Program-made: the position numbers and the translations under genes
Notes under the pieces: model-generated
What the model saw: only the letters and a program-made list of their open reading frames with translations
What the model was told of the DNA's origin: nothing
Database searches by the model: none
IMG/VR virus record: IMGVR_UViG_3300023184_000093
Coordinates: 9,000 to 72,999 of that record
Strand: one strand, 5' to 3'
Length of the DNA: 64,000 bases
Origin: a virus
Shown: positions 1 through 64,000 of the stretch, one piece after another
How positions within the stretch are numbered: the stretch's first letter is position 1
How the letters are laid out: each line of letters begins with the position of its first letter

Positions 1-3000
1 AGTTTTGGTAATATTAATCATAGAACCTGGATTGACTATGTTGCCTTAGAAAAGAGTAGTCAAGGTGGGCAGGGTCCTAGAGGTGCTACTGGAGCAACTG
101 GTGCTCAGGGAGTGTTAGGATCACAAGGTATTCAAGGAACTTTTGGTACACAAGGTGTTCAAGGTACACAGGGTGTTCAGGGTCTAACCGGACAGCAAGG
201 CGTACAAGGAGTTCAAGGTACACAAGGTGTTCAAGGTACACAAGGTGTTCAAGGTCTAACCGGACAACAAGGTGTTCAGGGTGTATTAGGACAACAAGGT
301 GTTCAAGGTACACAAGGTGTTCAAGGTCTAACCGGACAGCAAGGCGTACAAGGCGTTTTAGGTCAACAAGGTACACAGGGTGTATTAGGAGAACAAGGTA
401 CACAGGGTGTATTAGGAGAACAAGGTGTTCAAGGTACACAGGGTGTTCAAGGTACACAGGGTGTATTAGGAGAACAAGGTACACAGGGTGTATTAGGAGA
501 ACAAGGTGTTCAAGGTACACAGGGTGTATTAGGACAACAAGGAGTTCAAGGTGTATTAGGACAACAAGGAGTTCAAGGTGTATTAGGACAACAAGGTACA
601 CAGGGTGTATTAGGACAACAAGGAGTTCAAGGTGTATTAGGACAACAAGGAGTTCAAGGTGTATTAGGACAACAAGGTACACAGGGTGTATTAGGAGAAC
701 AAGGAGTTCAAGGTGTATTAGGACAACAAGGTACACAGGGTGTATTAGGAGAACAAGGTACACAGGGTGTATTAGGAGAACAAGGTGTTCAAGGTACACA
801 GGGTGTTCAAGGTGTTACTGGTAGCTTTACTGGAACAACCGCATTAGTAGTTAATATTACAAATACTAGTTCTAGCACATCAACTACTACCGGTGCATTA
901 GTTGTAGAAGGTGGTGCTGGCATTGGTGGTAATTTAAATGTTGGTGGCAATTTATATGTAATAGGTGTTCTTACCGCAAGTAATTTTGTTGGTACATTTA
1001 CAGGTTCTGTAAGCGGAACTGCCGATGCCGCAATTTATATCACCGGTGGTGGTCCAGGACAATTATTATTTCAAACTGCTACCAATTCTACAAAATTTGT
1101 TAGCACAGGTACTACTGGTGATATTTTAGTAAGTTACGGAACAAGTTCTCCTACATTCCAAAATACATTAACATTAGCCGGATCTGCACAATCGTCATCA
1201 ACAAATACAGGTGCATTACAAGTAGTAGGTGGAGCAGGTATCGGTGGTAATTTATATATTGGTGGTAATTTATATTCAGGCGATCAGCGTATTGTCGCTA
1301 CTACAATAACAGCAGGTACTGATACAGCAATTAGTAGTAGTACTGGTGCTATTACAATTTGGAATACTAGTACATTACAAACAATTACTAATAGAGGAAA
1401 TTCTACTACTAATGCGATATTAATTACTAATACCACAAATACAACATCTACCAATACTGGTGCATTAACTGTTGGTGGTAGTGTTGGTGTTGGCGGTAAT
1501 TTAAATGTTGCAAACAAATTAAAAATTGGTGCAAATTTAAATGAGACTTTATTACCTAATGTACCTCTACAGGTCACTGGTAATGTAAATGATTATTTAC
1601 AAGTCAATATACAAAATCTTAACTCAAGCACTTTTGCTAGTACAGATCTAGTATTAACTTCTAATAAAGGCACCAATAGTAATTATTATGTAAATCTTGG
1701 TATTAATAGCGAAAATTATGCAACACCAGATTTTGGAATAACAAATTCCAACGATGGCTACCTTATTAATAAAGGTGGAAATTTAGTTATCGCTACAGCC
1801 AATACTGGAAAAACTATTGAATTCTGGACAGATGGTACTGTATTGCCTGGATCAACTCCTGATTTTGGAGCCACTACTGGTACACATATAATGAGTATGG
1901 GTACTGAAGGTGTTAAGATTTATAATACCACTTCATCTATAAGTTCTACAACTGGAGCACTACAAGTATTAGGTGGAGTCGGAATTCAAGGCGATCTACA
2001 TGTCGGCGGCCAAATTACTATTTTTGGAACAATACTTATAAATGGTTCAGAACAAGGATTAGGATGGACGGGTAGTGTAGGTTATACTGGTAGTAGAGCA
2101 TATACAGGTAGTCAAGGTTATACAGGTAGTGCAGGTGATACAGGCCCTCAAGGAAATCGAGGTTATACAGGTTCAACAGGTACACAAGGACAAATAGGCT
2201 ATACAGGTAGTCTAGGTAATCAAGGACCTCAGGGTCAACAAGGTATACAAGGTAATCAAGGTGATATTGGATTTACCGGTAGCCGTAGTACAGAAACTGG
2301 ATATACAGGTAGTTTGGGATACTCAGGTAGTCAAGGCCCAGCAGGTACCAGTGTTGTAATTAAAGGTAGTACATCAACATATACATCTTTACCGGGATAT
2401 CAAACACCACCAACACCAATGACTTATGCAGGAACTGCTGGTGACGGATATATAACACAAGATAATGGTTATTTAAATGTTTGGGATGGCAGTTTATGGA
2501 TTCCGGTTGGACAGTTTGTTGGCTATGCTGGTAGTTTTGGATATACTGGTAGTGCTGGATATACTGGTAGTCAGGGGTATACTGGTAGTCAAGGGTATAC
2601 TGGTAGTCAAGGTTATACAGGTAGTGCTGGATATGTTGGTAGTGCTAGTACTGCTACTGGTTATACAGGTAGTATTGGATATACTGGTAGTCGAGGCGAC
2701 AAAGGCGAAAGCTCTTATACATATTCTGCATTTCCACCAGCAGATCCAGTAGTAGGCGATCGTTGGTTTAATACTACCTATGGTATTGAACTTGTATATA
2801 CACAAGACGCTGATAGTTATCAATGGATAGAAATATCTGCTAGTGGATATGTTGGACAATTTGGTTTTACTGGTAGTCAAGGTAGCACAGGTACCAGCGT
2901 TATCATTAAAGGAACTACTTCAACATATACTTTATTGCCAGGTTATCCAAGTAGCTATACAGGTTTATTTAATGACACATATGTTGCCACCGATTCAGGA

Positions 3001-4635
3001 CATATGTGGGTATGGAATGGTACAACATGGTTAGATGTTGGAAATATTATTGGATATACAGGAAGCCAAGGTGTACAAGGTCCAGAAGGTCCAGTCGGCG
3101 ATACAGGTGTACAAGGTAATAAAGGATATACAGGTAGTCAAGGTATAAAAGGTGATACTGGTAATACAGGGTATTGGGGTAGTAGAGGGTATACAGGTAG
3201 TGAAGGTATAAAAAGTGGATTACGATTCTATTTTGATGCAACCTCAAGTAATCCAGGTACAACACTAAATGGTAGTATACGATATAACAATACCGTTACT
3301 ACATCAACAACTGAGTTATATATTAGTACCACTGATGTAACTGGATCAAATATTTCTAATTGGTTGGCACAGTTTATACCTACAAGTAATTCTGGTTCAC
3401 CTAAAGGTCAATTAACAATTAATTATGGATTGAGCATTAGTACATTTACTAATGTATTCAATGTACTAACTGCAACAAATAATACCACATATTATACAGT
3501 AAGTGTTGGATATGTTATTGGAGATAATACCACAGTTGGATCACTTTATAATTTAGATCCATTAAGTGTAAATTACATAAGAACAGGTGATCTTGGATAT
3601 ACAGGTAGTACTGGAACTGCTGCTCAAGTTCAACTTGGAACAGTTACTTATAGTGCTACTACAGCCACGGTTACTAATGCCGGTAATAATCAATTTGCTA
3701 TATTTAATTTTGTACTACAAAGTGGTTATACTGGTAGTGCTGGAACTGGAACTGGTTACACAGGTAGTTTAGGTAATTTTAGCAGTGCAGTACAACAATT
3801 TAATACACAAACGTCAAACTATACTTTAGCATTAACTGATGCAGGTGCATTAATAAAATTAAACAGTACTAGCCCTATTGTACTAACAGTTCCGGCAGAA
3901 AGTTTAGTTAATTTCCCAATTGGAAGTAGATTAGATTTAGAACAACTGGGTACCGGTGGAGTTACTGTAGTTGGTGATTCTGGCGTTACCGTGATATCTA
4001 CAGATTACCCAATATTAAATTTACAATATAGTCTAGCTTCGCTGGTTAAAACTGATTCAAATGAATGGTTATTTGTTGCACCAACAGGCGGCTTGGGATA
4101 TTCTGGTAGTGTTGGATATACAGGTAGTTTTGGATACACAGGTAGTTTTGGATACACAGGTAGTATTGGTGGATTTAATGCTGTACAAACATTAAACATA
4201 CAAACTGGTACTACATACACAATTGCAGCAGCCGATGCTGGATATTTAATAGAAATAAACAATGCCGTTGGTGGTACAGTCATTGTTCCGCGTGATGTTG
4301 ATGTTGCGTTTGCTATTGGGCAACGTGTAGATATTTCTCAAATTGGAGCAGGCCCTGTGACAATTGTACCATATTCTGGTGCTGTTACCCTTCGTTATAC
4401 TGATTATCCTATATTAAATCTTCCATATAGCATAGGAACATTAATAAAACTAGCTGCTAATGAATGGTCATGGATTGGTCCTGCTACTAGTGCCGTGGGA
4501 TATAATGGTTCTGCTGGCCCAATGGGACCATCTGGTAATAACGGATTTGTTGGTAGTCGAGGTGATGTTGGTGCATCAGGTGTAAGTTCTTATTTCTCAG
4601 TCATAACCGGAGCGGCCGGGTGGTACTGGCAATAA
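1..4635 (+). CDS. Collagen-like (G-X-Y / GYTGS repeat) tail or head fibre protein, 5'-truncated by the window edge
   Basis: The frame is open from base 1, so the track start at 112 is not the true start. It has a long QGVQGT collagen repeat, GYTGS repeats, 'TGALVVxGGxGIGGNLxVGG' fibre repeats and duplicated C-terminal modules. Confidence 0.85.
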   Translation, partial: SFGNINHRTWIDYVALEKSSQGGQGPRGATGATGAQGVLGSQGIQGTFGTQGVQGTQGVQGLTGQQGVQGVQGTQGVQGTQGVQGLTGQQGVQGVLGQQGVQGTQGVQGLTGQQGVQGVLGQQGTQGVLGEQGTQGVLGEQGVQGTQGVQGTQGVLGEQGTQGVLGEQGVQGTQGVLGQQGVQGVLGQQGVQGVLGQQGTQGVLGQQGVQGVLGQQGVQGVLGQQGTQGVLGEQGVQGVLGQQGTQGVLGEQGTQGVLGEQGVQGTQGVQGVTGSFTGTTALVVNITNTSSSTSTTTGALVVEGGAGIGGNLNVGGNLYVIGVLTASNFVGTFTGSVSGTADAAIYITGGGPGQLLFQTATNSTKFVSTGTTGDILVSYGTSSPTFQNTLTLAGSAQSSSTNTGALQVVGGAGIGGNLYIGGNLYSGDQRIVATTITAGTDTAISSSTGAITIWNTSTLQTITNRGNSTTNAILITNTTNTTSTNTGALTVGGSVGVGGNLNVANKLKIGANLNETLLPNVPLQVTGNVNDYLQVNIQNLNSSTFASTDLVLTSNKGTNSNYYVNLGINSENYATPDFGITNSNDGYLINKGGNLVIATANTGKTIEFWTDGTVLPGSTPDFGATTGTHIMSMGTEGVKIYNTTSSISSTTGALQVLGGVGIQGDLHVGGQITIFGTILINGSEQGLGWTGSVGYTGSRAYTGSQGYTGSAGDTGPQGNRGYTGSTGTQGQIGYTGSLGNQGPQGQQGIQGNQGDIGFTGSRSTETGYTGSLGYSGSQGPAGTSVVIKGSTSTYTSLPGYQTPPTPMTYAGTAGDGYITQDNGYLNVWDGSLWIPVGQFVGYAGSFGYTGSAGYTGSQGYTGSQGYTGSQGYTGSAGYVGSASTATGYTGSIGYTGSRGDKGESSYTYSAFPPADPVVGDRWFNTTYGIELVYTQDADSYQWIEISASGYVGQFGFTGSQGSTGTSVIIKGTTSTYTLLPGYPSSYTGLFNDTYVATDSGHMWVWNGTTWLDVGNIIGYTGSQGVQGPEGPVGDTGVQGNKGYTGSQGIKGDTGNTGYWGSRGYTGSEGIKSGLRFYFDATSSNPGTTLNGSIRYNNTVTTSTTELYISTTDVTGSNISNWLAQFIPTSNSGSPKGQLTINYGLSISTFTNVFNVLTATNNTTYYTVSVGYVIGDNTTVGSLYNLDPLSVNYIRTGDLGYTGSTGTAAQVQLGTVTYSATTATVTNAGNNQFAIFNFVLQSGYTGSAGTGTGYTGSLGNFSSAVQQFNTQTSNYTLALTDAGALIKLNSTSPIVLTVPAESLVNFPIGSRLDLEQLGTGGVTVVGDSGVTVISTDYPILNLQYSLASLVKTDSNEWLFVAPTGGLGYSGSVGYTGSFGYTGSFGYTGSIGGFNAVQTLNIQTGTTYTIAAADAGYLIEINNAVGGTVIVPRDVDVAFAIGQRVDISQIGAGPVTIVPYSGAVTLRYTDYPILNLPYSIGTLIKLAANEWSWIGPATSAVGYNGSAGPMGPSGNNGFVGSRGDVGASGVSSYFSVITGAAGWYWQ
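112..815 (+). repeat. Coding tandem array of 9-bp units (CAAGGTACA / CAGGGTGTA / TTAGGAGAA / CAAGGTGTT) encoding collagen triplets
   Basis: Directly visible in the DNA. Confidence 0.95.
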
Positions 4636-4666
4636 ATACGTATAATTAATTTAAGGAATATTAAAA

Positions 4667-5437
4667 ATGGCTGGAAATTCATCCCCAATTTTTTCAAGAG
4701 TAGGAGATATACAGGGCGGTGTATTGATCGTTAACTCATCTACTAACTCTGCTATTGCAGACTTTGCAGGTACAGGAACTTTTGTTGTTCCAGTTTTTAC
4801 AGCAGATCTTACCAACGGCGGATTTATACAAAGAATAAGATTTAAAGCAAGAGCAGACGGTGCTAACGTTGCTACTGTTGCTCGTATATGGATTAATGAA
4901 GGCACATTGAATCTCTCATCACCATTAATTGCTCCAACAACACTTACCGGAACTCCTTCTGCAACCGGTGGTACATTAACAACTGGTACGTTTTATGCCA
5001 AAGTACAGGCAATCGATCAATGGGGTGGATTAGGACCAATATCAGCTGAATCATCTGCGGTTAACGTATTAGCACCTGCAGGAACTGGATCAATTAGTTG
5101 GAACTGGACTCAGGTAACTGGTGCAGTTAGTTATCGTTTATATACTGGCCCAGTTGCCGGCGGCGAATATGTTTATTTTGCTTCAACAGTTAGTACATTT
5201 ACACAAACAGTTCCTATTATTTCATCGCAATTGGCCAATCCTGGTGACTATGTTGTTAATAATATGTTCTACGGTGAATTATCATTACCTGCAACTGCTG
5301 TTGCTCAAACAGCCGCTACAGTTGAACTTGATTATCCAATGAACTTGGCATTACCTCCAGGGTATAGAGTTATGGTAGGATTTGGTGGAGCGGTGGCCAC
5401 AGGTTGGTATGTAACAGGTATAGGCGGAAAGTATTAA
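4667..5437 (+). CDS. Putative virion structural protein with an internal FN3-like segment
   Basis: 256-aa ORF with an AAGGA RBS and upstream TAAATA. The segment 'APTTLTGT...YAKVQAIDQWG...WNWTQVTGAVSYRLY' resembles FN3 strands. Confidence 0.6.
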   Translation: MAGNSSPIFSRVGDIQGGVLIVNSSTNSAIADFAGTGTFVVPVFTADLTNGGFIQRIRFKARADGANVATVARIWINEGTLNLSSPLIAPTTLTGTPSATGGTLTTGTFYAKVQAIDQWGGLGPISAESSAVNVLAPAGTGSISWNWTQVTGAVSYRLYTGPVAGGEYVYFASTVSTFTQTVPIISSQLANPGDYVVNNMFYGELSLPATAVAQTAATVELDYPMNLALPPGYRVMVGFGGAVATGWYVTGIGGKY

Positions 5438-5440
5438 TCT

Positions 5441-6415
5441 ATGTTAGATATAAGTCATCTTGCCGGTAATCCTAAGTATGATGTACAGGTATTTTATGCA
5501 AACTCTCCTGTGGCAGGTGCAAACTGGGCTACTTGGGTTAAACCACGTGGCATTAACTTTGTACAATTTTTTGTATTATCAGGAGGATGTGGCGGAGGCA
5601 GTGGTACAGTAGGTGCGGCAAGTACAGCAGGCGGTGGTGCTGGTGGTCCTTCTGGATCGCAGGCCATTGTTACTTTTCCAGCGTGGGCAATACCAGATAT
5701 ATTATACATCTCAGTGGGCAATGGTGGACTTGGTGGTGCAGCAGTTAATACAAACCCAGGCTTAGTTGGGGTAGCAGGTGTTGCTAGTCATGTTGCTATA
5801 TATCCTGATACTGCTTTAACTGCACAAAATTTATTAATTAAAGTTAATGCCGGTGTGGTTGGTGCCGCCGCAGCTCTTGCTGTAGGTGGCACGGTTGGTA
5901 CTGCTGCTGCTATTACTCTAGTTTCCGCATCACCTTTAGCTGCTCTAGGAACATTTTATTCATCGGCTGTTCTTAGTCTTAACATTGCTGGGCTAACTGG
6001 TACCGCAGGTGGTGCTGCTATTGCTGCTGCTGCTTTTTCATTAGGTACAACTGGTTTAATAGTTACACCCGGAACTGGTGGTGCTGGTCTTGGAGCAGCA
6101 GCTTCTGTTGGTCTTACCGGCGGCAATATTACCGGTGCTGGTATATTTCCTACATTACCGGGTGGTCTTGCTGGTGGCACAACAACTGCATCTGGTGGTG
6201 CTGGTTCTAATGGTATTCAACCGATACGTGGACTATGGTTCTTTTATGGTGGAACCGGTGGTGCCAGTTCTGGTGGTGCTGGTGGTAGTGGTGGCAGAGG
6301 CGGTGACGGTGCTTATGGCAGCGGCGGTGGCGGCGGCGGTGGTGCATTCACTGGTAATTTTAGTGGAGCAGGCGGCAAGGGCGGCGACGGTATAGTAGTT
6401 GCCACCAGCTGGTAA
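5441..6415 (+). CDS. Glycine-rich virion protein
   Basis: 'WVKPRG..FFVLSGGCGGG' start and 'GGKGGDGIVVATSW' end are typical of phage Gly-rich domains. Confidence 0.7.
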   Translation: MLDISHLAGNPKYDVQVFYANSPVAGANWATWVKPRGINFVQFFVLSGGCGGGSGTVGAASTAGGGAGGPSGSQAIVTFPAWAIPDILYISVGNGGLGGAAVNTNPGLVGVAGVASHVAIYPDTALTAQNLLIKVNAGVVGAAAALAVGGTVGTAAAITLVSASPLAALGTFYSSAVLSLNIAGLTGTAGGAAIAAAAFSLGTTGLIVTPGTGGAGLGAAASVGLTGGNITGAGIFPTLPGGLAGGTTTASGGAGSNGIQPIRGLWFFYGGTGGASSGGAGGSGGRGGDGAYGSGGGGGGGAFTGNFSGAGGKGGDGIVVATSW

Positions 6416-6485
6416 TTTTCAAAAATATTAATCATACTAAAATCTAGATTAATAAATATCAAATAATACACGCACGAGGTAAAAA

Positions 6486-6878
6486 ATGGGACATTTTGCA
6501 AAAGTAGATAACGGCATAGTAACACAGGTTATTGTAGCCGAACAAGACGTAATTAATACAGGTATGTTTGGTGATCCTAATTCTTGGATACAAACTAGCT
6601 ACAATACATTTGCTGGCAAGCATACATCAGGTGGAACACCACTAAGAAAAAATTATGCAGGAATTGGTTATGTATATGATTTAGAAAGAGATGCTTTCTA
6701 CGTTCAACAACCTTATCCAAGTTGGATTTTAAATGAAGATACTTGTGTATGGGAATCTCCTGTACCTATGCCTGATATAGTTGAAGGATTTAGTTATACA
6801 TGGGATGAAGCAACTGTATCATGGATATCTATTCCAATTCCTCAACCTTCTGAAGAACCTACTTTACCAGCTGAATAA
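6486..6878 (+). CDS. Conserved phage protein often found beside Gly-rich fibre genes (possible fibre chaperone)
   Basis: GAGG RBS; motifs 'MGHFAKV..WIQTSYNT..LRKNYAGIGYVYD..RDAF..PYPSWILNEDTCVWESP'. Confidence 0.65.
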   Translation: MGHFAKVDNGIVTQVIVAEQDVINTGMFGDPNSWIQTSYNTFAGKHTSGGTPLRKNYAGIGYVYDLERDAFYVQQPYPSWILNEDTCVWESPVPMPDIVEGFSYTWDEATVSWISIPIPQPSEEPTLPAE

Positions 6879-6881
6879 GAA

Positions 6882-9800
6882 ATGACCTTAGATTTAGGTA
6901 TAATTCGTCGACAACGTTATTTTTCAACATCGACAGCAACACCCCTAACTACTAGTACCTATGCCCAAGGCGGAAATATAACGTCATATATCTATAATGG
7001 TACAACTTATATTGCCCATATTTTTACAGTATCTGGTATATTTACAGTTACATCTGCAATATATCCTTTGGACATTTTAGCAGTAGCTGGTGGAGGGGGT
7101 GGTGCTAGTTCTGGAGTAAGTGCTGGTACTGGTGCAGGCGGCGGGGGTGCAGGCGGTGTTGCCACAACTGGAGTAGTTAATAACATCAATAGAATATATC
7201 CTAGCAGTTCATACATAGCAGTAACTACATCAACAATAGCTAATGCTGTAGGTGGTTGGGTTCCTAGTGTGTTTTCGGACTTTGTTGGAGGTACTGGAGG
7301 ATTTCACTTTACTTGGAGTGCTGTTCAACAAACGGGTGGTGGTGCAAGAACTATTCCTATACCTGAACAAGGCGGTGATAATAACACTGTTTTTCAAAGG
7401 TATTATTTAGAATTAGCTATAACTGGTATTGGACCTGCTGATGTTGCTATTGGATTGATTAGAGATGGTGCTGTTAAGGACGGATATGCTAACATACCAT
7501 ATGTAAACTTAAATGGTGGCACAGTTAATAACTGGACAGGTGTAGGAACTGCATTAGGAACATTTGTGCCCGGTGACACCCTTCAAATTGCATGGAGTGC
7601 TGCTGATCAACTTACTAGTTATCTAACATATTGGTGGGTGGGTAAAAATGGAACTTGGGCCAATGCTACACCTTGGGATGCGGCTAACGCTGGATACACT
7701 ACAGGAACATATCAAACAAGTGCTTTGAGATTAATTGTTATGAGTGCTGCTTCAGGTGGCGGTGCTGTCAGAGGTAGATTTAGATCAGGTAGCGAAAACT
7801 TATATACCTCCCAAGCTATTAGTGCTGGTAATTATGGTACTACTATTACTAATCACTCTGCATATTATACAAGTTCGTTAGGATCAGGATATTTTTCAAC
7901 AGGTACAACGTTTGGTGTTACAATAGGTGCTGGTGGAGTAAAAGGAGGAGGCCTCGTAGAAAATAATTTTGGAGCCAATGGCGGTGATACCGTAATTTAT
8001 AATGCAACTAATCCTTCATTTTTTTACTCTGCGTATTTTGCCAATAGTTATATAACAGTTACTAATCCTGTATTTGCGTTTGGCACCGACAATTTTACCA
8101 TAGAAACTTGGATATATCCAACTGCATCTTATGGACAAAGTGGTGGAAATTATGTTCATCCTATATTTAATTCTAGAAGTTTTTCAGGTACAGATGTTGC
8201 AAATGCTGGATTTATTGTTTATTTAGATTCCAATAATAAAGTTGGTGTATATACTAATGGGACTACTTATCTCACCACTGTTAATATTGTTGCAAATGCT
8301 GCGTGGAGTCATATAGCCGTTACAAGAAATAGTAACATAATCAATGTTTATATAAATGGTGTAAAAGATGCTAGTAGTTTTACAGCTAGTGCTACACAAA
8401 ATTTTACCAACAATCTCGTAATGATAGGATATGGTAATAATCAAACAAACATAGCTATTCCTCAATATCTACAAGGTTACCTTAGCAATTATCGTATAGT
8501 AAGAGGATTATCGGTATATACAAATAGTTTTACTCCACCTACAACTATTAGTTCAGCAACACAGTCTGCTGGTACAAATATCAATGCTATAACTACTCAA
8601 ACAGTATTACTAGCATTTAACACAGCTACTATTGGAGATATTTCCACACTTACTAATGTATTAACTCAAACATCCGGCACCATAACTGTGTCAACCTTTG
8701 CACCATTTACCACATCGTCGGTGTTAATCAGAGCATTTGGTGGTGGTGGTGGTGGTGGTGGTACAGCTCCTGGATTTTATGGAAATGGACAAAATGGTGG
8801 AAGTGGCGGTGGTGCTCCTGGCTCCGGTGGTAGTAATGCATACATGATCGGCGGTGCAGGGTTTCCGGGACAAGGAAACCGTGGAGGTCATGGCGGCAAT
8901 GCTCTAGGATGTGGTGGCGGCGGCTATGCATATATAGGTGGGCCAGCTTTAAATGGACTGCCAGGTGGATGGTCACCTGGCTTTAACGCCGCAGGCTACG
9001 GCGGCGCTGGCGGGTATTTTAATCATTCAGGTGTCGTGACAGCCTATGCTGGTGGGGGTGGTGGTGGGGCATGGAGTAGTAGTGGATATAATCCCGGTCT
9101 AGGTGGCATCGGTGGTGGTGGCAATGGAGCATATGTTGGAGCAGCACAAATTAATGCTACAGCGGGTACTGTTAATTCTGGTGGCGGTGGTGGTGGTGGC
9201 AATTATTTAGCTACAAATTCTGCTGCCGCAGGTGGTAGTGGCATTGTTATATTTAGATACCCTACAAATATTCCTGATCCAGATCGTATTACACGACTTG
9301 GAATAACTGATCCGTATTTAAAAAATACAATATTATTATTGTCAGGACAAATTTCTAACACAGCTACAAATAATAGTATTATAGATAGTAGTAACAATTT
9401 TGCATCTTTTATTGTTTCAGCAACTAACACTATTTCACAAGGTGCATTTAGTCCATATGGATCACAATGGAGTACTTCTTTTAATGGTGTTACAGATTAT
9501 ATATCATTTGTGTCAACAGTTACCACAGGTACAGCGTTTCAACAAAACGTGTTCTGGGGAGCAAATAAGAGTTTTACCATTGAGGCGTGGTTAAATCCAA
9601 ATGGACCTCAATTATCTAATACAGCCACTATTATTTTAGGTGATGCATCTCCTACAGGGTTAGGATTAGCATGGGGAGTAGGTTTAGATTCTTCTAATAA
9701 ACCAATGATGTATTGGAAAGATCCAGCTAATACTGGTAACTTTTTAACCGCAACAAATATTTTATCAACCGGTACCTGGACACATGTTTCTTGGATATCC

Positions 9801-12194
9801 AATGCAGGTACACCTACAATATATATAAATGGAGTTTATCAACCAATTGTTGTATCTGGATCTAGCACACTAACAAATTCTACACAAACATTCGGGATAG
9901 TAGTAGGAGCGTACTTTAATAAATTCTATAATGGATCTATTAGTAATCTAAGAGTATCAACTAGTTCTGCTGTGTATTCTACCATTGGCATCTTTCCACC
10001 TACTGTACCAGTAAATATATCAACTAGTACTATTTTATTAACTTGTAATACATATAGACATGCTGACAGCAGTATATCATCATTTGCCATTAGCACAGGA
10101 ACTACTACTAGTATACCAAAAATACAAAAATATTCTCCATTTACATTAGGATATCCTTATACACCAATATCCATAGGTGGTAGTGCTTTTTTTAATGGTA
10201 CCAGTGATTATCTGTTTTCAACTACTATTACAACTCCTTCAGTTGAATACTTAATAGTTGCTGGCGGCGGTGGTGGCGGTTCAGCAGACAATAGTGATGG
10301 TGGCGGCGGTGGTGGTGGTGCTGGTGGATTGTTAACTGTTGCTGGAGTTTTTGTACCCGCAGGAACACCAATTACTGTTACTGTGGGTGGTGGTGGTACT
10401 GGCCGTGCAAATAATTCTGGACTAGCAGGCAGTAATGGAACAGATTCGGTCTTTGGTAGCATAACTGCTACTGGCGGTGGTGGTGGCGGTGCCTTCGCAA
10501 CACCAGGCGGCTCAGGCGGCTCAGGTGGCGGTGCCTTTGGTAGGGCTAGTCAATTGGGCGGTGCTGGCACATCAGGACAAGGATTTTTTGGAGCGAACTC
10601 AGGTGGCGGCGCTCTCGGCGGCGGGTGGGGCGGCACAGGTGGTGGTGGTGCAGGTGCGTCAAGTATTATAAATTCTAATGCTAATGGAACCGCAGGTGGT
10701 GCAGGCGTAGCATCTTTAATTACTGGAACATCTGTAACATATGCAGGTGGTGGCGGTGGTGGTAGTGGTGGTGGCGGTGCTGTTGGTGGGGCTGGTGGAA
10801 CAGGCGGCGGCGGAGCTGGTGGACGTAACACAGTCAATGCAGTTGCAGGAACAACTAACTCGGGTGGCGGTGGTGGTGGAAGTGGGGTAATCGCCAATGG
10901 TGCTAACGGCGGTTCTGGTATTGTTATTATTAGATACTCAGATAATTATCCTGTCGCAACAGCTACAGTTGGTTCACCTACATATACAGTGTCAGGTGGT
11001 TATAGAATATATACATTTACAAGTAGTGGGTCAATAACGTTTGATAATGTTTTTGGGTTGCCGACAGCAGTTCCTTTACAACTTGATTCAGATTTTTCTA
11101 TTGACTGCTGGGTATATACTACAGCGACCACAGCTCAATGTATTTTTGATTTTGCCGGCAATAACGGCAATGCACTACGTCCAAATTCATTTGCATTGAA
11201 CATGGCCGCAACGACTAGATTACTGTCATTCAGTTATAACAATACGATATCTCCTAATTCATCTACAGCTATTAATGTTAATACATGGAATCATATTGCT
11301 GTAACAAGGCAGGGTGGTGTTATGTCAATATATCAAAATGGTATTGCAACATTAATTACTAACACATCAACTAATTTTTCCAATGGACAACTAGTAATAG
11401 GCAGAAACGGCCCAACATCAGCGTCGTTTTTTAGTGGATATATATCAGATTTTAGAATAATAAAAGGTCGCTCAATATATAGCGGTAATTTTAATCCACC
11501 TGTTGCACCTTTAAAAGTTATAGATGCAACTAACAGTACATCACTGTTATTGAATTTTAGCAATGTTGGTATAACTGATTCTACAATGCAACATAATGTT
11601 CTTGTATTAAATTCTGCTACCATGTCATCTGCTGTTACAAAATATAATTCTAAAAGTATATATTTTTCAGGAGTAGCTGATTCTATATCAATCATACCAG
11701 TATCTACTTCTAGTTATTCTTTAGGAACTCTTGATTTTACTGTAGATATGTGGGTATATGTTTTACCACAAACAATTTGGGCAGATAGACAAACTCTACA
11801 ATCGGCAACTATAAGAACAATTTTTGATATGAAATCACAAAATTTAGCCAATGCTGGGTTTGATATATTTTTAGGCACCACAGGTACTTTGAATGTTAGT
11901 ACATTAAACCTTGCTTATATAACAGGAACTACATTTATTAGTGTTAATACATGGAATCACATAGCATTGGTTAGACAATCAAATAGTTTTAGTTTATATT
12001 TAAATGGCATTCCTGAAGGACGTACCTATACTGGGGCCGTTCCTAGCTTTATCAATCCAATAGTACGTATAGGAACTGGTGCTCTAGCAACTGGATTTTT
12101 TAGTGGCTATATTGACGAATTACGTATTATCAAGGGAGTTGCAAGATATACTGCTCCATTCATTGTACCCCAGAAAGCTATTCCGGTTAAATAA
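6882..12194 (+). CDS. Large fibre/adhesin with Gly-rich, SPRY-like and LamG/ConA-like domains
   Basis: 1770 aa with repeated 'FTIE.W.Y ... W.H.A..R ... Y.NG ... GYIS..RI.KG' LamG motifs and poly-Gly domains. Confidence 0.85.
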   Translation: MTLDLGIIRRQRYFSTSTATPLTTSTYAQGGNITSYIYNGTTYIAHIFTVSGIFTVTSAIYPLDILAVAGGGGGASSGVSAGTGAGGGGAGGVATTGVVNNINRIYPSSSYIAVTTSTIANAVGGWVPSVFSDFVGGTGGFHFTWSAVQQTGGGARTIPIPEQGGDNNTVFQRYYLELAITGIGPADVAIGLIRDGAVKDGYANIPYVNLNGGTVNNWTGVGTALGTFVPGDTLQIAWSAADQLTSYLTYWWVGKNGTWANATPWDAANAGYTTGTYQTSALRLIVMSAASGGGAVRGRFRSGSENLYTSQAISAGNYGTTITNHSAYYTSSLGSGYFSTGTTFGVTIGAGGVKGGGLVENNFGANGGDTVIYNATNPSFFYSAYFANSYITVTNPVFAFGTDNFTIETWIYPTASYGQSGGNYVHPIFNSRSFSGTDVANAGFIVYLDSNNKVGVYTNGTTYLTTVNIVANAAWSHIAVTRNSNIINVYINGVKDASSFTASATQNFTNNLVMIGYGNNQTNIAIPQYLQGYLSNYRIVRGLSVYTNSFTPPTTISSATQSAGTNINAITTQTVLLAFNTATIGDISTLTNVLTQTSGTITVSTFAPFTTSSVLIRAFGGGGGGGGTAPGFYGNGQNGGSGGGAPGSGGSNAYMIGGAGFPGQGNRGGHGGNALGCGGGGYAYIGGPALNGLPGGWSPGFNAAGYGGAGGYFNHSGVVTAYAGGGGGGAWSSSGYNPGLGGIGGGGNGAYVGAAQINATAGTVNSGGGGGGGNYLATNSAAAGGSGIVIFRYPTNIPDPDRITRLGITDPYLKNTILLLSGQISNTATNNSIIDSSNNFASFIVSATNTISQGAFSPYGSQWSTSFNGVTDYISFVSTVTTGTAFQQNVFWGANKSFTIEAWLNPNGPQLSNTATIILGDASPTGLGLAWGVGLDSSNKPMMYWKDPANTGNFLTATNILSTGTWTHVSWISNAGTPTIYINGVYQPIVVSGSSTLTNSTQTFGIVVGAYFNKFYNGSISNLRVSTSSAVYSTIGIFPPTVPVNISTSTILLTCNTYRHADSSISSFAISTGTTTSIPKIQKYSPFTLGYPYTPISIGGSAFFNGTSDYLFSTTITTPSVEYLIVAGGGGGGSADNSDGGGGGGGAGGLLTVAGVFVPAGTPITVTVGGGGTGRANNSGLAGSNGTDSVFGSITATGGGGGGAFATPGGSGGSGGGAFGRASQLGGAGTSGQGFFGANSGGGALGGGWGGTGGGGAGASSIINSNANGTAGGAGVASLITGTSVTYAGGGGGGSGGGGAVGGAGGTGGGGAGGRNTVNAVAGTTNSGGGGGGSGVIANGANGGSGIVIIRYSDNYPVATATVGSPTYTVSGGYRIYTFTSSGSITFDNVFGLPTAVPLQLDSDFSIDCWVYTTATTAQCIFDFAGNNGNALRPNSFALNMAATTRLLSFSYNNTISPNSSTAINVNTWNHIAVTRQGGVMSIYQNGIATLITNTSTNFSNGQLVIGRNGPTSASFFSGYISDFRIIKGRSIYSGNFNPPVAPLKVIDATNSTSLLLNFSNVGITDSTMQHNVLVLNSATMSSAVTKYNSKSIYFSGVADSISIIPVSTSSYSLGTLDFTVDMWVYVLPQTIWADRQTLQSATIRTIFDMKSQNLANAGFDIFLGTTGTLNVSTLNLAYITGTTFISVNTWNHIALVRQSNSFSLYLNGIPEGRTYTGAVPSFINPIVRIGTGALATGFFSGYIDELRIIKGVARYTAPFIVPQKAIPVK

Positions 12195-12216
12195 GTGATA
12201 ATGAGAAATTTGAAAA

Positions 12217-15200
12217 ATGCCATATGATTTAGGGGTAATTAAAAGACAACGTAGAGAACCACCTGTTATTTCCACCAGTACCTATGGTGGAAATTTTGTG
12301 GGATTTTATTCTACAGGTATAGGTGATAATATTAATTATTATGCTGTCCATGTATTCACCTCATCGGGGCAATTCACCAAACCTAGTTATGTAACTACTA
12401 CCACTGCACAGGTATTGGTAGTTGCTGGTGGCGGCGGGGGTGGTCTTGCAGGTGGTATTAGTACTAGTCCCGGCGGTGGTGGCGGGGCTGGGGGTGTCAT
12501 AAATTCTTCGACATATTCTATCACTGCCACATTAACTATATTAATTGGCGCCGGTGGGCCAGCGGCAGGAGGAGACGTCGACCCGGCAATAGGCACAGGA
12601 AGTGCTAGTACTGTAACTAATGGTGTTACCATACTTGTAGCATCAGGCGGCGGTCGCGGTGGCTATAATTATAGCACTGGAATAGATCCTCAGGCATCAG
12701 GTGGTGCAGGCGGTTCAGGAGGCGGCGGCTCCTATGCTGGATTTGGGCTCGGCGGAGCCAGCACCAGCACACAAGGTAATATTGGTGGTACTGGTAATGC
12801 AGGTTATACCGGTTCACCTCTTTATGCAGGTGGTGGAGGTGGGGCTGGTGCAGTTGGTGGTTCTGCAAATGCCAGTGCTTCGGGTCAAGGTGGATCAGGT
12901 ACGATTACCCTTATTACAGGATCTCCAATTTGGCTAGCAGGTGGAGGTGGCGGTGGTGCCAACGCAACTGGATACAACAACGGTAGTTATGGCGGTGGAG
13001 GCCCCGGTGGTACTACATCGGCGGTTGCTGGAGTAGCAGGAACAACTAACTCAGGTGGTGGTGGTGGTGGTGGCGGTGGTACTACCGGTGCTGGCGGATC
13101 AGGTGGTAGTGGTATTGTTATCATAAGCTATGCCATCCCTGCAAACTTATATCCAATAAATCAATCTGATCCATACTTTGGCAACAATTCCTTATTGTTA
13201 AATTCTTTAGCTTTATTACCAGCAGCAAGTTTGAATAAAATTTCTAGCATAATTTCAGACCTTAGTTTAAATCAATATGCTGTGACTAATAATGGTTCAC
13301 TAACTGGCAAATTAAATCCATTTGCCCCGGGGCCATATCATAGCCTTTATTTCAATGGCAATAATTTTATAAGTATAGCAACAATAAATGCAATGCCTGC
13401 AACTACTACAGATTTTACCGTAGAGTTTTGGATGTATACAGTATCATCTGATAACATTACTAATCATTGGTTAATTGGAACAATTGTAACTAATGGATTT
13501 TATGTTTTTCATCGCAATAATTATATTAATATTGGACAAGTTGGCGTAATTACATATACATCGCCAGCTGTATTTTCATTAAATCAGTGGACACATGTTG
13601 CTATTGTTAGAGCTAGTAATATTTTTTATATATATCAAAATGGAACTTCTGTTTTTACACAATCATGGAATCCAACATTAGTAGCTGGTGGAGTTTATAT
13701 CGGTGGTGCTTCTAGTCAAAATGCATTCCATACAGGATATCTTTCAAATGTTAGAGTTGTATCATCTGTGGTGTATACAGGTAATTTTGCAATACCCACT
13801 GAACCATTGAGCACTGTACAAAATGCATCATCAAACAATATATCAGTAATTACAGCAGGTACTACGTTATTAACAGGTAGATTTGCCACAACTTCAACAA
13901 GTATAGTTGATTACAGTACTCTTACAAATTCCATGGTTAATTTTGGAGTCACTCCCAGTAGCTTAAATCCATTTAATAATTTAAATTCTTATAGTGTTAG
14001 TTTTAATAATAGTTCTTTAAGTGCAACAAAAACAAATGGTTGGGTATCAGGTAATTACACTGTAGAAGCATGGGTATATTTAAACACAGTTACTAATGCA
14101 TCGAATAGTATGTTGATAGCCGGAACATATGGTTATGGAAACATAATACCTTACATGTTCGGTTGGGAATTAACAATCAACAATTATTTAATAACACTTA
14201 ACTTTCAATCTGATACCACTGGTTATAACCCTATTAAAATAAAAACATTAGCCACCACTGCAATAAACACTGGTGGACAACTTCTTACAGATATTAGTTT
14301 ATATAATGCTCCTCTAAACATATCTTCCAACCTTTCTCAATCCCTAGAAAGTTGGATATTTCCAACAAATCCATTTAATAATAGATATGGTAGTTTTGCA
14401 AATATGGCGATGTACAATTCTCTATATAACTTTAACTATGGCCCCGTTTCTCGTCCTAGAATGGACACCATACCGAGTTTCGATGGAGCCACCCGGACTT
14501 TTACACTCGAAGCATGGATATTTATGGACCCAAATTTGCCAGTTTTCAACCTTGCTGGACCTATTATTCAAGGTGTTGATTGGGCATTTGGTATTGGCAA
14601 CAACGGTACTGCATGTAAGTTACAATTTGTGTATAGAAGGTGGAACTCATCAAGTGCCACTAGAGACTTCTATCCATATCTTGAAGGTCCTAATAATAAG
14701 AGCATGACCAGCACAGCATCTGTACCAATAGGACAATGGGTACATGTAGCGTTTGTGAAGAATGTAAATCCTATCTACCCTAGTTTTTATATAAATGGAG
14801 TTCAAGAAATTAGTAACACCGGGTTCTATTATACCGGCGGCGACTATATGAACCCAGACAACACTTATGCTCAAGTTGGTGGTGTCGGGCTTCTTTCTTA
14901 TGTTACAACCGGTAATATTGGTACTACTGGATATTTGGATATGAATGCAAAATTGTTCGCTTTTATATCCAATGTTAGGTTAGTTCAAGGAGTAGCAGTA
15001 TATACTGGTAATTTTACCGTACCTACTGATAATTTAACCATTACACAATCTAGCGGGACAAACATATCTGCTATTGTTTCTAACACTGCTACAACTCTTT
15101 TAACAGCAGTTACCACAGCCTCTATAACACAACAAGTATTTTCAACAAGCACTTGGTATCATGTTGCATTTACAAAATCATCAAATATTGTCTCACTATA

Positions 15201-18200
15201 TGTTAATGGCGTTGGTTATGCATCATTAACATTACCTGATTCTAATTTTCAAGAAAAAAACATATTACAAATTGGAAAATCATATTCCCCAAACAATATC
15301 TTCCTGGGCACCTTTTATGGAACTCCGTTATATGGGAATATCAGCAACTTTAGAATCGTTAATGGTACTGTGGTATATCCTGGAAACTTTACTGTACCTA
15401 ATGGACCATTACAATTAACACAGGTTGCCAACGCATATGGTGGAACCAATACCGCTGCCATTTCTAATGCAACCTCTGTTACTTTCTTAACAGCAAAATA
15501 TTATTCTTATGTGGGGCTACTTCTTGGATTTAATGACGCTGGATCAAATAATCTAGTTGTTACACCAACCGGTAATCCAGGACAAGGAACATTCAGTCCA
15601 TTTGGTAACAATTGGAGTATGTTGTTTAATGGTACCACTGATCATTTAAGCATACCTATTGCAAATTCATCTAATTCTGGTACATCATTTGCATTGGCGT
15701 TTAATAATAATAATTGGACTATAGAAACTTGGGCATATCTTACTGCAAATGCAGGTACTGCATATATTGCCGGTCAATATAATACCAGTAATTATTCTCC
15801 TTTGGGATTATATATTACTGGAAATAAACCCGCAGTTGGAGTATCAAATGCAGGTACATTATGGAATATTAACCCCACATCACCTAATGTATTATCAACA
15901 GGTACATGGAATCATATTGCCGCAGTACGTAATGGTGGTAGATATAGTCTTTATGTTAATGGAATAGAGCAAATATTTGCTGTTAGTTCAGTTCCCACAG
16001 TTGACAATAGTGTCAATGCTGGAGTATTAGTTGCAACTAATACAATTAATTCTGCACTAAATCCATTTGATCAAAGTATATATAATAGTTTATATTTTGA
16101 TGGTGGAAGTTATTTAAATTTATCAGCTAATGCAGGATACAACTTTGGTACTGGTGATTTTACCATAGAATGTTGGATATATCCATTAGCATATGTCGTT
16201 GGATCGGCAACTGCTTCGGAAATTATTGACCTTTGGTCAAATGCAAGCGGCAGTTTTATAGTTGGACAATGGCAGATACAAATTAGTGCCGCTGGTTTAA
16301 TTCAATTCCCATACGCTACTGGTGCTGCTGGTGCTGCAACGCTTACATCAATTGCAATCATAACATTAAACGCTTGGTCACATGTTGCTGTAGTTCGTTC
16401 AGGATCGGCTGTAGGCAATCTTAAAATATATTTAAATGGAGCTGTTGTTGCAACTAGTGCCGGAGCAGTGATACAAAATATAGGTAGTACCGGGGCAGGT
16501 TCAATTGGTAAACAAACCAATGTTGCAAGTATTCCTTATTGTTATAATGGTTACATATCAAATGTACGTATAGTTAAAGGACAGGCATTATATACTGCTT
16601 CATTTGTGCCACCTGCCTCCTCAATAGGTGTTGTACAAGTCGGTGTAGCTGGTGGTGGACTGGCAACTTCTACTTCTACAAATACCACACAACTATTAGT
16701 TGGTAAATTTATCGATCAACGATATTTCTTTGATGATTATAGTTTAAACAATTTTACACTGACAAATAATGGAGGAGTTAGTGCTGCTACTTTATATCCA
16801 CCTATTAACTCAACTAGTACATTTAATAGTATGTACTTTAATGGTACAACACAATATCTAACAATCCCCAATGCTACGGCGATCACACTTAACACTGGTG
16901 ATTTTACTATAGAGGCATGGGTATATACTACAGTATTAAACGGACAAAATGGTATATTTGGTAAAAGAGAATTACTGCAATACTATGGTGTAATATTCCG
17001 TGTTCTTAATAGTACAAATAAACTGGTCATGCAAATTGCATCTGATACAGGTAATACATGGGCAATTGATGCTAATCTTGATTTTGGATTACCTGCATTA
17101 ACAATAAACACATGGTATCATGTGGCATTAGTAAGAAATGGTAGTTCTTTTAGAATATATCAAAATGGTGTAGGTGGAACAATCTATACCTATGCCGGCC
17201 TTATCGCACACAATACTGCACCTGGATATATTGGTAAATCAGACGGATCAGGTGGAGGACAATTTTGGAATGGATATATTTCTAACTTTAGAATTGTAAA
17301 AGGTGTTGCAGTATATACAAATAATTTCACAGTACCCACAGGACCATTAAACAATGCACAAGTTGCTAATCCATACGGAGGATTTAATACACAGGGCATC
17401 AATAATAACGGCACAAGTATATTAATAGCAAAATCATCTTCCTTGATCAATGAAGGCAATGTTGCTGTAGACTATAGTATTGTTCCTAATTATATGACCA
17501 GTGCAGTCAGGCCTACAGTTAATAATTTCTTTCCACCTATTGGTTCAACTAGTACATATTATAATAGTTTATTTTTTGATGGTACTCAAAGTCTTACTCT
17601 GACAGCACCACAAACTTCACTTTCGTTTGGTACCACTGGCGAATTTACCATAGAAATGTGGGTATATCCTACAGCTCTTGCACTCGATGGCATCGCAGCA
17701 GGTTTAATAGATGCAAGGGCAGGCCAAAGCGGGTCACCTTGGGCTCTTGATTTAACATTGTCTGGTGGTAATATGTACCTTCATATGACAGTGAACACTG
17801 GTGGTGGCCCTACGGGTGTTACTCCAATACCACTAAACAATTGGACACATATAGTTTTTACAAAACAAAACGGTGCAATAAAATATTATGTCAATGGTGC
17901 CTTAGATATTTCTAGTACTTCTAATGCTAATACATCTCCGTTAGATGCAGGAAGTGCTACTCAAGTAATAGGAAGAAATAACGAAAGTGGACGTTTTTTC
18001 AAAGGTTATATTTCTAACTTAAGAATAGTAAAAGGTCTAGCAGTTTATACAGGGCCATTTACTATACCTACTCGACCATTAACAATTACACAAACCGCCA
18101 ACCCCTACGGTGGTAGTAATGTACAGGCAATATCCACTGGTACCTACACATCGTTATTAACCATATTACCTGTTAACGTTAGTAATATAGTTGATTATAG

Positions 18201-21200
18201 TACTAACACATCCGTGATAACCATAGGGTCAGGTACAGTTAGTTTAAGTACATTGGATCCATTCATTGCAAGTACTTATAATTTACATAGCGTTTATTTT
18301 AATGGTAATAGTTCATTGTCTCTTACTTCTTCAAGGCTAGCACTAGGCAGTTTGTTGTTCAACGGTACCAGTCAGACTCTTACCTTTTCGGCACAAACTG
18401 CACTTTCGTTTGGCACTGGAGATTTAACCATAGAAATGTGGGTTTATCCTACCTCGCTTGCACCTGATGGTATATATGCAGGGTTAATAGATGCAAGATC
18501 AGGATCTGGAAACACGTCGTGGAATGTTGGCTTATTTGTATCTGCAGGTAATATGTATGCTTACATGCAAATAATAGGAGCCACAGGAAATCCATCGGGT
18601 ACTACTATAATTCCATTAAATGCTTGGACACATATAGCCTGGACAAGACAAAGTTCTACATTTAAAATTTTTGTTAATGGTGTTGTTGATTATACTGCTA
18701 GTGAGACTCGTGCAATTGATGCCGGAGGTACTAGTCAAACAATAGGAAGACATAATGAAGCAGGTCGTTATTATCGTGGTTATATTTCTACCTTGAGAAT
18801 TGTTAAAGGTACCGCAGTTTATACATCATCCTTTAATCCATTATTACAAGTAATTGGTAATATTGTTAACACATCATTGCTATTATTAGTTACTAGCGAT
18901 GCCAATAAAATAATAGATTCAAGCAGCACTCCGGTTACATTAACTAATAATGGTGCTGTTTCTTTTAGTTCCGTGACGGTTCCGCCAGCCCCGCAATATT
19001 GGTTATATAGTGATCACACAGTAGAGTCATGGGTATATTTAAACTCGTCTACAATTACAACTAATAATATAACAAGTAATATGTTAATAGCCGGAACATA
19101 TGATGGTGCGACTACTACCGGCTGGGAATGGACAATCAATCCTTATGTGATGACACTTAATTATAGAAATTCTGGAGTAGTAATATCTTTTGGTACAAGT
19201 CAATTACCTATTCTTAGCCAGGTTATTGCAGACAGAGGTGGAATTGGTCTAAGTCCAACAAACACAGCGGTAACATTAAGTCCTGCAAGTCCTCTTTCTG
19301 ATGGTTATGGAAGTTTATATTTTAACGGTACAAATGCCCAAATAACAAACCCAAAAAATAGTGGATTCGATTATGGATCAGGAAGTTTTACTATTGAATC
19401 TTGGGTATACTATCTTGGCACAGTCGCCTCAACTACTATTATAGGTCATCAGGCTGGCCCAACTCCGGGAAGATCCTGGATGTTTACTATGCTAATTGCC
19501 GGCCACTTATATTTTGATTGGTCCTCAAATGGTAGTTATGGCACGCCCGGGTCTTTTGTTAGTTCTTCAACCGCTCCACTAAATCAATGGAATCATGTGG
19601 CATTTGTGAGAAATGGTACAATTTACACATTTTATATAAATGGTGTTGCTGCTGGCTCGGGTTCCATGACTGCTGGGATAGCGTTTCCAAATTCAGGGTC
19701 ATTGGCCATTGGTTATACTGCAAATGAAACCACAAGCGGACAATCATTTTTTAAAGGGTATATATCTAACCTACGTGTAGTTAAAGGACTGGCAGTATAT
19801 ACTGGTAATTTTACACCCACTGGGCGATTAACTTCTACACAAGTTGCCGGTACAAATATACAAGCAATATTAACTGCAAGTTATACCAGCATTTTATTGG
19901 CGGCAAATCCAGCAGTTTCTTCTCAAACATTTGCACTAAACACATGGCATCATGTAGTATTCACAAGACAAGGCACTACCTCTACAATGTATATTAATGG
20001 TGTTCAAACAACATCAACTGTGATCAGTGGATATACCGATCAATATACTCTCCGCCTTGGATACATAGGATTTACTAGCCCTACATCATCCTACCTAACA
20101 GGATATCTTAGTAACTTTAGAATAGTCAATGGTGTAGCGGTGTATACAGGAACAAACTTTCTTCCACCCACTGGTGTATTAACTTTACAACAACCAGCTA
20201 ACCCGTTTGGTGGAACAAATACTAATGCTATTACAGATACTAATAATATTAGAATTTCAACATTGGCATTTAGTGGTGTTACCATAACACCATATAATAC
20301 CAATTCAAATATGTTGATAGGTAGAGCAGGATCTGGTATAACCAGCGTGTTTCCTGGATATCTATCTAATTTTAGAATAGTCAATGGTACCGCAGTGTAT
20401 ACTGGTAATTTTACTGCACCTAGAGCACCATTATCATTACTTAAGAATACTAGTTTGTTAATTGCCGCTAGTAGCTGGTATGTAGATAAAAGTCCATATA
20501 ATTTTCAAATCAGCACTGGAACGGTGAGTAGTGTGCCTGCTATAACAAAATTCACACCTTACAAAATACCCGGTGAATATAATAGATCTATAGTTGGTGG
20601 TAGTATATATTTTAATACAACAACAGCAGCTGGACAGAATTTAAGTCTTGGTTCGCCTAGCTCATTGGCATTAGGTAGCGGAAATTATACAGTAGAATGT
20701 TGGATATATATTAATGCATATAATACATTAAACAGTGTTATTATAGATTGGCGTACTAATGCGGGCACCACTGCCGGTGTACCTGTATTATATCTATTAG
20801 CCAATGGAACTATACAATGGCAAAATACTGGCGGCACAGGTCTTTTAACTTCAGCTGTAACTTCACCTATCTCTGATCGTATAATATTGAATACATGGAA
20901 TCATATTGCCATGGTTAGATATAATTCAATGTTGTATATGTATATCAATGGTGTGGTTGTAGCCAATGTAGCAGATTCTACAGCATTAACAATTCAAACA
21001 CTTTTCATTAATAGTCCCATTACAGCCAGCAATCAAACATTGTTTGGTTATGTATCTAATGTTAGAATACTAGCAGGAACAGCTTTGTATGTACCAAGTA
21101 TAGTTGTTCCAACTACAACTTTAACAGTTCTTCCTGACACGGCGTTATTGGCATTAAAAACCAATGCAACTTTAATTAAAGATAATTCACAGAATAATTT

Positions 21201-24200
21201 TTTTATAGCAGACTCAACTAGTACAACAATTCAAAGAGTATTCACACCGTTTGGTGGTAGTGGTAGTGCATTTTTTGGTAATAGAAATACATTCTTAACT
21301 ATTAGTAGTAGTACAAATTCAGCGTTTGCATTGGGCACCAACGATTTTACTTTAGAAGCCTGGGTATATCAAACGGAACGTAATATATATTTTGGATCAT
21401 TAATTGTTGGAGCACTTACCTATAATGTATCTCTTCTTTCTTCAGATTGGCATTGGATAATTGATCCTAGTGGATATCTAAATTTTCAGTCAGGGTATCC
21501 TGCAGTTTATAGTGCAACATCAAATGTTAAAGTTCCATTAAATGTGTGGACACATGTTTCGTTTGTAAGAAATTTTGGATCACCTTCTTTCTATATAAAT
21601 GGAAAGAGTGCAGGTGGTTCTCTTTCAAATTCTACTAGAAATTCAGCAGCCGGTAGTTTATGGTGGGATAATGACGTTGATCTTTATAAAAATACGTCTG
21701 TATATATTAGTACCTCAACCGTTTCAATGTATGATAATTATACCTCCGATGAATGGAGTTTCTTACATAACGGCCAGCAAGATTATACAATTGATCTTTG
21801 GGTTTATTCTAGTTCGTTGTGGGGTGGGTATGCATGGGACGACCCTCTCATCAACCCCTCGTCAACTTCTATTATCAATACTGGGCACTTATCAACGCCA
21901 ATAGGCTTATACATTACTGATTTTGGTGCAGTTAATTTAGCAACTAATTTTGCTCCTTATTATATGTTTACCGTACCTCCTGGACAAGCCCCAAATGATT
22001 TAGCCGGTACTTGGGGCACTAAAATAAGTGGATCACTTTGGTATGGAATTTCTAATGCCACTGAATATATTGGTGTTTACGCAGGTGCTGGATCTATTCA
22101 ACCAAATATATGGAATCATATAGCAGTAACATTTAAATCTAGCACCAAAGAAATAAAACTTTTTATAAATGGAAAAAATCAATCTGTAACTGTACATAGA
22201 ATGTTAACCAATGGAGCGACCGCTAGTGGAAGTTTTTCATATCCTACTGGTCCTTCGAAGTATACTTTAGGAGTAGGCGGCGCACCCTTCTCTGGATATA
22301 TGACAAATATACGTATAACTAAATCCATTGTATACACCACTGACTATACTATAGTAATACCTACACCTAATATTACTAATGCCATAACATTATTATTAGT
22401 TAATAGTAATGCCAATAAATTTTTAGATTCTAGTGATGGTAATAGGCCACTGCGTTTTGATACTACTGCCAACCCTATTATCTACAGCCCTACATTTAGT
22501 AACAATGTACCATCTATTGTAGTTAATGCGGTAGGATCTACTTTAAGTTTGAATTTTAATGGCAGTTCATATCTAACAGTTCCTTCTAATCCAATATTTG
22601 CATTTGGTACTGGAGATTTCACTGTTGAATGTTGGTGGTATCAAAGCGTGGCCAATACAGATCGAGGGTTTTTAAGCAGCATAGCAGCTACAACTGGCAC
22701 ACCTGCCGTCGGTATACAATTAGCAGGCAACGGTGCATTTACTGGTTTGAATACAGGTGGATCATTTGACACATTCTCATGGACACTACCACTAAGTCAA
22801 TGGAATCATGTAGCCTTTGTTAGAATTAATGGAATAGCATATGCTTATGTAAATGGTGTGCTCGCATCATCTGGTCCTACTACCCTAGGTAATAATTTAG
22901 TTGGTTCTGGATTTGTTATAGGATGCTCATATACTAATAATTTTAGTTTTCTAGCAGTTGGTTATATTTCTAATGTGCGAGTAGTTAAAGGTCTAGGAGT
23001 ATATAACAATAACTTTATTAAACCAACTTCAACATTAACTAATATCACAAATACTGTATTATTATTAAATGTGAACTCATCCGGTAATTATCTAAAAGAT
23101 GATAGCACTACTAATTTTTCTCCTATTACAATTACAGGAAATGTAACTTATAATGCCAGCACACCGTTTAGTTCTGGTGGCAGTTTAGCTTTTGATCAGG
23201 GTGGAGCAGCATCACGCTTGACTTTACCTAGTTCCACAGCATTTAATTTAACTGGTAATTTTACATTAGAAGCATGGATATACCCTACATATTTACTATC
23301 AGGTGGCAATGGAATATTTGATGCCAGAGTTACTGGTGCATCTGCTCTACCGTGGGCTTGGTATGTTGACGGTCCTACTAAGGCACTAGCGTTTTTCAAT
23401 GGAACATATTATATAGGTACTACTCCTATTACTACAAGTACCTGGACACATATTGCTGCCACAAGATCAGGTAGTAATTTTAGAATGTATGTTAATGGTA
23501 TTTTAGATTATACCGCTAGCATAACTGGTGCAATAAGCCCTGGATCTACAAGTGCAGTAGTTGGTATAAAAGATGATAATCTTATCAACTACAAACCAAT
23601 TAATTATATTACTAATTTAAGAATAGTTAATGGTACAGCACTATATACTGGTACTTTTACGGTACCTACTCTCGAATTACAAACTACTCAGCAAGGAACA
23701 GGCACTTATATAAGTGCAATTTTTACCGCAAGTTATGTTTCGTTATTAACAGCACAACACTATGCTATAGCAGATATCAGCGTATTTAATAATTCTATAA
23801 CTAATAATAATGCAGTTAGTGTTTCTAACACAGTGAAACCAGCTCTTACTTTTGATCTAGCAAATGCTAATTTTATTAATACACAAAATATTAATATTGG
23901 AGGGCATGAAAATACTACAGCAACCGCGTTTAGAGGTTACATGAGTAATTTACATGTTGTAAAAGGTCAGGCCAAATATGGTAATGCTTTTAAAACACCT
24001 ACTACTGATTTTACCACACTTACTAATAGTGTATTATTAACAATGTTAAGTACAGATACTAGGTTTGTAGATTACTCAGCCAATGCATTTACTATAACTA
24101 ATACTTCTACATCATTACAAGGATTCTCACCATTTGATGTAAATTATAGTACATATTTTAATGGTACTAGTTATATAAGTATTGGTGACTCATTACCTCT

Positions 24201-27200
24201 TAATCTTTCATCTAGTACAAATTGGACCATAGAAACTTGGGTAAATCCATTAGGAAATTATAGTGTTAACAATAGTATATTATTTGCAAAACGTAATGCT
24301 AGTGCTGGAGCACCTCTTTACAATAGTTTGTATTTTAATGGAACTTCAAATCTAACAGTTACTTCATCAAATTCACCAGGATTTGTTGGTGCTGGTGAAG
24401 ACACTATTGAATGTTGGGTTAATTTTTCATCTTTTACACTTGGCTCTCGCCACGTAATTTTCCAAATTTATAACGGTAATTCAACTTATAACGGAACAAG
24501 TCTAACTTATAGACCCACAGATGGTAATACTGGTACGTTTATTGCTAGTATAGGGAATTCATCAGGGATTAATTCACAGGAGATCTATAGTAATACTGTT
24601 ATTGTAGTTACAAATAAATGGTACCATGTAGCTCTCCAAGCAAATAATCAAGGAGTCTACGCGACCCAAATTGTTCATTCATTGTATCTTAATGGAACTC
24701 CTATTATACTTTATGATTCTTTTGTATCCATCCAGCCCCCCAGTGATTTTTACAATCCGGATAGATCAGCAGATATAGTGCTATCTATAGGAGCAGCATT
24801 ATCAACATATGCAGGGACTGTCAACCTAATAGGTTACATATCAAACTTTAGAATAGTTAACGGTATAGCATTATATAACAGTTTAGTTGATAGGTTAAAT
24901 GACAGTGTTTACCCAATTAAAACAGTAAACAATGTCCCAGAAACTGGACATTTGACATATACAGGTAAGGTTAATATCCCCCTACTACCATTTGGTACCA
25001 CACAACTTGCTAATCCTTCCGGGGGCATTAATACCCGGGCATTATCAACTTCAAGCTATACTACATTATTAGTAGGTAGATTCACAGGAGGTCTTGATTC
25101 TATTGTTGACTATAGTGATTATAATTTATCTATAGTTAATAATTCTGTTGTGGTTTCTACACTTGCTAATAATCAAGTTGGAAGTTTATATTTTAATGGC
25201 AGTTCATATTTAACAGCACCAGTTGGAGCAAGTACATTTGGTACAGGTGATTTTACGGTTGAATGTTGGTTCTATAAAACAGCGGCCCTGAATAGCACAT
25301 TATTAAGCAATGTGCCAAGTGGTGTTGATATTAATTATTGGGCATTATCTACCTATGCTGATGGACATTGTCAATTTACAATAAGAGATGCTAGTCAAAT
25401 ATTTGTTACTGGTAGTATAATCACTGCAATTAACACATGGGTTCATCTAGCGGTAACAAGAACATCTGGACTTGTTAAATTGTTTGTTAATGGTGTATTA
25501 GATAATTCAGGGACTATTACTAAAACCGTTACTGCTAGAATAACTGTTATTGGGGCTTTCTTATATACTGGATATTTGTCGTATTTCCAAGGTTATATGT
25601 CTAATGTTAGAATAGTAACCGGTGCCGCAGTGTATACCACTGCATTTATTAAACCATATGCACCATTGAGCAATACACAAACTTCTAATACAAGTGGTCT
25701 TCCAAGTATAGCAATTCCATCTTTAAATTATAGTGCATCATTTGATGGAAGCACACAATATTTGTATGTTCCAACTACTACTGATATGGTGCTTGGTACT
25801 GGAGATTTTACTATAGAACTATGGGTATATTTGAATGCTGCACCGGCGTCTGGCAAAGTGTTTCTAATGTTAGATTTTAGACCTGCTCTTACACCTAGTA
25901 CAGCGGCCGGATATATTAACTTCTACGTTAGCCCAAGTTTACAAATTGGGGCAAATCTTGCTGCATTTTCTTATGGAGGTGGAACTGCATTGGCTCTTAG
26001 TACCTGGTATCATGTAGCTTTGGTCAGACGAAATAGTAATTCAAATATATATATTAATGGATCGGCTATTGGAGGAGGAATTACTGATACAAATAATTAT
26101 CTCGGTGCAACAAATAGACCAGTAATTGGCACAGATAGTAATTCTGTGTTAGCAGCTGGATATTCTTTAAATGGTTACATCTCTAACCTAAGAATAGTAA
26201 AAGGCATTAGTGCATACGCAGGTAACTTTACCAAGCCAACTAGTTCACTAACTCTTAGCCAGGTTCCATCGGGTAATATACTTAGAATTCCTGCAAGTTT
26301 GAATACATTAACTTATAAAATTTTCTCAATCACTGGAAACACTGGAAACAATGCAACAAATGGATATATAAAACTAGGGAATGGTAACATATACTTTAAT
26401 TTATATGATATTTGGTCAGCAGAATGTTGGTTCTATTCCCCCACTGGTTCATCATTTGGTCAAATTATGGGAACACGGAGCAGCTTGAATGCTGGATATG
26501 CTGCTTTTCTCTTTGCAGAAGTTAATAATGTATTACAATTTTATTCTTCTTCTAACGCCTCTAGTTGGGATTTGTTTAATACGCCAGTTAATACTGTTGC
26601 AACCATAACACCAAATACATGGCATCACATAGCGGTTAGTAGAACTACTACTACAATGTATGTTTATTATGATGGAACAGTATCACTTACACGTGACCTT
26701 ACAGGAATTGGATTTTCTGGATCTCAACATAACATTTATATGGGTGCAGGCGATTATTTAAACCAGGGCAGCGATAGTTGGACAGGATATATTGCTGATT
26801 TTAGATTTGTTACTGGTGAAACTCCGTATACTGGTACAAATTTTACTCCTCCTAGTATACCATTAGAAGCTACACAAGAAAAGTCTGGTCAAATTGGACC
26901 AATTGTATTTACAACCTCAACACGTTTTTTAGTTGGCGGAACACTTCCAACTCCAGGCTACTCGCTTGGTCTAGGAGCACTAACTATTGCTGATCGTAGT
27001 TATTATCAGAATCCTGAAGTAACACGATGGCCATCCTTTTTTCCAGGTTCTGTTGGTACCTCAGTAGCTGGTATATTAGGTGGAACTACTCCTGGATTCC
27101 CTACACTTACTCCAAATTATACTACTTTATTAACATTGCAATCACCAATTGTTGCAAATACTTCTAATAATAATGTTAGCATTGTTAATATAGGTACTGT

Positions 27201-29049
27201 TCTTACTACAACTAAAAATCCTTTTGGTGCAGCAGCAACTAGTTTGTTAACAGCAAATTTTGTTGATGAAAATATATCCATTGTTGATTCATCAGGAAAT
27301 TCATTTGCTATTACTAATGTTGGTGGAGTTACTACTTCTACTGCATTAAATCCATTTGCAGCAGCATATGGATCGGCAACTGCATCTTATGAAGGATATT
27401 TAAATAGCGGTACAGGCTTTTTAGGATTCTTTGACGGAACAACTTACTCAACATCTACAACGGCATTAACTAGTGGTATATGGAGTCACGTTGCTTATAC
27501 ATATGATGGTACCGCTATTCCACCTAGTGTTAATATCTACGTAAATGGCGTCCGTGTTCATCAAACTTCTACACTTTCAATTCAAGATAATCAGGAAACT
27601 TTATACATTGGTGGTGCTTCAGGTGTTATTGAACATTTTTATGGAAATATGAGTAATTTTAGAATAATTAAAGATTATTCATTATATCTTGGATCTTATT
27701 TTGGCGACATTCCTAAATCAATTTTAACCACAAATATTAATACTATTCCTTATCCAAATACATCTACTATTGCTAGCAGTGTATCATTATTAACATTACA
27801 AAGAGGTTCAATTAATGATAATTCAACCTATCAAAATACTGTGTCATTTGGTGGAACACCAACCACTGTATTAATCTCTCCATTTGGAAGTTCTACAATT
27901 ATAAGTACATATTTTAATAGTGGAACAAATTATTTGACTATATCTGCACAAAACGCTTTAAGTTTAGGTGTTGGTGATTTCACTGTAGAGGTATGGGTAT
28001 ATCCAACAGCACCACAGAGTACACTAGCTGGATATTATTCGTCAATTCTTGATGCAAGAGCAAGTGTAGGAGGTATACCATGGATAGTTTCATTAATAAC
28101 TATTGCTGGTGGTGCTCTTAAAGCAATCTTTTATGATGGAACCCAACGTACAGCATCAACTACTGTGCCATTAGGAACTTGGACACATATAGCATGGACA
28201 AGAACAAATTCTATATTAAGAATATTTGTTAACGGTGTAGTAGATTATGTATTAACTAATCACACAATTAATCTATCTGCTGGTACAACTCAATATATAG
28301 GAAGACTGTATGATGGTAATCCTCATTGGTATCAAGGTTATATATCTAATTTAAGAGTAGTTAAAGGTACTTCATTATATACAGGAAACTTTGTTCCATC
28401 ACAAATACCTTTAACTTCAGTAGCAGGTACTTCAACTAATTTATTAACAAACTTTGTTGATACCAGAGCCTTTGATTATTCAGGTAATACAGTAATTAAA
28501 GCAAATACAAGTTCGGTGACTTTAGTAAATTCAGTGGCTAAAAATAATTTATATAGTATTGGATTTAATGGAAGTACTGATTTTATAACTGTTTCTAGCA
28601 GTACAGGATTTATTTACAACGCCAATGATTTTACTTGGGAACTGTGGGTATATCCTACAAGTCCAATTTGGGCTACCACCTCAACATACTTTATAGAACA
28701 TGGTATTAATGGTGGAAGTTTAAGATATGCCAACAATAAAGTTTTCTACTATAACATAAGTACGGCTACTTCTACCGCTAGTACCGTATTAAGTATTAGT
28801 TCATCTACATGGACACATATAGCAGTGGCTAGATCTAGTGGTCTTACATCCTTATTTGTCAATGGATCCTTTGTAGTTAACACTCCTGATTATTATAGTT
28901 ACAATACAGCAACAATTGTAACTATTGGAAATACCAGCACTGCTTCAAGAAACTATTTCCAAGGATATATAGAAGATTTACGTATTACTAAAGGTGTGGC
29001 ACGTTATTCATCAACTTTTGTACCACCTATAAAATTATCTAATAGATAA
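12217..29049 (+). CDS. Giant fibre/adhesin protein: N-terminal Gly-rich domain plus about 22 LamG/ConA-like domains
   Basis: 5610-aa uninterrupted ORF; LamG signature motifs counted by eye. Confidence 0.9.
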   Translation: MPYDLGVIKRQRREPPVISTSTYGGNFVGFYSTGIGDNINYYAVHVFTSSGQFTKPSYVTTTTAQVLVVAGGGGGGLAGGISTSPGGGGGAGGVINSSTYSITATLTILIGAGGPAAGGDVDPAIGTGSASTVTNGVTILVASGGGRGGYNYSTGIDPQASGGAGGSGGGGSYAGFGLGGASTSTQGNIGGTGNAGYTGSPLYAGGGGGAGAVGGSANASASGQGGSGTITLITGSPIWLAGGGGGGANATGYNNGSYGGGGPGGTTSAVAGVAGTTNSGGGGGGGGGTTGAGGSGGSGIVIISYAIPANLYPINQSDPYFGNNSLLLNSLALLPAASLNKISSIISDLSLNQYAVTNNGSLTGKLNPFAPGPYHSLYFNGNNFISIATINAMPATTTDFTVEFWMYTVSSDNITNHWLIGTIVTNGFYVFHRNNYINIGQVGVITYTSPAVFSLNQWTHVAIVRASNIFYIYQNGTSVFTQSWNPTLVAGGVYIGGASSQNAFHTGYLSNVRVVSSVVYTGNFAIPTEPLSTVQNASSNNISVITAGTTLLTGRFATTSTSIVDYSTLTNSMVNFGVTPSSLNPFNNLNSYSVSFNNSSLSATKTNGWVSGNYTVEAWVYLNTVTNASNSMLIAGTYGYGNIIPYMFGWELTINNYLITLNFQSDTTGYNPIKIKTLATTAINTGGQLLTDISLYNAPLNISSNLSQSLESWIFPTNPFNNRYGSFANMAMYNSLYNFNYGPVSRPRMDTIPSFDGATRTFTLEAWIFMDPNLPVFNLAGPIIQGVDWAFGIGNNGTACKLQFVYRRWNSSSATRDFYPYLEGPNNKSMTSTASVPIGQWVHVAFVKNVNPIYPSFYINGVQEISNTGFYYTGGDYMNPDNTYAQVGGVGLLSYVTTGNIGTTGYLDMNAKLFAFISNVRLVQGVAVYTGNFTVPTDNLTITQSSGTNISAIVSNTATTLLTAVTTASITQQVFSTSTWYHVAFTKSSNIVSLYVNGVGYASLTLPDSNFQEKNILQIGKSYSPNNIFLGTFYGTPLYGNISNFRIVNGTVVYPGNFTVPNGPLQLTQVANAYGGTNTAAISNATSVTFLTAKYYSYVGLLLGFNDAGSNNLVVTPTGNPGQGTFSPFGNNWSMLFNGTTDHLSIPIANSSNSGTSFALAFNNNNWTIETWAYLTANAGTAYIAGQYNTSNYSPLGLYITGNKPAVGVSNAGTLWNINPTSPNVLSTGTWNHIAAVRNGGRYSLYVNGIEQIFAVSSVPTVDNSVNAGVLVATNTINSALNPFDQSIYNSLYFDGGSYLNLSANAGYNFGTGDFTIECWIYPLAYVVGSATASEIIDLWSNASGSFIVGQWQIQISAAGLIQFPYATGAAGAATLTSIAIITLNAWSHVAVVRSGSAVGNLKIYLNGAVVATSAGAVIQNIGSTGAGSIGKQTNVASIPYCYNGYISNVRIVKGQALYTASFVPPASSIGVVQVGVAGGGLATSTSTNTTQLLVGKFIDQRYFFDDYSLNNFTLTNNGGVSAATLYPPINSTSTFNSMYFNGTTQYLTIPNATAITLNTGDFTIEAWVYTTVLNGQNGIFGKRELLQYYGVIFRVLNSTNKLVMQIASDTGNTWAIDANLDFGLPALTINTWYHVALVRNGSSFRIYQNGVGGTIYTYAGLIAHNTAPGYIGKSDGSGGGQFWNGYISNFRIVKGVAVYTNNFTVPTGPLNNAQVANPYGGFNTQGINNNGTSILIAKSSSLINEGNVAVDYSIVPNYMTSAVRPTVNNFFPPIGSTSTYYNSLFFDGTQSLTLTAPQTSLSFGTTGEFTIEMWVYPTALALDGIAAGLIDARAGQSGSPWALDLTLSGGNMYLHMTVNTGGGPTGVTPIPLNNWTHIVFTKQNGAIKYYVNGALDISSTSNANTSPLDAGSATQVIGRNNESGRFFKGYISNLRIVKGLAVYTGPFTIPTRPLTITQTANPYGGSNVQAISTGTYTSLLTILPVNVSNIVDYSTNTSVITIGSGTVSLSTLDPFIASTYNLHSVYFNGNSSLSLTSSRLALGSLLFNGTSQTLTFSAQTALSFGTGDLTIEMWVYPTSLAPDGIYAGLIDARSGSGNTSWNVGLFVSAGNMYAYMQIIGATGNPSGTTIIPLNAWTHIAWTRQSSTFKIFVNGVVDYTASETRAIDAGGTSQTIGRHNEAGRYYRGYISTLRIVKGTAVYTSSFNPLLQVIGNIVNTSLLLLVTSDANKIIDSSSTPVTLTNNGAVSFSSVTVPPAPQYWLYSDHTVESWVYLNSSTITTNNITSNMLIAGTYDGATTTGWEWTINPYVMTLNYRNSGVVISFGTSQLPILSQVIADRGGIGLSPTNTAVTLSPASPLSDGYGSLYFNGTNAQITNPKNSGFDYGSGSFTIESWVYYLGTVASTTIIGHQAGPTPGRSWMFTMLIAGHLYFDWSSNGSYGTPGSFVSSSTAPLNQWNHVAFVRNGTIYTFYINGVAAGSGSMTAGIAFPNSGSLAIGYTANETTSGQSFFKGYISNLRVVKGLAVYTGNFTPTGRLTSTQVAGTNIQAILTASYTSILLAANPAVSSQTFALNTWHHVVFTRQGTTSTMYINGVQTTSTVISGYTDQYTLRLGYIGFTSPTSSYLTGYLSNFRIVNGVAVYTGTNFLPPTGVLTLQQPANPFGGTNTNAITDTNNIRISTLAFSGVTITPYNTNSNMLIGRAGSGITSVFPGYLSNFRIVNGTAVYTGNFTAPRAPLSLLKNTSLLIAASSWYVDKSPYNFQISTGTVSSVPAITKFTPYKIPGEYNRSIVGGSIYFNTTTAAGQNLSLGSPSSLALGSGNYTVECWIYINAYNTLNSVIIDWRTNAGTTAGVPVLYLLANGTIQWQNTGGTGLLTSAVTSPISDRIILNTWNHIAMVRYNSMLYMYINGVVVANVADSTALTIQTLFINSPITASNQTLFGYVSNVRILAGTALYVPSIVVPTTTLTVLPDTALLALKTNATLIKDNSQNNFFIADSTSTTIQRVFTPFGGSGSAFFGNRNTFLTISSSTNSAFALGTNDFTLEAWVYQTERNIYFGSLIVGALTYNVSLLSSDWHWIIDPSGYLNFQSGYPAVYSATSNVKVPLNVWTHVSFVRNFGSPSFYINGKSAGGSLSNSTRNSAAGSLWWDNDVDLYKNTSVYISTSTVSMYDNYTSDEWSFLHNGQQDYTIDLWVYSSSLWGGYAWDDPLINPSSTSIINTGHLSTPIGLYITDFGAVNLATNFAPYYMFTVPPGQAPNDLAGTWGTKISGSLWYGISNATEYIGVYAGAGSIQPNIWNHIAVTFKSSTKEIKLFINGKNQSVTVHRMLTNGATASGSFSYPTGPSKYTLGVGGAPFSGYMTNIRITKSIVYTTDYTIVIPTPNITNAITLLLVNSNANKFLDSSDGNRPLRFDTTANPIIYSPTFSNNVPSIVVNAVGSTLSLNFNGSSYLTVPSNPIFAFGTGDFTVECWWYQSVANTDRGFLSSIAATTGTPAVGIQLAGNGAFTGLNTGGSFDTFSWTLPLSQWNHVAFVRINGIAYAYVNGVLASSGPTTLGNNLVGSGFVIGCSYTNNFSFLAVGYISNVRVVKGLGVYNNNFIKPTSTLTNITNTVLLLNVNSSGNYLKDDSTTNFSPITITGNVTYNASTPFSSGGSLAFDQGGAASRLTLPSSTAFNLTGNFTLEAWIYPTYLLSGGNGIFDARVTGASALPWAWYVDGPTKALAFFNGTYYIGTTPITTSTWTHIAATRSGSNFRMYVNGILDYTASITGAISPGSTSAVVGIKDDNLINYKPINYITNLRIVNGTALYTGTFTVPTLELQTTQQGTGTYISAIFTASYVSLLTAQHYAIADISVFNNSITNNNAVSVSNTVKPALTFDLANANFINTQNINIGGHENTTATAFRGYMSNLHVVKGQAKYGNAFKTPTTDFTTLTNSVLLTMLSTDTRFVDYSANAFTITNTSTSLQGFSPFDVNYSTYFNGTSYISIGDSLPLNLSSSTNWTIETWVNPLGNYSVNNSILFAKRNASAGAPLYNSLYFNGTSNLTVTSSNSPGFVGAGEDTIECWVNFSSFTLGSRHVIFQIYNGNSTYNGTSLTYRPTDGNTGTFIASIGNSSGINSQEIYSNTVIVVTNKWYHVALQANNQGVYATQIVHSLYLNGTPIILYDSFVSIQPPSDFYNPDRSADIVLSIGAALSTYAGTVNLIGYISNFRIVNGIALYNSLVDRLNDSVYPIKTVNNVPETGHLTYTGKVNIPLLPFGTTQLANPSGGINTRALSTSSYTTLLVGRFTGGLDSIVDYSDYNLSIVNNSVVVSTLANNQVGSLYFNGSSYLTAPVGASTFGTGDFTVECWFYKTAALNSTLLSNVPSGVDINYWALSTYADGHCQFTIRDASQIFVTGSIITAINTWVHLAVTRTSGLVKLFVNGVLDNSGTITKTVTARITVIGAFLYTGYLSYFQGYMSNVRIVTGAAVYTTAFIKPYAPLSNTQTSNTSGLPSIAIPSLNYSASFDGSTQYLYVPTTTDMVLGTGDFTIELWVYLNAAPASGKVFLMLDFRPALTPSTAAGYINFYVSPSLQIGANLAAFSYGGGTALALSTWYHVALVRRNSNSNIYINGSAIGGGITDTNNYLGATNRPVIGTDSNSVLAAGYSLNGYISNLRIVKGISAYAGNFTKPTSSLTLSQVPSGNILRIPASLNTLTYKIFSITGNTGNNATNGYIKLGNGNIYFNLYDIWSAECWFYSPTGSSFGQIMGTRSSLNAGYAAFLFAEVNNVLQFYSSSNASSWDLFNTPVNTVATITPNTWHHIAVSRTTTTMYVYYDGTVSLTRDLTGIGFSGSQHNIYMGAGDYLNQGSDSWTGYIADFRFVTGETPYTGTNFTPPSIPLEATQEKSGQIGPIVFTTSTRFLVGGTLPTPGYSLGLGALTIADRSYYQNPEVTRWPSFFPGSVGTSVAGILGGTTPGFPTLTPNYTTLLTLQSPIVANTSNNNVSIVNIGTVLTTTKNPFGAAATSLLTANFVDENISIVDSSGNSFAITNVGGVTTSTALNPFAAAYGSATASYEGYLNSGTGFLGFFDGTTYSTSTTALTSGIWSHVAYTYDGTAIPPSVNIYVNGVRVHQTSTLSIQDNQETLYIGGASGVIEHFYGNMSNFRIIKDYSLYLGSYFGDIPKSILTTNINTIPYPNTSTIASSVSLLTLQRGSINDNSTYQNTVSFGGTPTTVLISPFGSSTIISTYFNSGTNYLTISAQNALSLGVGDFTVEVWVYPTAPQSTLAGYYSSILDARASVGGIPWIVSLITIAGGALKAIFYDGTQRTASTTVPLGTWTHIAWTRTNSILRIFVNGVVDYVLTNHTINLSAGTTQYIGRLYDGNPHWYQGYISNLRVVKGTSLYTGNFVPSQIPLTSVAGTSTNLLTNFVDTRAFDYSGNTVIKANTSSVTLVNSVAKNNLYSIGFNGSTDFITVSSSTGFIYNANDFTWELWVYPTSPIWATTSTYFIEHGINGGSLRYANNKVFYYNISTATSTASTVLSISSSTWTHIAVARSSGLTSLFVNGSFVVNTPDYYSYNTATIVTIGNTSTASRNYFQGYIEDLRITKGVARYSSTFVPPIKLSNR

Positions 29050-29070
29050 TTATACCGAATAAATATATAT

Positions 29071-29907
29071 ATGACAGCTATTAATTTTCCAACAACATCA
29101 ACTAACGGTACGGTTTTCTCATTTGGTGAAAGAACCTGGACTTGGGTGGGTAACGAAACTGGATTTTGGAAAGCCACAAGTACAACATTAGGTTATACAG
29201 GTAGTACAGGATACACAGGTAGTAGGGGTGTTCCTGGTCCTAGCGGATCTGCTACTAATCCTTGGTTTAGTACATCAACTAATTATACAGCAATAGATGG
29301 TGATAGAATCATATTGAATAACACTTATGAAGCGTTTAGTATAACATTACCTGCAATTGCCAGCATCGGTACATATATACAAATGACAGATGGTAATGAT
29401 CTAAGTAATGGAAATCCAGTTACTGTACTAAGAAATGGTAATACTATAGAAGGTGCCGCTAACGATATAAGTTTAGATCTTAAAGGTAGTACATTTGAAT
29501 TTGTATACAATGGTTCAACCTGGCAGGTTACTGCTACGGGTGGTCCAAAGGGTGCAATTGGATACACTGGCAGTGTTGGTGCTAATACTATCACACTACA
29601 ACAACCAGGAAATTTAGTAACGTTTGTCGGAACGGCTCGATGGTATGCTCCATTTGCTTGTAATGTAACATCTGTAAAACCCAGGGTTAGAATTGCACCT
29701 GATGCTGTTGTTAGTATAAATTTATGTAAAAATGGATTCGCTATATCAAATATAAACATATCAACAGGGCAAACATCAGGTACAGCTGACACAACTGGTT
29801 ATGTACTAGCCTCAGGTGATTATTTAACTGTTAATGTTTTATCGGTAGGATCAACATCGTATCCGGGTGTTGATTTGTATGTACAATTACAATACCAACC
29901 GATTTAA
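29071..29907 (+). CDS. Virion structural/fibre protein with short GYTGS collagen-like linkers
   Basis: 'MTAINFP...TWTW...WKA' N-terminus; 'ITLPA...VTVLRNGNTIEG...FEFVYNGSTWQV' fibre repeat. Confidence 0.7.
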   Translation: MTAINFPTTSTNGTVFSFGERTWTWVGNETGFWKATSTTLGYTGSTGYTGSRGVPGPSGSATNPWFSTSTNYTAIDGDRIILNNTYEAFSITLPAIASIGTYIQMTDGNDLSNGNPVTVLRNGNTIEGAANDISLDLKGSTFEFVYNGSTWQVTATGGPKGAIGYTGSVGANTITLQQPGNLVTFVGTARWYAPFACNVTSVKPRVRIAPDAVVSINLCKNGFAISNINISTGQTSGTADTTGYVLASGDYLTVNVLSVGSTSYPGVDLYVQLQYQPI

Positions 29908-29976
29908 TATTAAACTGGATTTTAGGCATAAATACAATAAAATTGCAGCATTGTCTGCGTATATAACGGAAAAATT

Positions 29977-32205
29977 ATGACAATTACAACCTCATCATAC
30001 ACTACAAATAGTCTGAGAATTAATATCAGCAATGAAACATCATCAACAAACATTGTTCCTGCTATTCAACTAGGAATGATCAAAGGAGGATGGACACTCT
30101 ATGATATTACTACAGCTAGTATAACACCTGGAGCATTATATAGTCCTATTACAACTTTAGTTTATAGTGCTCCTAATGCAGATGGTGTGACAACCAAATA
30201 TATAATCATACGTATTGATACTGTTAAATTAGTTATATACACATCAACCTGTGAATCATGGAATGCATCTACTCACGTTCCTACTAATGAAACGTGGACT
30301 GGAGGAGGGGTATTCCAACAAGGATATGATATTAAAGATAGTATTATCCTAGTATCTGCCACTCCACGTCATTGTGTAATTTGGACATTTATCAAGAGTG
30401 AACCCGGTATATGGTCTGGTGTATTTGAATTTGAACGTGTGGCAAGTGAAGATGTTACCTCGGGTACTCCAGTACCTAATTGGGCATGGACAAATAGTTT
30501 GATACTTGGTACTCCTTATGGACAACCTGATAATAATAGTGCTAGTCCTATTATGTTTGCTTTCCCAAGAACTGCGGACGGTGCTACTGGTGCTAGAGCA
30601 GCTCAGATTTATGCACCTGTGACTAATAGAGGAATGTATCCACCTAGTTACCCAACTGCTTCTCTAACTGTTGCCAATGATGTAAATCGTTTACATTTAG
30701 GTTCTTATGCTAACTCTTTGAGTTCTGGTACTGTGGTATATGGTTGGGATACACTTAAAACAGTAGTAAGTCCTATATCTGCAGATGCTATTACTAAGTT
30801 TATGCCATTGGGTAGAGCTTATGATGTAGGCATTACTAAACCAATAGGTGGTGCATTAGACACTGTATTTGTTAATCTTGATAGCACAGGTGGGTGGCCG
30901 AATGCATCAGGTCCAAGTACAGAATCTTTATTATTACCGTTAAATGGTGGATCTGAACAATCATGGACAGCAGTATATACCACTGGTACTACTAATTTCT
31001 ATGCATCTTTGCCTGCCGCTACTACTGCAACTAAAGTTCTTTCTATAGGTAATAATATATGGGTAAGTACAAATCAAGGAATTTATACATTTGATCAATC
31101 ATTAGGACAAGGTGCACCTATGACATTAAGGGTGCCTCATGCTACTAGTGGTGGTGTACTTGACATGGTATTTGATGGTGGTAGAGTTGTTTATGGTTCG
31201 TTAGCCACAGGAATTGTTGCAGTAGATACAGAAACGTTTACTACCTCTACAATTGCAACTATTACATCTGGTACATCTTATTTGAGTATTGATGGAAAAT
31301 ATGTATATGGTGTGGCAAGAACAGCGTTATTTACTCATTTCTGTTTCTCCTTTAGCAGGGCTACTTTTTCAGCAGGTGTGTTTTCAAATTTTGTAACATC
31401 TGCTACATATATCACATCCAGTGCTACTTTTGCTGCCACTGGATTAGGCGTACCTGTTCCAGACTATCAAGGAAACGTATATGTTGCTAGTCAGGCAGGA
31501 ATAGCTACTGCTCAAAGTATGATAATAGGTAGATATAATGCTGACACCGGTGTAGGAACTTCAATTGTAAATCCTAAGTTTGCTGCATATTGGCCATCTG
31601 GTGTTACCATTGCACCATCAGATTCGCCCACTAGTTGGTATTTTGATTATACAGCAACTCCACCTAAACCATATCTTTTTGTCAGTGGTGCTTCTGCAAC
31701 CAATGCACCTCTTGGTGGTGCAATCTATGAATTTACTGCAAATACTTTAACTACATCTTCATATTCTAACTGGACTGGAAATACTACCGGTGTAATTTGC
31801 AATGCAAGTGCCGGTACAACAACACCAGGTGCCTATGATTATAGAGGTGATTTGAGTATAGTACCTGTAAGAGGTACGCTTATGGTTAGTCCTAAAAAAG
31901 TAGGAATACCTGCTGCAACTGGTTATACTGCTCGTATAATACCTAACCATCCGCAATCCAACAATTCTGCTGGTGCATTTTCACCAGGTCTATCATTATA
32001 CCTAACGGGACAATCCGCAGTGGGTATAATTACAAGTGCTATAGGATTTGGCGGTAGTATAAACACAAATGGAGTGAAATTATTCGGATCATATACTCAG
32101 ACTGGTGCCAGTGATAATCGTGTATATGTTGTATCTGGTTTACACAATGTTGCTTATACATCTGCCGGTTATGGTGGAATAGGTAAATTAATAGTCAAGG
32201 GATAA
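29977..32205 (+). CDS. Putative virion structural protein (Thr/Ser-rich; possible beta-propeller C-terminal half)
   Basis: 742-aa ORF in the structural cluster with upstream TAAATA. Confidence 0.6.
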   Translation: MTITTSSYTTNSLRINISNETSSTNIVPAIQLGMIKGGWTLYDITTASITPGALYSPITTLVYSAPNADGVTTKYIIIRIDTVKLVIYTSTCESWNASTHVPTNETWTGGGVFQQGYDIKDSIILVSATPRHCVIWTFIKSEPGIWSGVFEFERVASEDVTSGTPVPNWAWTNSLILGTPYGQPDNNSASPIMFAFPRTADGATGARAAQIYAPVTNRGMYPPSYPTASLTVANDVNRLHLGSYANSLSSGTVVYGWDTLKTVVSPISADAITKFMPLGRAYDVGITKPIGGALDTVFVNLDSTGGWPNASGPSTESLLLPLNGGSEQSWTAVYTTGTTNFYASLPAATTATKVLSIGNNIWVSTNQGIYTFDQSLGQGAPMTLRVPHATSGGVLDMVFDGGRVVYGSLATGIVAVDTETFTTSTIATITSGTSYLSIDGKYVYGVARTALFTHFCFSFSRATFSAGVFSNFVTSATYITSSATFAATGLGVPVPDYQGNVYVASQAGIATAQSMIIGRYNADTGVGTSIVNPKFAAYWPSGVTIAPSDSPTSWYFDYTATPPKPYLFVSGASATNAPLGGAIYEFTANTLTTSSYSNWTGNTTGVICNASAGTTTPGAYDYRGDLSIVPVRGTLMVSPKKVGIPAATGYTARIIPNHPQSNNSAGAFSPGLSLYLTGQSAVGIITSAIGFGGSINTNGVKLFGSYTQTGASDNRVYVVSGLHNVAYTSAGYGGIGKLIVKG

Positions 32206-32254
32206 TTTATTTGTGATATCCTTTTACCTCATTACATATAGTTAAGGATATCCA

Positions 32255-32941
32255 ATGGCTAATCGTTACTGGGTACTCGGCAGTGGAACATGGAACTTGA
32301 CCAATACTGTGAACTGGTCTTCTACATCTAGTTTTGCAGTAGGTGGTGCCACTGTTCCTACTCCTAATGACGATGTATATTTTGACATAGGTTCAAATGT
32401 TGGTACATCACCTTTTACAGTTACATTAGGAACAACAGCTACATGTGCAAGTCTTAATATAATTAGACTAGATGGGCAATTAACATTTAATCTAGGAACA
32501 TTGTATGCAAATACACTTACTATATATGGTAGTGTTAATATTGTTAATACAACATCTATATTTTACACTAGTGTGTCTCCTAGTTGGGGTCCCACAACAT
32601 CGACTAATTTTACAGCAACTAATTTTATAAAACTTGGATTTACTGCTACTTCTATGGTAAGTATACCAATCGCTACCACAGTAGCTAAAATATCAGGATC
32701 TGCTAATTTAGGAGAAGTATTGGTATCTCCTATATTATCATCTGCATCAAGATTACCGTTAGGTTCTATCAATATAGGAGAATCACCATTAGTAATAAAT
32801 GTAGCATCAACTAGTTTAAGTTTAGCATTTACTCCAAAATATTTCCCAACATTCCCTGATTTACCAATTACGGTAATAGAGAAATTTGGAATAACTTATT
32901 CTAACACAATAACACCAATACCTTATCAATTCTGGGGATAA
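32255..32941 (+). CDS. Putative virion structural protein
   Basis: 'MANRYWVLGSGTWN...NWS...GATVPTPNDDVYFD' is typical of phage beta-helix fibre N-termini; AAGGA RBS. Confidence 0.65.
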   Translation: MANRYWVLGSGTWNLTNTVNWSSTSSFAVGGATVPTPNDDVYFDIGSNVGTSPFTVTLGTTATCASLNIIRLDGQLTFNLGTLYANTLTIYGSVNIVNTTSIFYTSVSPSWGPTTSTNFTATNFIKLGFTATSMVSIPIATTVAKISGSANLGEVLVSPILSSASRLPLGSINIGESPLVINVASTSLSLAFTPKYFPTFPDLPITVIEKFGITYSNTITPIPYQFWG

Positions 32942-32942
32942 T

Positions 32943-33221
32943 ATGGCAACAATAAGTATAAAAGATATTTTAGGATCAAACCTTGTAGGATATGTAGGTA
33001 GTCGTGGACCTGCGGGCGGCTATACTGGTAGTTTTGGATATACCGGTAGTCAGGGTGACCCAATGGGATGGACAGGTAGTAAGGGATATACAGGTAGTCG
33101 TGGACCTGCAGGCGGCTATACTGGTAGTAAAGGTGATCAAGGTGATCAAGGTTACATCGGATCATCCGGTGGTATATCAACAGGTAAAGCCATTGCTATG
33201 TCAATGATCTTCGGAGGATAA
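32943..33221 (+). CDS. Short collagen-like (GYTGS) structural protein
   Basis: GYTGS repeats and a C-terminal 'GISTGKAIAMSMIFGG' motif. Confidence 0.75.
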   Translation: MATISIKDILGSNLVGYVGSRGPAGGYTGSFGYTGSQGDPMGWTGSKGYTGSRGPAGGYTGSKGDQGDQGYIGSSGGISTGKAIAMSMIFGG

Positions 33222-33222
33222 A

Positions 33223-33594
33223 ATGTCAGCACCAAATATTGTAAATGTATCGTCAATTATAGCAGGATATGTAGCTCAAGTACCTGCAAATATTATAGCA
33301 AATGTATTGTTAAATAATTCACCAGGCAGTAATGCGGTTATAAAAGTAAATTCTTTAGTAATAACCAACGTAACAGATGGTGCAGTACCAACTACAGTAT
33401 CTATCAATAATGCAGCCACTGGCTCTGGAACAAATTATAGAATAGCCTATAACATATATGTACCAGCCGGGGCCAGCTTGCAATTAGTAGATAAAGGAAA
33501 CTTTTTATATCTAACTGAAGATACAAGTATAATGATAACATCTGGTACAGCATCGGCATTAGAATATGTTGCTGTATATGAAACTATTAGCTAG
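33223..33594 (+). CDS. Conserved small virion protein
   Basis: 'MSAPNIVNVSSI...KVNSLVITNV...VPAGASL..DK..YLTED'; coupled to the preceding gene with a GGAGG RBS. Confidence 0.7.
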   Translation: MSAPNIVNVSSIIAGYVAQVPANIIANVLLNNSPGSNAVIKVNSLVITNVTDGAVPTTVSINNAATGSGTNYRIAYNIYVPAGASLQLVDKGNFLYLTEDTSIMITSGTASALEYVAVYETIS

Positions 33595-33609
33595 TATATA
33601 AAATAGACC

Positions 33610-34506
33610 ATGTCTAAGTTTTATAAAAGACTTGTTCAACCGGGTCGACCAGATAGTCCTACAACAATTTCAGCTGGCGGATTTTGGACCATACGTGATC
33701 AACGATTAGCCCGGGCTAGTGGAATATGGCCTGATGGTGTAATTCCTAATCTTAATTACCTTGTAGTTGGTGGAGGTGGTGCTGGTGGAGACTCGGTAAG
33801 TTTGCAGCGCGGCGGAGGTGGCGGGGCTGGTGGATTACTAAATGATACATTTACAGCATATAATGCTAACACATATACTATTACAATAGGTGCTGGTGGA
33901 ACTGCTGTTAATGATGGAAGTGGTAATAACGGTGGTAATTCAGTTCTATCTAATGGTAGTACTAACATCATCACTGCGTATGGCGGTGGTGGTGGCGGCT
34001 ACAGCCCCAATAATGGAAACAACGGAGCATCAGGTGGCGGCGGCGGAGAGGGAGGCAGCAGCGGCGGCGGCTATCATCTTGGTGGTAAAGGTGTGTATCC
34101 TGGATCAACTTATATAAATGCTCCAAGACAAGGTTATGATGGTGGTAATGCACAGAATAGCCCGTTTCAAGGTGGTGGTGGTGGTGGTGCTGGCGGACCA
34201 GGTGTAGGTTTGATTCGTGGTCCTGGATTATATATAAACATTGCAGACGGATCAACAATAGCAGGCACATTTGCTCAAGGAGCAGGCACCCTAGATGAGG
34301 TAATCACTGCAAATTCCGGTAACGGTGGACAAGGATCTCACTATAACTTTACTGGCGAAAATCATAATGGTCAAGATGGAGTGGTTATACTTTGGTGGTC
34401 TGCCTCTTACAACAAACCTAGTATCATTACAGGTACATATACCTATTCAAAACAGAATGGATACCATATATACAAATTCACCGGCAGCGGTTCAATAAAA
34501 TTCTAA
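33610..34506 (+). CDS. Glycine-rich virion protein
   Basis: 'YLVVGGGGAGG...GVVILW...YHIYKFTGSGSIKF' Gly-rich domain. Confidence 0.75.
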   Translation: MSKFYKRLVQPGRPDSPTTISAGGFWTIRDQRLARASGIWPDGVIPNLNYLVVGGGGAGGDSVSLQRGGGGGAGGLLNDTFTAYNANTYTITIGAGGTAVNDGSGNNGGNSVLSNGSTNIITAYGGGGGGYSPNNGNNGASGGGGGEGGSSGGGYHLGGKGVYPGSTYINAPRQGYDGGNAQNSPFQGGGGGGAGGPGVGLIRGPGLYINIADGSTIAGTFAQGAGTLDEVITANSGNGGQGSHYNFTGENHNGQDGVVILWWSASYNKPSIITGTYTYSKQNGYHIYKFTGSGSIKF

Positions 34507-34510
34507 TAAT

Positions 34511-35491
34511 ATGAGTAATAATCCTAGACATATAATCCAACGTTATTATGTTCCTGTTAGTCAATCCAACATATCTGGTGTTTGGTCAATGAGAGAAGAA
34601 ATGCAGGGAGCATTTGACGGTGTATGGTCGTCGAGCGGTGTAATCCCAATAATTAATTATTTGGCTATTGGTGGTGGCGGTTCAGGCGGTAACGGAACTA
34701 GAACTGGAACCATTTCCGGCGGTGGTGCCGGTGGTGCAGGTGGATTAATAGTTGGATCATTTGGGCCAACATATAAACAACCTAGCTCAATTTATGGATA
34801 TCCATTAACTATTACAGTAGGAGCAGGGGGGCAACCAATTCCTCGTATTGGTTCTACTCAAGCTGGAAATTCTGGTAATAATGGTAATGATACTACAATC
34901 TCTGGAGAATTTTTTGTGTTAGGAACACTAGTTGCCTATGGCGGCGGGACTGGTGGTGGTGGACAACAATATGCTGACGTCGGAACTACGGGAGCCTCTG
35001 GAGGATCGGGTGGTGGACAAGGCGGATACAGTACTGGCTCTAACCCTATACTTGCAGGAGCATCAACACAAGGCAGCTCAACATATGGTGGATATGGTAA
35101 TAGCGGTGGAAATTCTTCAGGTTTAGGTGGAGCAGCCGGTGGTGGTGCAGGCTCATCCGCAGCAGGGCAAACCGCTGGTGATGGATTATTCGTTAATGTA
35201 GCCAATGGATCTTCTTATTCTGCTATATATGGTAGAGGAGGGGCTCCTGCTTCGGATAGATTAAACGTTGCCGGCTCTGCTCAGGGATATGGTAGTGGTG
35301 GTAATGGCGGATTTTCTGATTACACTAATCCTTCAAATCAAGGTGGGTCTGGACAAAACGGTAGGGTTATATTTTGGTACGATAGTGGTTTCCCTCTAGC
35401 ATCTTCTGTAACAGGATCCTATACATATACTTTAGAAAAAGGATTCAGAATATATGTATTTGATTATCCCGGCGGCACCATATCATTTTAA
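34511..35491 (+). CDS. Glycine-rich virion protein (paralog of the preceding gene)
   Basis: Same architecture: 'SGVWS', 'YLAIGGGGSGG', 'GRVIFWY', 'FRIYVF'. Confidence 0.75.
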   Translation: MSNNPRHIIQRYYVPVSQSNISGVWSMREEMQGAFDGVWSSSGVIPIINYLAIGGGGSGGNGTRTGTISGGGAGGAGGLIVGSFGPTYKQPSSIYGYPLTITVGAGGQPIPRIGSTQAGNSGNNGNDTTISGEFFVLGTLVAYGGGTGGGGQQYADVGTTGASGGSGGGQGGYSTGSNPILAGASTQGSSTYGGYGNSGGNSSGLGGAAGGGAGSSAAGQTAGDGLFVNVANGSSYSAIYGRGGAPASDRLNVAGSAQGYGSGGNGGFSDYTNPSNQGGSGQNGRVIFWYDSGFPLASSVTGSYTYTLEKGFRIYVFDYPGGTISF

Positions 35492-35502
35492 TATCAAGAT
35501 CT

Positions 35503-35530
35503 TTGACATTACATTCATTTAGTGTATAAT
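35503..35530 (+). promoter_or_regulatory. sigma70-type promoter for the glycosyltransferase gene
   Basis: TTGACA-N16-TATAAT, 11 nt upstream of the ATG, which suggests a near-leaderless mRNA. Confidence 0.75.
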
Positions 35531-35541
35531 TAATAGCATAT

Positions 35542-38500
35542 ATGAAACTTGCTATTATAGATATTATTGGTATACCCTACGATGGTAATACTATAGACCG
35601 TCAAGGGCTTGGTGGTAGTGAAAGTGCTGTTACACTTATAGCACGAGAATTAGCACAAATTGGATTTACTGTTACAGTATTTAATAATTGTGGTATGGAT
35701 CACGCAAAACCTGGAAACTATAACGGAGTTGAATATAAACCATTAATTGAATTGGCTAATGATCATGTTTTTGATATTGTTATTAGTTCACGTACAGTAA
35801 TACCATTTACTGATCCTAAAGACTATGACAAATTAGGAGATAATAGAGCAAATCCATTCTATAGCATGAATTTGTATGATAGGATATTGTCCAAAGCAAC
35901 AATGCGTATATTATGGATGCATGATACATTTTGTCTAGGTGATAACATCATTGAGGAACTTACAGTTGCTGATCGTATAACTGATATATTCACTCTCAGC
36001 GATTTCCACTTAACCTATGTTGCAAATTGTAATCACGGCCGCAGACGCAATTTTGAAGTACTAAAACGTAAGATGTTTATCACACGTAATGGTGCTAGAA
36101 ATTATAAAAAAGAAGTTGATATCAAAGCCAAGGATCATAACTTATTTGTATATAATGCTAGTGTGACTAAGGGTATGATTCCATTAGTAAATCATATTTG
36201 GCCTAAGGTAAAGGCTATGATACCCAGTGCTAGATTAAAAGTCATAGGTGGCTATTATAGATTCAGTGAAAGTTCAGCACCCGATCAGCAAGAAAAAGAT
36301 TGGCGTCGAATGGCAGCTGATCCAGGCAATTTAGAACTTGGCATTGAATATACTGGAGTTATTTCACAAAAAGAAATTGCCGATATATTAACTTCTGCTA
36401 GTTTTATGATTTACCCGGCGGCATTTCCTGAAACATTTGGTATATCATCATTGGAGAGCTTATTATATAACACTCCTGTGATCACTTGTAGATTTGGTGC
36501 ATTGGAAGAAATTGCATTAGAAGGTGCTTGTTATCATATAGATTATTCTATAGAACCTAACGGATTGTTTCCCGATATTAATAGTCCCGAACAAGTTAAT
36601 AAATTTGTAGAAATGACTATAAAAGCATATCATAATCGATATCTGCATCAACAAAAACAATACTACTGTAATATTGTTAAAGATATTGCAGGCTGGGATA
36701 CTGTGGCTCTACAGTGGAAACAATTTATAGCCCATAAGTTAGGAAAATATCTATCTAGAGATAGCTATCGTCGAGTTTCAAAGATTAATCATAGAGTACA
36801 CAAAATATGGAATCGTAGATTTACTAATGTTATAGAATTGGAAAACTATAAATCAGGTAATGAACAAAAGATAGTAGTTATTAGTCCTTTCTATAATTGT
36901 GCTGAATATATTTCTCGTTGTGTGACTAGTGTGGCCACACAAGATTATGATAATTATGAACACATTTTAATAGATGATGCTAGTACAGATAATAGTCTAG
37001 AAGTCATCATAGAAACATTAAGGCCGATGCCTGCAGATATTAGAAATAAGTTCACAGTTATTTCAAATAAAGAGAATTTAGGGGCAGTTAGGAATCAAAT
37101 ACAAAATATTAGATCAATGATCAAAGATGATGCTATTATTATGTTATTAGATGGTGATGATAGCCTTGTTAATGACAATACTATATTTTCTTATTATAAT
37201 TCTATCTATGATGGAACTACTGAATTTACTTATGGTTCCTGTTGGAGCATGGTTGATAATATTCCATTAATCAGCCAACCATATCCTGAAGAAATTAAAC
37301 AAAATCGATTATACAGAAACTATCATTTTAATTGGATATTACCTTATACACATTTACGTACATTTAAAAAATTATTGTTAGATAAAATCGATGACAGTAA
37401 ATTTAAAGATAGTAATGGTAATTGGTATAGAGCAGGCGGAGACGGAAGTGTATTTTATGCATTAATAGAAACAGCAGATCCAGATCGAGTAAAATGCATA
37501 ACAGATATAGTTTATAATTATAATGATGCAAGTCCATTAAATGATTATAAAGTTAATGCAGAAGAACAAAATAAAAATGCAAGAGAGATAGTAAACAATA
37601 TGATTCAACCAAAAAAAAAGATACTTATAGCAATTCCTACAGCTAAGAACATTGAACCAGATACATTTAAAAGCATATATGATCTTATTGTACCTGATGG
37701 ATATGAAACAATGTTTCAATTTTTCTATGGATACAATATAGATCAAGTACGCAATTTAATTGCAGATTGGGTAATAAATGGATTTGATTACTTGTTTTCA
37801 GTAGATAGTGACATTGCATTTCCTCCAGATACATTAGCTAAATTATTATCCCACGATAAAGATGTAATAAGTGGTTTGTATATACAACGTAAACCGGGAC
37901 AACATATATTAGAAATATATGAACACACTCCAACCGGCGGTGTTGCTAATATGCCTTATGGAAAATTAAAAGGCAGATCATTGTTAGAGGTAGCGGGTTG
38001 TGGATTTGGTTGTGCATTGGTTAAATCAGAAGTATTTAGATCTATAGGATATCCTCAATTTAAATATCATAGTGCAATTAGTCATAATAATACAGTATCC
38101 GAAGATGTAGATTTTTGTACCAAAGCTAGAGACAAAGGTTTTAAGATTTGGGCAGATCCTACTATATTATGTAGACATATTGGAAGTTTTACATTTAATA
38201 TAGATACTAATATACCTGCTATTGACACACATTCAACTGTAGTTGATATTAAACAATTTTTAAGAGAATTACGCGAACCATATCCATTCCCACCAGCACA
38301 TATAGATTACTTGATTAAATTAAAAGATCAAGGAATAGAGCCAAAAGTTGTTTATGATATAGGTGCGTGTGTATTGCATTGGACTGATAGAGTAAGAAAA
38401 ATTTGGCCAGATGCAGAAGTTATAGCATTTGAAGCAGCAGATGTACATGAGTTCTTATATCAAGAAGCGGGTGTAAAATACTTCATAGGTGTACTAAGTG

Positions 38501-38913
38501 ACCAAAGTGGTAAAGAAGTTAATTTCTATCAAAACAATGAAGCACCCGGCGGCAATAGTTATTATAGAGAAAATCCTGATATTCAACCAGCAGCGGCAAC
38601 ACTATACAGTGACAATTATATTAGAAAACTTAAAACTATTACACTTGATGCTGTTGTTAGTCTTAATAAGTATCCGCCACCTGATTTGATTAAAATGGAT
38701 ATTCAAGGTGCTGAATTAGATGTGCTTAAAGGTGCTCAAGAAACTATTAAAACTGCCAAACATATTATATTAGAATTACAAATAGTAGAATATAACAAAG
38801 GTGCTCCGTTAAAAGATACTGTGATTGCTTATATGGATTCAATAGGCTATGACTGTTTAGGACTTTTTAGCAACAACGGTCCCGACGGCGACTATCATTT
38901 CGTGCGTAGATAA
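35542..38913 (+). CDS. Multidomain GT4 + GT2 + GT2-like glycosyltransferase fused to an FkbM-family methyltransferase
   Basis: GT4: 'GLGGSES' and 'FPETFGISSLE'. GT2: 'VISPFYN..LIDDASTD..LLDGDD'. Third domain: 'IAIP..FSVDSD..GFGCALVK..SEDVDFC'. FkbM: 'VYDIGA..FEA..LIKMDIQGAELDVLKGA'. Confidence 0.9.
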   Translation: MKLAIIDIIGIPYDGNTIDRQGLGGSESAVTLIARELAQIGFTVTVFNNCGMDHAKPGNYNGVEYKPLIELANDHVFDIVISSRTVIPFTDPKDYDKLGDNRANPFYSMNLYDRILSKATMRILWMHDTFCLGDNIIEELTVADRITDIFTLSDFHLTYVANCNHGRRRNFEVLKRKMFITRNGARNYKKEVDIKAKDHNLFVYNASVTKGMIPLVNHIWPKVKAMIPSARLKVIGGYYRFSESSAPDQQEKDWRRMAADPGNLELGIEYTGVISQKEIADILTSASFMIYPAAFPETFGISSLESLLYNTPVITCRFGALEEIALEGACYHIDYSIEPNGLFPDINSPEQVNKFVEMTIKAYHNRYLHQQKQYYCNIVKDIAGWDTVALQWKQFIAHKLGKYLSRDSYRRVSKINHRVHKIWNRRFTNVIELENYKSGNEQKIVVISPFYNCAEYISRCVTSVATQDYDNYEHILIDDASTDNSLEVIIETLRPMPADIRNKFTVISNKENLGAVRNQIQNIRSMIKDDAIIMLLDGDDSLVNDNTIFSYYNSIYDGTTEFTYGSCWSMVDNIPLISQPYPEEIKQNRLYRNYHFNWILPYTHLRTFKKLLLDKIDDSKFKDSNGNWYRAGGDGSVFYALIETADPDRVKCITDIVYNYNDASPLNDYKVNAEEQNKNAREIVNNMIQPKKKILIAIPTAKNIEPDTFKSIYDLIVPDGYETMFQFFYGYNIDQVRNLIADWVINGFDYLFSVDSDIAFPPDTLAKLLSHDKDVISGLYIQRKPGQHILEIYEHTPTGGVANMPYGKLKGRSLLEVAGCGFGCALVKSEVFRSIGYPQFKYHSAISHNNTVSEDVDFCTKARDKGFKIWADPTILCRHIGSFTFNIDTNIPAIDTHSTVVDIKQFLRELREPYPFPPAHIDYLIKLKDQGIEPKVVYDIGACVLHWTDRVRKIWPDAEVIAFEAADVHEFLYQEAGVKYFIGVLSDQSGKEVNFYQNNEAPGGNSYYRENPDIQPAAATLYSDNYIRKLKTITLDAVVSLNKYPPPDLIKMDIQGAELDVLKGAQETIKTAKHIILELQIVEYNKGAPLKDTVIAYMDSIGYDCLGLFSNNGPDGDYHFVRR

Positions 38914-38944
38914 CATAAATATTGGTAGTTAATTAAGGACTACC

Positions 38945-39766
38945 ATGAAAAAACTACTAACTATTGCCTTGCTATTTGTAGCAGGATTAGCTCAAGCCTG
39001 GGACCAACGTGCCCCATTACAACCAGGTGCATGTCAAGTACATAGCCCATATGGATTTGCTGCCACACAAAGAGCAGCACAACCAATTTGCCGCGAAGCT
39101 TACCTAGTCGCATATGATGCTCCTGTTAAGATTCCTGTATATGTAGCATATACATTATTGCCACAAAATGCACTAGGATGCTGGCCACGCACAAATGCGT
39201 TTGTATCAGATCAAAGTGTACAGGGAGGTGCTCGACCGGATGATTATGCTGGTACAGGCTACGACAAAGGTCATATGAGTCCTGATGGCGACTTATCTTG
39301 GTCACAACAGGTTGAATATGAAAGTTTTTTAATGACTAATATGGTACCTCAGAGAGGATCACTTAACAGAGGTATATGGAAACTACTTGAAACCAGCGTT
39401 CGTGGATGGGCAGTTCAATTGAATCAACCATTTACTATCTATGTTGGCGGAATTTACAACAACGGAGATAAACGTATTGGCAACGGTGTTATTGTTCCTC
39501 ATGCTTATTATAAAATTGTTATTAATAATCAAACTAGACAAGTAGCAGGATGGTTGTTCCCGCATGTTGAACCTTACCCAAACTTAGGTAATGACCTAAC
39601 TGTTTTCCGTAAACCAATTGCTGATATTATGCAAGAAGCAGGAGTCAAATATGCTTTCCCCGCAGGAGCAATCGAACTACAACCAGGACAAGAATGGCCT
39701 ATGAATTTTGGACAACTTACAGCGGCTAAGAAACAAAAATGTGGAGCAAATGCTTCAGCTGATTAA
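38945..39766 (+). CDS. Secreted DNA/RNA non-specific endonuclease (NucA/EndA-like His-Me finger)
   Basis: Signal peptide MKKLLTIALLFVAGLAQA; motifs 'YDKGH', 'SFLMTNMVPQ..LNRGIWKLLE', 'VPHAYYKIV'. Confidence 0.9.
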   Translation: MKKLLTIALLFVAGLAQAWDQRAPLQPGACQVHSPYGFAATQRAAQPICREAYLVAYDAPVKIPVYVAYTLLPQNALGCWPRTNAFVSDQSVQGGARPDDYAGTGYDKGHMSPDGDLSWSQQVEYESFLMTNMVPQRGSLNRGIWKLLETSVRGWAVQLNQPFTIYVGGIYNNGDKRIGNGVIVPHAYYKIVINNQTRQVAGWLFPHVEPYPNLGNDLTVFRKPIADIMQEAGVKYAFPAGAIELQPGQEWPMNFGQLTAAKKQKCGANASAD

Positions 39767-40407
39767 GTCTTAGTTTTACAATTATTTCCGTGCCAGCGAG
39801 TATAGTTATTAACACTTATAGTTTTAGAACAATACTCACACACTTTTTTTAACTGCGAAGTATGCCTGCCCTCATCTAATTGTTTTCTCATTATAGATCC
39901 CCCAATTAGATTATGTGTTCCGGCATCTATTCTTGCTTGGTTAGACGCGGGTCCTAAAAAATTATGTGTTTTATTTTCTAATCTTTTTAAGTTAGATTCA
40001 CGTTGAATTTTTCCACCTTGAAAATTATGTGTACCATTAGCTATTTTTTTGTTATTAACTATAGAAGCAGCCTCAACTCCTTTACGTTGAACATTAGGAT
40101 CTAAAAAAGGATGTGTTCCGTCTGCTAACTTTTTATAAGCAACTTTCCTTGCTATCTCTGATAATTCTTCTGAAGATAGTTTCATACGAACAGCTATAGC
40201 ATAACAAGCACCATAATCGCCCTGAGAACAATGAACATCGTAGTGTTCTTGTATAGTAATACCTGTTAAGTTAGCAGGATCGTGATTACTATGATTGCCG
40301 TCTATATGATGGATTTCATAACTTCGTCCTTCACTATCTTTAGGGATAGGACCGTTATGTTCTTGATAGATCTTTCTGTACCTAGCAGTACCACAATAAA
40401 TACACAT
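39763..40407 (-). CDS. Free-standing HNH (homing-type) endonuclease
   Basis: 'YEIHHIDGNHSNHDPANL...EHYDVH' HNH core, five G/K-THxF-like repeats, and a C-terminal CEYC..RWH..NC zinc motif. Confidence 0.85.
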   Translation of the reverse strand: MCIYCGTARYRKIYQEHNGPIPKDSEGRSYEIHHIDGNHSNHDPANLTGITIQEHYDVHCSQGDYGACYAIAVRMKLSSEELSEIARKVAYKKLADGTHPFLDPNVQRKGVEAASIVNNKKIANGTHNFQGGKIQRESNLKRLENKTHNFLGPASNQARIDAGTHNLIGGSIMRKQLDEGRHTSQLKKVCEYCSKTISVNNYTRWHGNNCKTKT

Positions 40408-40475
40408 TGCTGATGCTCCTTCAAAGCGTTAGAGTAGTTGGATATTTCCAGTATCGCGAACTACAACTTTATTTA
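40397..40475. promoter_or_regulatory. Conserved double-hairpin leader/antisense element of the HNH gene (copy 1)
   Basis: 40428-40465 matches 54908-54945 at 36/38 nt. TAAATA occurs on + at 40397-40402 and on - at 40470-40475. Confidence 0.75.
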
Positions 40476-40485
40476 GTTAAATACT

Positions 40486-40578
40486 ATGAATGAAACTACA
40501 AACAATCCAAATGAATATCCAGTCTATCCAGAAGATGATGGCACAGATCGTCCAAGAAATCCTTACAGCCCTGTATGA
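40486..40578 (+). CDS. Small acidic/Pro-rich peptide (30 aa, MNETTNNPNEYPVYPEDDGTDRPRNPYSPV)
   Basis: Read manually; the ATG is 2 nt after TAAATA at 40478-40483; below the ORF-track cutoff. Confidence 0.4.
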   Translation: MNETTNNPNEYPVYPEDDGTDRPRNPYSPV

Positions 40579-40722
40579 AGCACTAGCAAGAGTAGGATGC
40601 GGATTAGCAGGACTCCCTTACCCACCTTAGGGCACGTTAGTCGTCACGGTTATAGGCGTCCGCGCAATTGAACTTCCAGGCGTACTTGGAGCCAGATAAA
40701 GTAACTGGCACTAAATAATACT

Positions 40723-41127
40723 ATGAAGATTACTGAGTTACTAGTTGAAGGTAGAGAATCTCGAGCAACATTTGTTGACATGTTCAAGAAGTTTCTTCCC
40801 TTGGCTATGGAAATATTAGAAATAGATAGACTACCTAAAATGAACTTTGAATCTGAAATAGATTCAGGTGGCCAGCCAAGTTTTGGTATGTATGTCAATG
40901 ATGAAAAAACCCTACATGTTGCTATTCTAAATCGTCATCCAGTAGATATTTTACGTACAGTAGCACATGAATTAGTTCATTTTAGACAAGATATGCGTAA
41001 TGAACTTAATGATAATAGTGGTGAGACAGGATCACCTGAAGAAAATCAAGCACACGAGATTGCCGGTGTTATTATGCGTCACTTCAATAAACAACATCCG
41101 CAATTCTTACGTAGCCAGCCAATCTAA
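40723..41127 (+). CDS. HExxH zincin-like metallopeptidase-domain protein
   Basis: 'LRTVAHELVH...E..A' motif; MKITELLVE N-terminus; TAAATA at 40712. Confidence 0.7.
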   Translation: MKITELLVEGRESRATFVDMFKKFLPLAMEILEIDRLPKMNFESEIDSGGQPSFGMYVNDEKTLHVAILNRHPVDILRTVAHELVHFRQDMRNELNDNSGETGSPEENQAHEIAGVIMRHFNKQHPQFLRSQPI

Positions 41128-41135
41128 ACGGTCGT

Positions 41136-41163
41136 AAAAAAGCCCCGATCTAATGCCGGGGCT
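41136..41163 (-). terminator. Intrinsic terminator of the minus-strand small-gene operon (possibly bidirectional)
   Basis: On the - strand, the stem AGCCCCG/CGGGGCT is followed by TTTTT; it lies between convergent genes. Confidence 0.75.
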
Positions 41164-41194
41164 TCTGGACTACGTCCTATATATTTTTATTATA

Positions 41195-41470
41195 TTATTT
41201 TTTAGATGCAGTAGTACTACTAGCATTAACAAATGAATACATTTTTTCTGCTGTCTCTAGAACTTTATCTAGTCCTGGAAAAGTTGGCATTGCCACTGTA
41301 CTAACGATTTGACCAGTCTTCTCGTCACGAGTAGCAGTCATTTCCCATCCTTGGAATTTAGCATGGAAATCGTCTTGTACTAGACTTTTAGCCATTCCGA
41401 GAATGTCTGTACGGATTTCGTAACCGTTCTTGTTGAATTTTACTTCAGGTGCTTTAATTGTGTTTGACAT
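41195..41470 (-). CDS. Conserved hypothetical phage protein
   Basis: 91 aa with AAGGAG RBS; 'NKNGYEIRTDIL.MAK...AEKMYSFV'. Confidence 0.75.
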   Translation of the reverse strand: MSNTIKAPEVKFNKNGYEIRTDILGMAKSLVQDDFHAKFQGWEMTATRDEKTGQIVSTVAMPTFPGLDKVLETAEKMYSFVNASSTTASKK

Positions 41471-41495
41471 AATTTTCTCCTTGTGTGTGTATGTC

Positions 41496-41777
41496 TTAGG
41501 CAGTAGCCCTCTTGCTACGTGTAGCCTTAGCCTCGGCTACTTCTTCATTCTTAGGAAACAACTTGTCAGAGATTGAATCCATGGAATATTTTGCGAGTTC
41601 AGTAAAGTTGTGTGCCAACATTTTAGCAAACTGTGTCTGAGCATCGATGTATTCGTGTGCTGCCTTGTTCAGTGTGGGATCAGTAATGATCTTGTCTGTT
41701 AGGCCTCGCTTGGTTTCTTGGAACGCTTCGATATGTGCGTCAAGTGTTAGATATGGTGCGAACATTTTATTAAACAT
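41496..41777 (-). CDS. Helical protein, tentatively phasin-like
   Basis: 93 aa with AAGGA RBS; amphipathic helices and an Ala/Lys-rich tail. The family call is inference. Confidence 0.55.
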   Translation of the reverse strand: MFNKMFAPYLTLDAHIEAFQETKRGLTDKIITDPTLNKAAHEYIDAQTQFAKMLAHNFTELAKYSMDSISDKLFPKNEEVAEAKATRSKRATA

Positions 41778-41826
41778 TTTTATTTCCTTGTGTATGTGTC
41801 TAGCAGTAATTGTACTGCATTGTTAT

Positions 41827-41919
41827 TTATATTACAATTGTTATGAGTGTTTTAGTTTTAAAACGCTCAGGATAATTTAACCGTTCCCACTCCTCATCGG
41901 AGACAGGCCACCAGTACAT
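41827..41919 (-). CDS. Small protein (30 aa, MYWWPVSDEEWERLNYPERFKTKTLITIVI)
   Basis: Read manually; the ATG overlaps the upstream gene's stop (TAATG coupling). Confidence 0.5.
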   Translation of the reverse strand: MYWWPVSDEEWERLNYPERFKTKTLITIVI

Positions 41920-42053
41920 TAGATCCAGCCCTTAAATTCTTCCATCATAATACGCTTGGCACCGGCATGATCACCACGCTGTGCTAGATGTGTAGCAGCA
42001 CGGGCCTTGCCCATGTCACCTAAAAAGTTATAGATTGATTTTATGATTTTCAT
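41919..42053 (-). CDS. Small protein (44 aa, MKIIKSIYNFLGDMGKARAATHLAQRGDHAGAKRIMMEEFKGWI)
   Basis: Read manually; starts 2 nt after the upstream stop and has an AGGA RBS. Confidence 0.6.
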   Translation of the reverse strand: MKIIKSIYNFLGDMGKARAATHLAQRGDHAGAKRIMMEEFKGWI

Positions 42054-42055
42054 GA

Positions 42056-42229
42056 TTACCAGTTCCTTCCTGCTTGTTGCATGTCAAATTGACGAGTAAG
42101 ACGATCCACATCACATGCATTTTGTGGTGCATGACACATAATGTATGCTTCTAATGCTGATCCGTAAGTTTGTGGCTTATTAAAATTCTGAAACATCTTG
42201 TGGAAGTATTCAGCTAGTTGGGTTAACAT
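42056..42229 (-). CDS. Small protein (57 aa), DUF3563-like
   Basis: Read manually: MLTQLAEYFHKMFQNFNKPQTYGSALEAYIMCHAPQNACDVDRLTRQFDMQQAGRNW, with a strong AGGAG RBS. The 'LEAYI....DVDRL.R.FD' pattern recalls DUF3563. Confidence 0.6.
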   Translation of the reverse strand: MLTQLAEYFHKMFQNFNKPQTYGSALEAYIMCHAPQNACDVDRLTRQFDMQQAGRNW

Positions 42230-42380
42230 ATTTTTCTCCTGTTGTTAAAATATTGTAGCGACTCAGTAGTTCTACTAATATACTTATCTATTTTATGCTG
42301 CAACCGCACAATTTACAAGTCTTTATTTTTCCAAACATCTATGTTACAATCTACTAAATATCAATAACAAGGATAACATC

Positions 42381-42680
42381 TTGAAAAAAGCAACTCGTAG
42401 TCTATTAGAAGAACTTAATTCCATATCGGAAAAGAAAAACAGTGAAGCCATAATTGAAGCTAGGGCTACACATGTTATTGACAGTGCAATCAATCTATTA
42501 GCACTTATTAAGGAAAACTTCTCCACAGAAGATGCTTATGAATTAGAACGTAGACTAATTAATAGCATTAAAGGCGGTGATCCTGCCAAATTTACCCGTA
42601 GTATACGTAGGTTAAGAGATAACAAAGAAACCGCTAAACATTTAATTGTTATAGAAGGTGATGTTAAAAACGACGATTAA
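42381..42680 (+). CDS. Conserved hypothetical phage protein
   Basis: TTG start with AAGGA RBS; TAAATA at 42355. Confidence 0.7.
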   Translation: MKKATRSLLEELNSISEKKNSEAIIEARATHVIDSAINLLALIKENFSTEDAYELERRLINSIKGGDPAKFTRSIRRLRDNKETAKHLIVIEGDVKNDD

Positions 42681-42770
42681 TAAACCATTTGGTTAATTTT
42701 TTTCTAATTGAGATAAATAAAAACATAAAGAGTTCCATGGGGGAGCTCAAACAAATTAGGAGATTTTAAA

Positions 42771-43172
42771 ATGGCAACAATTAATAGAGTTCACGGCCAA
42801 ACTAGTGCCGGAGCATTTTTTGGTTATACACCAATGGCAGTTAGAGTTAATTACTCTGGTAAATTTACAGCTGATAGCGTTAACGGTACAACAGGCGCAA
42901 TTACAGACGGTGGTTATACAATTGCACGTAGAGTAATTCAAACATTTGGTAGCATTGTATGGTTAGGTGCTCGTACTGATGACGACTACATTTTTGTAAT
43001 CGTTGATCAACCAACTTTCAACACAGGTGATGGTACTGGTGGTCAAGGTGCAACAACTGGCTTTGGTGCTTTAAAAACAGCATTGCAAGCAGCATTAGGC
43101 GGAACTACTTCCTCATACACAACTGTATCTGGAACATCTATCACCAATCAAGGTGCATTCACATTAGCTTAA
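42771..43172 (+). CDS. Putative abundant virion (head decoration-like) protein
   Basis: Has its own TAAATA (42714), AGGAG RBS and terminator; small and Gly/Thr/Ala-rich. Confidence 0.6.
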   Translation: MATINRVHGQTSAGAFFGYTPMAVRVNYSGKFTADSVNGTTGAITDGGYTIARRVIQTFGSIVWLGARTDDDYIFVIVDQPTFNTGDGTGGQGATTGFGALKTALQAALGGTTSSYTTVSGTSITNQGAFTLA

Positions 43173-43191
43173 TATCTAATTAAGTGAGAAG

Positions 43192-43220
43192 AAAGGGAGT
43201 TTCGAACTCCCTTTTTCTTT
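43192..43220 (+). terminator. Intrinsic terminator
   Basis: AAAGGGAGTT-TCG-AACTCCCTTT followed by a T-tract. Confidence 0.85.
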
Positions 43221-43259
43221 GAGTAAATTTACTAAATATAAACATTGAGGAGATAGAAA

Positions 43260-43673
43260 ATGGTAGGAATAACAAAAACACATGAGACATTAGTTGCACC
43301 AGCGTATAAGAATGGTGTAACATTACAATTTGTAACTATCTCATTTCCAAATGTAGATTTAACAGCAAAATTAGGAAGAGTAAACGGTGTACAAAGCCCA
43401 GTGGTGCAAGCACTAGATGCTATTGCTCAACTAGCCAGTATTGAAATTATTGGTACTCCAAGATATGCTACTACTACAACATTGAGTATTGCTTGTGCAG
43501 CATTAGGTGGTGCATTTGGTACAGCAGACTATGATGGTGATCATGATGTTGAAACATTTTCGGTTGCTTGCCAACAAGCAATAGTTGCAATTGCTACTAG
43601 CACAGGATCGTTACAAGGGTATGATAATACTAATACTACAGTAGCAGCAGAAATACGCGGTGTTGCTCTTTAA
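43260..43673 (+). CDS. Putative abundant virion protein (possible distant paralog of 42771..43172)
   Basis: Has its own TAAATA (43233), GAGGAG RBS and terminator; similar size and a similar 'ITKTH/INRVH' start. Confidence 0.6.
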   Translation: MVGITKTHETLVAPAYKNGVTLQFVTISFPNVDLTAKLGRVNGVQSPVVQALDAIAQLASIEIIGTPRYATTTTLSIACAALGGAFGTADYDGDHDVETFSVACQQAIVAIATSTGSLQGYDNTNTTVAAEIRGVAL

Positions 43674-43689
43674 AATTAATTAAAGAATA

Positions 43690-43719
43690 AAGAAGGAAGT
43701 TTTTTAACTTCCTTTTTTT
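43690..43719 (+). terminator. Intrinsic terminator
   Basis: AAGGAAGTT-TTTT-AACTTCCTT followed by a T-tract. Confidence 0.8.
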
Positions 43720-43748
43720 ACGACATAAATATATTATATAGGTATATT

Positions 43749-44174
43749 ATGCAAACCATTGAAATAAAAACTTTAATAGATATAACAAACACCAATGTGT
43801 CTCGTCCCAACCAAGGCACACAACTTGAAATGGATCAACATAGAAACTTTACAACACTAAAACAATGTGCAGAACTTAGATCAATTATTTCTTATGATTT
43901 TTCACCTGAGCTGCAAGTAATAGATGTTAAAGATTTAGGATTTGGTTCTAAGTATAAAGGCAAACATGCTGTGTGGACTTTTAGATTTAGTCCTGATAGA
44001 TCAGGAGCCTATGCTAACGATGATAATGATATAGGATGTTTACTTGAAGATGTACATGGAGTTCCGGTTGTTGAAAAGTTAACTGAAACGATAAATATCG
44101 AGAAGGCCATTTTCGAACTAATAGATGCGTCTTCCAAGAATACAGTCATCAAGGCAATTAAAGGCACAATTTAG
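43749..44174 (+). CDS. Conserved hypothetical phage protein
   Basis: 141-aa ORF with TAAATA at 43726. Confidence 0.7.
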   Translation: MQTIEIKTLIDITNTNVSRPNQGTQLEMDQHRNFTTLKQCAELRSIISYDFSPELQVIDVKDLGFGSKYKGKHAVWTFRFSPDRSGAYANDDNDIGCLLEDVHGVPVVEKLTETINIEKAIFELIDASSKNTVIKAIKGTI

Positions 44175-44217
44175 GCAATAAGTTGGAAATTCGTAAACCC
44201 TAAAGGAGAGTCCAGAG

Positions 44218-44538
44218 ATGGCCCGTGAAGCACTTGCTACCGTTCCCGAACGTGTTAGCGTATTAGAAACAAAAGTAGATAATATTGAAGAAAAGATTGA
44301 TGATCTTAAAGTAGATGTCAAGGAAATGCACGATTGTCTTGATAAGACACGTGATAGTATTATGGAACAACTTTCTGTAATGCATAAGGCCAATGTCGAT
44401 CAACATAGTGATATGGCTGGTAAGATTAAAGCCCTTGAACAATTTAAAACAAAATGGGTTTATCTTAGTGCAGGAGCATTAGCAGCAGTAGGATGGATTA
44501 CAGGACATGCTGAAACATTACTAGGCATTTTAAAATAA
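44218..44538 (+). CDS. Coiled-coil protein with a C-terminal TM helix (XhlA/holin-like architecture)
   Basis: AAGGAG RBS; heptad repeats followed by hydrophobic 'WVYLSAGALAAVGWITG'. Confidence 0.55.
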   Translation: MAREALATVPERVSVLETKVDNIEEKIDDLKVDVKEMHDCLDKTRDSIMEQLSVMHKANVDQHSDMAGKIKALEQFKTKWVYLSAGALAAVGWITGHAETLLGILK

Positions 44539-44539
44539 T

Positions 44540-44902
44540 ATGCGTATATTGGAATTATTAGAAGCGGTACCAGTTGGGTCGAGTACACAACCAGCACCAG
44601 CACCTGGAACAACTCCGCCAGCCGCACCTGCACCTGGAACACCACCAGCTACACCAGCACCTGGAGTACCTCCTACAGCACCAGCAACTGGAGCACCTCC
44701 GCCAGCCGCACCTGCACCTGGAACACCACCAGCTGCACCAGCAACTGGAGCACCTCCTACAGCACCTGCACCTAATCCTGCACTACAGCAAGGTATGAAA
44801 GATACCATGACAGATCTTGACAAAATTGCAGCACAGATTGTAGCACTCAAACAACAACAACAGCAGATGCAGCAGCAAATGCAACAACCACCAAAAGTAT
44901 GA
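44540..44902 (+). CDS. Pro/Ala-repeat protein with a poly-Gln tail (possible internal head protein)
   Basis: MRILELLE start; PAPGTPPA repeats encoded by tandem DNA repeats at about 44590-44780. Confidence 0.65.
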
Positions 44903-45111
44903 AAATAGGTCAGTTATTATCAGGGATGCACATTGTTCTCACCAATGAAGAACAATCTTTTGTCCATAGACATAAAGATAATGTATCTATTACCAGTTTG
45001 GATGAGCACGATTTATGGCTTGCTCAAAACCTTGTCCGCAAGGGAATTTACTCGATAAGTAAAGATAACCGAACAATGGTAAAAAAATTAGATGAAACAA
45101 CAACTACCTAA
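44899..45111 (+). CDS. Hypothetical phage protein
   Basis: ATGA overlap with the upstream gene; 'LTNEEQ...AQNLVRKG'. Confidence 0.7.
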   Translation: MKIGQLLSGMHIVLTNEEQSFVHRHKDNVSITSLDEHDLWLAQNLVRKGIYSISKDNRTMVKKLDETTTT

Positions 45112-45565
45112 TGATGTTTATTCTGCAATAGAAAAACTCAGCAAAGACGCTAAATCAAAATTATTACAGCAAGGTGTAGTAGTGCCTATAAGAGGCAAAG
45201 ATGGTGTCATTAATGTAGGAAACTACGCAATTAAACGAAAAAAAGATGGGTTTTATTGCATTTTAGACTTTGAAAAAGAAGTAATTCTAGATAGAATTAA
45301 TCTTCCACAAACAGCAGCAGTAATAGCTAATAGACTAGCATTAGGCAAATATATTGATGATGTGGTTGTTGATGCTGATACAGGCTACGGATATTCATTG
45401 TTTAATGAAGAACTACATACTAAATTAGCTGACAAGAATATAAAAACTAAGATGATAGATCGTGCTGATGTTATGTATACTAAAGCTAAAATAGATAGGT
45501 ATAAGAAGGAACAACACCTGAAAACCGTAATGAGAAGTTTTAATAAACTTATGCAATTTAGCTAA
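45092..45565 (+). CDS. Hypothetical phage protein
   Basis: 157-aa ORF in the operon. Confidence 0.7.
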   Translation: MKQQLPNDVYSAIEKLSKDAKSKLLQQGVVVPIRGKDGVINVGNYAIKRKKDGFYCILDFEKEVILDRINLPQTAAVIANRLALGKYIDDVVVDADTGYGYSLFNEELHTKLADKNIKTKMIDRADVMYTKAKIDRYKKEQHLKTVMRSFNKLMQFS

Positions 45566-45595
45566 ATAATATTATCAATCTTTCCGGGATTAACT

Positions 45596-46954
45596 ATGAA
45601 AACAAGTGATTTTAACTCTCCGCTAACAAGTGCCAAACTAAACGAAAACATGAACAAGATGTTCGGTGTACGAGTTAAGTTGGAAAACTATTCAAGAGAA
45701 CAGCTAGAAGATATGCGTAACAAATTACGCACCCGCGTTTTCCAACAAGAGGGTTCAGCAGGCATTAATGATTTGCTAACCAACGAAACATATCAAAAAG
45801 ACAAGGCCATGTTGGACTTGCTAAACACAAGGATTAAAGAAATGCTAGGCGAAGACATCAAAAAACTACGTGACAAAATGGATCAATTAAGCGAAGCTAA
45901 AAAAGGATCCAAGGGTACAATGGCTAACAAAGACTACGACAACGACGGCAGAATTGAAACAGGTAAAGCTGAAGTCATGGGTAGCCGTATGAAGGCTGCT
46001 GCTAAGGCCGGCAAACCATTCAAGGAAGCACAGGGGGACGATGCAAAAGCTCGTGTTGCTCAACAGCAGGCAGATCGAGATGATCCAATGAGCCCTAACT
46101 TTAAAGATACCAACAAAAAACCTAGTAGTGTTCGCCGAGTCCAAGGTACAAGCTATGGTAATCAAGCTCAAGAGAAAGAGAAAGACAAAGAGCTTGAAGA
46201 AGGCAAATCATGTTCAAAAGGTCATACTAAAATGACCAAAGGATGTAAAGAGTGTGCTGGTATGTATGAAGCCAAGAAATCTAAGCCAGATACAAATAAC
46301 AACAACATCCCTGACTATGCTGAAGATGGTAAAGGGCCAAACGATACAAAGAAAAAAGGTGCAGCACCTAAGAAAGGTGTAAACCCTTTTGCTAAAAAGA
46401 AAGTTAAAGAAGCCTTTAATTCCTTTAAGCACAACGTTCAATTTGTTAATGAAAGTTTAGGCTATCTATTACAAGAAGATGAAGAAGGTAAGGCTAAGGC
46501 CATTACCGCAGCAGGTGATATGGTCAATGACTTTACCAGTTGGATGCAACGTGTTGGCCAATATCAAACTAAAACTATGATTGAATTAGCGGATGCTATC
46601 AAAGCAGACTTTGGAGCACAAGAAGCAGAAGCATTCAAAGCCACAGTTGGACCAGCATTGTCTGCTACACTTGAGACACTAACTCAACAACGTGAAGCAG
46701 TAAGTGCAGCAGTAGCAACATTGGCAGGCGAAGCTACACCTGACGCAGCAATGGGCATGGAACCAGAAATGCCTCCAGAGCCGGGTATGGATATCGGTGC
46801 TCCTGATGCAATGAATCCAGAACCAGCCGGTGATGAATTTGGTGGAGCGGATGCAGCAGCAGGTGCAGGAACAACCGGACGTGAAATGCGTGAAAGCAAG
46901 TTTGCTCGCAAATTGGCCGAATCACATAACATCATGGCTTCATTGGCAAAGTAA
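45596..46954 (+). CDS. Charged helical protein, possible prohead core/scaffold protein
   Basis: Lys/Glu-rich with repeated 'xxE-A/G' sites, DYDNDG-type motifs and an acidic Pro/Met tail; TAAATA at 45563. Confidence 0.55.
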   Translation: MKTSDFNSPLTSAKLNENMNKMFGVRVKLENYSREQLEDMRNKLRTRVFQQEGSAGINDLLTNETYQKDKAMLDLLNTRIKEMLGEDIKKLRDKMDQLSEAKKGSKGTMANKDYDNDGRIETGKAEVMGSRMKAAAKAGKPFKEAQGDDAKARVAQQQADRDDPMSPNFKDTNKKPSSVRRVQGTSYGNQAQEKEKDKELEEGKSCSKGHTKMTKGCKECAGMYEAKKSKPDTNNNNIPDYAEDGKGPNDTKKKGAAPKKGVNPFAKKKVKEAFNSFKHNVQFVNESLGYLLQEDEEGKAKAITAAGDMVNDFTSWMQRVGQYQTKTMIELADAIKADFGAQEAEAFKATVGPALSATLETLTQQREAVSAAVATLAGEATPDAAMGMEPEMPPEPGMDIGAPDAMNPEPAGDEFGGADAAAGAGTTGREMRESKFARKLAESHNIMASLAK

Positions 46955-47311
46955 ATGAAATTATTTGAAGTAGATCTTGGATCCGCAAGCGACATTCTGA
47001 GGATTCTACAAAGTAACGCTAACAAGCCAGGTTCTGCAGGAACAGGTCGGTCTTTGACTGTGCCTTTTACTGCAATGATTAATCTGTTAGATCGATTTGA
47101 TTTGGGTATTAGTACCATAGACGGTATACGTAAATGGGTCGAAACAGTTCCTGGCGCTAAAGCAGTTATTGACAGTGTGTTGGATGACGGATCTGTTATA
47201 GTTAAAACCGCAGCACAAAATCCCAATAAAGATAAAGCACAACAAGCAGGCGGTGCAAGTCCTGCAATTGATGCCATGGCATCTAAAAATGCCAAAACTA
47301 TAACCAAATAG
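46955..47311 (+). CDS. Hypothetical phage protein
   Basis: Abuts the upstream stop; MKLFEV start. Confidence 0.7.
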   Translation: MKLFEVDLGSASDILRILQSNANKPGSAGTGRSLTVPFTAMINLLDRFDLGISTIDGIRKWVETVPGAKAVIDSVLDDGSVIVKTAAQNPNKDKAQQAGGASPAIDAMASKNAKTITK

Positions 47312-47340
47312 TTGCTATACTGATTGTCAAGTGTTATAAT
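47312..47340 (+). promoter_or_regulatory. sigma70-type promoter
   Basis: TTGCTA-N17-TATAAT with an extended -10 TG, 9 nt upstream of the exonuclease ATG. Confidence 0.65.
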
Positions 47341-47349
47341 TAACACTAT

Positions 47350-48048
47350 ATGACAACAACTTACAATCCACCGCCTTTCGTTGAAAGATTTCAATATAAA
47401 AATTGTGTACAGATCAATGATCCAATAACTCGAAAAAGAGTATACCGAACTCCAGACGGAGAAAAACTACCTAGCGTAACTACTATCTTAGGTGCTACTA
47501 AAGATCAAACGCATCTTAATGCATGGCGAGATCGTATCGGACACGATAAAGCACAACAAATTACCACAGAGGCAGCAGGGGTTGGTACTGCAATGCATGC
47601 CAATTTGGAACGTTTCTTAATTGGAGAACAACGTCAACCAGGGAGCAATCCAGTGCATGTACAGGCTAACAAAATGGCCGACATCATTATTGAAAACGGT
47701 CTTAGTAAAATGAGTGAAGTTTGGGCTATGGAACAAAGTCTTTACTTTCCTGGATTGTACAGCGGTACTACTGACTTGATCGGTATACACGAAGGTGAGC
47801 CGGCAGTTTGCGATCACAAACAAACTAATAAGCCTAAAAAGCTAGAATGGGTCGATGACTACTACATACAATTGATGGCGTATATACTAGCACATAATGA
47901 AGTATATGGAACTAATATACGTAAAGGTGTTATATTCATGTGTAGTAGAGATTTACAATATCAACAATTTACACTAGAACCTAAAGACTTTAACAAATGG
48001 CAAGACGCTTGGTTGAATAAAGTTGAAGAATATTATAAAATAATTTAA
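47350..48048 (+). CDS. PD-(D/E)XK Cas4-like exonuclease
   Basis: Motifs 'LPSVTTIL', 'GTAMH..LE', 'E..LY..YSGTTD', 'DHKQT', 'QL.AY'. Confidence 0.85.
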   Translation: MTTTYNPPPFVERFQYKNCVQINDPITRKRVYRTPDGEKLPSVTTILGATKDQTHLNAWRDRIGHDKAQQITTEAAGVGTAMHANLERFLIGEQRQPGSNPVHVQANKMADIIIENGLSKMSEVWAMEQSLYFPGLYSGTTDLIGIHEGEPAVCDHKQTNKPKKLEWVDDYYIQLMAYILAHNEVYGTNIRKGVIFMCSRDLQYQQFTLEPKDFNKWQDAWLNKVEEYYKII

Positions 48049-48059
48049 AGGAAATAATA

Positions 48060-48611
48060 ATGAAAACACATAGAACTCATTTCTATCATAAAATACAAGG
48101 GTGGCCAAATCAGCTACCACAAATTTATGCAGAAGCAGTAAAAATTGCCCCACAGTCGGGCGCACATTTTGTAGAAATTGGATGTTGGAAAGGAGCCAGT
48201 GCATCGGCAATGTGTGTAGAAATAATTAACAGTGGAAAAGAAATTAAATTTGATTGCGTAGATACATGGGGCGGAAGTGCAGATGACTCTACACCTATTG
48301 TACATGATGATTCAGTTTATAATGAATTTTTAACAAATTTAGAATCTGTTACTGGTTATTTTAATCCTATAAGAATGCTTAGTACAGAAGCAGCAAACCT
48401 TTATCAAGATGAGAGTTTGGATTTTATATGTATTGATGCTTCGCATGATTACGAAAATGTAAAAGCAGATATATTAGCCTGGTTACCTAAATTGAAGTCT
48501 GGTGGGATACTTGCAGGGGATGATTATCCATATCCCGGAGTTGCAAAAGCAGTTCAAGAAATTTGTCCAGGTTATACTGGACAAATTGGCTGGTGGTGGA
48601 CAAAACCCTGA
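48060..48611 (+). CDS. Class I SAM-dependent methyltransferase (Methyltransf_24-like)
   Basis: Motifs 'FVEIGCWKGAS', 'VDTW', 'DFICIDASHDYENV..D', 'LKSGGILAGDDY'. Confidence 0.85.
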   Translation: MKTHRTHFYHKIQGWPNQLPQIYAEAVKIAPQSGAHFVEIGCWKGASASAMCVEIINSGKEIKFDCVDTWGGSADDSTPIVHDDSVYNEFLTNLESVTGYFNPIRMLSTEAANLYQDESLDFICIDASHDYENVKADILAWLPKLKSGGILAGDDYPYPGVAKAVQEICPGYTGQIGWWWTKP

Positions 48612-48661
48612 AAATTAACTAGCCCTTTCATGATAAATATCTCATAACGAGGGATATTATT

Positions 48662-50344
48662 ATGGCTGTGGTTGAAATTTCAAAAATTCAAGTACGTAGA
48701 GGACAAGAAAATCAAACTGGTATACCAGCATTAGCCGGTGGAGAATTTGGTTGGGCAGCCGATACTGAGCATTTATACATTGGCCTAAGAAGAGATGACG
48801 GCGGTGCTAGAGATGCTAATGTTAGAATTCTAACTGAAAATGATTTAATAGTATCAAATCTTTTTGATTCATCTATTGCGGCTAATTATACCTATCGTAA
48901 TGATACCGACCCTCCTATTACTGCTCATCCAACCACGGGTATTGCATTTGTAAGAGATATTAATAGAAAAATAGATGACTTTGTTAGTATTAGAGATTTT
49001 GGTATAATTGGGCAGGGTGGTGCTATTATTGAATCAGAATTGATTCAGGCTGCTATAGATCATTTATTTCTTGATCCATTAAAAAGTACCACATATTTTG
49101 GAACATATACTGCTAAGGTATTATATTTTCCAGCAGGTGTTTACAATATAGATCAACCTATACTTGTTCCAGGTTATACAACTATAGTAGGTGATGGAAT
49201 TGGTAAAACTATTATTAATTTAAAAGCTACCAATAGTTCCGCTATTCAAACAATAGATGCAGATAAAAATGATATCTATACAAACAGGGTAACATTTGAT
49301 ACAGGCAATATGTCCTCAGGACCTTCGCAGCCTAATTATCTGCATGTACAAGGATTAACTATACAGTATAGTACAGATATTGGTGTAGCTAATTGTTTAC
49401 CTTTAGTAAGTTTAGATTGTTCTGAAAATGCTACGTTTAGAGATGTTAAATTTGCAGGCAATCATTATATAGGTGATAACATAGATGCAGGACACAGTGC
49501 TATTACCATTAGAGGATATGCCGGTGCTGAAAATTTAACAGTATCATCTAATAATACATTAATTGATAACTGTGAATTTGATGGATTTTATCATTGTGTA
49601 ATATCAAATTTTGATATTGTAAATCCTGTTATACAAAATTCTCAGTTATATAATTCTGTAAGAGGAATTACATTCAATGATGAAGTCAACCCCGAGGCAA
49701 CAACTGGCCCTCGCGGTGCTCGTATCTTGAATAATAGATTTGTAAAAATTAATCAACAAGCTATATATGTTGGAGATAGTGCCAACGGTTATACTTCTGA
49801 TAATGTTATTATGAATAATCGTTTTTACAATGTAGGTAATCTTAACTATGGTAGAACTAGTACAACTGGTACCTCTGTGATTACATTAGGTAACGGTGAT
49901 GTAAGCATGAACAATTGGTTTGATAGACAAGAATATCAAAATACAAAGTTTGGAGATACTCTGATTAATTATGTACCGCTTATTAGTGGTCCTGCTGTTG
50001 TTAATAATTTAGCAGTTAAAACTGCTTTTATAGATGCAGGGGCATCTACTATAATTAGATTACCCATAACTAAATTATCACAAAATTTAACTGTTAATTA
50101 TAAGTTAACTCAAGGTATTCCAGGAGCATATACTATTGATAGAATTGGAAAACTTAATATATATCTACAGCCAGGCGATACTCCAAATGATACCAATATT
50201 TTAGATGAATATACTTACATTGCTGGGGAAGGTGATATTCGATGGAGTGTGATAGTTGTTGCTGCACGTGCCTATTACGAACTAAGTATATTAACTTTGC
50301 TTAACGATCTTACACTAGAATTTCAAACTAACCTAATGATCTAA
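48662..50344 (+). CDS. Tail protein with an Mtd-type N-terminal domain and a pectate-lyase-like beta-helix
   Basis: N-domain 'KIQVRRG..P.LAGGEFGWAADT..LYIG'; beta-helix start 'VSIRDFG..G...IQAAID..LYFPAGVY..GDGIGKT'. Confidence 0.8.
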   Translation: MAVVEISKIQVRRGQENQTGIPALAGGEFGWAADTEHLYIGLRRDDGGARDANVRILTENDLIVSNLFDSSIAANYTYRNDTDPPITAHPTTGIAFVRDINRKIDDFVSIRDFGIIGQGGAIIESELIQAAIDHLFLDPLKSTTYFGTYTAKVLYFPAGVYNIDQPILVPGYTTIVGDGIGKTIINLKATNSSAIQTIDADKNDIYTNRVTFDTGNMSSGPSQPNYLHVQGLTIQYSTDIGVANCLPLVSLDCSENATFRDVKFAGNHYIGDNIDAGHSAITIRGYAGAENLTVSSNNTLIDNCEFDGFYHCVISNFDIVNPVIQNSQLYNSVRGITFNDEVNPEATTGPRGARILNNRFVKINQQAIYVGDSANGYTSDNVIMNNRFYNVGNLNYGRTSTTGTSVITLGNGDVSMNNWFDRQEYQNTKFGDTLINYVPLISGPAVVNNLAVKTAFIDAGASTIIRLPITKLSQNLTVNYKLTQGIPGAYTIDRIGKLNIYLQPGDTPNDTNILDEYTYIAGEGDIRWSVIVVAARAYYELSILTLLNDLTLEFQTNLMI

Positions 50345-50347
50345 AAT

Positions 50348-50782
50348 ATGTTTAACCAACCTGTTGATGCAAGACTAACAGAATGGATTGAACATAGGCG
50401 AGACTTAGACCAGAGCACTGAGCCATTACAGGCAGTTTGGGATTTCTGGCAATCCGCTCCGTTCATTCCACACAATAGAAATATTGATCCTTATCATCAG
50501 AAAAGCTGGCCAACCCCTTGGGAAATTATTGAAACAAATAGATATGACGATTTTACCAAGGCACTAATGATAAGTTGGACATTGAAATTGACAAAAAAAT
50601 ATCAAAATAGTAAGATAGAACTCAAAACCCTTGTTGACTCTAATCGTACAAAAGAGTATAATGTTGTATGTGTAGATGATGCTTGGGTATTAAACTATAA
50701 TGATAATGGACCTGTTTCCGTTAAAGAATTAGCTAGTGGATTTAAACTTGAAAATCTAATTGAAGTTATAGGTCCCAGGTAA
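50348..50782 (+). CDS. Conserved hypothetical phage protein
   Basis: 144 aa with 'WPTPWEII'. Confidence 0.7.
   Translation: MFNQPVDARLTEWIEHRRDLDQSTEPLQAVWDFWQSAPFIPHNRNIDPYHQKSWPTPWEIIETNRYDDFTKALMISWTLKLTKKYQNSKIELKTLVDSNRTKEYNVVCVDDAWVLNYNDNGPVSVKELASGFKLENLIEVIGPR
50634..50662 (+). promoter_or_regulatory. sigma70-type promoter inside the upstream CDS, probably driving nrdAB
   Basis: TTGACT-N17-TATAAT, about 150 nt upstream of nrdA. Confidence 0.6.
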
Positions 50783-50812
50783 ATATCACCTAAGACATAA
50801 AAAGGTATAAGA

Positions 50813-53137
50813 ATGATAACAGTAGTAAAGCGTAATGGAAGCCGTGTATCCATGGACATAGAAAAGATTCAAAGACAAGTAGCATATTCTTGTAAGGGAA
50901 TCGACGGGGTTAGTCCTAGCATGATTGAAATTAAAGCTCAAATAGAACTACATGACGGGATGACCACAGAAACTATTGATCAATTATTGCTCAAAGCTAT
51001 GGTAGACTTAGTCGACGAAACAGAAAATCCAGAAATTAATAATGTTAACTATCAATATGTAGCGGGTAGACAACGTGTGAGTATGCTACGTAAAGAAGTA
51101 TATGGACAATACGACCCACCGGCTCTTTATGATATTGTAAAGAAAAATGTTGAGTTAGGTATGTATACTAAAGAATTACTAGAATGGTATACTAAAGAAG
51201 AATGGGATATTATAGACTTATTCATCGACCATGACAAAGATGAAGGATACACATATGCGGCAATTGCTCAACTATGTGAAAAGTATCTAGTACAGAATCG
51301 TGCCACTGGACAAATATTCGAAACTCCTCAGGTACGTTATGCTGTGGCTTCTGCTACAGCATTCCATAATGAATCCAAGGAGGCTAGATTAAAATATGTC
51401 AAAGAATATTATGAATGTGCTAGTGCGGGTCACTTTACATTGGCTACACCTGTGCTTGCTGGCCTTGGTACTACTACTAAGCAGTTTAGTAGCTGTGTCC
51501 TTATCAGTAGCGATGATACTCTGGACAGCATCTTCGCTTCTGGTGAAATGATGGCCAAGTATGCTAGTAAACGTGCTGGCATTGGTTTAGAGATTGGACG
51601 CATTCGCCCATTAGGTGCTCCTATTCGTAATGGCGAGATTAAACATACAGGTATGATACCTTTCTTAAAGAAATGGTTTGCTGACCTACGTAGTTGCAGC
51701 CAAGGTGGTATTCGCAATGCTAGCTGTACAGTAACATTTCCTGTTTGGCATTATCAATTTGAAGACCTTATTGTATTGAAAAACAATCAAGGCACAGAAG
51801 AAACCCGTGTACGTCAAATGGATTACAGCGTAGTAGTTAACAAGATGTTTTGGAATCGTTATAAGAATGGGCAAATGATGAGTTTGTTTGATCCACACGA
51901 TGTACCAGACCTGTACGAAGCCTACTATCGCAACAGCGAAGAATTTGAAAAACTATACCTAAATTATGAAAAACATCCGACAATTAAAAAGAAGAGCGTA
52001 TCGGCGGATGAAATATTCAAAAATGGCATCCTTAAGGAACGTACTGATACTGGGCGCATCTACCTTGTCAACATTGACAACGTTATCAACCAGGGGCCGT
52101 TTGATACCCAGCTTGACCCAATATATCAATCAAATCTATGCCAAGAAATACTTTTACCCACGAAGCCTTTCCAAAGAATTGAAGATCCAGAGGGACGCAT
52201 TGCTCTTTGTACTCTTGGGTCCATAAATTGGGGTGCTTTCCGTAACCCACAAGAGATGCGTAAGGCTTGCAGAGTATTGGTTCGCAGTCTAAGCAATCTA
52301 TTAAATTATCAAGATTTCCTAAGCATACAGAGTAAGTTAGCCAACACGGATTTTGAACCTCTCGGCGTTGGCATTACAAACTTAGCCTACTGGCATGCAC
52401 GTAAGAGTTTTAAATACGGAACACCAGAAGCATTAGCAGAAGTTAAACGTTGGATGGAACATCAAGCATATTACCTTACCGAAGCAAGTGTAGAACTAGC
52501 CCAAGAGCGTGGCCCATGTCTGCGTAGCGAATACACCTACTACGGTCGGGGAATATTCCCTTGGGAACGTAGAGCAGCAGGTGTTAATGAATTAACTGAT
52601 TTCGCACCTAGCATAGACTGGGAACCATTGCGTGAACGTATGAAGAAATATGGTATACGCAATGCTACACTTATGGCAGTTGCTCCCGTTGAATCAAGTA
52701 GTGTTGTTCTAAACAGCACCAATGGTATTGAAATGCCCATGGAACTTATCAGCGTTAAAGAAAGCAAGGCAGGTTCATTTACACAGGTAGTTCCAGAATA
52801 CAAACGACTAAAGAACCGTTATCAACTAATGTGGGAACAAACCGACTGTGTTGACTACCTAAAGACATCGGCGGTATTGGCAGCATACATTGATCAAAGT
52901 CTAAGCACCAATACTTTCTATAGTCCACGACATTTTAAAGATGGAAAAGTGCCTGGTACATTGATTGCTAAAAATTTAATGTTAGCCTACAAGTGGGGCC
53001 TGAAGACCATATACTATAGCCTTCTGGATAAGGTAGGTAGTAAAAATGTATTAATGACCCAAAGTGATAGATTAGTAGCATTAGAACCTGTTACTATATA
53101 TAGTGACGACGAAGATTGCGAGGCATGTAAATTATGA
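50813..53137 (+). CDS. nrdA: Ribonucleoside-diphosphate reductase class Ia alpha subunit
   Basis: ATP cone 'VVKRNG', 'QFSSC', 'SCSQGG.R', 'SNLCQEI', 'GLKTIYY' and C-terminal 'CEACKL'. Confidence 0.97.
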   Translation: MITVVKRNGSRVSMDIEKIQRQVAYSCKGIDGVSPSMIEIKAQIELHDGMTTETIDQLLLKAMVDLVDETENPEINNVNYQYVAGRQRVSMLRKEVYGQYDPPALYDIVKKNVELGMYTKELLEWYTKEEWDIIDLFIDHDKDEGYTYAAIAQLCEKYLVQNRATGQIFETPQVRYAVASATAFHNESKEARLKYVKEYYECASAGHFTLATPVLAGLGTTTKQFSSCVLISSDDTLDSIFASGEMMAKYASKRAGIGLEIGRIRPLGAPIRNGEIKHTGMIPFLKKWFADLRSCSQGGIRNASCTVTFPVWHYQFEDLIVLKNNQGTEETRVRQMDYSVVVNKMFWNRYKNGQMMSLFDPHDVPDLYEAYYRNSEEFEKLYLNYEKHPTIKKKSVSADEIFKNGILKERTDTGRIYLVNIDNVINQGPFDTQLDPIYQSNLCQEILLPTKPFQRIEDPEGRIALCTLGSINWGAFRNPQEMRKACRVLVRSLSNLLNYQDFLSIQSKLANTDFEPLGVGITNLAYWHARKSFKYGTPEALAEVKRWMEHQAYYLTEASVELAQERGPCLRSEYTYYGRGIFPWERRAAGVNELTDFAPSIDWEPLRERMKKYGIRNATLMAVAPVESSSVVLNSTNGIEMPMELISVKESKAGSFTQVVPEYKRLKNRYQLMWEQTDCVDYLKTSAVLAAYIDQSLSTNTFYSPRHFKDGKVPGTLIAKNLMLAYKWGLKTIYYSLLDKVGSKNVLMTQSDRLVALEPVTIYSDDEDCEACKL

Positions 53138-53277
53138 TAACAATTGGATTAATGGGTGTTGGTAGTGATAATACATTGTACACACCAAGTGGTAAAAAAA
53201 TATGCCGTGTTCCCAAATGGATGGCATGGCGTATACAAAGCATCCAACATTGGATTGCAATAAGGACCTGGAAATGA
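53134..53277 (+). CDS. Small basic Trp-rich protein (47 aa) between nrdA and nrdB
   Basis: Read manually: [47 protein letters not shown]; ATGA overlaps at both ends. Confidence 0.55.
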   Translation: MITIGLMGVGSDNTLYTPSGKKICRVPKWMAWRIQSIQHWIAIRTWK

Positions 53278-54374
53278 GCAAAGAACAATACAACTTGTTG
53301 AAACCAACAAACTATCTCAAACGTAAAATGTTTTTGGATCCTGCAGGTCCAGTTACAGTACAGCGTTTTGAAGAAGTCAAATATCAAAAATTACAAAAGT
53401 ACGAAGAGCTCGCCCGCGGATTCTTTTGGGTTCCAGAAGAAATTAGTCTTACTAAAGATAAGATGGATCACAAAGATGCCAGTGATGCTGTTAAACATAT
53501 CTTCACTAGTAATCTATTAAGACAAACTGCATTGGATAGTATTCAAGGTCGAGCACCATTCCAAATCTTTGGACCAGTATCTAGTTTGCCCGAACTCGAA
53601 GCACTTGCATTGACATGGAGTTTTTTCGAAACCAGCATACACAGCAAATCATATAGTCACATTATTAGAAACATCTATAGTGTGCCCAAGGATGAATTCA
53701 ACAAGATCCACGACACTAAGGAAATTGTTGAAATGGCTGCTAACATAGGACGCCATTATGAAAATCTACACTTACTTAATTGCCGTAAAGAAATGGGTGA
53801 AGAAATTGATCTCCACACTCACAAGCGGGCAATTTGGTTGGCATTACATGCAAGCTATGCACTCGAGGCATTCCGCTTCATGGTATCATTCGCAACATCG
53901 TTGGCTATGGTCGAAAACAAAATCTACATCGGTAACGGAAACATCATTAGTCTCATCCTCCAAGACGAACTCCTCCATGCAGAATGGACCGCTTGGTTGA
54001 TCAACAATGTAGTCAAAGATGACTCAGACTTCGTTGTACTTGAAGAAGAATGTCGTGAAGAAGTATACGCAATGTATATGGAAGTTATTGCTGAAGAAAA
54101 GGCCTGGGCAGATTACTTGTTTAAGAAAGGACCAGTCATTGGTCTCAATGCTACTATTCTAAAAGACTTTGTAGACTATACAGCATTTATACGTTTAAAA
54201 GACATTGGTATCAAGTATGCCGAAGAGCATCCACGTAGCAGTCCTATTCCATGGTTTAACAAACATGTTAACATTGGTAAGAAGCAAAGTGCATTACAGG
54301 AAACTGAAAGCACTAATTATGTTGTGGGAGTTATGAGTTCAGAAGTTAATCATTATGATCTTCCTGATTTGTAA
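53274..54374 (+). CDS. nrdB: Ribonucleoside-diphosphate reductase class Ia beta subunit
   Basis: Motifs '[10 protein letters not shown]', '[10 protein letters not shown]', 'ETSIHSKSY', 'LEAFRF', 'QDELLH', 'QETE..NY'. The start is placed at MSKEQ (53274) rather than 53202. Confidence 0.95.
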
Positions 54375-54885
54375 TTACACTCCATCCTTTAACAGACTTT
54401 TGTCTATGAGCACCTTTAAATAATGAATGAACATTAATTTTACACAAATTGTATTTTGTGTAAAGTTCATTCTTAGTACAGTATTCAATAGTACCGCTTA
54501 CATGACGAAACTTATGTAAACTATGATCGTACTGTCCATTGTTTTTGCCTTTTGTTTTGCTAGTGCGCCCCTTCATTTTTACTCGTTGTAATTCTTTCTG
54601 TCTTTCAGTTCTTATAAGTCCAGCACTACCCTCACCGCCGTCTGTTAAATTGCGCAATGTACCTGTTCCGTTATCTTTACGACCGTACCAACGAATCATT
54701 CGTCTTTCAAGTGCAAGCGCACCGAGATCTGTTAAGTTATGTTCAAGTATAATTATCTGAGATTTGTTTTTAGGAACAGAAATTACTTTTTGCTTTGAAT
54801 ATGCTCGAAGCCCGTTGCCCTTACCAATGTAGTAAGGTGTGCCATCTAATCTTAGATAGGCGTAAACATAAAAGTGTAAATACAT
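54346..54885 (-). CDS. Free-standing GIY-YIG-like homing endonuclease
   Basis: '[18 protein letters not shown]', '[25 protein letters not shown]' and a basic NUMOD-like tail; overlaps the nrdB 3' end. Confidence 0.85.
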
Positions 54886-54955
54886 TGCTGATAGTTCCTT
54901 ATAAACTGTTAGGGTAGTTGGATATGTCCAGTATCGCGAACTACACTTTTATTTA
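54877..54955. promoter_or_regulatory. Conserved double-hairpin leader/antisense element of the GIY-YIG gene (copy 2)
   Basis: Near-identical to 40397-40475. TAAATA occurs on + at 54877-54882 and on - at 54950-54955. Confidence 0.75.
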
Positions 54956-54957
54956 TG

Positions 54958-54986
54958 TTGACTTTATCATTATCGACATATATACT
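54958..54986 (+). promoter_or_regulatory. sigma70-type promoter
   Basis: TTGACT-N17-TATACT. Confidence 0.65.
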
Positions 54987-55005
54987 AATACTATAAAGAT
55001 AAAAT

Positions 55006-55167
55006 ATGGCCGACGCTGATAAAATTAAAAAACTAGAACAATATGTTGAACAATTGATTAAACAAAATCAAGAGTTAAATCAACGTATTAGTTTGTTAGA
55101 AAGAGAAAATACCCGCAGACGCGGAGAGGTTAGTAAAATAACCTCAGTAATTAATAGACGAGGATAA
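55006..55167 (+). CDS. Small coiled-coil protein (53 aa)
   Basis: Read manually: MADADKIKKLEQYVEQLIKQNQELNQRISLLERENTRRRGEVSKITSVINRRG. Confidence 0.65.
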   Translation: MADADKIKKLEQYVEQLIKQNQELNQRISLLERENTRRRGEVSKITSVINRRG

Positions 55168-55172
55168 TAAAA

Positions 55173-55394
55173 ATGAAAGCAATATTATGGAGTAAATATC
55201 ACTGTCCTTACTGTGACCAAGCACACGCATTATTAAAATCTAAAGGTTATCAAATTGAAGAACGTAAGATCGGCGACGGATACTCTAAAGAAGAATTATT
55301 TGAAGAAGTACCTAATGCTCGCAGTGTTCCACAAATCTTTATCGAAGGTGCTCACGTTGGTGGTTTTAAGGAACTACAGGAATATCTAAAATGA
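55173..55394 (+). CDS. Glutaredoxin
   Basis: CPYC active site; 'RSVPQIFI.G..VGGF'. Confidence 0.95.
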   Translation: MKAILWSKYHCPYCDQAHALLKSKGYQIEERKIGDGYSKEELFEEVPNARSVPQIFIEGAHVGGFKELQEYLK

Positions 55395-55870
55395 TAGAGA
55401 TTAAACCCCTTGAACCTTTAGATTCAGATTATCTCGAAGATTATAAAATAGATGTATCATCACTACAATCTATGATTAATAGTTATCCTTCTGCAACTCT
55501 TACGTCAGGTCCATATACTAGTCTTAATGTAGGTGCTGCCGGCGGCACAGGATCATATGGGTCTTTATCTGGATCAAGTGGCAGTAGTTATGTCTATACT
55601 ACCAACGGCACATCACCTTGGGGAAACCTTACTATGACTAATAACAGCCAACCTTCGTCACTAAATGTTAAAGGTGATGCAGAGTTCGAAGGCAAGGTTA
55701 AAATCAACGGTCAGGATCTTGGAGAGTTTATGGAAACAATCTCCAAACGTTTGGCTATACTTGTACCAGACCCAGAAAAATTAGAACACTTTGAAGCGTT
55801 AAAGAAAGCCTACGATCATTATAAAATGCTAGAGCAGTTATGCGAATTACCCAAAGAAGAAAAGGAATAA
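55391..55870 (+). CDS. Hypothetical phage protein
   Basis: 'LNVKGDAEFEG..KING..L..I.KRLAIL.P......F.ALK.AY.HYK.LE'. Confidence 0.7.
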   Translation: MIEIKPLEPLDSDYLEDYKIDVSSLQSMINSYPSATLTSGPYTSLNVGAAGGTGSYGSLSGSSGSSYVYTTNGTSPWGNLTMTNNSQPSSLNVKGDAEFEGKVKINGQDLGEFMETISKRLAILVPDPEKLEHFEALKKAYDHYKMLEQLCELPKEEKE

Positions 55871-55871
55871 A

Positions 55872-56159
55872 ATGTTAATTGAAAGAGGATTTACCAGTGC
55901 TGATGTTGTTAGTTTAAAACTAATCAACGGTGAAGAACTTATTGCACGGTTTGAAAGCGAAACTGCTGATGTAGTTAAAATTGTCAAACCAATGTGTGTT
56001 ACACTAAATGGTCAAGGTGTTGGATTAATGCCCTGGATGTTTCTTGGCAATGGCAAAGAAGTAACGTTGAACAAGTCACATATATTTGCCATGATGAGTA
56101 GCAAGCACGAGGCTGCTGACCAATATAGAGACAGTACCACTGATATTGCCTTAAGATAA
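55872..56159 (+). CDS. Sm/LSm-like fold phage protein
   Basis: 'VVSLKLINGEELIAR...KP...GLMPW' pattern. Confidence 0.6.
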   Translation: MLIERGFTSADVVSLKLINGEELIARFESETADVVKIVKPMCVTLNGQGVGLMPWMFLGNGKEVTLNKSHIFAMMSSKHEAADQYRDSTTDIALR

Positions 56160-56161
56160 TA

Positions 56162-56578
56162 ATGGCAACAATACTAGGAACAACGGCAGCAACAGTAGGG
56201 TTTAATACCGTGTTTACACAGTCAATTACTGTGACAACAGATGGAATTCCGGACCCTTCTCCTACTGTAACACGCAGTTATGTTGATCCCGGTGTTAATG
56301 TAATTACAGCAACTGGATTAGTTACTATATCTGGATTGTATACAAATATTATTGTTACCTCATGGACCTATAACGATTTATCAAATAATTCCGTAACCAT
56401 TACCTCGGTACCCGCTGCTGGAACATTTAAAATGATTACAAAAGTTGATAGTCCTGCAAAATTGAAAGAATTGTGTGTTTATACAATTAACGGTGTTACA
56501 TTTACTCATACGGTTGATCTAGGTTCATATTCAGGAATAGCAACTTCACTGACATCATTATTAAATTCAGTGGTATAA
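56162..56578 (+). CDS. Hypothetical (Thr-rich, probably structural) protein
   Basis: 138-aa ORF immediately upstream of the PAAR gene. Confidence 0.6.
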   Translation: MATILGTTAATVGFNTVFTQSITVTTDGIPDPSPTVTRSYVDPGVNVITATGLVTISGLYTNIIVTSWTYNDLSNNSVTITSVPAAGTFKMITKVDSPAKLKELCVYTINGVTFTHTVDLGSYSGIATSLTSLLNSVV

Positions 56579-56579
56579 T

Positions 56580-57641
56580 ATGGGATCAAGACCAGTAACA
56601 CGAATAACTGATAAAACTACTGGACACAGTACGTATAAACCACGTGCTACAAAAGGTCCTGGCGTAGGCGGAAGTAGTGATGTGTTTGCAAATAATCTCG
56701 GAGTCAACAGAGTTGATGATGTATGGAATCCGCACGTAGGAGATCCTGCATATACAGGAGATACGCACCCTGGCGAGGAAGGACATAAGACAACAGCGGG
56801 CTCTGGATCAGTTTTTGCAAACGGTAAAGGAGTTGCTCGAATTGGAGATCCTGTAGAAGGTGATATAATTGCAGGAGGTAGTCCTAATGTATTTGCAGGT
56901 AGTGCGCCAGGTTTGTTTAATATCTCGTCTGTTTCAGTTACTATAAATATTCCAGCCGGTGATCAAACTGCTGCGGAAACATTAGTTGGTAATTATGTTA
57001 CCGCCCAAACTGGACAACCAAATTCGTATTATAAACCAGAAGCAGCAGCTGACGGTGTTAAAGGTAACTATGCAGGTACTCCAGAAGTAGCTGACCCTGC
57101 TACTGTACCAGCTGGTCAGGTAGCACCCGATCCAACAGCATCAGATCTTATACCATTCTTAGAAGCAAGAGTCGCAGAGGCAGGAACTGGTGCATGGAGA
57201 GAAACTGGACAAGGTGGAAACCCAAGTAATGCTAAAATTACCAATATATGGAAAAATCTTGGGTATCCATCGGCTAACCCATGGACCACAGATCAAACTG
57301 CATGGTGTATGGGTTTTGTTAATTACGCTCTTAAAAATTCTGGATACAAATATGTTCAAACGGCCAGTGCTGCACTTATTACTTCCAATCCAGAAAAATG
57401 GGGAGCAGTACAGGTACCTAAAGCAGACGCAAGGCCCGGTGACATTGCATTTTGGAGTTATAGGCATGTAAATTTTGTTTATACCGCCGCTAATGGAAAA
57501 TATAGTTTTGTAGGTGGAAATCAAACTCCTAGCGGTGGCAAGAACAATCCTGACGACGGAGATATAACTATTTCATATCCAGGCGGTACTGCTGCTAGTA
57601 ATTCAAATTGGGTTAGTTGCTGGCGACCAACAAAGACATAA
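56580..57641 (+). CDS. PAAR-like spike-tip protein fused to a CHAP/NlpC-P60-like peptidoglycan hydrolase
   Basis: N-terminal 'VTRITD..TGH..GSSDVFAN..RVDD..H..GSGSVFANGKGVARIGDP..GSPNVFAG'; C-terminal 'AWCMGFVN..PGDIAF..HVNF..GGNQ'. Confidence 0.8.
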   Translation: MGSRPVTRITDKTTGHSTYKPRATKGPGVGGSSDVFANNLGVNRVDDVWNPHVGDPAYTGDTHPGEEGHKTTAGSGSVFANGKGVARIGDPVEGDIIAGGSPNVFAGSAPGLFNISSVSVTINIPAGDQTAAETLVGNYVTAQTGQPNSYYKPEAAADGVKGNYAGTPEVADPATVPAGQVAPDPTASDLIPFLEARVAEAGTGAWRETGQGGNPSNAKITNIWKNLGYPSANPWTTDQTAWCMGFVNYALKNSGYKYVQTASAALITSNPEKWGAVQVPKADARPGDIAFWSYRHVNFVYTAANGKYSFVGGNQTPSGGKNNPDDGDITISYPGGTAASNSNWVSCWRPTKT

Positions 57642-57650
57642 GTATTATAG

Positions 57651-57730
57651 TCTGCAAGGGTATAATGCATAGCATTTTGGAAGGTGCAAGTCCGGGAGGC
57701 AGGAGAAGCCAATTCTTGCAGATTTCTCCA
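57651..57730 (+). ncRNA. Candidate structured ncRNA (four-way junction, possible pseudoknot)
   Basis: Closing stem TCTGCAAG/CTTGCAGA encloses three hairpins; a TAAGTA late-promoter-like motif lies just upstream. Confidence 0.45.
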
Positions 57731-57749
57731 CTTTTTGGGTAAATTTCCG

Positions 57750-57778
57750 TTGACAAATTGGTAAAACCTTGCTATAAT
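57750..57778 (+). promoter_or_regulatory. Perfect-consensus sigma70 (early) promoter
   Basis: TTGACA-N17-TATAAT with an extended -10 TG. Confidence 0.85.
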
Positions 57779-57807
57779 TATTACTTAACAACACAAAGGA
57801 GTCTGCT

Positions 57808-57954
57808 ATGTATCGCTATAAAGTTTGGGTTCGTTTGAATCCTTATCAAACTGCTAATGTCATTGTTAACGCTGATAATGATTGGCAGGCCAAAATGATT
57901 GCCGAGGCACAATATGGTCAAGGCATGGTTCTAAATTATATGCGAGAAGATTGA
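57808..57954 (+). CDS. Small early protein (48 aa)
   Basis: Read manually: MYRYKVWVRLNPYQTANVIVNADNDWQAKMIAEAQYGQGMVLNYMRED. It has an AAGGAG RBS, its own promoter and a terminator. Confidence 0.75.
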   Translation: MYRYKVWVRLNPYQTANVIVNADNDWQAKMIAEAQYGQGMVLNYMRED

Positions 57955-57972
57955 TACTTTAATCTCAGATCC

Positions 57973-57997
57973 AAAACCCGCTAAAGCGGGTTTTCTT
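57973..57997. terminator. Bidirectional intrinsic terminator
   Basis: AAAACCCGC-TAAA-GCGGGTTTT. Confidence 0.85.
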
Positions 57998-58066
57998 ATT
58001 TGTAATCTGCTAGTTTAATAATAGTAAAATTTTCCGTAAATAGGTATATAACGGGGGTTATATACA

Positions 58067-59374
58067 ATGTTTAAGAAAGTTCTTTTATGGTTCACAGCCA
58101 TGTTTTTTATGTGTATGGTATGGGCACAGACAACCACATCAACATTAATTAATCAAAATTCTAGTCTGGGTACAACTGGTTATGGGACAACTACACTAGT
58201 TGATACTAACAGTAATTCTAATAGTACCAGCACAGTTAATACCAACAATGTTAATAGTGGTACAATAACCAATATTAATCAAACTACTGTTGGCAGTACA
58301 AGTGTTAATACAAATAATAACAACAATGTTAATAGTGGTACAATGACCAATAATAACAACAATGTTAATAGTGGCACAATGACCAATAATAACAACAATG
58401 TTAATAGTGGCACAATGACCTATAACAATAATAATGTTAATACCGGTACAATGACAAATATTAATCAGAATACTAATGCTAGCACCAACGTTAATACTAA
58501 TAATAATAATAATGTTAATACCGGTACAATGACCAACATTAATCAAAACACTAGTGCTAATACCAATGTTAATACCAACAACAATATTAATAGTGGCACG
58601 ATGACCAACATTAATCAAAATTCAAATACCAGTAGTGCTACTAATGTTAATACCAATAATAACAACAATGTTAATAGTGGCACAATGACTAATAATAATA
58701 ACAATGTTAATGCTAATACTAGTACTTCTACCAATGTTAACACAAACAATAATGTTAATAGTGGTACTATGACTAATAACAACAATAATGTTAATAGTGG
58801 TACAATGAATAATGTTAACACTAATACGTCAACCAGTGAAAATAAAAATACTAACGAAAATAAAAGCACTAGTGAAAATAAAAATGTTAATCAAAACAAC
58901 AACGTCAATAGCGGAGATATGACAAATCGTAATATCAACACTACTGAGATTACACAGCGTATTATTCAACCACCTCCAACCGCAGTTGCTCCAACAATGA
59001 TGAGTGGCGGTAATGCTGACCTATGTAGTACTGGTACAAGCGGCAGCGTACAAACTCAAATATTTGGTGTAAGCAGCGGTGGCACAGTACGTGATATGAA
59101 TTGCGAACGACTAAAACTAAGCAAAACATTATATGATATGGGTATGAAAGTAGCAGCAGTTGCTACCATGTGCCAAGACCGTAGAGTGTTTGATGCTATG
59201 TTGGCTGCAGGAACACCTTGCCCGTATGATGGCAAAATTGGTGAAGCGGCCCGTGCAGCATGGGATGAAAATAAAGATCGTATTCCTAAAATGGATGAGG
59301 TAAAAATAGATGACACTTATCAGAAAGTGGGCATTGGCGCTTTGCTTGGTGCTCTTGTGTTCAAACTATTCTAA
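58067..59374 (+). CDS. Secreted/membrane protein with Asn-rich repeats and a Cys-rich C-terminal domain
   Basis: Signal peptide; NNNNVNSGTMT repeats; 'DLC..DMNCERLKLSK.LYDMGMKVAAVA.MCQD..GTPCP'; C-terminal hydrophobic tail. Confidence 0.8.
   Translation: MFKKVLLWFTAMFFMCMVWAQTTTSTLINQNSSLGTTGYGTTTLVDTNSNSNSTSTVNTNNVNSGTITNINQTTVGSTSVNTNNNNNVNSGTMTNNNNNVNSGTMTNNNNNVNSGTMTYNNNNVNTGTMTNINQNTNASTNVNTNNNNNVNTGTMTNINQNTSANTNVNTNNNINSGTMTNINQNSNTSSATNVNTNNNNNVNSGTMTNNNNNVNANTSTSTNVNTNNNVNSGTMTNNNNNVNSGTMNNVNTNTSTSENKNTNENKSTSENKNVNQNNNVNSGDMTNRNINTTEITQRIIQPPPTAVAPTMMSGGNADLCSTGTSGSVQTQIFGVSSGGTVRDMNCERLKLSKTLYDMGMKVAAVATMCQDRRVFDAMLAAGTPCPYDGKIGEAARAAWDENKDRIPKMDEVKIDDTYQKVGIGALLGALVFKLF
58200..58945 (+). 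repeat. Coding ~33-bp tandem repeats (AACAATGTTAATAGTGGYACAATGACC...)
   Basis: Directly visible in the DNA. Confidence 0.9.
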
Positions 59375-61634
59375 TGCTCAAGTAGATCCAGTTACCGGTA
59401 ATTTAATAAATTCCGGTACCGCCCCTACGGATACGACCAGCATTTGGAACAACGGCGTCTATGTTAATCAAATATGCTTCCAGGCTGGCCAGCCGGGCAA
59501 CTGCGGTCCTAGACCCAGTGTTCGTGCGGCATCGGGCGATATAAATTTCTCATACGGTCAGACAGACTTAAATCAAATCATTAACATTAATCGAGCACTA
59601 GCTGCTGGTGGTACAGGTGTGCAACTCAGTGGATTCAACTTTGGCTTTCGTGCTAAAAACGGCAATGGCTGGGATGATGGTAGACAAGATTACTTAGATG
59701 CATATGTCAAGTTTTACAATGCCGGTGGTGGTGTTGCTGCTACATATGATTACGCAAGTCATACCAATGCCAAATATAATTGGACTAATTTTAATTTTAG
59801 TGAAACGTTTGCTAACCCAATTGCTGCCACAAATTATAGCCATGCACAGGTAGGTTTCATCGGTAAGGACAACAACTATTGGGCAGGTAACTATGGTCCT
59901 GAAATTACCAACGTTAGTTTTAGTTTAAAGTACCGAGTCGATCCTTGCAGTACCAATCCAGCATATGCTCCAAACTGTGCAGGATTTAAAGATGTGGTTA
60001 CTAGTGGTAATTTATTACCTGATCCAAGTGCGATATCCAATGGCAATATAGTTTATAATTCATTTGCAGTCAATACTGCACTAAAAAATTCTGGAGCAGG
60101 AGTAGAAGTATATGGTTTTAACTATGGTTATAATTATAGTTTAGGTAACGGAACTTACGGATGTACCGCTACAAATAGTGACGGATCGTGTAGTTGGTAT
60201 ATGACCACTAATCCAACTGCTCAGGTAAGAGTACGATTAACAGATAACAACAACGATGTAGTCTATTCTGCTATTCAAAGTAGGAGTACTCCTAATACTG
60301 CCGAAAATGTTTCGTATCAGTTTTTACTTCCTAAAACAACAAACTCAATGTCATTAGGTAATTTTACACTTGGTGCGTTAACATCAGGTAATGCGGCAAT
60401 TCAAAATATGTATGCTAATGCATTATACAAACCCGATCCTTGTGTTGATCCATTGTACAGTTCGAGTTGTCCTGGATACGGTGCTGCATACGCCGCAAAT
60501 ATGAGTAAGACCAAAAGTTCCGCCGCATCTAGTTCGGCCATGGGTCTTGTAGTTGTTGCTCAACAAGAAGCTGCAATATCAAGTACACCTGTTACTAATG
60601 TAGGTGGTGCTCAATTATCTTCAACAGGTAATATTAGTGCTCCAGATAATATTCCACAGGCCTTGAAAGATATACAAGCAGTAACACAGCAATCACAAGC
60701 ATTGGCACCACAGGCAAATAATGCACAGCAACAGCAATCAAATAAGTCCTCACCAAACATGAGTTTGATTATGAGTTTGATTGGACAGATACAAGCAGCA
60801 GATAAAGCCACTCAAGCAGCCGCGGTACAAAACGCACAACAAGTAGCGGCAACATCAGCAGCTAAGGCACAAGAACAAGCAATGGCCACAATAGATGTAT
60901 TAAACACAATGAGTGCTGCCAGTAGTCAAGCAGCACAAGATCGTGTTATGCAATCATCCCAGGTTTCTATTTCAATGCCACAGCAATCTACAGCAGTAAT
61001 ATTGGTACCAATGCAGGGTCCTACGGTAACATCATTACAAAGTTTAATGACAATGTCAGCACAGTCTGTAAGTTCAGTTGCTAGTACAACACCAGTTGAA
61101 CAAACATATCAACCTGTAGTTAATAACCCATCTATATTTTCAATGGCTGCTGCCTATTCGACAAGTAAGAATCAAATGCCTACATACAATGAACAACAAT
61201 TAAGTTCTGTATTGTCTATACAACAATCAGTTGCAGAAACAGCACCAGTACAATTTGCCAAAATAGAAAGTAGATCATTAGATACCGAAACACCTGCAAT
61301 ACCAGTAATGAATTCAATGACCCGCGGCACATCAGTTACTGAGATAGCAGAAGTACGTGCCAGTATAGAAACCGTACAAAATGAACAACAATCCGAAACA
61401 GTTAAAAAGAATGTACAACCTAATGAACTTGCAGGTGGTGTAGATATTGCAGCAATGGCCACGCAACCAAAAGGTTTTGATGTATATGCAACAACCATAT
61501 TAAAGGATGGTGCATTTTATGCACCCAAAGATATATATGGTAATCAAAAGACCGTCGATAACGCTCGTGCGTTACGATCATTAAGCAGCGACAGGTTACA
61601 TCAAGAAATGATAGACCTACAATACAGGAGATAA
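59310..61634 (+). CDS. Large secreted protein with Cys-containing modules and a Gln/Ser/Ala-rich stalk
   Basis: Signal peptide; two beta-rich modules, each ending 'DPC..P.Y..(N/S)C.G'; C-terminal 'D.LHQEMI..QY'. Confidence 0.8.
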   Translation: MTLIRKWALALCLVLLCSNYSNAQVDPVTGNLINSGTAPTDTTSIWNNGVYVNQICFQAGQPGNCGPRPSVRAASGDINFSYGQTDLNQIININRALAAGGTGVQLSGFNFGFRAKNGNGWDDGRQDYLDAYVKFYNAGGGVAATYDYASHTNAKYNWTNFNFSETFANPIAATNYSHAQVGFIGKDNNYWAGNYGPEITNVSFSLKYRVDPCSTNPAYAPNCAGFKDVVTSGNLLPDPSAISNGNIVYNSFAVNTALKNSGAGVEVYGFNYGYNYSLGNGTYGCTATNSDGSCSWYMTTNPTAQVRVRLTDNNNDVVYSAIQSRSTPNTAENVSYQFLLPKTTNSMSLGNFTLGALTSGNAAIQNMYANALYKPDPCVDPLYSSSCPGYGAAYAANMSKTKSSAASSSAMGLVVVAQQEAAISSTPVTNVGGAQLSSTGNISAPDNIPQALKDIQAVTQQSQALAPQANNAQQQQSNKSSPNMSLIMSLIGQIQAADKATQAAAVQNAQQVAATSAAKAQEQAMATIDVLNTMSAASSQAAQDRVMQSSQVSISMPQQSTAVILVPMQGPTVTSLQSLMTMSAQSVSSVASTTPVEQTYQPVVNNPSIFSMAAAYSTSKNQMPTYNEQQLSSVLSIQQSVAETAPVQFAKIESRSLDTETPAIPVMNSMTRGTSVTEIAEVRASIETVQNEQQSETVKKNVQPNELAGGVDIAAMATQPKGFDVYATTILKDGAFYAPKDIYGNQKTVDNARALRSLSSDRLHQEMIDLQYRR

Positions 61635-61636
61635 AA

Positions 61637-62278
61637 ATGACAGAAGAAATTAAAGACGTCAACGCTAAGATTGACGAGGCCGAAGCAGCAGTAAAGCAGT
61701 ATGCCAGCAAAGATACTGTAATTAGTATTGGCGGATATGAATTTACTCCGGCTAAACTAATGGTAGCATTTACATTGGTATCATCTATACTAGGTGGACT
61801 TTATGGAGCCTTTGAAGTTTATAAAGACTATGTGGGTATGAAGAAAAAGATATCCGAATATTCAGCACCAGATTTAACTGAGTTCGATAAAAGAATATCC
61901 ATACTTGACCAAAAGATTAAGAAGGCCGAAGATTCAGTTACTGAGGCAAATGGATACACTCGTGATATTAAAAATGACTTAAAAAGCGATTTACGTAGAA
62001 ACGAATCAGTCACCGAGCAAGTTGAACGTTTTGTTAAAGCAGCACAGCGTGATTCCGAAGGTGAAATGCGTGAGATGCGTAAAGGTGTTAGAGAAGATTT
62101 GGACAAAGCCCGAGCAGAAGCTAATGCTGTCCGAACTGAAATGGCACAAGCACGTAGAGAAATTAGTGCCGAAACACAGGCATTAAAGAAAGAAGTTACC
62201 AAAGATGTGGAAACTTTGAAAAAGGAAATAGATCAAAAGATACAAAAAGCCATTGACAATCCGTTAGCAAACAAGTAA
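61637..62278 (+). CDS. Single-pass membrane coiled-coil protein
   Basis: TM segment 'LMVAFTLVSSILGGLYGAF', a long coiled coil and C-terminal 'AIDNPLA'; AGGAG RBS. Confidence 0.8.
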   Translation: MTEEIKDVNAKIDEAEAAVKQYASKDTVISIGGYEFTPAKLMVAFTLVSSILGGLYGAFEVYKDYVGMKKKISEYSAPDLTEFDKRISILDQKIKKAEDSVTEANGYTRDIKNDLKSDLRRNESVTEQVERFVKAAQRDSEGEMREMRKGVREDLDKARAEANAVRTEMAQARREISAETQALKKEVTKDVETLKKEIDQKIQKAIDNPLANK

Positions 62279-62333
62279 AATTGTGTCAACACGTCGGTGT
62301 TCTAAGGCGTTAAATAACTAACAGGAGATAGAA

Positions 62334-62657
62334 ATGAAAAAACTTTTATTGGTAATTAGTTTGTTGGTTGCTACTACAGCAAACGCTCAATGGAATCACT
62401 ACCACCGTCCTATTGAAAATCGGACTGTAATTGTTGAACGAAATGATCGCAATGAATGGATAGCACCATTGATAATTGGTACTATTGCAGGAGCAGTCAT
62501 TGCAAATGCAAATCAACCTATCGTACAACAACAGCCGGTTATTGTACAACAACAGCCGGTTATTGTACAACAACCACAAACAGTATGTTATGGTTGGAAG
62601 GAAATTCAAACATCCGATGGTGCAATTTATCGAGAGCGTAATTGCTACCTTCGTTAG
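62334..62657 (+). CDS. Small secreted protein with a glycine-zipper-like helix and QQPVIV repeats
   Basis: Signal peptide; 'WIAPLIIGTIAGAVIA'; tandem VQQQPVI repeats; terminal Cys pair. Confidence 0.75.
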   Translation: MKKLLLVISLLVATTANAQWNHYHRPIENRTVIVERNDRNEWIAPLIIGTIAGAVIANANQPIVQQQPVIVQQQPVIVQQPQTVCYGWKEIQTSDGAIYRERNCYLR

Positions 62658-62668
62658 TTTTATAACGT

Positions 62669-63604
62669 ATGACATTACCCGCATCTGGTCCACTATCAAT
62701 GTCGCAGGTCAATTCTGAACTTGCACTTGTATCTACGACTCAACTTTCTTTTAGCCAAACAGTATTACGAACACTTGCCGGAGTATTATCGGGTGATATT
62801 TCGATGAGTAGTTTGCGAGGTAAATCCAATCGTAAGTCTATTTCACTTACTGTGAATGCGTCAACTAATGAATATAACGTTTATAGTTCTGCTAGTGCTA
62901 CTGGCAATTATGTAGCAGGTACTAGCGACATAGTACTTACTATAGGCGTTGGAGTCTATATTTCTAGTTCTTCTGAAGCTGCACCTGCTCTTACTGTGTC
63001 AGGCTTTTCAACTGGTGATACAGTAACTATAAACAATTATGGTCAAATCTATGGTCACGGTGGCAGGGGTGGCTCGGGCGGCACACTATATGTTAGTGTT
63101 AGTTCTGTCGGTTTTCAAGGCGGTACAGCTATCTCACTAAATTTTGCTACCACTATAAACAATCAAGGAGCAATTGCCGGTGGTGGTGGCGGTGGGGGCG
63201 GTGGGTCGCTTAAAACCTACACCACGCTTGCGAAACCCTCCGGCACCTATTACATTGGCGGTGGTGGTGGTGGTGGTGGTGGTGGAAGCATATACGGCAG
63301 TACCGGTGGCGCTGGCGGTAGTTTTGGGTACAGCACATATGGTGGTACTGCTGGTACTGCTGGTGTTGCCGGAACATATCTTTTCGGTGGTGGGCGCGGT
63401 GCCGGTGGATCATACGGCGGTATCCTTGGATTGGATGGAGGTGCTGGAGGTGATTTAGGAGCCGCTGGTACCAAAGCCCAAGACGATCCGGGCTATGGTG
63501 GTACGATTGCCGGTGCTGCTGGCGGTGCTGCTGGATACTACATCAGTGGGGGTTCTTATGCTACATGGGCTGCAACCGGGACTCGTCTTGGACTTGCTGG
63601 TTAA
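62669..63604 (+). CDS. Glycine-rich tail-fibre adhesin-like protein (gp38-like architecture)
   Basis: 'MTLPASGPLSMSQVNSEL' N-terminus; 'INNYGQIYGHGGRGG..NNQGAIAGGGGGGG' poly-Gly motifs; 'GTRLG' end. Confidence 0.7.
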   Translation: MTLPASGPLSMSQVNSELALVSTTQLSFSQTVLRTLAGVLSGDISMSSLRGKSNRKSISLTVNASTNEYNVYSSASATGNYVAGTSDIVLTIGVGVYISSSSEAAPALTVSGFSTGDTVTINNYGQIYGHGGRGGSGGTLYVSVSSVGFQGGTAISLNFATTINNQGAIAGGGGGGGGGSLKTYTTLAKPSGTYYIGGGGGGGGGGSIYGSTGGAGGSFGYSTYGGTAGTAGVAGTYLFGGGRGAGGSYGGILGLDGGAGGDLGAAGTKAQDDPGYGGTIAGAAGGAAGYYISGGSYATWAATGTRLGLAG

Positions 63605-63622
63605 AAATTAGGATTTAAAATT

Positions 63623-63913
63623 ATGACAATTAGTTACAAATATACAATTACTTCAGTTGATGAAGCTACAAAAACTATGGAAATTAGCTTTGAAGCTGAA
63701 GGATATCCAACAATGATGGCCAGCGGTCGATTACCATACAATGGAGAAACAATAGAAGCTGTGGTTTCTATGTATTCTCCAGTTAGAATTTGGGAAGATA
63801 TGACAAAAACACATGTTGTACCAACGGTAGGTACTAGTGGTACAATAGTTCCAATACAGTACGTACCACCACCAGATCCTGTTATAGTAACAGTTCCAGT
63901 TCAAGAGGTTTAA
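63623..63913 (+). CDS. Hypothetical phage protein
   Basis: 96 aa with AGGA RBS. Confidence 0.7.
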   Translation: MTISYKYTITSVDEATKTMEISFEAEGYPTMMASGRLPYNGETIEAVVSMYSPVRIWEDMTKTHVVPTVGTSGTIVPIQYVPPPDPVIVTVPVQEV

Positions 63914-63915
63914 TC

Positions 63916-64000
63916 ATGGCAGTAGAAAAATCAGAATATAAAGTGTTTGGAAAAACACTTCATAGAAATACATATAAAGCAGGTGACACATATCAATATG
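63916..64000 (+). CDS. Hypothetical protein, 3'-truncated by the window edge
   Basis: GAGG RBS; the open frame MAVEKSEYKVFGKTLHRNTYKAGDTYQY runs off the end. Confidence 0.55.
   Translation, partial: MAVEKSEYKVFGKTLHRNTYKAGDTYQY

Follow-up and report, generated by a model that had tools for sequence, protein, structure and literature searches.

LamG domains split around other LamG domains, up to three levels deep, in a giant viral protein

The window analysed here is a stretch of 64,000 nucleotides (positions 9,000 to 72,999 of the virus record IMGVR_UViG_3300023184_000093). On its plus strand, a frame that stays open over 16.8 kb (12217..29049) encodes a protein of 5610 aa, which we call P0001. 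This protein consists of an N-terminal Gly_rich_2 head (PF21722, aa 48-305, 58.3 bits against a gathering cut-off of 24.3) followed by about 22 Laminin_G_3 domains. The Pfam model PF13385 scores 510 and 500.1 bits for the two protein halves (cut-off 27.6), with 10 and 12 Laminin_G_3 stretches per half, respectively. Among the neighbouring open reading frames are a collagen-repeat ORF and a PAAR/hub-like ORF, together with weak PHROG tail fibre matches.

For a finer parse we used our own profile, an HMM of 203 positions derived from 14 uninterrupted LamG copies within P0001 itself, which gives 29 matches on the protein. We call a split LamG domain a host, a LamG domain inside a host's loop a guest, and a linker element of about 40 residues L. 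Profile positions are given as hmm. Based on this parse, the features are as follows:

12217..29049, + strand: P0001 open reading frame, 5610 aa (ORF listing and Pfam)
12358..13131, + strand: N-terminal Gly_rich_2 domain, aa 48-305 (PF21722, 58.3 bits)
13201..13857, + strand: first uninterrupted unit, L then LamG core, aa 329-547 (own HMM)
13858..14241, + strand: host A N piece with its L, aa 548-675 (own HMM aa 590-660, hmm 8-82; Pfam 7-64)
14242..15111, + strand: host A guest, aa 676-965 (own HMM, full copy aa 731-961)
15112..15483, + strand: host A C piece, aa 966-1089 (own HMM, hmm 87-201; Pfam 72-142)
15472..15990, + strand: host B N piece with its L, aa 1086-1258 (own HMM aa 1132-1264, hmm 9-133; Pfam 2-102)
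16000..18159, + strand: three uninterrupted host B guests g1, g2 and g3, aa 1262-1981 (own HMM aa 1286-1492, 1529-1734, 1775-1981)
18142..18333, + strand: host C piece 1, L and first strand, aa 1976-2039, inside host B (own HMM aa 2015-2039, hmm 1-26)
18334..18999, + strand: host C guest 1, core and trailing L, aa 2040-2261, level 3 (own HMM, full copy aa 2039-2229)
19000..19197, + strand: host C piece 2, aa 2262-2327 (own HMM aa 2251-2327, hmm 19-91)
19198..19920, + strand: host C guest 2, aa 2328-2568, level 3 (own HMM, full copy aa 2356-2560)
19921..20250, + strand: host C piece 3, aa 2569-2678 (own HMM aa 2556-2678, hmm 80-200; Pfam 75-143)
20287..20469, + strand: host B C piece, aa 2691-2751 (own HMM, hmm 128-189; Pfam 111-143, 14.7 bits)
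20449..21198, + strand: uninterrupted unit between hosts B and D, aa 2745-2994 (own HMM)
21139..21618, + strand: host D N piece with its L, aa 2975-3134 (own HMM aa 3016-3158, from nt 21262, hmm 10-135; Pfam 11-103)
21619..23853, + strand: three host D guests, each followed by an L, aa 3135-3879, the first (Dg1) aberrant (own HMM)
23854..24054, + strand: host D C piece, aa 3880-3946 (own HMM aa 3885-3946, hmm 129-191; no Pfam match at E <= 1)
24028..24294, + strand: host E N piece with its L, aa 3938-4026 (own HMM aa 3975-4023, hmm 8-57; no Pfam match at E <= 1)
24295..26904, + strand: four host E guest cores, aa 4027-4896, an L directly after the first only (own HMM)
26905..27360, + strand: tandem closing elements, a diverged stretch aa 4897-4966, L aa 4967-5004 (i-E 0.0096) and L aa 5007-5048 (i-E 1e-9) (own profile search)
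27364..27783, + strand: host E C piece, aa 5050-5189 (own HMM aa 5059-5189, hmm 71-192; Pfam 52-141)
27778..29046, + strand: two uninterrupted terminal units, aa 5188-5412 and 5405-5610 (own HMM)

The initial annotation, made from the letters, had described the LamG motif order as broken and later resumed, like nested brackets. Our HMM recovers this pattern: at the coordinates it gave, five hosts are found in pieces that match complementary stretches of the profile and pair up as brackets do. A domain said to open at ~13987, to host a whole domain and to resume at ~15130 is host A, with pieces at nt ~13984 and 15112. Host B corresponds to the domain opened at ~15613 and finished at ~20250 around six others; its pieces lie at nt 15610 and 20287, the halves are separated by 1430 residues, and host C is one of the six domains inside. 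The domain placed at ~18283 within host B and split twice is found as three host C pieces with two full guests. Likewise, the host D pieces flank three guests, as stated for the domain opened at ~21262, and the pieces of host E (nt 24139 and ~27391) agree with a domain opened at ~24145 and resumed at ~27370 around four others. Host C is both a guest in host B and the host of two guests, which gives the three levels of nesting that had been proposed (host B, host C, two guests). The observation of nested domains at this locus is thereby confirmed, and the reading of P0001 as LamG modules inserted into LamG loops, three levels deep, is supported.

All six junctions in P0001 are complementary within 14 profile positions. 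When N and C pieces are paired at random across the family, an absolute gap of at most 15 positions is reached in 17% of 2000 draws; by our own arithmetic, 17% per random pairing puts six in a row at about 2e-5 by chance. PF13385 matches 7 of the 10 host pieces, all of them truncated and complementary (A 7-64 / 72-142; B 2-102 / 111-143; C_C 75-143; D_N 11-103; E_C 52-141), with five above the 27.6-bit cut-off and the other two below the gathering score; it gives no match at E <= 1 in the remaining three (C_M, D_C, E_N). By Pfam, an A1-B-A2 arrangement is therefore seen with both halves for hosts A and B and with one truncated half each for C, D and E. With our own HMM, complementary partial matches surround complete domain(s) in 5/5 hosts. 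Support from this HMM is weak for the two small N-side pieces of host C (i-E 0.0017 and 0.00018; 4.0 and 7.2 bits).

Rejoining the halves in silico, a check that the initial annotation had suggested, yields one full-length match to our HMM per host, at 80.9-116.2 bits: A 104.1 (hmm 7-201), B 113.6 (9-189), C 116.2 (1-200), D 104.1 (10-192) and E 80.9 (8-193). Each of these scores is approximately the sum of the scores of its pieces. The refuting outcome that it had named, halves pairing with their immediate neighbours, is not what we find: complementarity fails for A_C with B_N (87-201 with 9-133), for D_C with E_N (129-191 with 8-57) and for C_C with B_C (80-200 with 128-189). At host C site 1 we also considered a tandem duplication with shifted break points, and rejected it on the strand layout: the host sequence that follows the trailing L picks up at once with the 'FT.E.W' strand. 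The 'S..F.G' strand of host C is found only upstream of guest 1 and is missing after it.

Eight metagenomic orthologues have the same hosts with different fillings. They come from other assemblies and sources (jgi, ena, lgn) and have hosts B, C, D and E in common, break points included. Insert presence, which the initial annotation had proposed comparing across relatives, varies at fixed loop sites. For example, the host A guest is missing from the orthologous domain in P0004, P0006 and P0007, leaving it uninterrupted in 3/8 orthologues. Host C inserts always occupy the same two loops and number 0 in P0007 and P0008, 1 in P0002, P0003, P0005 and P0009, and 2 in P0001, P0004 and P0006; guest 1 is present only in the last three and guest 2 is missing in P0007 and P0008. 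Host D holds 0 guests in P0007, 1 in P0003, 2 in P0002 and P0004, and 3 in P0001. Where hosts A, C and D are uninterrupted in orthologues, they are single full-length matches of 95-144 bits.

Host B halves are kept in all eight orthologues (48-67% and 64-71% identity) around a varying number of enclosed domains. No uninterrupted host B orthologue was found among these eight close relatives, in which the matches are at paralogue level (34-44%). Contiguous homologues of host E occur in the more distant P0014, P0019, P0028, P0027 and P0010, at 44-67% identity for the N part and 45-55% for the C part. Host C pieces are 55-85% identical to their orthologues, and positional guests are 36-42% identical in 4/6 comparisons at site 2 and 2/2 at site 1. 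By sequence identity, host pieces are thus conserved more strongly than guests.

Indels of whole modules separate sister proteins that are 77-83% identical. Among eight gaps of at least 50 aa between sisters, seven fall inside a domain that the sister has in uninterrupted form, and one (455 aa, two domains) lies between domains. The earlier claim that growth was by insertion of modules into loops rather than by end-to-end duplication is to this extent qualified: the array grew by both routes, within and between domains.

Across 91 giant LamG proteins, a strict parse finds at least one supported split host in 21 (44 hosts). The break sites cluster at hmm ~55-75, 80-95 and 120-138. Only 2 of the 5 hosts of P0001 pass this strict family-wide parse. 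A coarse parse finds partial pieces in 45 of the 91 proteins and balanced brackets in 15 of these 45; P0001 itself is scored as unbalanced there because the weak host C pieces and part of Dg1 miss the cut-offs.

The placement of L is less regular. At the top level and in the host B interior L comes before cores, and in the interiors of hosts D and E and at host C site 1 it comes after them. An L precedes the first core of P0001, and none follows the last core, with which the protein ends. Inside host E, four cores and four L are detected in 4/7 proteins (P0002, P0004, P0007, P0008), and fewer L in P0001, P0003 and P0005. The initial annotation had C-terminal 'TLL..NPF' tails closing one after another at the end of this host; the tandem elements are real and the counts are balanced, and each tail may pack on one of these cores. 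In a PDB profile search, the alignment to 5hon_A, a solved single domain, runs from within L across the core, in the usual order. In an AlphaFold2 model of an L-core-L unit (mean pLDDT 61.4), the trailing L forms three strands (48-64) and the leading L is unstructured (34-45). Evidence on whether L is a leader or a tail is therefore in conflict.

An ESMFold2 fold of the host B pieces B_N (177 aa) and B_C (87 aa) as two chains reached an ipSAE of 0.82 (runs 0.81, 0.82, 0.84) against 0.00 for the best of three controls, a result for which likeness to solved LamG folds could account. The underlying ipSAE mark is reached by 58/80 solved complexes and 2/110 mismatched pairs; this calibration is only rough, and the input consisted of our own paralogue alignments cut from intact domains. 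Contact agreement between runs was at least 71% and partner pLDDT at least 64, with the tightest contacts lying between strand 'WTIETWAY' in B_N and strand 'GYLSNFRIV' in B_C. The two-chain model suggests that the halves of a host may assemble into one domain within the chain. An AlphaFold2 model of host C with both guests (715 aa, 9-row alignment) was too weak for use (mean pLDDT 47.4, pTM 0.33; host pieces ~33-58). In a Foldseek search with this weak model the pieces are LamG-like, the best matches being laminin alpha/neurexin LG/LNS domains, PAPP-A, pentraxins and AbnA domain 4. PDB profile matches include 4qvs_A (1.9e-15), 5hon_A (2.2e-11) and PAPP-A2 (2.4e-9), and phmmer of one L-core-L unit against PDB gave no match.

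We favour an explanation, which we put at roughly 85%, in which LamG (concanavalin-A-like jelly-roll) domains serve within one polypeptide both as beads on a string and as sockets. Modules of ~200-240 residues (core and ~40-residue L) would have been added in frame at a small number of surface loops in the five hosts, insertion into loops being the probable mechanism, and one inserted domain, host C, would have turned into a host itself. The two or three pieces of each host would fold into one jelly roll with the guests hanging from its loop. Co-folding pieces and loop-hung guests would leave a trunk of eight domains (F1, A, B, F2789, D, E, F5225 and F5439), with branches of 1 domain on A, 6 on B, 3 on D and 4 on E. 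By gaining, losing and exchanging guests on a scaffold that stays conserved, the particle would change what it binds to.

Could the partial matches instead be decayed or truncated LamG copies in a linear array, recombination scars that never co-fold? Such matches are common in the family, with only 15 of 45 affected proteins balanced, and the two faintest pieces of host C, the three pieces without a Pfam match and the absence of a confident AlphaFold2 model of the host all fit decay. We nevertheless reject this as improbable: all six P0001 junctions are complementary, compared with 17% of random pairings, rejoined pieces give one full-length match, orthologues carry the same pieces joined without a guest, and host pieces are conserved above guests, the host B halves in every orthologue. 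A strand-swapped or circularly permuted array, linear in space, in which the C part of one unit folds with the N part of the next, would draw on the position of L before some cores and after others; moreover, a trailing L that is built and a leading L that is unstructured in the AlphaFold2 unit make edge-strand exchange between neighbours possible. It too has little chance of being right and is rejected, because adjacent halves are not complementary and the uninterrupted orthologues show the ancestral unit to be an ordinary N-to-C domain; the alignment of 5hon_A to L and then core also runs against it.

Nesting produced by metagenome assembly across repeats is very improbable. The source is indeed a metagenomic virus fragment (72,999 bases, 21% complete by CheckV) and the gene is highly repetitive at the protein level, but eight orthologues from three sources share four hosts and their break points, DNA repeats in the gene are at most ~140 nt long and 60-91% alike, and the long frame is open throughout; on these grounds we reject an artefact.

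A bolder proposal, which we hold tentatively and rate below even odds, is that fixed loop sockets in scaffold LamG domains swap lectin modules by recombination, with L as detachable edge strands and host E four levels deep. The product of a single gene would then be a branched, bush-like adhesin in which turnover is much faster for the outer modules than for the trunk. L could close a core from either side, as in circular permutation, and the three tandem L at the end of host E would close three leaderless cores in turn, giving the four nesting levels. If true, this would be a modular route to variation in host range or surface binding.

Returning to hosts with loop-hung guests, family membership and gene neighbourhood suggest that P0001 may be a virion fibre or decoration of a large phage. 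From the family name and the neighbourhood, its domains are predicted to be lectins or to bind carbohydrate. The RNR protein of this virus has 55-60% identity to those of Xanthomonas and Stenotrophomonas phages and alone places the virus near large myoviruses. Neither the RNR genes nor nt 13900-20400 had a megablast match in the phage collection, and tblastn of aa 560-1100 likewise gave none at E <= 1e-5. A Gp23 capsid family search found no match in the virus's own record and likewise in 0/14 control genomes, and is hence uninformative. Were P0001 a virion fibre, the branching of the array would alter the length and valency to be expected of it.

The architecture pushes the known limits of loops and co-translational folding, as the halves of host B are made 1430 residues apart. 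The variation in loop filling among close relatives makes the family a natural experiment on where insertion is tolerated, of use in engineering LamG and lectin scaffolds. Furthermore, standard domain callers give truncated or missing hosts, so domain counts and lengths are misread in giant phage proteins of this kind.

P0001 shares the Laminin_G_3 unit and the 3000-8000 aa size class with linear giant LamG arrays of phages and bacteria (P0010, P0011, P0025). In our parse P0010 has 32 uninterrupted copies and P0011 has 29; P0025 is named 'Concanavalin A-like lectin/glucanases superfamily [uncultured Caudovirales phage]' at NCBI. Unlike these beads on a string, P0001 and its eight orthologues contain split hosts. 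The fold is also shared with the laminin alpha/neurexin LG/LNS tandem, PAPP-A, pentraxin and AbnA domain 4 modules, whose LamG-like domains, unlike the hosts of P0001, are uninterrupted and separate. We know of no LamG-in-LamG insertion in laminin, neurexin, PAPP-A, pentraxin or AbnA domains.

As in the general A1-B-A2 arrangement, a host loop in P0001 is interrupted by a complete guest with close-lying ends; unlike in it, host and guest belong to the same family and are of equal size. According to PMC13114784, insertions occur in 20% of multidomain proteins, most are single-level, 65.8% of events join different structural groups, and inserts are consistently smaller than their hosts. Within the library searched, no relevant paper on nested LamG domains in phages was found; Tables S1-S2 of PMC13114784 (Zenodo) could list LamG cases.

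Recursive insertion of domains into domains of the same fold has a precedent in cyanobacterial RNA polymerase. PMC13114784 describes Prochlorococcus rpoC2 Si3 as eight domains in a six-level recursive architecture, compared to three linear domains in E. coli. Like Si3 of RNA polymerase beta' as described there, P0001 has same-fold domains inserted repeatedly into same-fold domains within one chain. In the P0001 family the filling differs between proteins only 17-23% apart, and the passages of that paper on nesting, recursion and Si3 contain no statement that Si3 filling varies at such close scale. As far as the literature found goes, same-fold recursive insertion concerned only this small RNA polymerase motif; here it involves a full-size 200-residue jelly roll, five times per chain. 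Relative to Si3 as presented in that source, a small hybrid motif in a core enzyme, P0001 uses the ~200-aa LamG jelly roll in a giant phage protein, with five separate hosts per chain and up to six domains in one loop.

The ORF at 12217-29049 (+) of the window encodes P0001, a protein of 5610 residues in which Pfam places Gly_rich_2 at aa 48-305 and Laminin_G_3 (LamG) in both halves, with 510 and 500 bits over 10 and 12 stretches. Searching P0001 with a LamG profile of 203 positions, made from 14 of its own uninterrupted copies, we found full-length matches and partial matches with complementary coordinates, ordered as nested brackets. Five LamG domains (hosts) are split around inserted LamG domains (guests). 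The initial annotation had proposed such split domains from the sequence alone, and its nucleotide positions match ours within a few codons.

Split LamG hosts of P0001, with the profile positions covered by successive pieces:
Host A, 8-82 / 87-201, encloses one guest
Host B, 9-133 / 128-189, encloses six domains
Host C (among the six domains of host B), 1-26 / 19-91 / 80-200, encloses two guests
Host D, 10-135 / 129-191, encloses three guests
Host E, 8-57 / 71-192, encloses four guests

When host halves are instead paired with their neighbours in the P0001 sequence, the profile coordinates are not complementary. All six P0001 junctions (6/6) meet within 15 profile positions; family-wide, this holds for 57% of 74 stack-matched N/C pairs compared to 17% of 2000 random draws. 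Pfam's own model matched 7 of the 10 host pieces submitted, every match being truncated and complementary, and gave no match for the middle piece of host C, the C piece of host D or the N piece of host E. The first guest of host D (window 21691-22389, aa 3159-3391) is an aberrant LamG with a good match at profile positions 91-182 only, and about 70 residues in its middle match nothing. An artefactual nesting, created by misassembly across repeats, is unlikely because the DNA repeats within the P0001 gene are short and diverged.

Once rejoined, the halves score as intact domains, as the initial annotation had anticipated: each host gives one full-length match (81-116 bits) with our own profile, the only one used here and built from P0001's own copies. 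Relatives carry the same domains with and without inserts. A search limited to proteins of 3085-9818 residues yielded 91 giant LamG proteins, including eight metagenomic orthologues of P0001 (P0002-P0009, 39-51% identity). Based on mapping and alignment of these orthologues, hosts A, C and D are filled in some and uninterrupted in others, which bears out the variable insert presence looked for among relatives. No insert interrupts host A in P0004, P0006 and P0007; its guest is confined to P0001 and P0002. For host C, P0007 and P0008 show an unbroken domain, P0002, P0003, P0005 and P0009 a single insert, and P0001, P0004 and P0006 two, with the same two loops used every time. P0007 has a host D without any guest; one, two or three are present in the other proteins. 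Each uninterrupted form gives one full-length profile match, at 95-144 bits. Among more remote members of the family, host E has contiguous homologues, and every one of the eight orthologues has host B split, with both halves conserved (48-71% identity).

Across the family, 21 of the 91 giant LamG proteins contain strictly supported split hosts, 44 in total, under a filter that lets through just 2 of the 5 hosts in P0001. Break sites fall into three clusters. A coarser family-wide parse scores P0001 as unbalanced because weak pieces are dropped.

Between orthologues, identity is 55-85% for host C pieces, but often only 36-42% for guests sharing a site, which are of different LamG subtypes. A tree from six scaffold blocks pairs P0002 with P0004, P0006 with P0009 and P0005 with P0008; these sisters share 77-83% overall identity, yet differ by module-sized indels. 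Accordingly, guest gain, loss and replacement outpace change in the scaffold. The initial annotation further held that the protein grew by insertion and not by end-to-end duplication. In support, 7 of the 8 gaps of at least 50 residues between sisters fall within a domain that is unbroken in the other sister, two of the seven being fragments of the host A guest divided by the pairwise aligner; against it, the eighth is a 455-residue, two-domain indel between domains.

For example, a domain contiguous in P0009 (aa 3832-4023) corresponds to a region of P0006 (aa ~3838-4835) in which two or three sites hold four additional full LamG copies, the two proteins being 79% identical overall. At site 1 of host C (window 18334-18999), the P0001 guest is closest to its upstream neighbour, an uninterrupted guest of host B (56% identity). 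In P0001, P0004 and P0006 the linker element (L) trailing this guest is 63-66% identical, and the guest cores (the LamG domains proper), only 36-41% identical, resemble different paralogue types. These sequences suggest that the core was replaced between fixed flanks.

L spans about 40 residues ('T.LL..D.S.N...NPF') beside almost every core. L comes before the core in top-level domains and within host B; within hosts D and E, and at host C site 1, it comes after. The host E interior has three successive cores without L, then tandem L elements, before the host resumes. By HMM, it holds four cores (F) and four L (l) in 4 of 7 proteins: P0002 and P0004 have the order F l F F F l l l, P0007 and P0008 the order F l F F l F l l. 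In P0001, P0003 and P0005, some of the L elements have diverged or go undetected. This balance fits the idea in the initial annotation that delayed elements close earlier cores, in which case host E would reach four nesting levels. The solved single domain 5hon_A aligns as L then core, and a modest AlphaFold2 model of L-core-L gives the trailing L as strands and the leading L as disordered.

For host C and its two guests (715 aa, a 9-row alignment), AlphaFold2 gave a mean pLDDT of 47.4 and pTM of 0.33, too low for a usable model; Foldseek on this weak model confirmed no more than LamG-like folds. Host B halves were submitted to ESMFold2 as two chains; for each, window paralogues cut at the corresponding point formed a 14-row alignment. 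They reached an ipSAE of 0.82, compared to 0.00 for the best of three controls, with contact agreement between runs of at least 71% and partner pLDDT of at least 64, a mark that the tool reports for 58 of 80 solved complexes and 2 of 110 mismatched pairs. The N-piece 'FT.E.W' strand and the C-piece 'GY.SN.RIV' strand share the tightest contacts. The model supports complementation between host B halves, although it may owe much to ESMFold2's knowledge of LamG folds and to the alignments themselves.

The IMG/VR record holding the window (72,999 bases, 21% complete by CheckV) is probably part of the genome of a very large phage. Large phages of Xanthomonas, Stenotrophomonas and Ralstonia have ribonucleotide reductases with 55-60% identity to that of the record.

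Other ORFs of the window:
1-4635, +, collagen triple-helix repeats (204 bits, 8 stretches), open at the window 5' end
6882-12194, +, second giant LamG/Gly-rich protein, 1770 aa, LamG and Gly_rich_2 parts interleaved
35542-38913, +, fusion of two glycosyltransferases and an FkbM-type methyltransferase, 1123 aa, near the lectin-like giants
56580-57641, +, PAAR/hub-like ORF with a PAAR motif at its N terminus and a weak baseplate hub/tail lysozyme match

The collagen-repeat ORF lies directly upstream of the fibre-like cluster, and around P0001 are also small Gly_rich_2 ORFs and ORFs with weak PHROG matches to tail-fibre families. In the second giant, L and a lone first LamG strand (aa 1098-1117; weak, 1.2 bits) precede Gly_rich_2 (Pfam aa 1117-1352) and a LamG core (aa 1383-1555); another LamG (aa 378-572) is flanked by glycine-rich stretches. 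An insertion across different folds is one possible reading; the lone strand could also be a spare, given that profile position 10 is where the later core begins to match. Both giants share M..DLG.I.RQR in their first ~15 codons (window 6882 and 12217), a motif absent from other Gly_rich_2 ORFs that may be an attachment or assembly signal. G+C is 0.35-0.38 with near-zero GC skew over the LamG array (window 14001-30000), compared to 0.39-0.42 and 0.10-0.21 upstream.

The LamG family and the gene neighbourhood suggest that P0001 is a carbohydrate-binding fibre or decoration. The two LamG ends lie side by side, so that a complete module could fit in another's loop without pulling it apart. In the architecture we propose, a few tolerant loops would take insertions, and the same process would recur inside an inserted domain. 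A thread of 22 domains would thereby become an eight-domain trunk bearing branches of 1, 6, 3 and 4 domains, with exchangeable outer modules.

The literature searched yielded no paper describing nested phage LamG domains. According to PMC13114784, domain insertion is common among proteins, and recursive same-fold nesting is documented in the Si3 region of cyanobacterial RNA polymerase. Compared with Si3 as described there, P0001 is set apart by its module size, its number of hosts per chain, its up to six domains per loop and its rapid turnover among relatives. On that account, the nesting in P0001 belongs to a known phenomenon, in a new form.

What the first reader, a model, noticed from the sequence alone, without database searches (positions are those of the whole stretch)
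40397..40475. Two unrelated endonucleases share one double-hairpin leader bracketed by convergent late-promoter motifs: candidate cis-antisense sRNA control cassette
Seen: the HNH gene (39763-40407, -) and the GIY-YIG-like gene (54346-54885, -) have unrelated catalytic domains but carry the same ~70-nt 5' element (40428-40465 vs 54908-54945, 36/38 identical). On the + strand it forms two hairpins. The first is CTGATGCT-CCTTCAA-AGCGTTAG in one copy and CTGATAGTT-CCTTATA-AACTGTTAG in the other: the stem differs yet stays paired, and it carries the anti-SD. The second is GTAGTT-G-GATAT-loop-GTATC-GCG-AACTAC, followed by a T-rich run. Three conserved positions are G-U wobble pairs on + but A-C mismatches on the mRNA strand. 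Each copy has TAAATA pointing into the gene (40470-40475; 54950-54955) and a second TAAATA on + written into the first codons (40397-40402; 54877-54882) pointing back across the RBS. Known: T4 late promoters are TATAAATA; T4 homing endonucleases are translationally repressed by RBS-occluding hairpins; IS10 uses antisense RNA-OUT. Inference: a portable module producing a ~60-nt structured antisense RNA over the start codon/RBS, which throttles toxic nucleases and can be swapped between endonuclease families. It could instead be a nuclease-associated RNA or an ssDNA recognition hairpin for mobility.
Basis: partly seen in the sequence, partly recalled or inferred. Interest (0 to 1): 0.85.

Follow-up and report, generated by a model that had tools for sequence, protein, structure and literature searches.

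The report
Two-way control cassette of phage homing endonucleases
Two unrelated DNA-cutting "selfish" genes in this phage, and well over a hundred like them in related uncultured phages, start with the same short control region, whose two RNA hairpins are built to fold on the strand opposite the gene, which points to an antisense RNA made from a second promoter hidden in the gene's first codons.

Summary
Three scans of IMG/VR plus nhmmer gave 148 distinct copies. Each reads (A/C/G)TAAATA, 5 nt, hairpin 1, hairpin 2 holding the Shine-Dalgarno sequence, ATG, then a TATTTA box. The genes behind them belong to at least six endonuclease families. On 108 distinct copies, 97.5% of base-pair cells pair on the window's + strand (antisense to the endonuclease), against 83.8% on the mRNA strand. 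G-U cells number 312 on + and 18 on the mRNA strand, and 17 of 20 pairs show compensatory changes.

The TATTTA box occurs in all three reading frames and is fixed at synonymous sites, so it is a nucleotide signal. VTAAATA is otherwise depleted in the window.

About 80% of these genes point against their neighbours. Empty-site relatives show the cassette inserted exactly between two overlapping host genes.

Best reading (about 0.45): face-to-face late promoters produce a structured cis-antisense RNA over the endonuclease 5' UTR, SD and AUG. It either ends at hairpin 1 plus a U-rich tail or reads on into the next host gene. No transcript data could be obtained. Rivals are a host-strand insulator or terminator, and an outward promoter with leader for the downstream host gene. 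There is no Rfam or GenBank-phage match.

The parts
39763..40407 (-). HNH homing-endonuclease gene (214 aa), copy 1 of the cassette's cargo
   Evidence: ORF. Pfam HNH_3 6.1e-10. PHROG 12324 'intron-like DNA endonuclease' 5e-44.
40397..40402 (+). Internal TAAATA box (ATAAATA 40396-40402) written in codons 2-4 of the HNH gene; candidate outward/antisense late promoter
   Evidence: Sequence. The box is present in 119 of 137 distinct leaders, in all three frames. Synonymous sites are fixed.
40410..40432 (+). Hairpin 2' (8-bp stem, 7-nt loop CCUUCAA carrying the anti-SD); complement of the HNH gene's SD region
   Evidence: Fold. Family-wide, the + strand is more stable in 101 of 105 distinct versions. 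Covariation.
40434..40464 (+). Hairpin 1' (6-bp outer stem, conserved G/GCG bulges, 5-bp inner stem)
   Evidence: 21 distinct outer stems give 115 WC pairs, 11 G-U on +, 0 G-U on the mRNA strand and 0 other mismatches. Inner stem.
40465..40476 (.). U-rich tail on + (AACUUUAUUUAG), which is the complement of the - strand late-promoter box CTAAATA (40470-40476) and its 5-nt spacer; predicted sense start is G at 40464
   Evidence: The spacer is 5 nt in 128 of 137 leaders. The spacer is A-richer than at 43 other TATAAATA sites, whose start context is G-T-(A/G).
54346..54885 (-). GIY-YIG-like endonuclease gene (179 aa), copy 2 cargo
   Evidence: ORF. No Pfam hit. PHROG 15526 at 1.1e-22. The family profile hits a PDB GIY-YIG protein at 8e-4. 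NUMOD3 in 15 of 28 relatives.
54877..54882 (+). Internal TAAATA box (GTAAATA 54876-54882) in codons 2-3 (ATG TAT TTA)
54888..54912 (+). Hairpin 2' of copy 2 (9-bp stem, loop CCUUAUA)
   Evidence: Fold.
54914..54944 (+). Hairpin 1' of copy 2
54945..54956 (.). U-rich tail on +, which is the complement of the - strand late-promoter box ATAAATA (54950-54956)
54958..54986 (+). Sigma-70-like promoter TTGACT-17-TATACT facing the downstream host gene (ATG 55006); lies inside the inserted segment
   Evidence: 10 of 12 matches. A similar promoter follows hairpin 1' in 43 of 150 contexts, against 8 of 150 on the control strand.
54375..55005 (.). Whole inserted segment of copy 2 relative to endonuclease-free relatives
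   Evidence: In relatives L225, L226, L227 and L235 the nrdB stop overlaps the ATG of the homologue of the 55006 gene (TAATG); homology to the window breaks at 54338-54375 and resumes at 55010-55012. 71 of 80 nrdB relatives have no element within their downstream flank of at least 1.2 kb; 5 have it. A relative's contig joins 54338 to 55018.

Best explanation
The element is the shared 5' control cassette of free-standing homing-endonuclease genes in a clade of uncultured T4-like (partly jumbo) phages.

Two late-type promoter boxes (TAAATA) face each other across about 62-66 bp. The outer box starts the endonuclease mRNA at the first base of hairpin 1. The inner box lies in codons 2-4 of the endonuclease and would start an RNA on the opposite strand at the foot of hairpin 2.

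The two hairpins are selected to fold in that opposite-strand RNA and stay weak in the mRNA. This antisense RNA is complementary to the whole endonuclease 5' UTR, its Shine-Dalgarno sequence (displayed as anti-SD in the loop of hairpin 2') and its AUG. It would therefore hold down expression of the nuclease, much as IS10 RNA-OUT does for transposase.

It may end at hairpin 1' plus the U-rich tail, giving a ~65-70-nt RNA. It may instead read on into the next host gene, in part or, depending on context, mostly.

Shown: conservation, covariation, strand asymmetry, nucleotide-level constraint on the inner box, and association with endonucleases.

Inferred: that both boxes are active promoters, where the RNAs start and end, and the repressive effect.
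For: 1. Family size. 49 exact loci came from the first scan and more from two looser scans. nhmmer found 219 hits in 196 loci, giving 148 distinct leaders. There are 1-9 copies in each of five 209-329-kb phage records.
2. Structure. 97.5% of 2145 cells are paired and 17 of 20 pairs show compensatory change. The covariation score is 0.533 against 0.174 in shuffles, with 0 of 500 shuffles as high. Slid controls pair 29-52%.
3. Strand. Standard pairs are 97.5% on + and 83.8% on the mRNA strand. G-U cells are 312 on + (at 14 pair positions) and 18 on the mRNA strand. My own parse, which is independent of the model, agrees. Hairpin 2 averages -6.5 kcal/mol on + and -2.7 on the mRNA strand, and + is more stable in 101 of 105 versions.
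4. Inner box. TATTTA is present in 119 of 137 leaders, and 14 of the other 18 read TACTTA. Spacing to hairpin 2 is mostly 5-7 nt, with frame offsets 38/21/60. Ile is ATT in 59 of 59 cases (background 0.42). Codon 2 ends in T in 71 of 71. Tyr is TAT in 35 of 35 and Leu is TTA in 35 of 35 (background 0.41). Synonymous changes that would still allow G-U pairing never occur, so the constraint is sequence-specific rather than pairing.
5. VTAAATA behaves as a promoter signal in this phage. There are 35 sites against 89 expected, and 16 of the 35 lie within 80 nt upstream of a same-strand ORF.
6. The inner box is kept whether or not a host gene downstream needs a promoter: 58 of 70, 19 of 27 and 34 of 41 in the three context classes, and 17 of 20 where no + gene lies near. 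Its role therefore looks intrinsic to the cassette.
7. Cargo. The genes behind the cassette belong to at least six endonuclease families.
8. Precedent. An antisense RNA (CfrI) opposite a homing-endonuclease gene exists in cyanophage S-PM2 (passage in PMC2984593).
Against: 1. There is no transcript evidence. The only RNA-library runs found hold 6-7% of the sampled words, are stored as contigs only, and do not cover copy 1.
2. The consensus terminator scan does not call hairpin 1' on either copy. The stem is AU-rich and interrupted, and the U run starts 2 nt after it.
3. In 28 of 139 contexts a + strand gene starts within 30 nt after the tail with no promoter motif. One is a helicase gene that in 46 of 48 relatives overlaps the stop of the gene before it. 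Hairpin 1' therefore cannot terminate efficiently there.
4. Hairpin strength and U content do not differ between contexts with and without a promoter of their own.
5. The inner box tolerates TAAGTA (14 of 137), which the outer box never shows (0 of 137), so the two are not under identical constraint.
6. One hairpin-less endonuclease in G002 also begins ATG ATA TTT ATT.
7. The alignment used for the formal counts was fitted to a + strand model.
Confidence: 0.45

Rival explanations
1. Host-strand insulator. The hairpins act in ordinary read-through transcripts of the host operon, which run antisense through the inserted endonuclease gene. They serve as a partial terminator, a 3'-end stabiliser or a processing site that separates the upstream host message from what follows. 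The inner TAAATA is not a promoter.
For: The neighbours lie on the opposite strand for 63 of 80 upstream and 70 of 86 downstream neighbours of at least 100 aa (cruder count). The cassette sits exactly between host genes that overlap stop and start in empty-site relatives. The endonuclease 3' end overlaps the upstream host gene's end in 46 of 73 cases, so the first structure the host transcript meets is this one. The promoter spacer is A-rich, that is U-rich on +. A sigma-70-like promoter follows in 43 of 150 contexts against 8 of 150 on the control strand. Seven of 148 distinct copies, by my reading of the listing, keep hairpin 1 but have lost hairpin 2 and the ORF.
Against: It does not explain the frame-independent, synonymous-site-fixed TATTTA box. 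It does not explain why hairpin 2', the exact complement of the SD region, is so well kept on +. Cassettes that point the same way as their neighbours (17 upstream and 16 downstream cases) keep all features. An efficient terminator is excluded in the helicase context.
Confidence: 0.2
2. Rent-paying outward promoter. The inner box drives the host gene downstream of the insertion, compensating for the break in a translationally coupled operon. The hairpins are a 5'-terminal stabilising leader for that host mRNA, and any antisense effect on the endonuclease is incidental.
For: 69 of 139 contexts have no promoter motif between the cassette and the next + strand gene, 28 of them with the start within 30 nt. 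The helicase and nrdB junctions were stop/start overlaps before insertion, and the cassette supplies a new SD. Transcripts from the inner box would begin at the foot of hairpin 2'. The review PMC2988022 notes (passage) that an invading endonuclease may displace promoters or bring new ones.
Against: Conservation of the box does not depend on whether the downstream gene has its own promoter, and it is kept in 17 of 20 contexts with no + gene within 350 nt. A promoter placed outside the endonuclease 5' UTR would do the same job without overlapping it. It does not explain the anti-SD loop geometry.
Confidence: 0.2
3. Classical T4 scheme on the mRNA strand. Read-through sense transcripts pair the promoter box UAAAUA with the UAUUUA after the AUG, and the SD sits within hairpin 2. 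This hides the start site, while late transcripts that start after the box are translated.
For: This is the established control for I-TevI, segB, Aeh1 mobE and T4 gene e (passages in PMC3014915 and PMC2988022). The box-box helix appears in the predicted MFE fold of 63 of 108 sense sequences.
Against: Wobble and mismatch asymmetry puts the selected fold on the other strand. The sense hairpin 2 averages only -2.7 kcal/mol. The late promoter lies upstream of both hairpins, not inside one. About 80% of the cassettes have no same-sense gene upstream. The recurrent TACTTA variant breaks the sense helix. Flanks show no cognate covariation, 1.83 against 1.75 pairs of 4.
Confidence: 0.05
4. DNA-level element. 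The conserved ~80 bp serves as a recombination handle (PeSL-like modular shuffling) or as a single-strand DNA hairpin, which lets different endonuclease ORFs swap behind one leader.
For: Unrelated ORFs share the leader. The same host site, in front of the small gene MN..YPVYPE, holds an HNH gene in the window and a Seg-like GIY-YIG gene in L017. PeSL cassettes of promoter, stem-loop and SD are known to mediate shuffling (PMC2839356 passages; PMC4122927 abstract and first part). G-T is also the mildest mismatch in DNA hairpins (recalled).
Against: A recombination handle needs sequence identity, not compensatory base-pair changes with one-strand wobble bias. It gives no reason for promoter boxes at fixed distances. 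This reading may explain how the cassette spreads, without explaining what it does.
Confidence: 0.07

Closest known systems
RBS-sequestering hairpins with an embedded late promoter in T4-type phages (I-TevI, I-TevII, I-TevIII, segB, Aeh1 mobE, gene e)
   Same: A late promoter, an RNA hairpin and an SD/AUG sit directly upstream of a homing-endonuclease gene, restricting the nuclease to late, low expression (PMC3014915 and PMC2988022 passages).
   Different: Here the fold is selected on the opposite strand. The sense hairpin over the SD is weak. The promoter lies upstream of both hairpins. Most genes are antisense to their neighbours. A second, inward-lying promoter box is conserved. One sequence family serves many endonuclease families.
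IS10/Tn10 RNA-IN / RNA-OUT
   Same: Face-to-face promoters have overlapping 5' ends. A short, stably folded antisense RNA covers the SD and AUG of a mobile element's own nuclease-type gene.
   Different: The promoters here are phage late-type boxes. There are two hairpins instead of one. The overlap is about 65 nt. The antisense transcript is not demonstrated, and it may continue into a host gene.
CfrI antisense RNA of cyanophage S-PM2 (Millard et al. 2010, seen only as cited in PMC2984593)
   Same: An antisense RNA opposite a free-standing homing-endonuclease gene in a T4-like phage.
   Different: CfrI is about 225 nt and links the endonuclease gene to psbA. No shared portable leader is described. 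Sequence relatedness was not tested because no CfrI sequence was on hand.
PeSL cassettes (promoter-early stem-loop) of T4-type phages
   Same: Compact conserved modules of promoter, stem-loop and SD that travel with small genes and can mediate shuffling. In 43 of 150 contexts a sigma-70-like promoter follows hairpin 1' on the host strand.
   Different: PeSLs carry early sigma-70 promoters in the same orientation as their gene, have G/C-tract stems and flank ORFans. This cassette has late-type boxes on both strands and two covarying hairpins, and it is tied to endonucleases.

Membership tests
T4-type RBS-occluding hairpin with internal late promoter | Stable hairpin on the mRNA strand that sequesters the SD | tested here: not met
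   The sense hairpin 2 averages -2.68 kcal/mol against -6.52 on the other strand, and the other strand is more stable in 101 of 105 versions. Sense folds of both window copies have z +0.41 and -0.39.
T4-type RBS-occluding hairpin with internal late promoter | Late promoter lies inside the 5' arm, so late transcripts cannot form the hairpin | tested here: not met
   The box lies 5 nt upstream of hairpin 1 in 128 of 137 leaders, so both hairpins fall inside the late transcript.
T4-type RBS-occluding hairpin with internal late promoter | Gene embedded in same-sense early/middle polycistronic transcripts | tested here: not met
   The upstream neighbour lies on the opposite strand in 63 of 80 scorable cases.
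IS10-type cis-antisense control (RNA-IN/RNA-OUT) | Convergent promoters whose transcripts overlap at their 5' ends over the SD/AUG | tested here: inconclusive
   Promoter-type boxes are present at the right places. Their activity could not be tested.
IS10-type cis-antisense control (RNA-IN/RNA-OUT) | Antisense RNA is a stably folded stem-loop RNA | tested here: met
   Covariation and wobble bias on the antisense strand.
IS10-type cis-antisense control (RNA-IN/RNA-OUT) | The antisense transcript exists and represses translation | not testable with these tools
   Only contig-level RNA-library data were found, without strand information and without cover of copy 1.
Intrinsic (Rho-independent) terminator, hairpin 1' on + | G+C-rich uninterrupted stem followed at once by a U run | tested here: not met
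   The consensus scan calls no terminator at either copy. The MFE is about -10 kcal/mol with about 6.8 T in the 12 nt after the stem. Read-through is required in the helicase context.
PeSL | Strong sigma-70 early promoter plus stem-loop plus SD, all in the orientation of the gene served | tested here: not met
   The endonuclease is served by a late-type box. A sigma-70-like promoter on the other strand is present in only 43 of 150 contexts.
Any Rfam 15 family | Match to a curated covariance model | tested here: not met
   There are 0 hits at gathering score over the whole window. At E<=10 around copy 1 there is only a chance p27_CRE hit at 40622-40669. Copy 2 was not scanned at the loose threshold.
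HNH endonuclease (gene 39763-40407) | HNH catalytic motif | tested here: met
   Pfam HNH_3 6.1e-10, above its cut-off.
GIY-YIG endonuclease (gene 54346-54885) | GIY-YIG catalytic domain | tested here: inconclusive
   The protein has no Pfam hit of its own. The family profile hits a PDB 'GIY-YIG domain-containing protein' at 8e-4. 4 of 28 relatives hit PF01541, best at 0.002, below its cut-off. Invariant Y6/Y8/Y10, Y18-Y19-(I20, nearly invariant)-G21, R27, E60 and N79 fit the motif as I recall it.

The most novel reading that the evidence does not exclude
Free-standing homing endonucleases of a large clade of uncultured T4-like phages carry an interchangeable, two-faced control module. Two convergent late promoters produce the nuclease mRNA and a covarying two-hairpin antisense RNA whose loop presents the anti-SD. 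The same RNA strand re-primes or insulates the host operon that the element has split. This would be an IS10-like antisense brake joined to a device that keeps insertion harmless, swapped among HNH, GIY-YIG, Vsr-like and EndoVII-like nucleases.
Probability: 0.35. Interest if true: 0.85.

Novelty: new variant of a known kind. Interest (0 to 1): 0.72.

Why it matters
It has long been asked how selfish nuclease genes persist in densely packed phage genomes without harming the host operons they split or poisoning the phage. The known answers (RBS hairpins, autorepression, promoter-less cassettes) come from a few T4 and Aeh1 genes.

This finding offers a single sequence family with well over a hundred natural variants and clear covariation. 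Its geometry makes sharp, testable predictions about which strand folds, where two RNAs start, and which silent mutations should matter. It would add a new structured RNA motif to phage biology.

It would also show that regulatory 5' modules, and not only nuclease and DNA-binding domains, are shuffled between endonuclease families. The strong preference for antisense insertion exactly at stop/start overlaps of essential genes (nrdB, helicase) is of interest for how homing sites are chosen.

Tried and rejected
GenBank phages (INPHARED). Megablast of both loci found nothing. Blastn of the 91-nt leader gave only chance hits at E=10. No cultured phage in that collection carries the element.

Rfam. 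There was no hit at gathering score over the window. Only a chance hit appeared at E<=10 around copy 1.

Cellular genomes. Of 4 exact matches to a 20-nt core pattern in GTDB genomes, 1 is a full element, on a 6.1-kb contig of a MAG labelled Polynucleobacter. The other 3 lack the hairpin context. I draw no host from this.

Expression. One search for RNA runs gave 2 runs from one study, holding 0.07 and 0.06 of the sampled words. When laid they are contigs of 90-99% similar relatives. They carry no strand information, show no cover over 39500-40567, and depth at copy 2 is negligible. They say nothing about transcription.

Box-box helix (TAAATA with TATTTA). It forms in the predicted MFE of 78 of 108 + strand and 63 of 108 sense sequences. 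The four flanking positions show no cognate-over-non-cognate pairing, 2.05 against 1.89 and 1.83 against 1.75. Synonymous changes compatible with pairing never occur. I rejected it as the reason for the box.

Context tuning. Hairpin 1' energy and U content are the same whether or not the downstream gene has its own promoter. Box conservation is likewise independent of context. Neither test separated the rivals cleanly.

Operator for autorepression (I-TevI style). I considered and dropped this, because nucleases with unrelated DNA-binding and catalytic domains share the leader.

Literature. Searches found no description of this cassette. PMC10690425 (a catalogue of over 10,000 candidate viral RNA structures) mentions endonucleases in its main text only in a reference. 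Its supplementary catalogue could hold this motif, and I could not see it because supplements are closed. Gibb & Edgell 2007 (PMC1913452) is not held.

My ORF calling for orientation is a crude longest-ORF greedy caller, so the orientation counts are approximate.

In G002, one search flagged 7 of 26 endonuclease-like regions as leader-bearing. An eighth (158382-159038) was missed by my distance cut-off, but it has the R1 hit and the leader sequence. With it, regions opposite to both neighbours split 5 with leader and 3 without, and co-oriented regions split 2 with and 11 without. This is one genome and only suggestive.
Full report
**What is there.** The window is part of a 73-kb IMG/VR phage contig, estimated 21% complete.
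The ORF at 39763-40407 matches Pfam HNH_3 at 6.1e-10 and PHROG 12324 'intron-like DNA endonuclease'.
- The ORF at 54346-54885 has no Pfam hit of its own and matches PHROG 15526, of unknown function.
- The shared stretch is as described. 40428-40465 and 54908-54945 differ at 2 of 38 positions.
- The 31-nt core occurs exactly twice in the window, with none expected by chance.
- The four TAAATA boxes are at the stated coordinates.
- Folded as RNA, the + strand gives the two hairpins: -18.1 kcal/mol (z -2.55) and -16.9 (z -1.84). The mRNA strand does not fold better than shuffles: -10.1 (z +0.41) and -9.2 (z -0.39).

**It is a large family.**
- An exact scan of IMG/VR with the 31-nt core found 49 loci.
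- Two looser scans freed either the outer stem or the inner part and brought more loci.
- An nhmmer profile found 219 hits in 196 loci, or 148 distinct 135-nt leaders.
- In mRNA sense all share this layout: (A/C/G)TAAATA, a 5-nt spacer, hairpin 1, YCTA..., hairpin 2 with the SD in its loop and 3' arm, CAGC(A)ATG, and a TATTTA box 0-3 nt after the ATG.
- Five large records of 209-329 kb, three of them complete with terminal repeats, hold 1, 9, 4, 8 and 5 copies.
- GenBank phages hold nothing similar, and Rfam has no match.
- Among species-representative cellular genomes, only one small MAG contig carries a full copy.

**The cargo is always a homing-type endonuclease, of many kinds.** 159 distinct downstream proteins were clustered on their N-terminal 95 residues. 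assign the groups:

| Group | Members |
|---|---|
| GIY-YIG-like, often with NUMOD3 | 55 |
| SegE-like GIY-YIG | 48 |
| HNH/NUMOD3 (PHROG 655) | 32 |
| HNH_3 (PHROG 12324; the window's HNH gene) | 8 |
| Classical GIY-YIG | 5 |
| Singletons, including a DUF559/Vsr-like and an endonuclease-VII-like protein | several |

The GIY-YIG assignment of the window's second gene is weak but consistent.

The cassette does not sit on every endonuclease. The complete 329-kb genome G002 has 26 endonuclease-like regions, and 8 of them carry it. One search flagged 7; the eighth follows. The others have a plain late box plus SD.

**Which strand folds.** This is the central result.
- In my own parse of 142 of 148 leaders, the 21 distinct outer stems of hairpin 1 show 115 Watson-Crick pairs. 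They also show 11 A-C mismatches on the mRNA strand (which are G-U on +), no G-U on the mRNA strand and no other mismatch.
- The 47 distinct inner parts covary freely (A-T/G-C; T-A/A-T/G-C/C-G). They show 42 A-C against 1 G-U on the mRNA strand.
- Hairpin 2 in 105 distinct versions averages -6.5 kcal/mol on + and -2.7 on the mRNA strand, and + is more stable in 101.
- A covariance model built on the + strand aligned 117 hits from 100 of the 136 loci that carry distinct leaders, giving 108 distinct rows.
- On that alignment, 97.5% of 2145 cells pair and 17 of 20 pairs show compensatory change. Covariation is 0.533 against 0.174 in shuffles, with 0 of 500 as high. Slid controls pair 29-52%.
- Read on the complementary strand, the same columns pair in 83.8% of cells. 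G-U cells number 312 on + at 14 pair positions and 18 on the mRNA strand.
- That alignment leans towards the + model, but the model-free counts say the same.

The structure is therefore maintained in a molecule with the sequence of the window's + strand, which is antisense to the endonuclease.

**The inner box is a nucleotide signal.**
- TATTTA lies within 20 nt of the start codon in 119 of 137 leaders, and 14 of the other 18 read TACTTA. It sits 5-7 nt from the end of hairpin 2 in most.
- It occupies all three frames: offset 3 in 35 distinct ORF starts, offset 4 in 19, and offset 5 in 59, plus 12 TACTTA, of 130.
- Synonymous sites are frozen. Ile is ATT in 59 of 59 (background 0.42). Codon 2 ends in T in 71 of 71. 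Tyr is TAT in 35 of 35. Leu is TTA in 35 of 35 (background 0.41).
- Changes such as ATT to ATC would keep a G-U pair with the outer box, yet they never occur. Pairing alone therefore does not explain the box. Flanking positions show no cognate covariation either.
- In this phage VTAAATA behaves like a promoter. It is depleted, 35 sites against 89 +/- 9 expected, and 16 of the 35 lie within 80 nt upstream of a same-strand ORF, including nrdA.
- At 43 other TATAAATA sites in related loci the context after the box is NNN-G-T-(A/G). That puts the sense start at the first G of hairpin 1 and a + strand start at the foot of hairpin 2'.

**Genomic setting.**
- With neighbours of at least 100 aa within 600 nt, the upstream neighbour is on the opposite strand in 63 of 80 cases. 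The downstream neighbour is opposite in 70 of 86 (looser count). The + strand is therefore usually the host genes' strand.
- Of 80 nrdB relatives, 71 have no element within a downstream flank of at least 1.2 kb, 5 have it within 1.2 kb, and 4 were not scorable. In the close empty ones I read (L225, L226, L227, L235), the nrdB stop overlaps the ATG of the next gene (TAATG).
- The window's 54375-55005 is thus one insert. It holds the endonuclease, the leader, the late box, a sigma-70-like promoter (54958-54986) and a new RBS.
- A relative's contig in an RNA library shows the same empty junction, 54338 joined to 55018.
- A gp41-like helicase gene is likewise coupled to its upstream gene (TGATG) in 46 of 48 relatives. 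It is preceded by the cassette in 2, where its new SD lies about 12 nt after the box.
- Across 158 + strand contexts, 139 have a + gene starting within 350 nt. Of these, 70 have a sigma-70-like or VTAAATA motif in between and 69 have none. Of those 69, 28 have the start within 30 nt.

**Weighing the mechanisms.**
- The classical T4 scheme (hairpin hides the RBS in long sense transcripts, late promoter inside the hairpin) fails its defining features here. See the membership rows.
- Three readings remain that put the function on the + strand RNA.
- I favour a cis-antisense RNA from the inner box for three reasons. The box is sequence-constrained. It is kept whatever the downstream context, and also where no + gene is near. 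Hairpin 2', the exact complement of the SD region with the anti-SD in its loop, is as well kept as hairpin 1'.
- The spacer after the outer box is A-richer than at other late promoters. This gives a U-rich tail after hairpin 1' on + and fits at least partial termination.
- However, the consensus scan does not call a terminator. The helicase-type contexts demand read-through. Hairpin strength is not tuned to context.
- So the RNA may be a short species, a leader of the next host gene, or both. The host-side readings (insulator, or outward promoter that makes up for the split operon) are real rivals and may hold at the same time.
- In G002 the cassette is commoner on endonucleases that oppose both neighbours (5 of 8) than on co-oriented ones (2 of 13). 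This fits a device for antisense insertion but comes from one genome.

**What is known and what is new.**
- The review by Edgell, Gibb and Belfort (PMC2988022, passages) lists RBS hairpins, autorepression and promoter-less cassettes. It remarks that an invader may bring promoters or create antisense transcripts. It describes T4 segD as antisense to its neighbours with no promoter found.
- CfrI in S-PM2 is an antisense RNA opposite an endonuclease gene (PMC2984593, passage).
- PeSLs are portable promoter/stem-loop/SD cassettes.
- None of these is a conserved two-hairpin leader shared across endonuclease families, folded on the antisense strand and bracketed by convergent late boxes. My literature searches found none. 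Supplementary catalogues were not visible.
- I class the finding as a new variant of known kinds (endonuclease 5' control; cis-antisense control of mobile-element genes), with high confidence in the anatomy and moderate-to-low confidence in the mechanism.

Noticed in passing
window 12217-29049, 6882-12194, 112-4635 (+): Three giant ORFs of 5610, 1770 and 1507 aa. The 1507-aa and 1770-aa ones match tail-fibre, baseplate and virion-structural PHROGs. The 5610-aa ORF was too long to scan.
   Followed up: partly
whole window: VTAAATA is strongly depleted, 35 sites against 89 expected, and full TATAAATA occurs 2 times against 13.9 expected. 16 of the 35 sites sit 6-65 nt upstream of ORF starts, including nrdA (50779) and the secreted NucA-like nuclease gene (38915). 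The late-type box therefore seems to serve many genes here, including nucleotide-metabolism genes.
   Followed up: partly
window 40487-40579 (+) and locus L017: A small + strand ORF (MNETTNNPNEYPVYPEDD...) starts 11 nt after the U-rich tail with no obvious SD. L017 has its homologue (MNNNPDQYPVYPE...), with synonymous differences, at the same place. Behind it there is a Seg-like GIY-YIG gene instead of the HNH gene, so one site is occupied by two endonuclease families.
   Followed up: partly
window 38945-39766 (+): A gene for a DNA/RNA non-specific endonuclease (Pfam Endonuclease_NS, 3.1e-37). By eye it has a hydrophobic, signal-peptide-like N-terminus. Its stop overlaps the stop of the convergent HNH gene.
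   Followed up: no
window 40560-40670: A G+C-richer intergenic stretch between the cassette and the next gene. Rfam gives only a chance match there (p27_CRE, E 9.1).
   Followed up: partly
G002 (329-kb complete phage record), e.g. 68580-70261: 26 endonuclease-like regions in one genome. Two of them are leader-bearing and placed back to back, pointing apart, about 290 nt from leader to leader. Several matches contain in-frame stops, so they are decayed copies.
   Followed up: partly
G002 about 119030-119170: An endonuclease gene preceded by what looks like the 3' part of a tRNA gene. A TATAAATA box ends only 5 nt before its ATG, so the mRNA may be leaderless. No tRNA scan was run.
   Followed up: no
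loci L134, L125, L170, L091, L132, L173, L161: Copies that keep the outer box and hairpin 1 but have lost hairpin 2 and the endonuclease ORF (rows e128, e135, e139, e140, e147, e122 and e120). They are probably scars of deleted cassettes.
   Followed up: no
locus L132:12253-13377: The helicase homologue next to a scar copy seems interrupted. Its reading frame starts with unrelated sequence and, after the conserved helicase core, runs into a stretch that looks like an intein (by eye). This was not tested.
   Followed up: no
window 54338-55018: A contig of a 90-95% similar relative in an RNA-library run joins these two points with 50 other letters between them. This is the endonuclease-free form of the nrdB junction.
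   Followed up: yes
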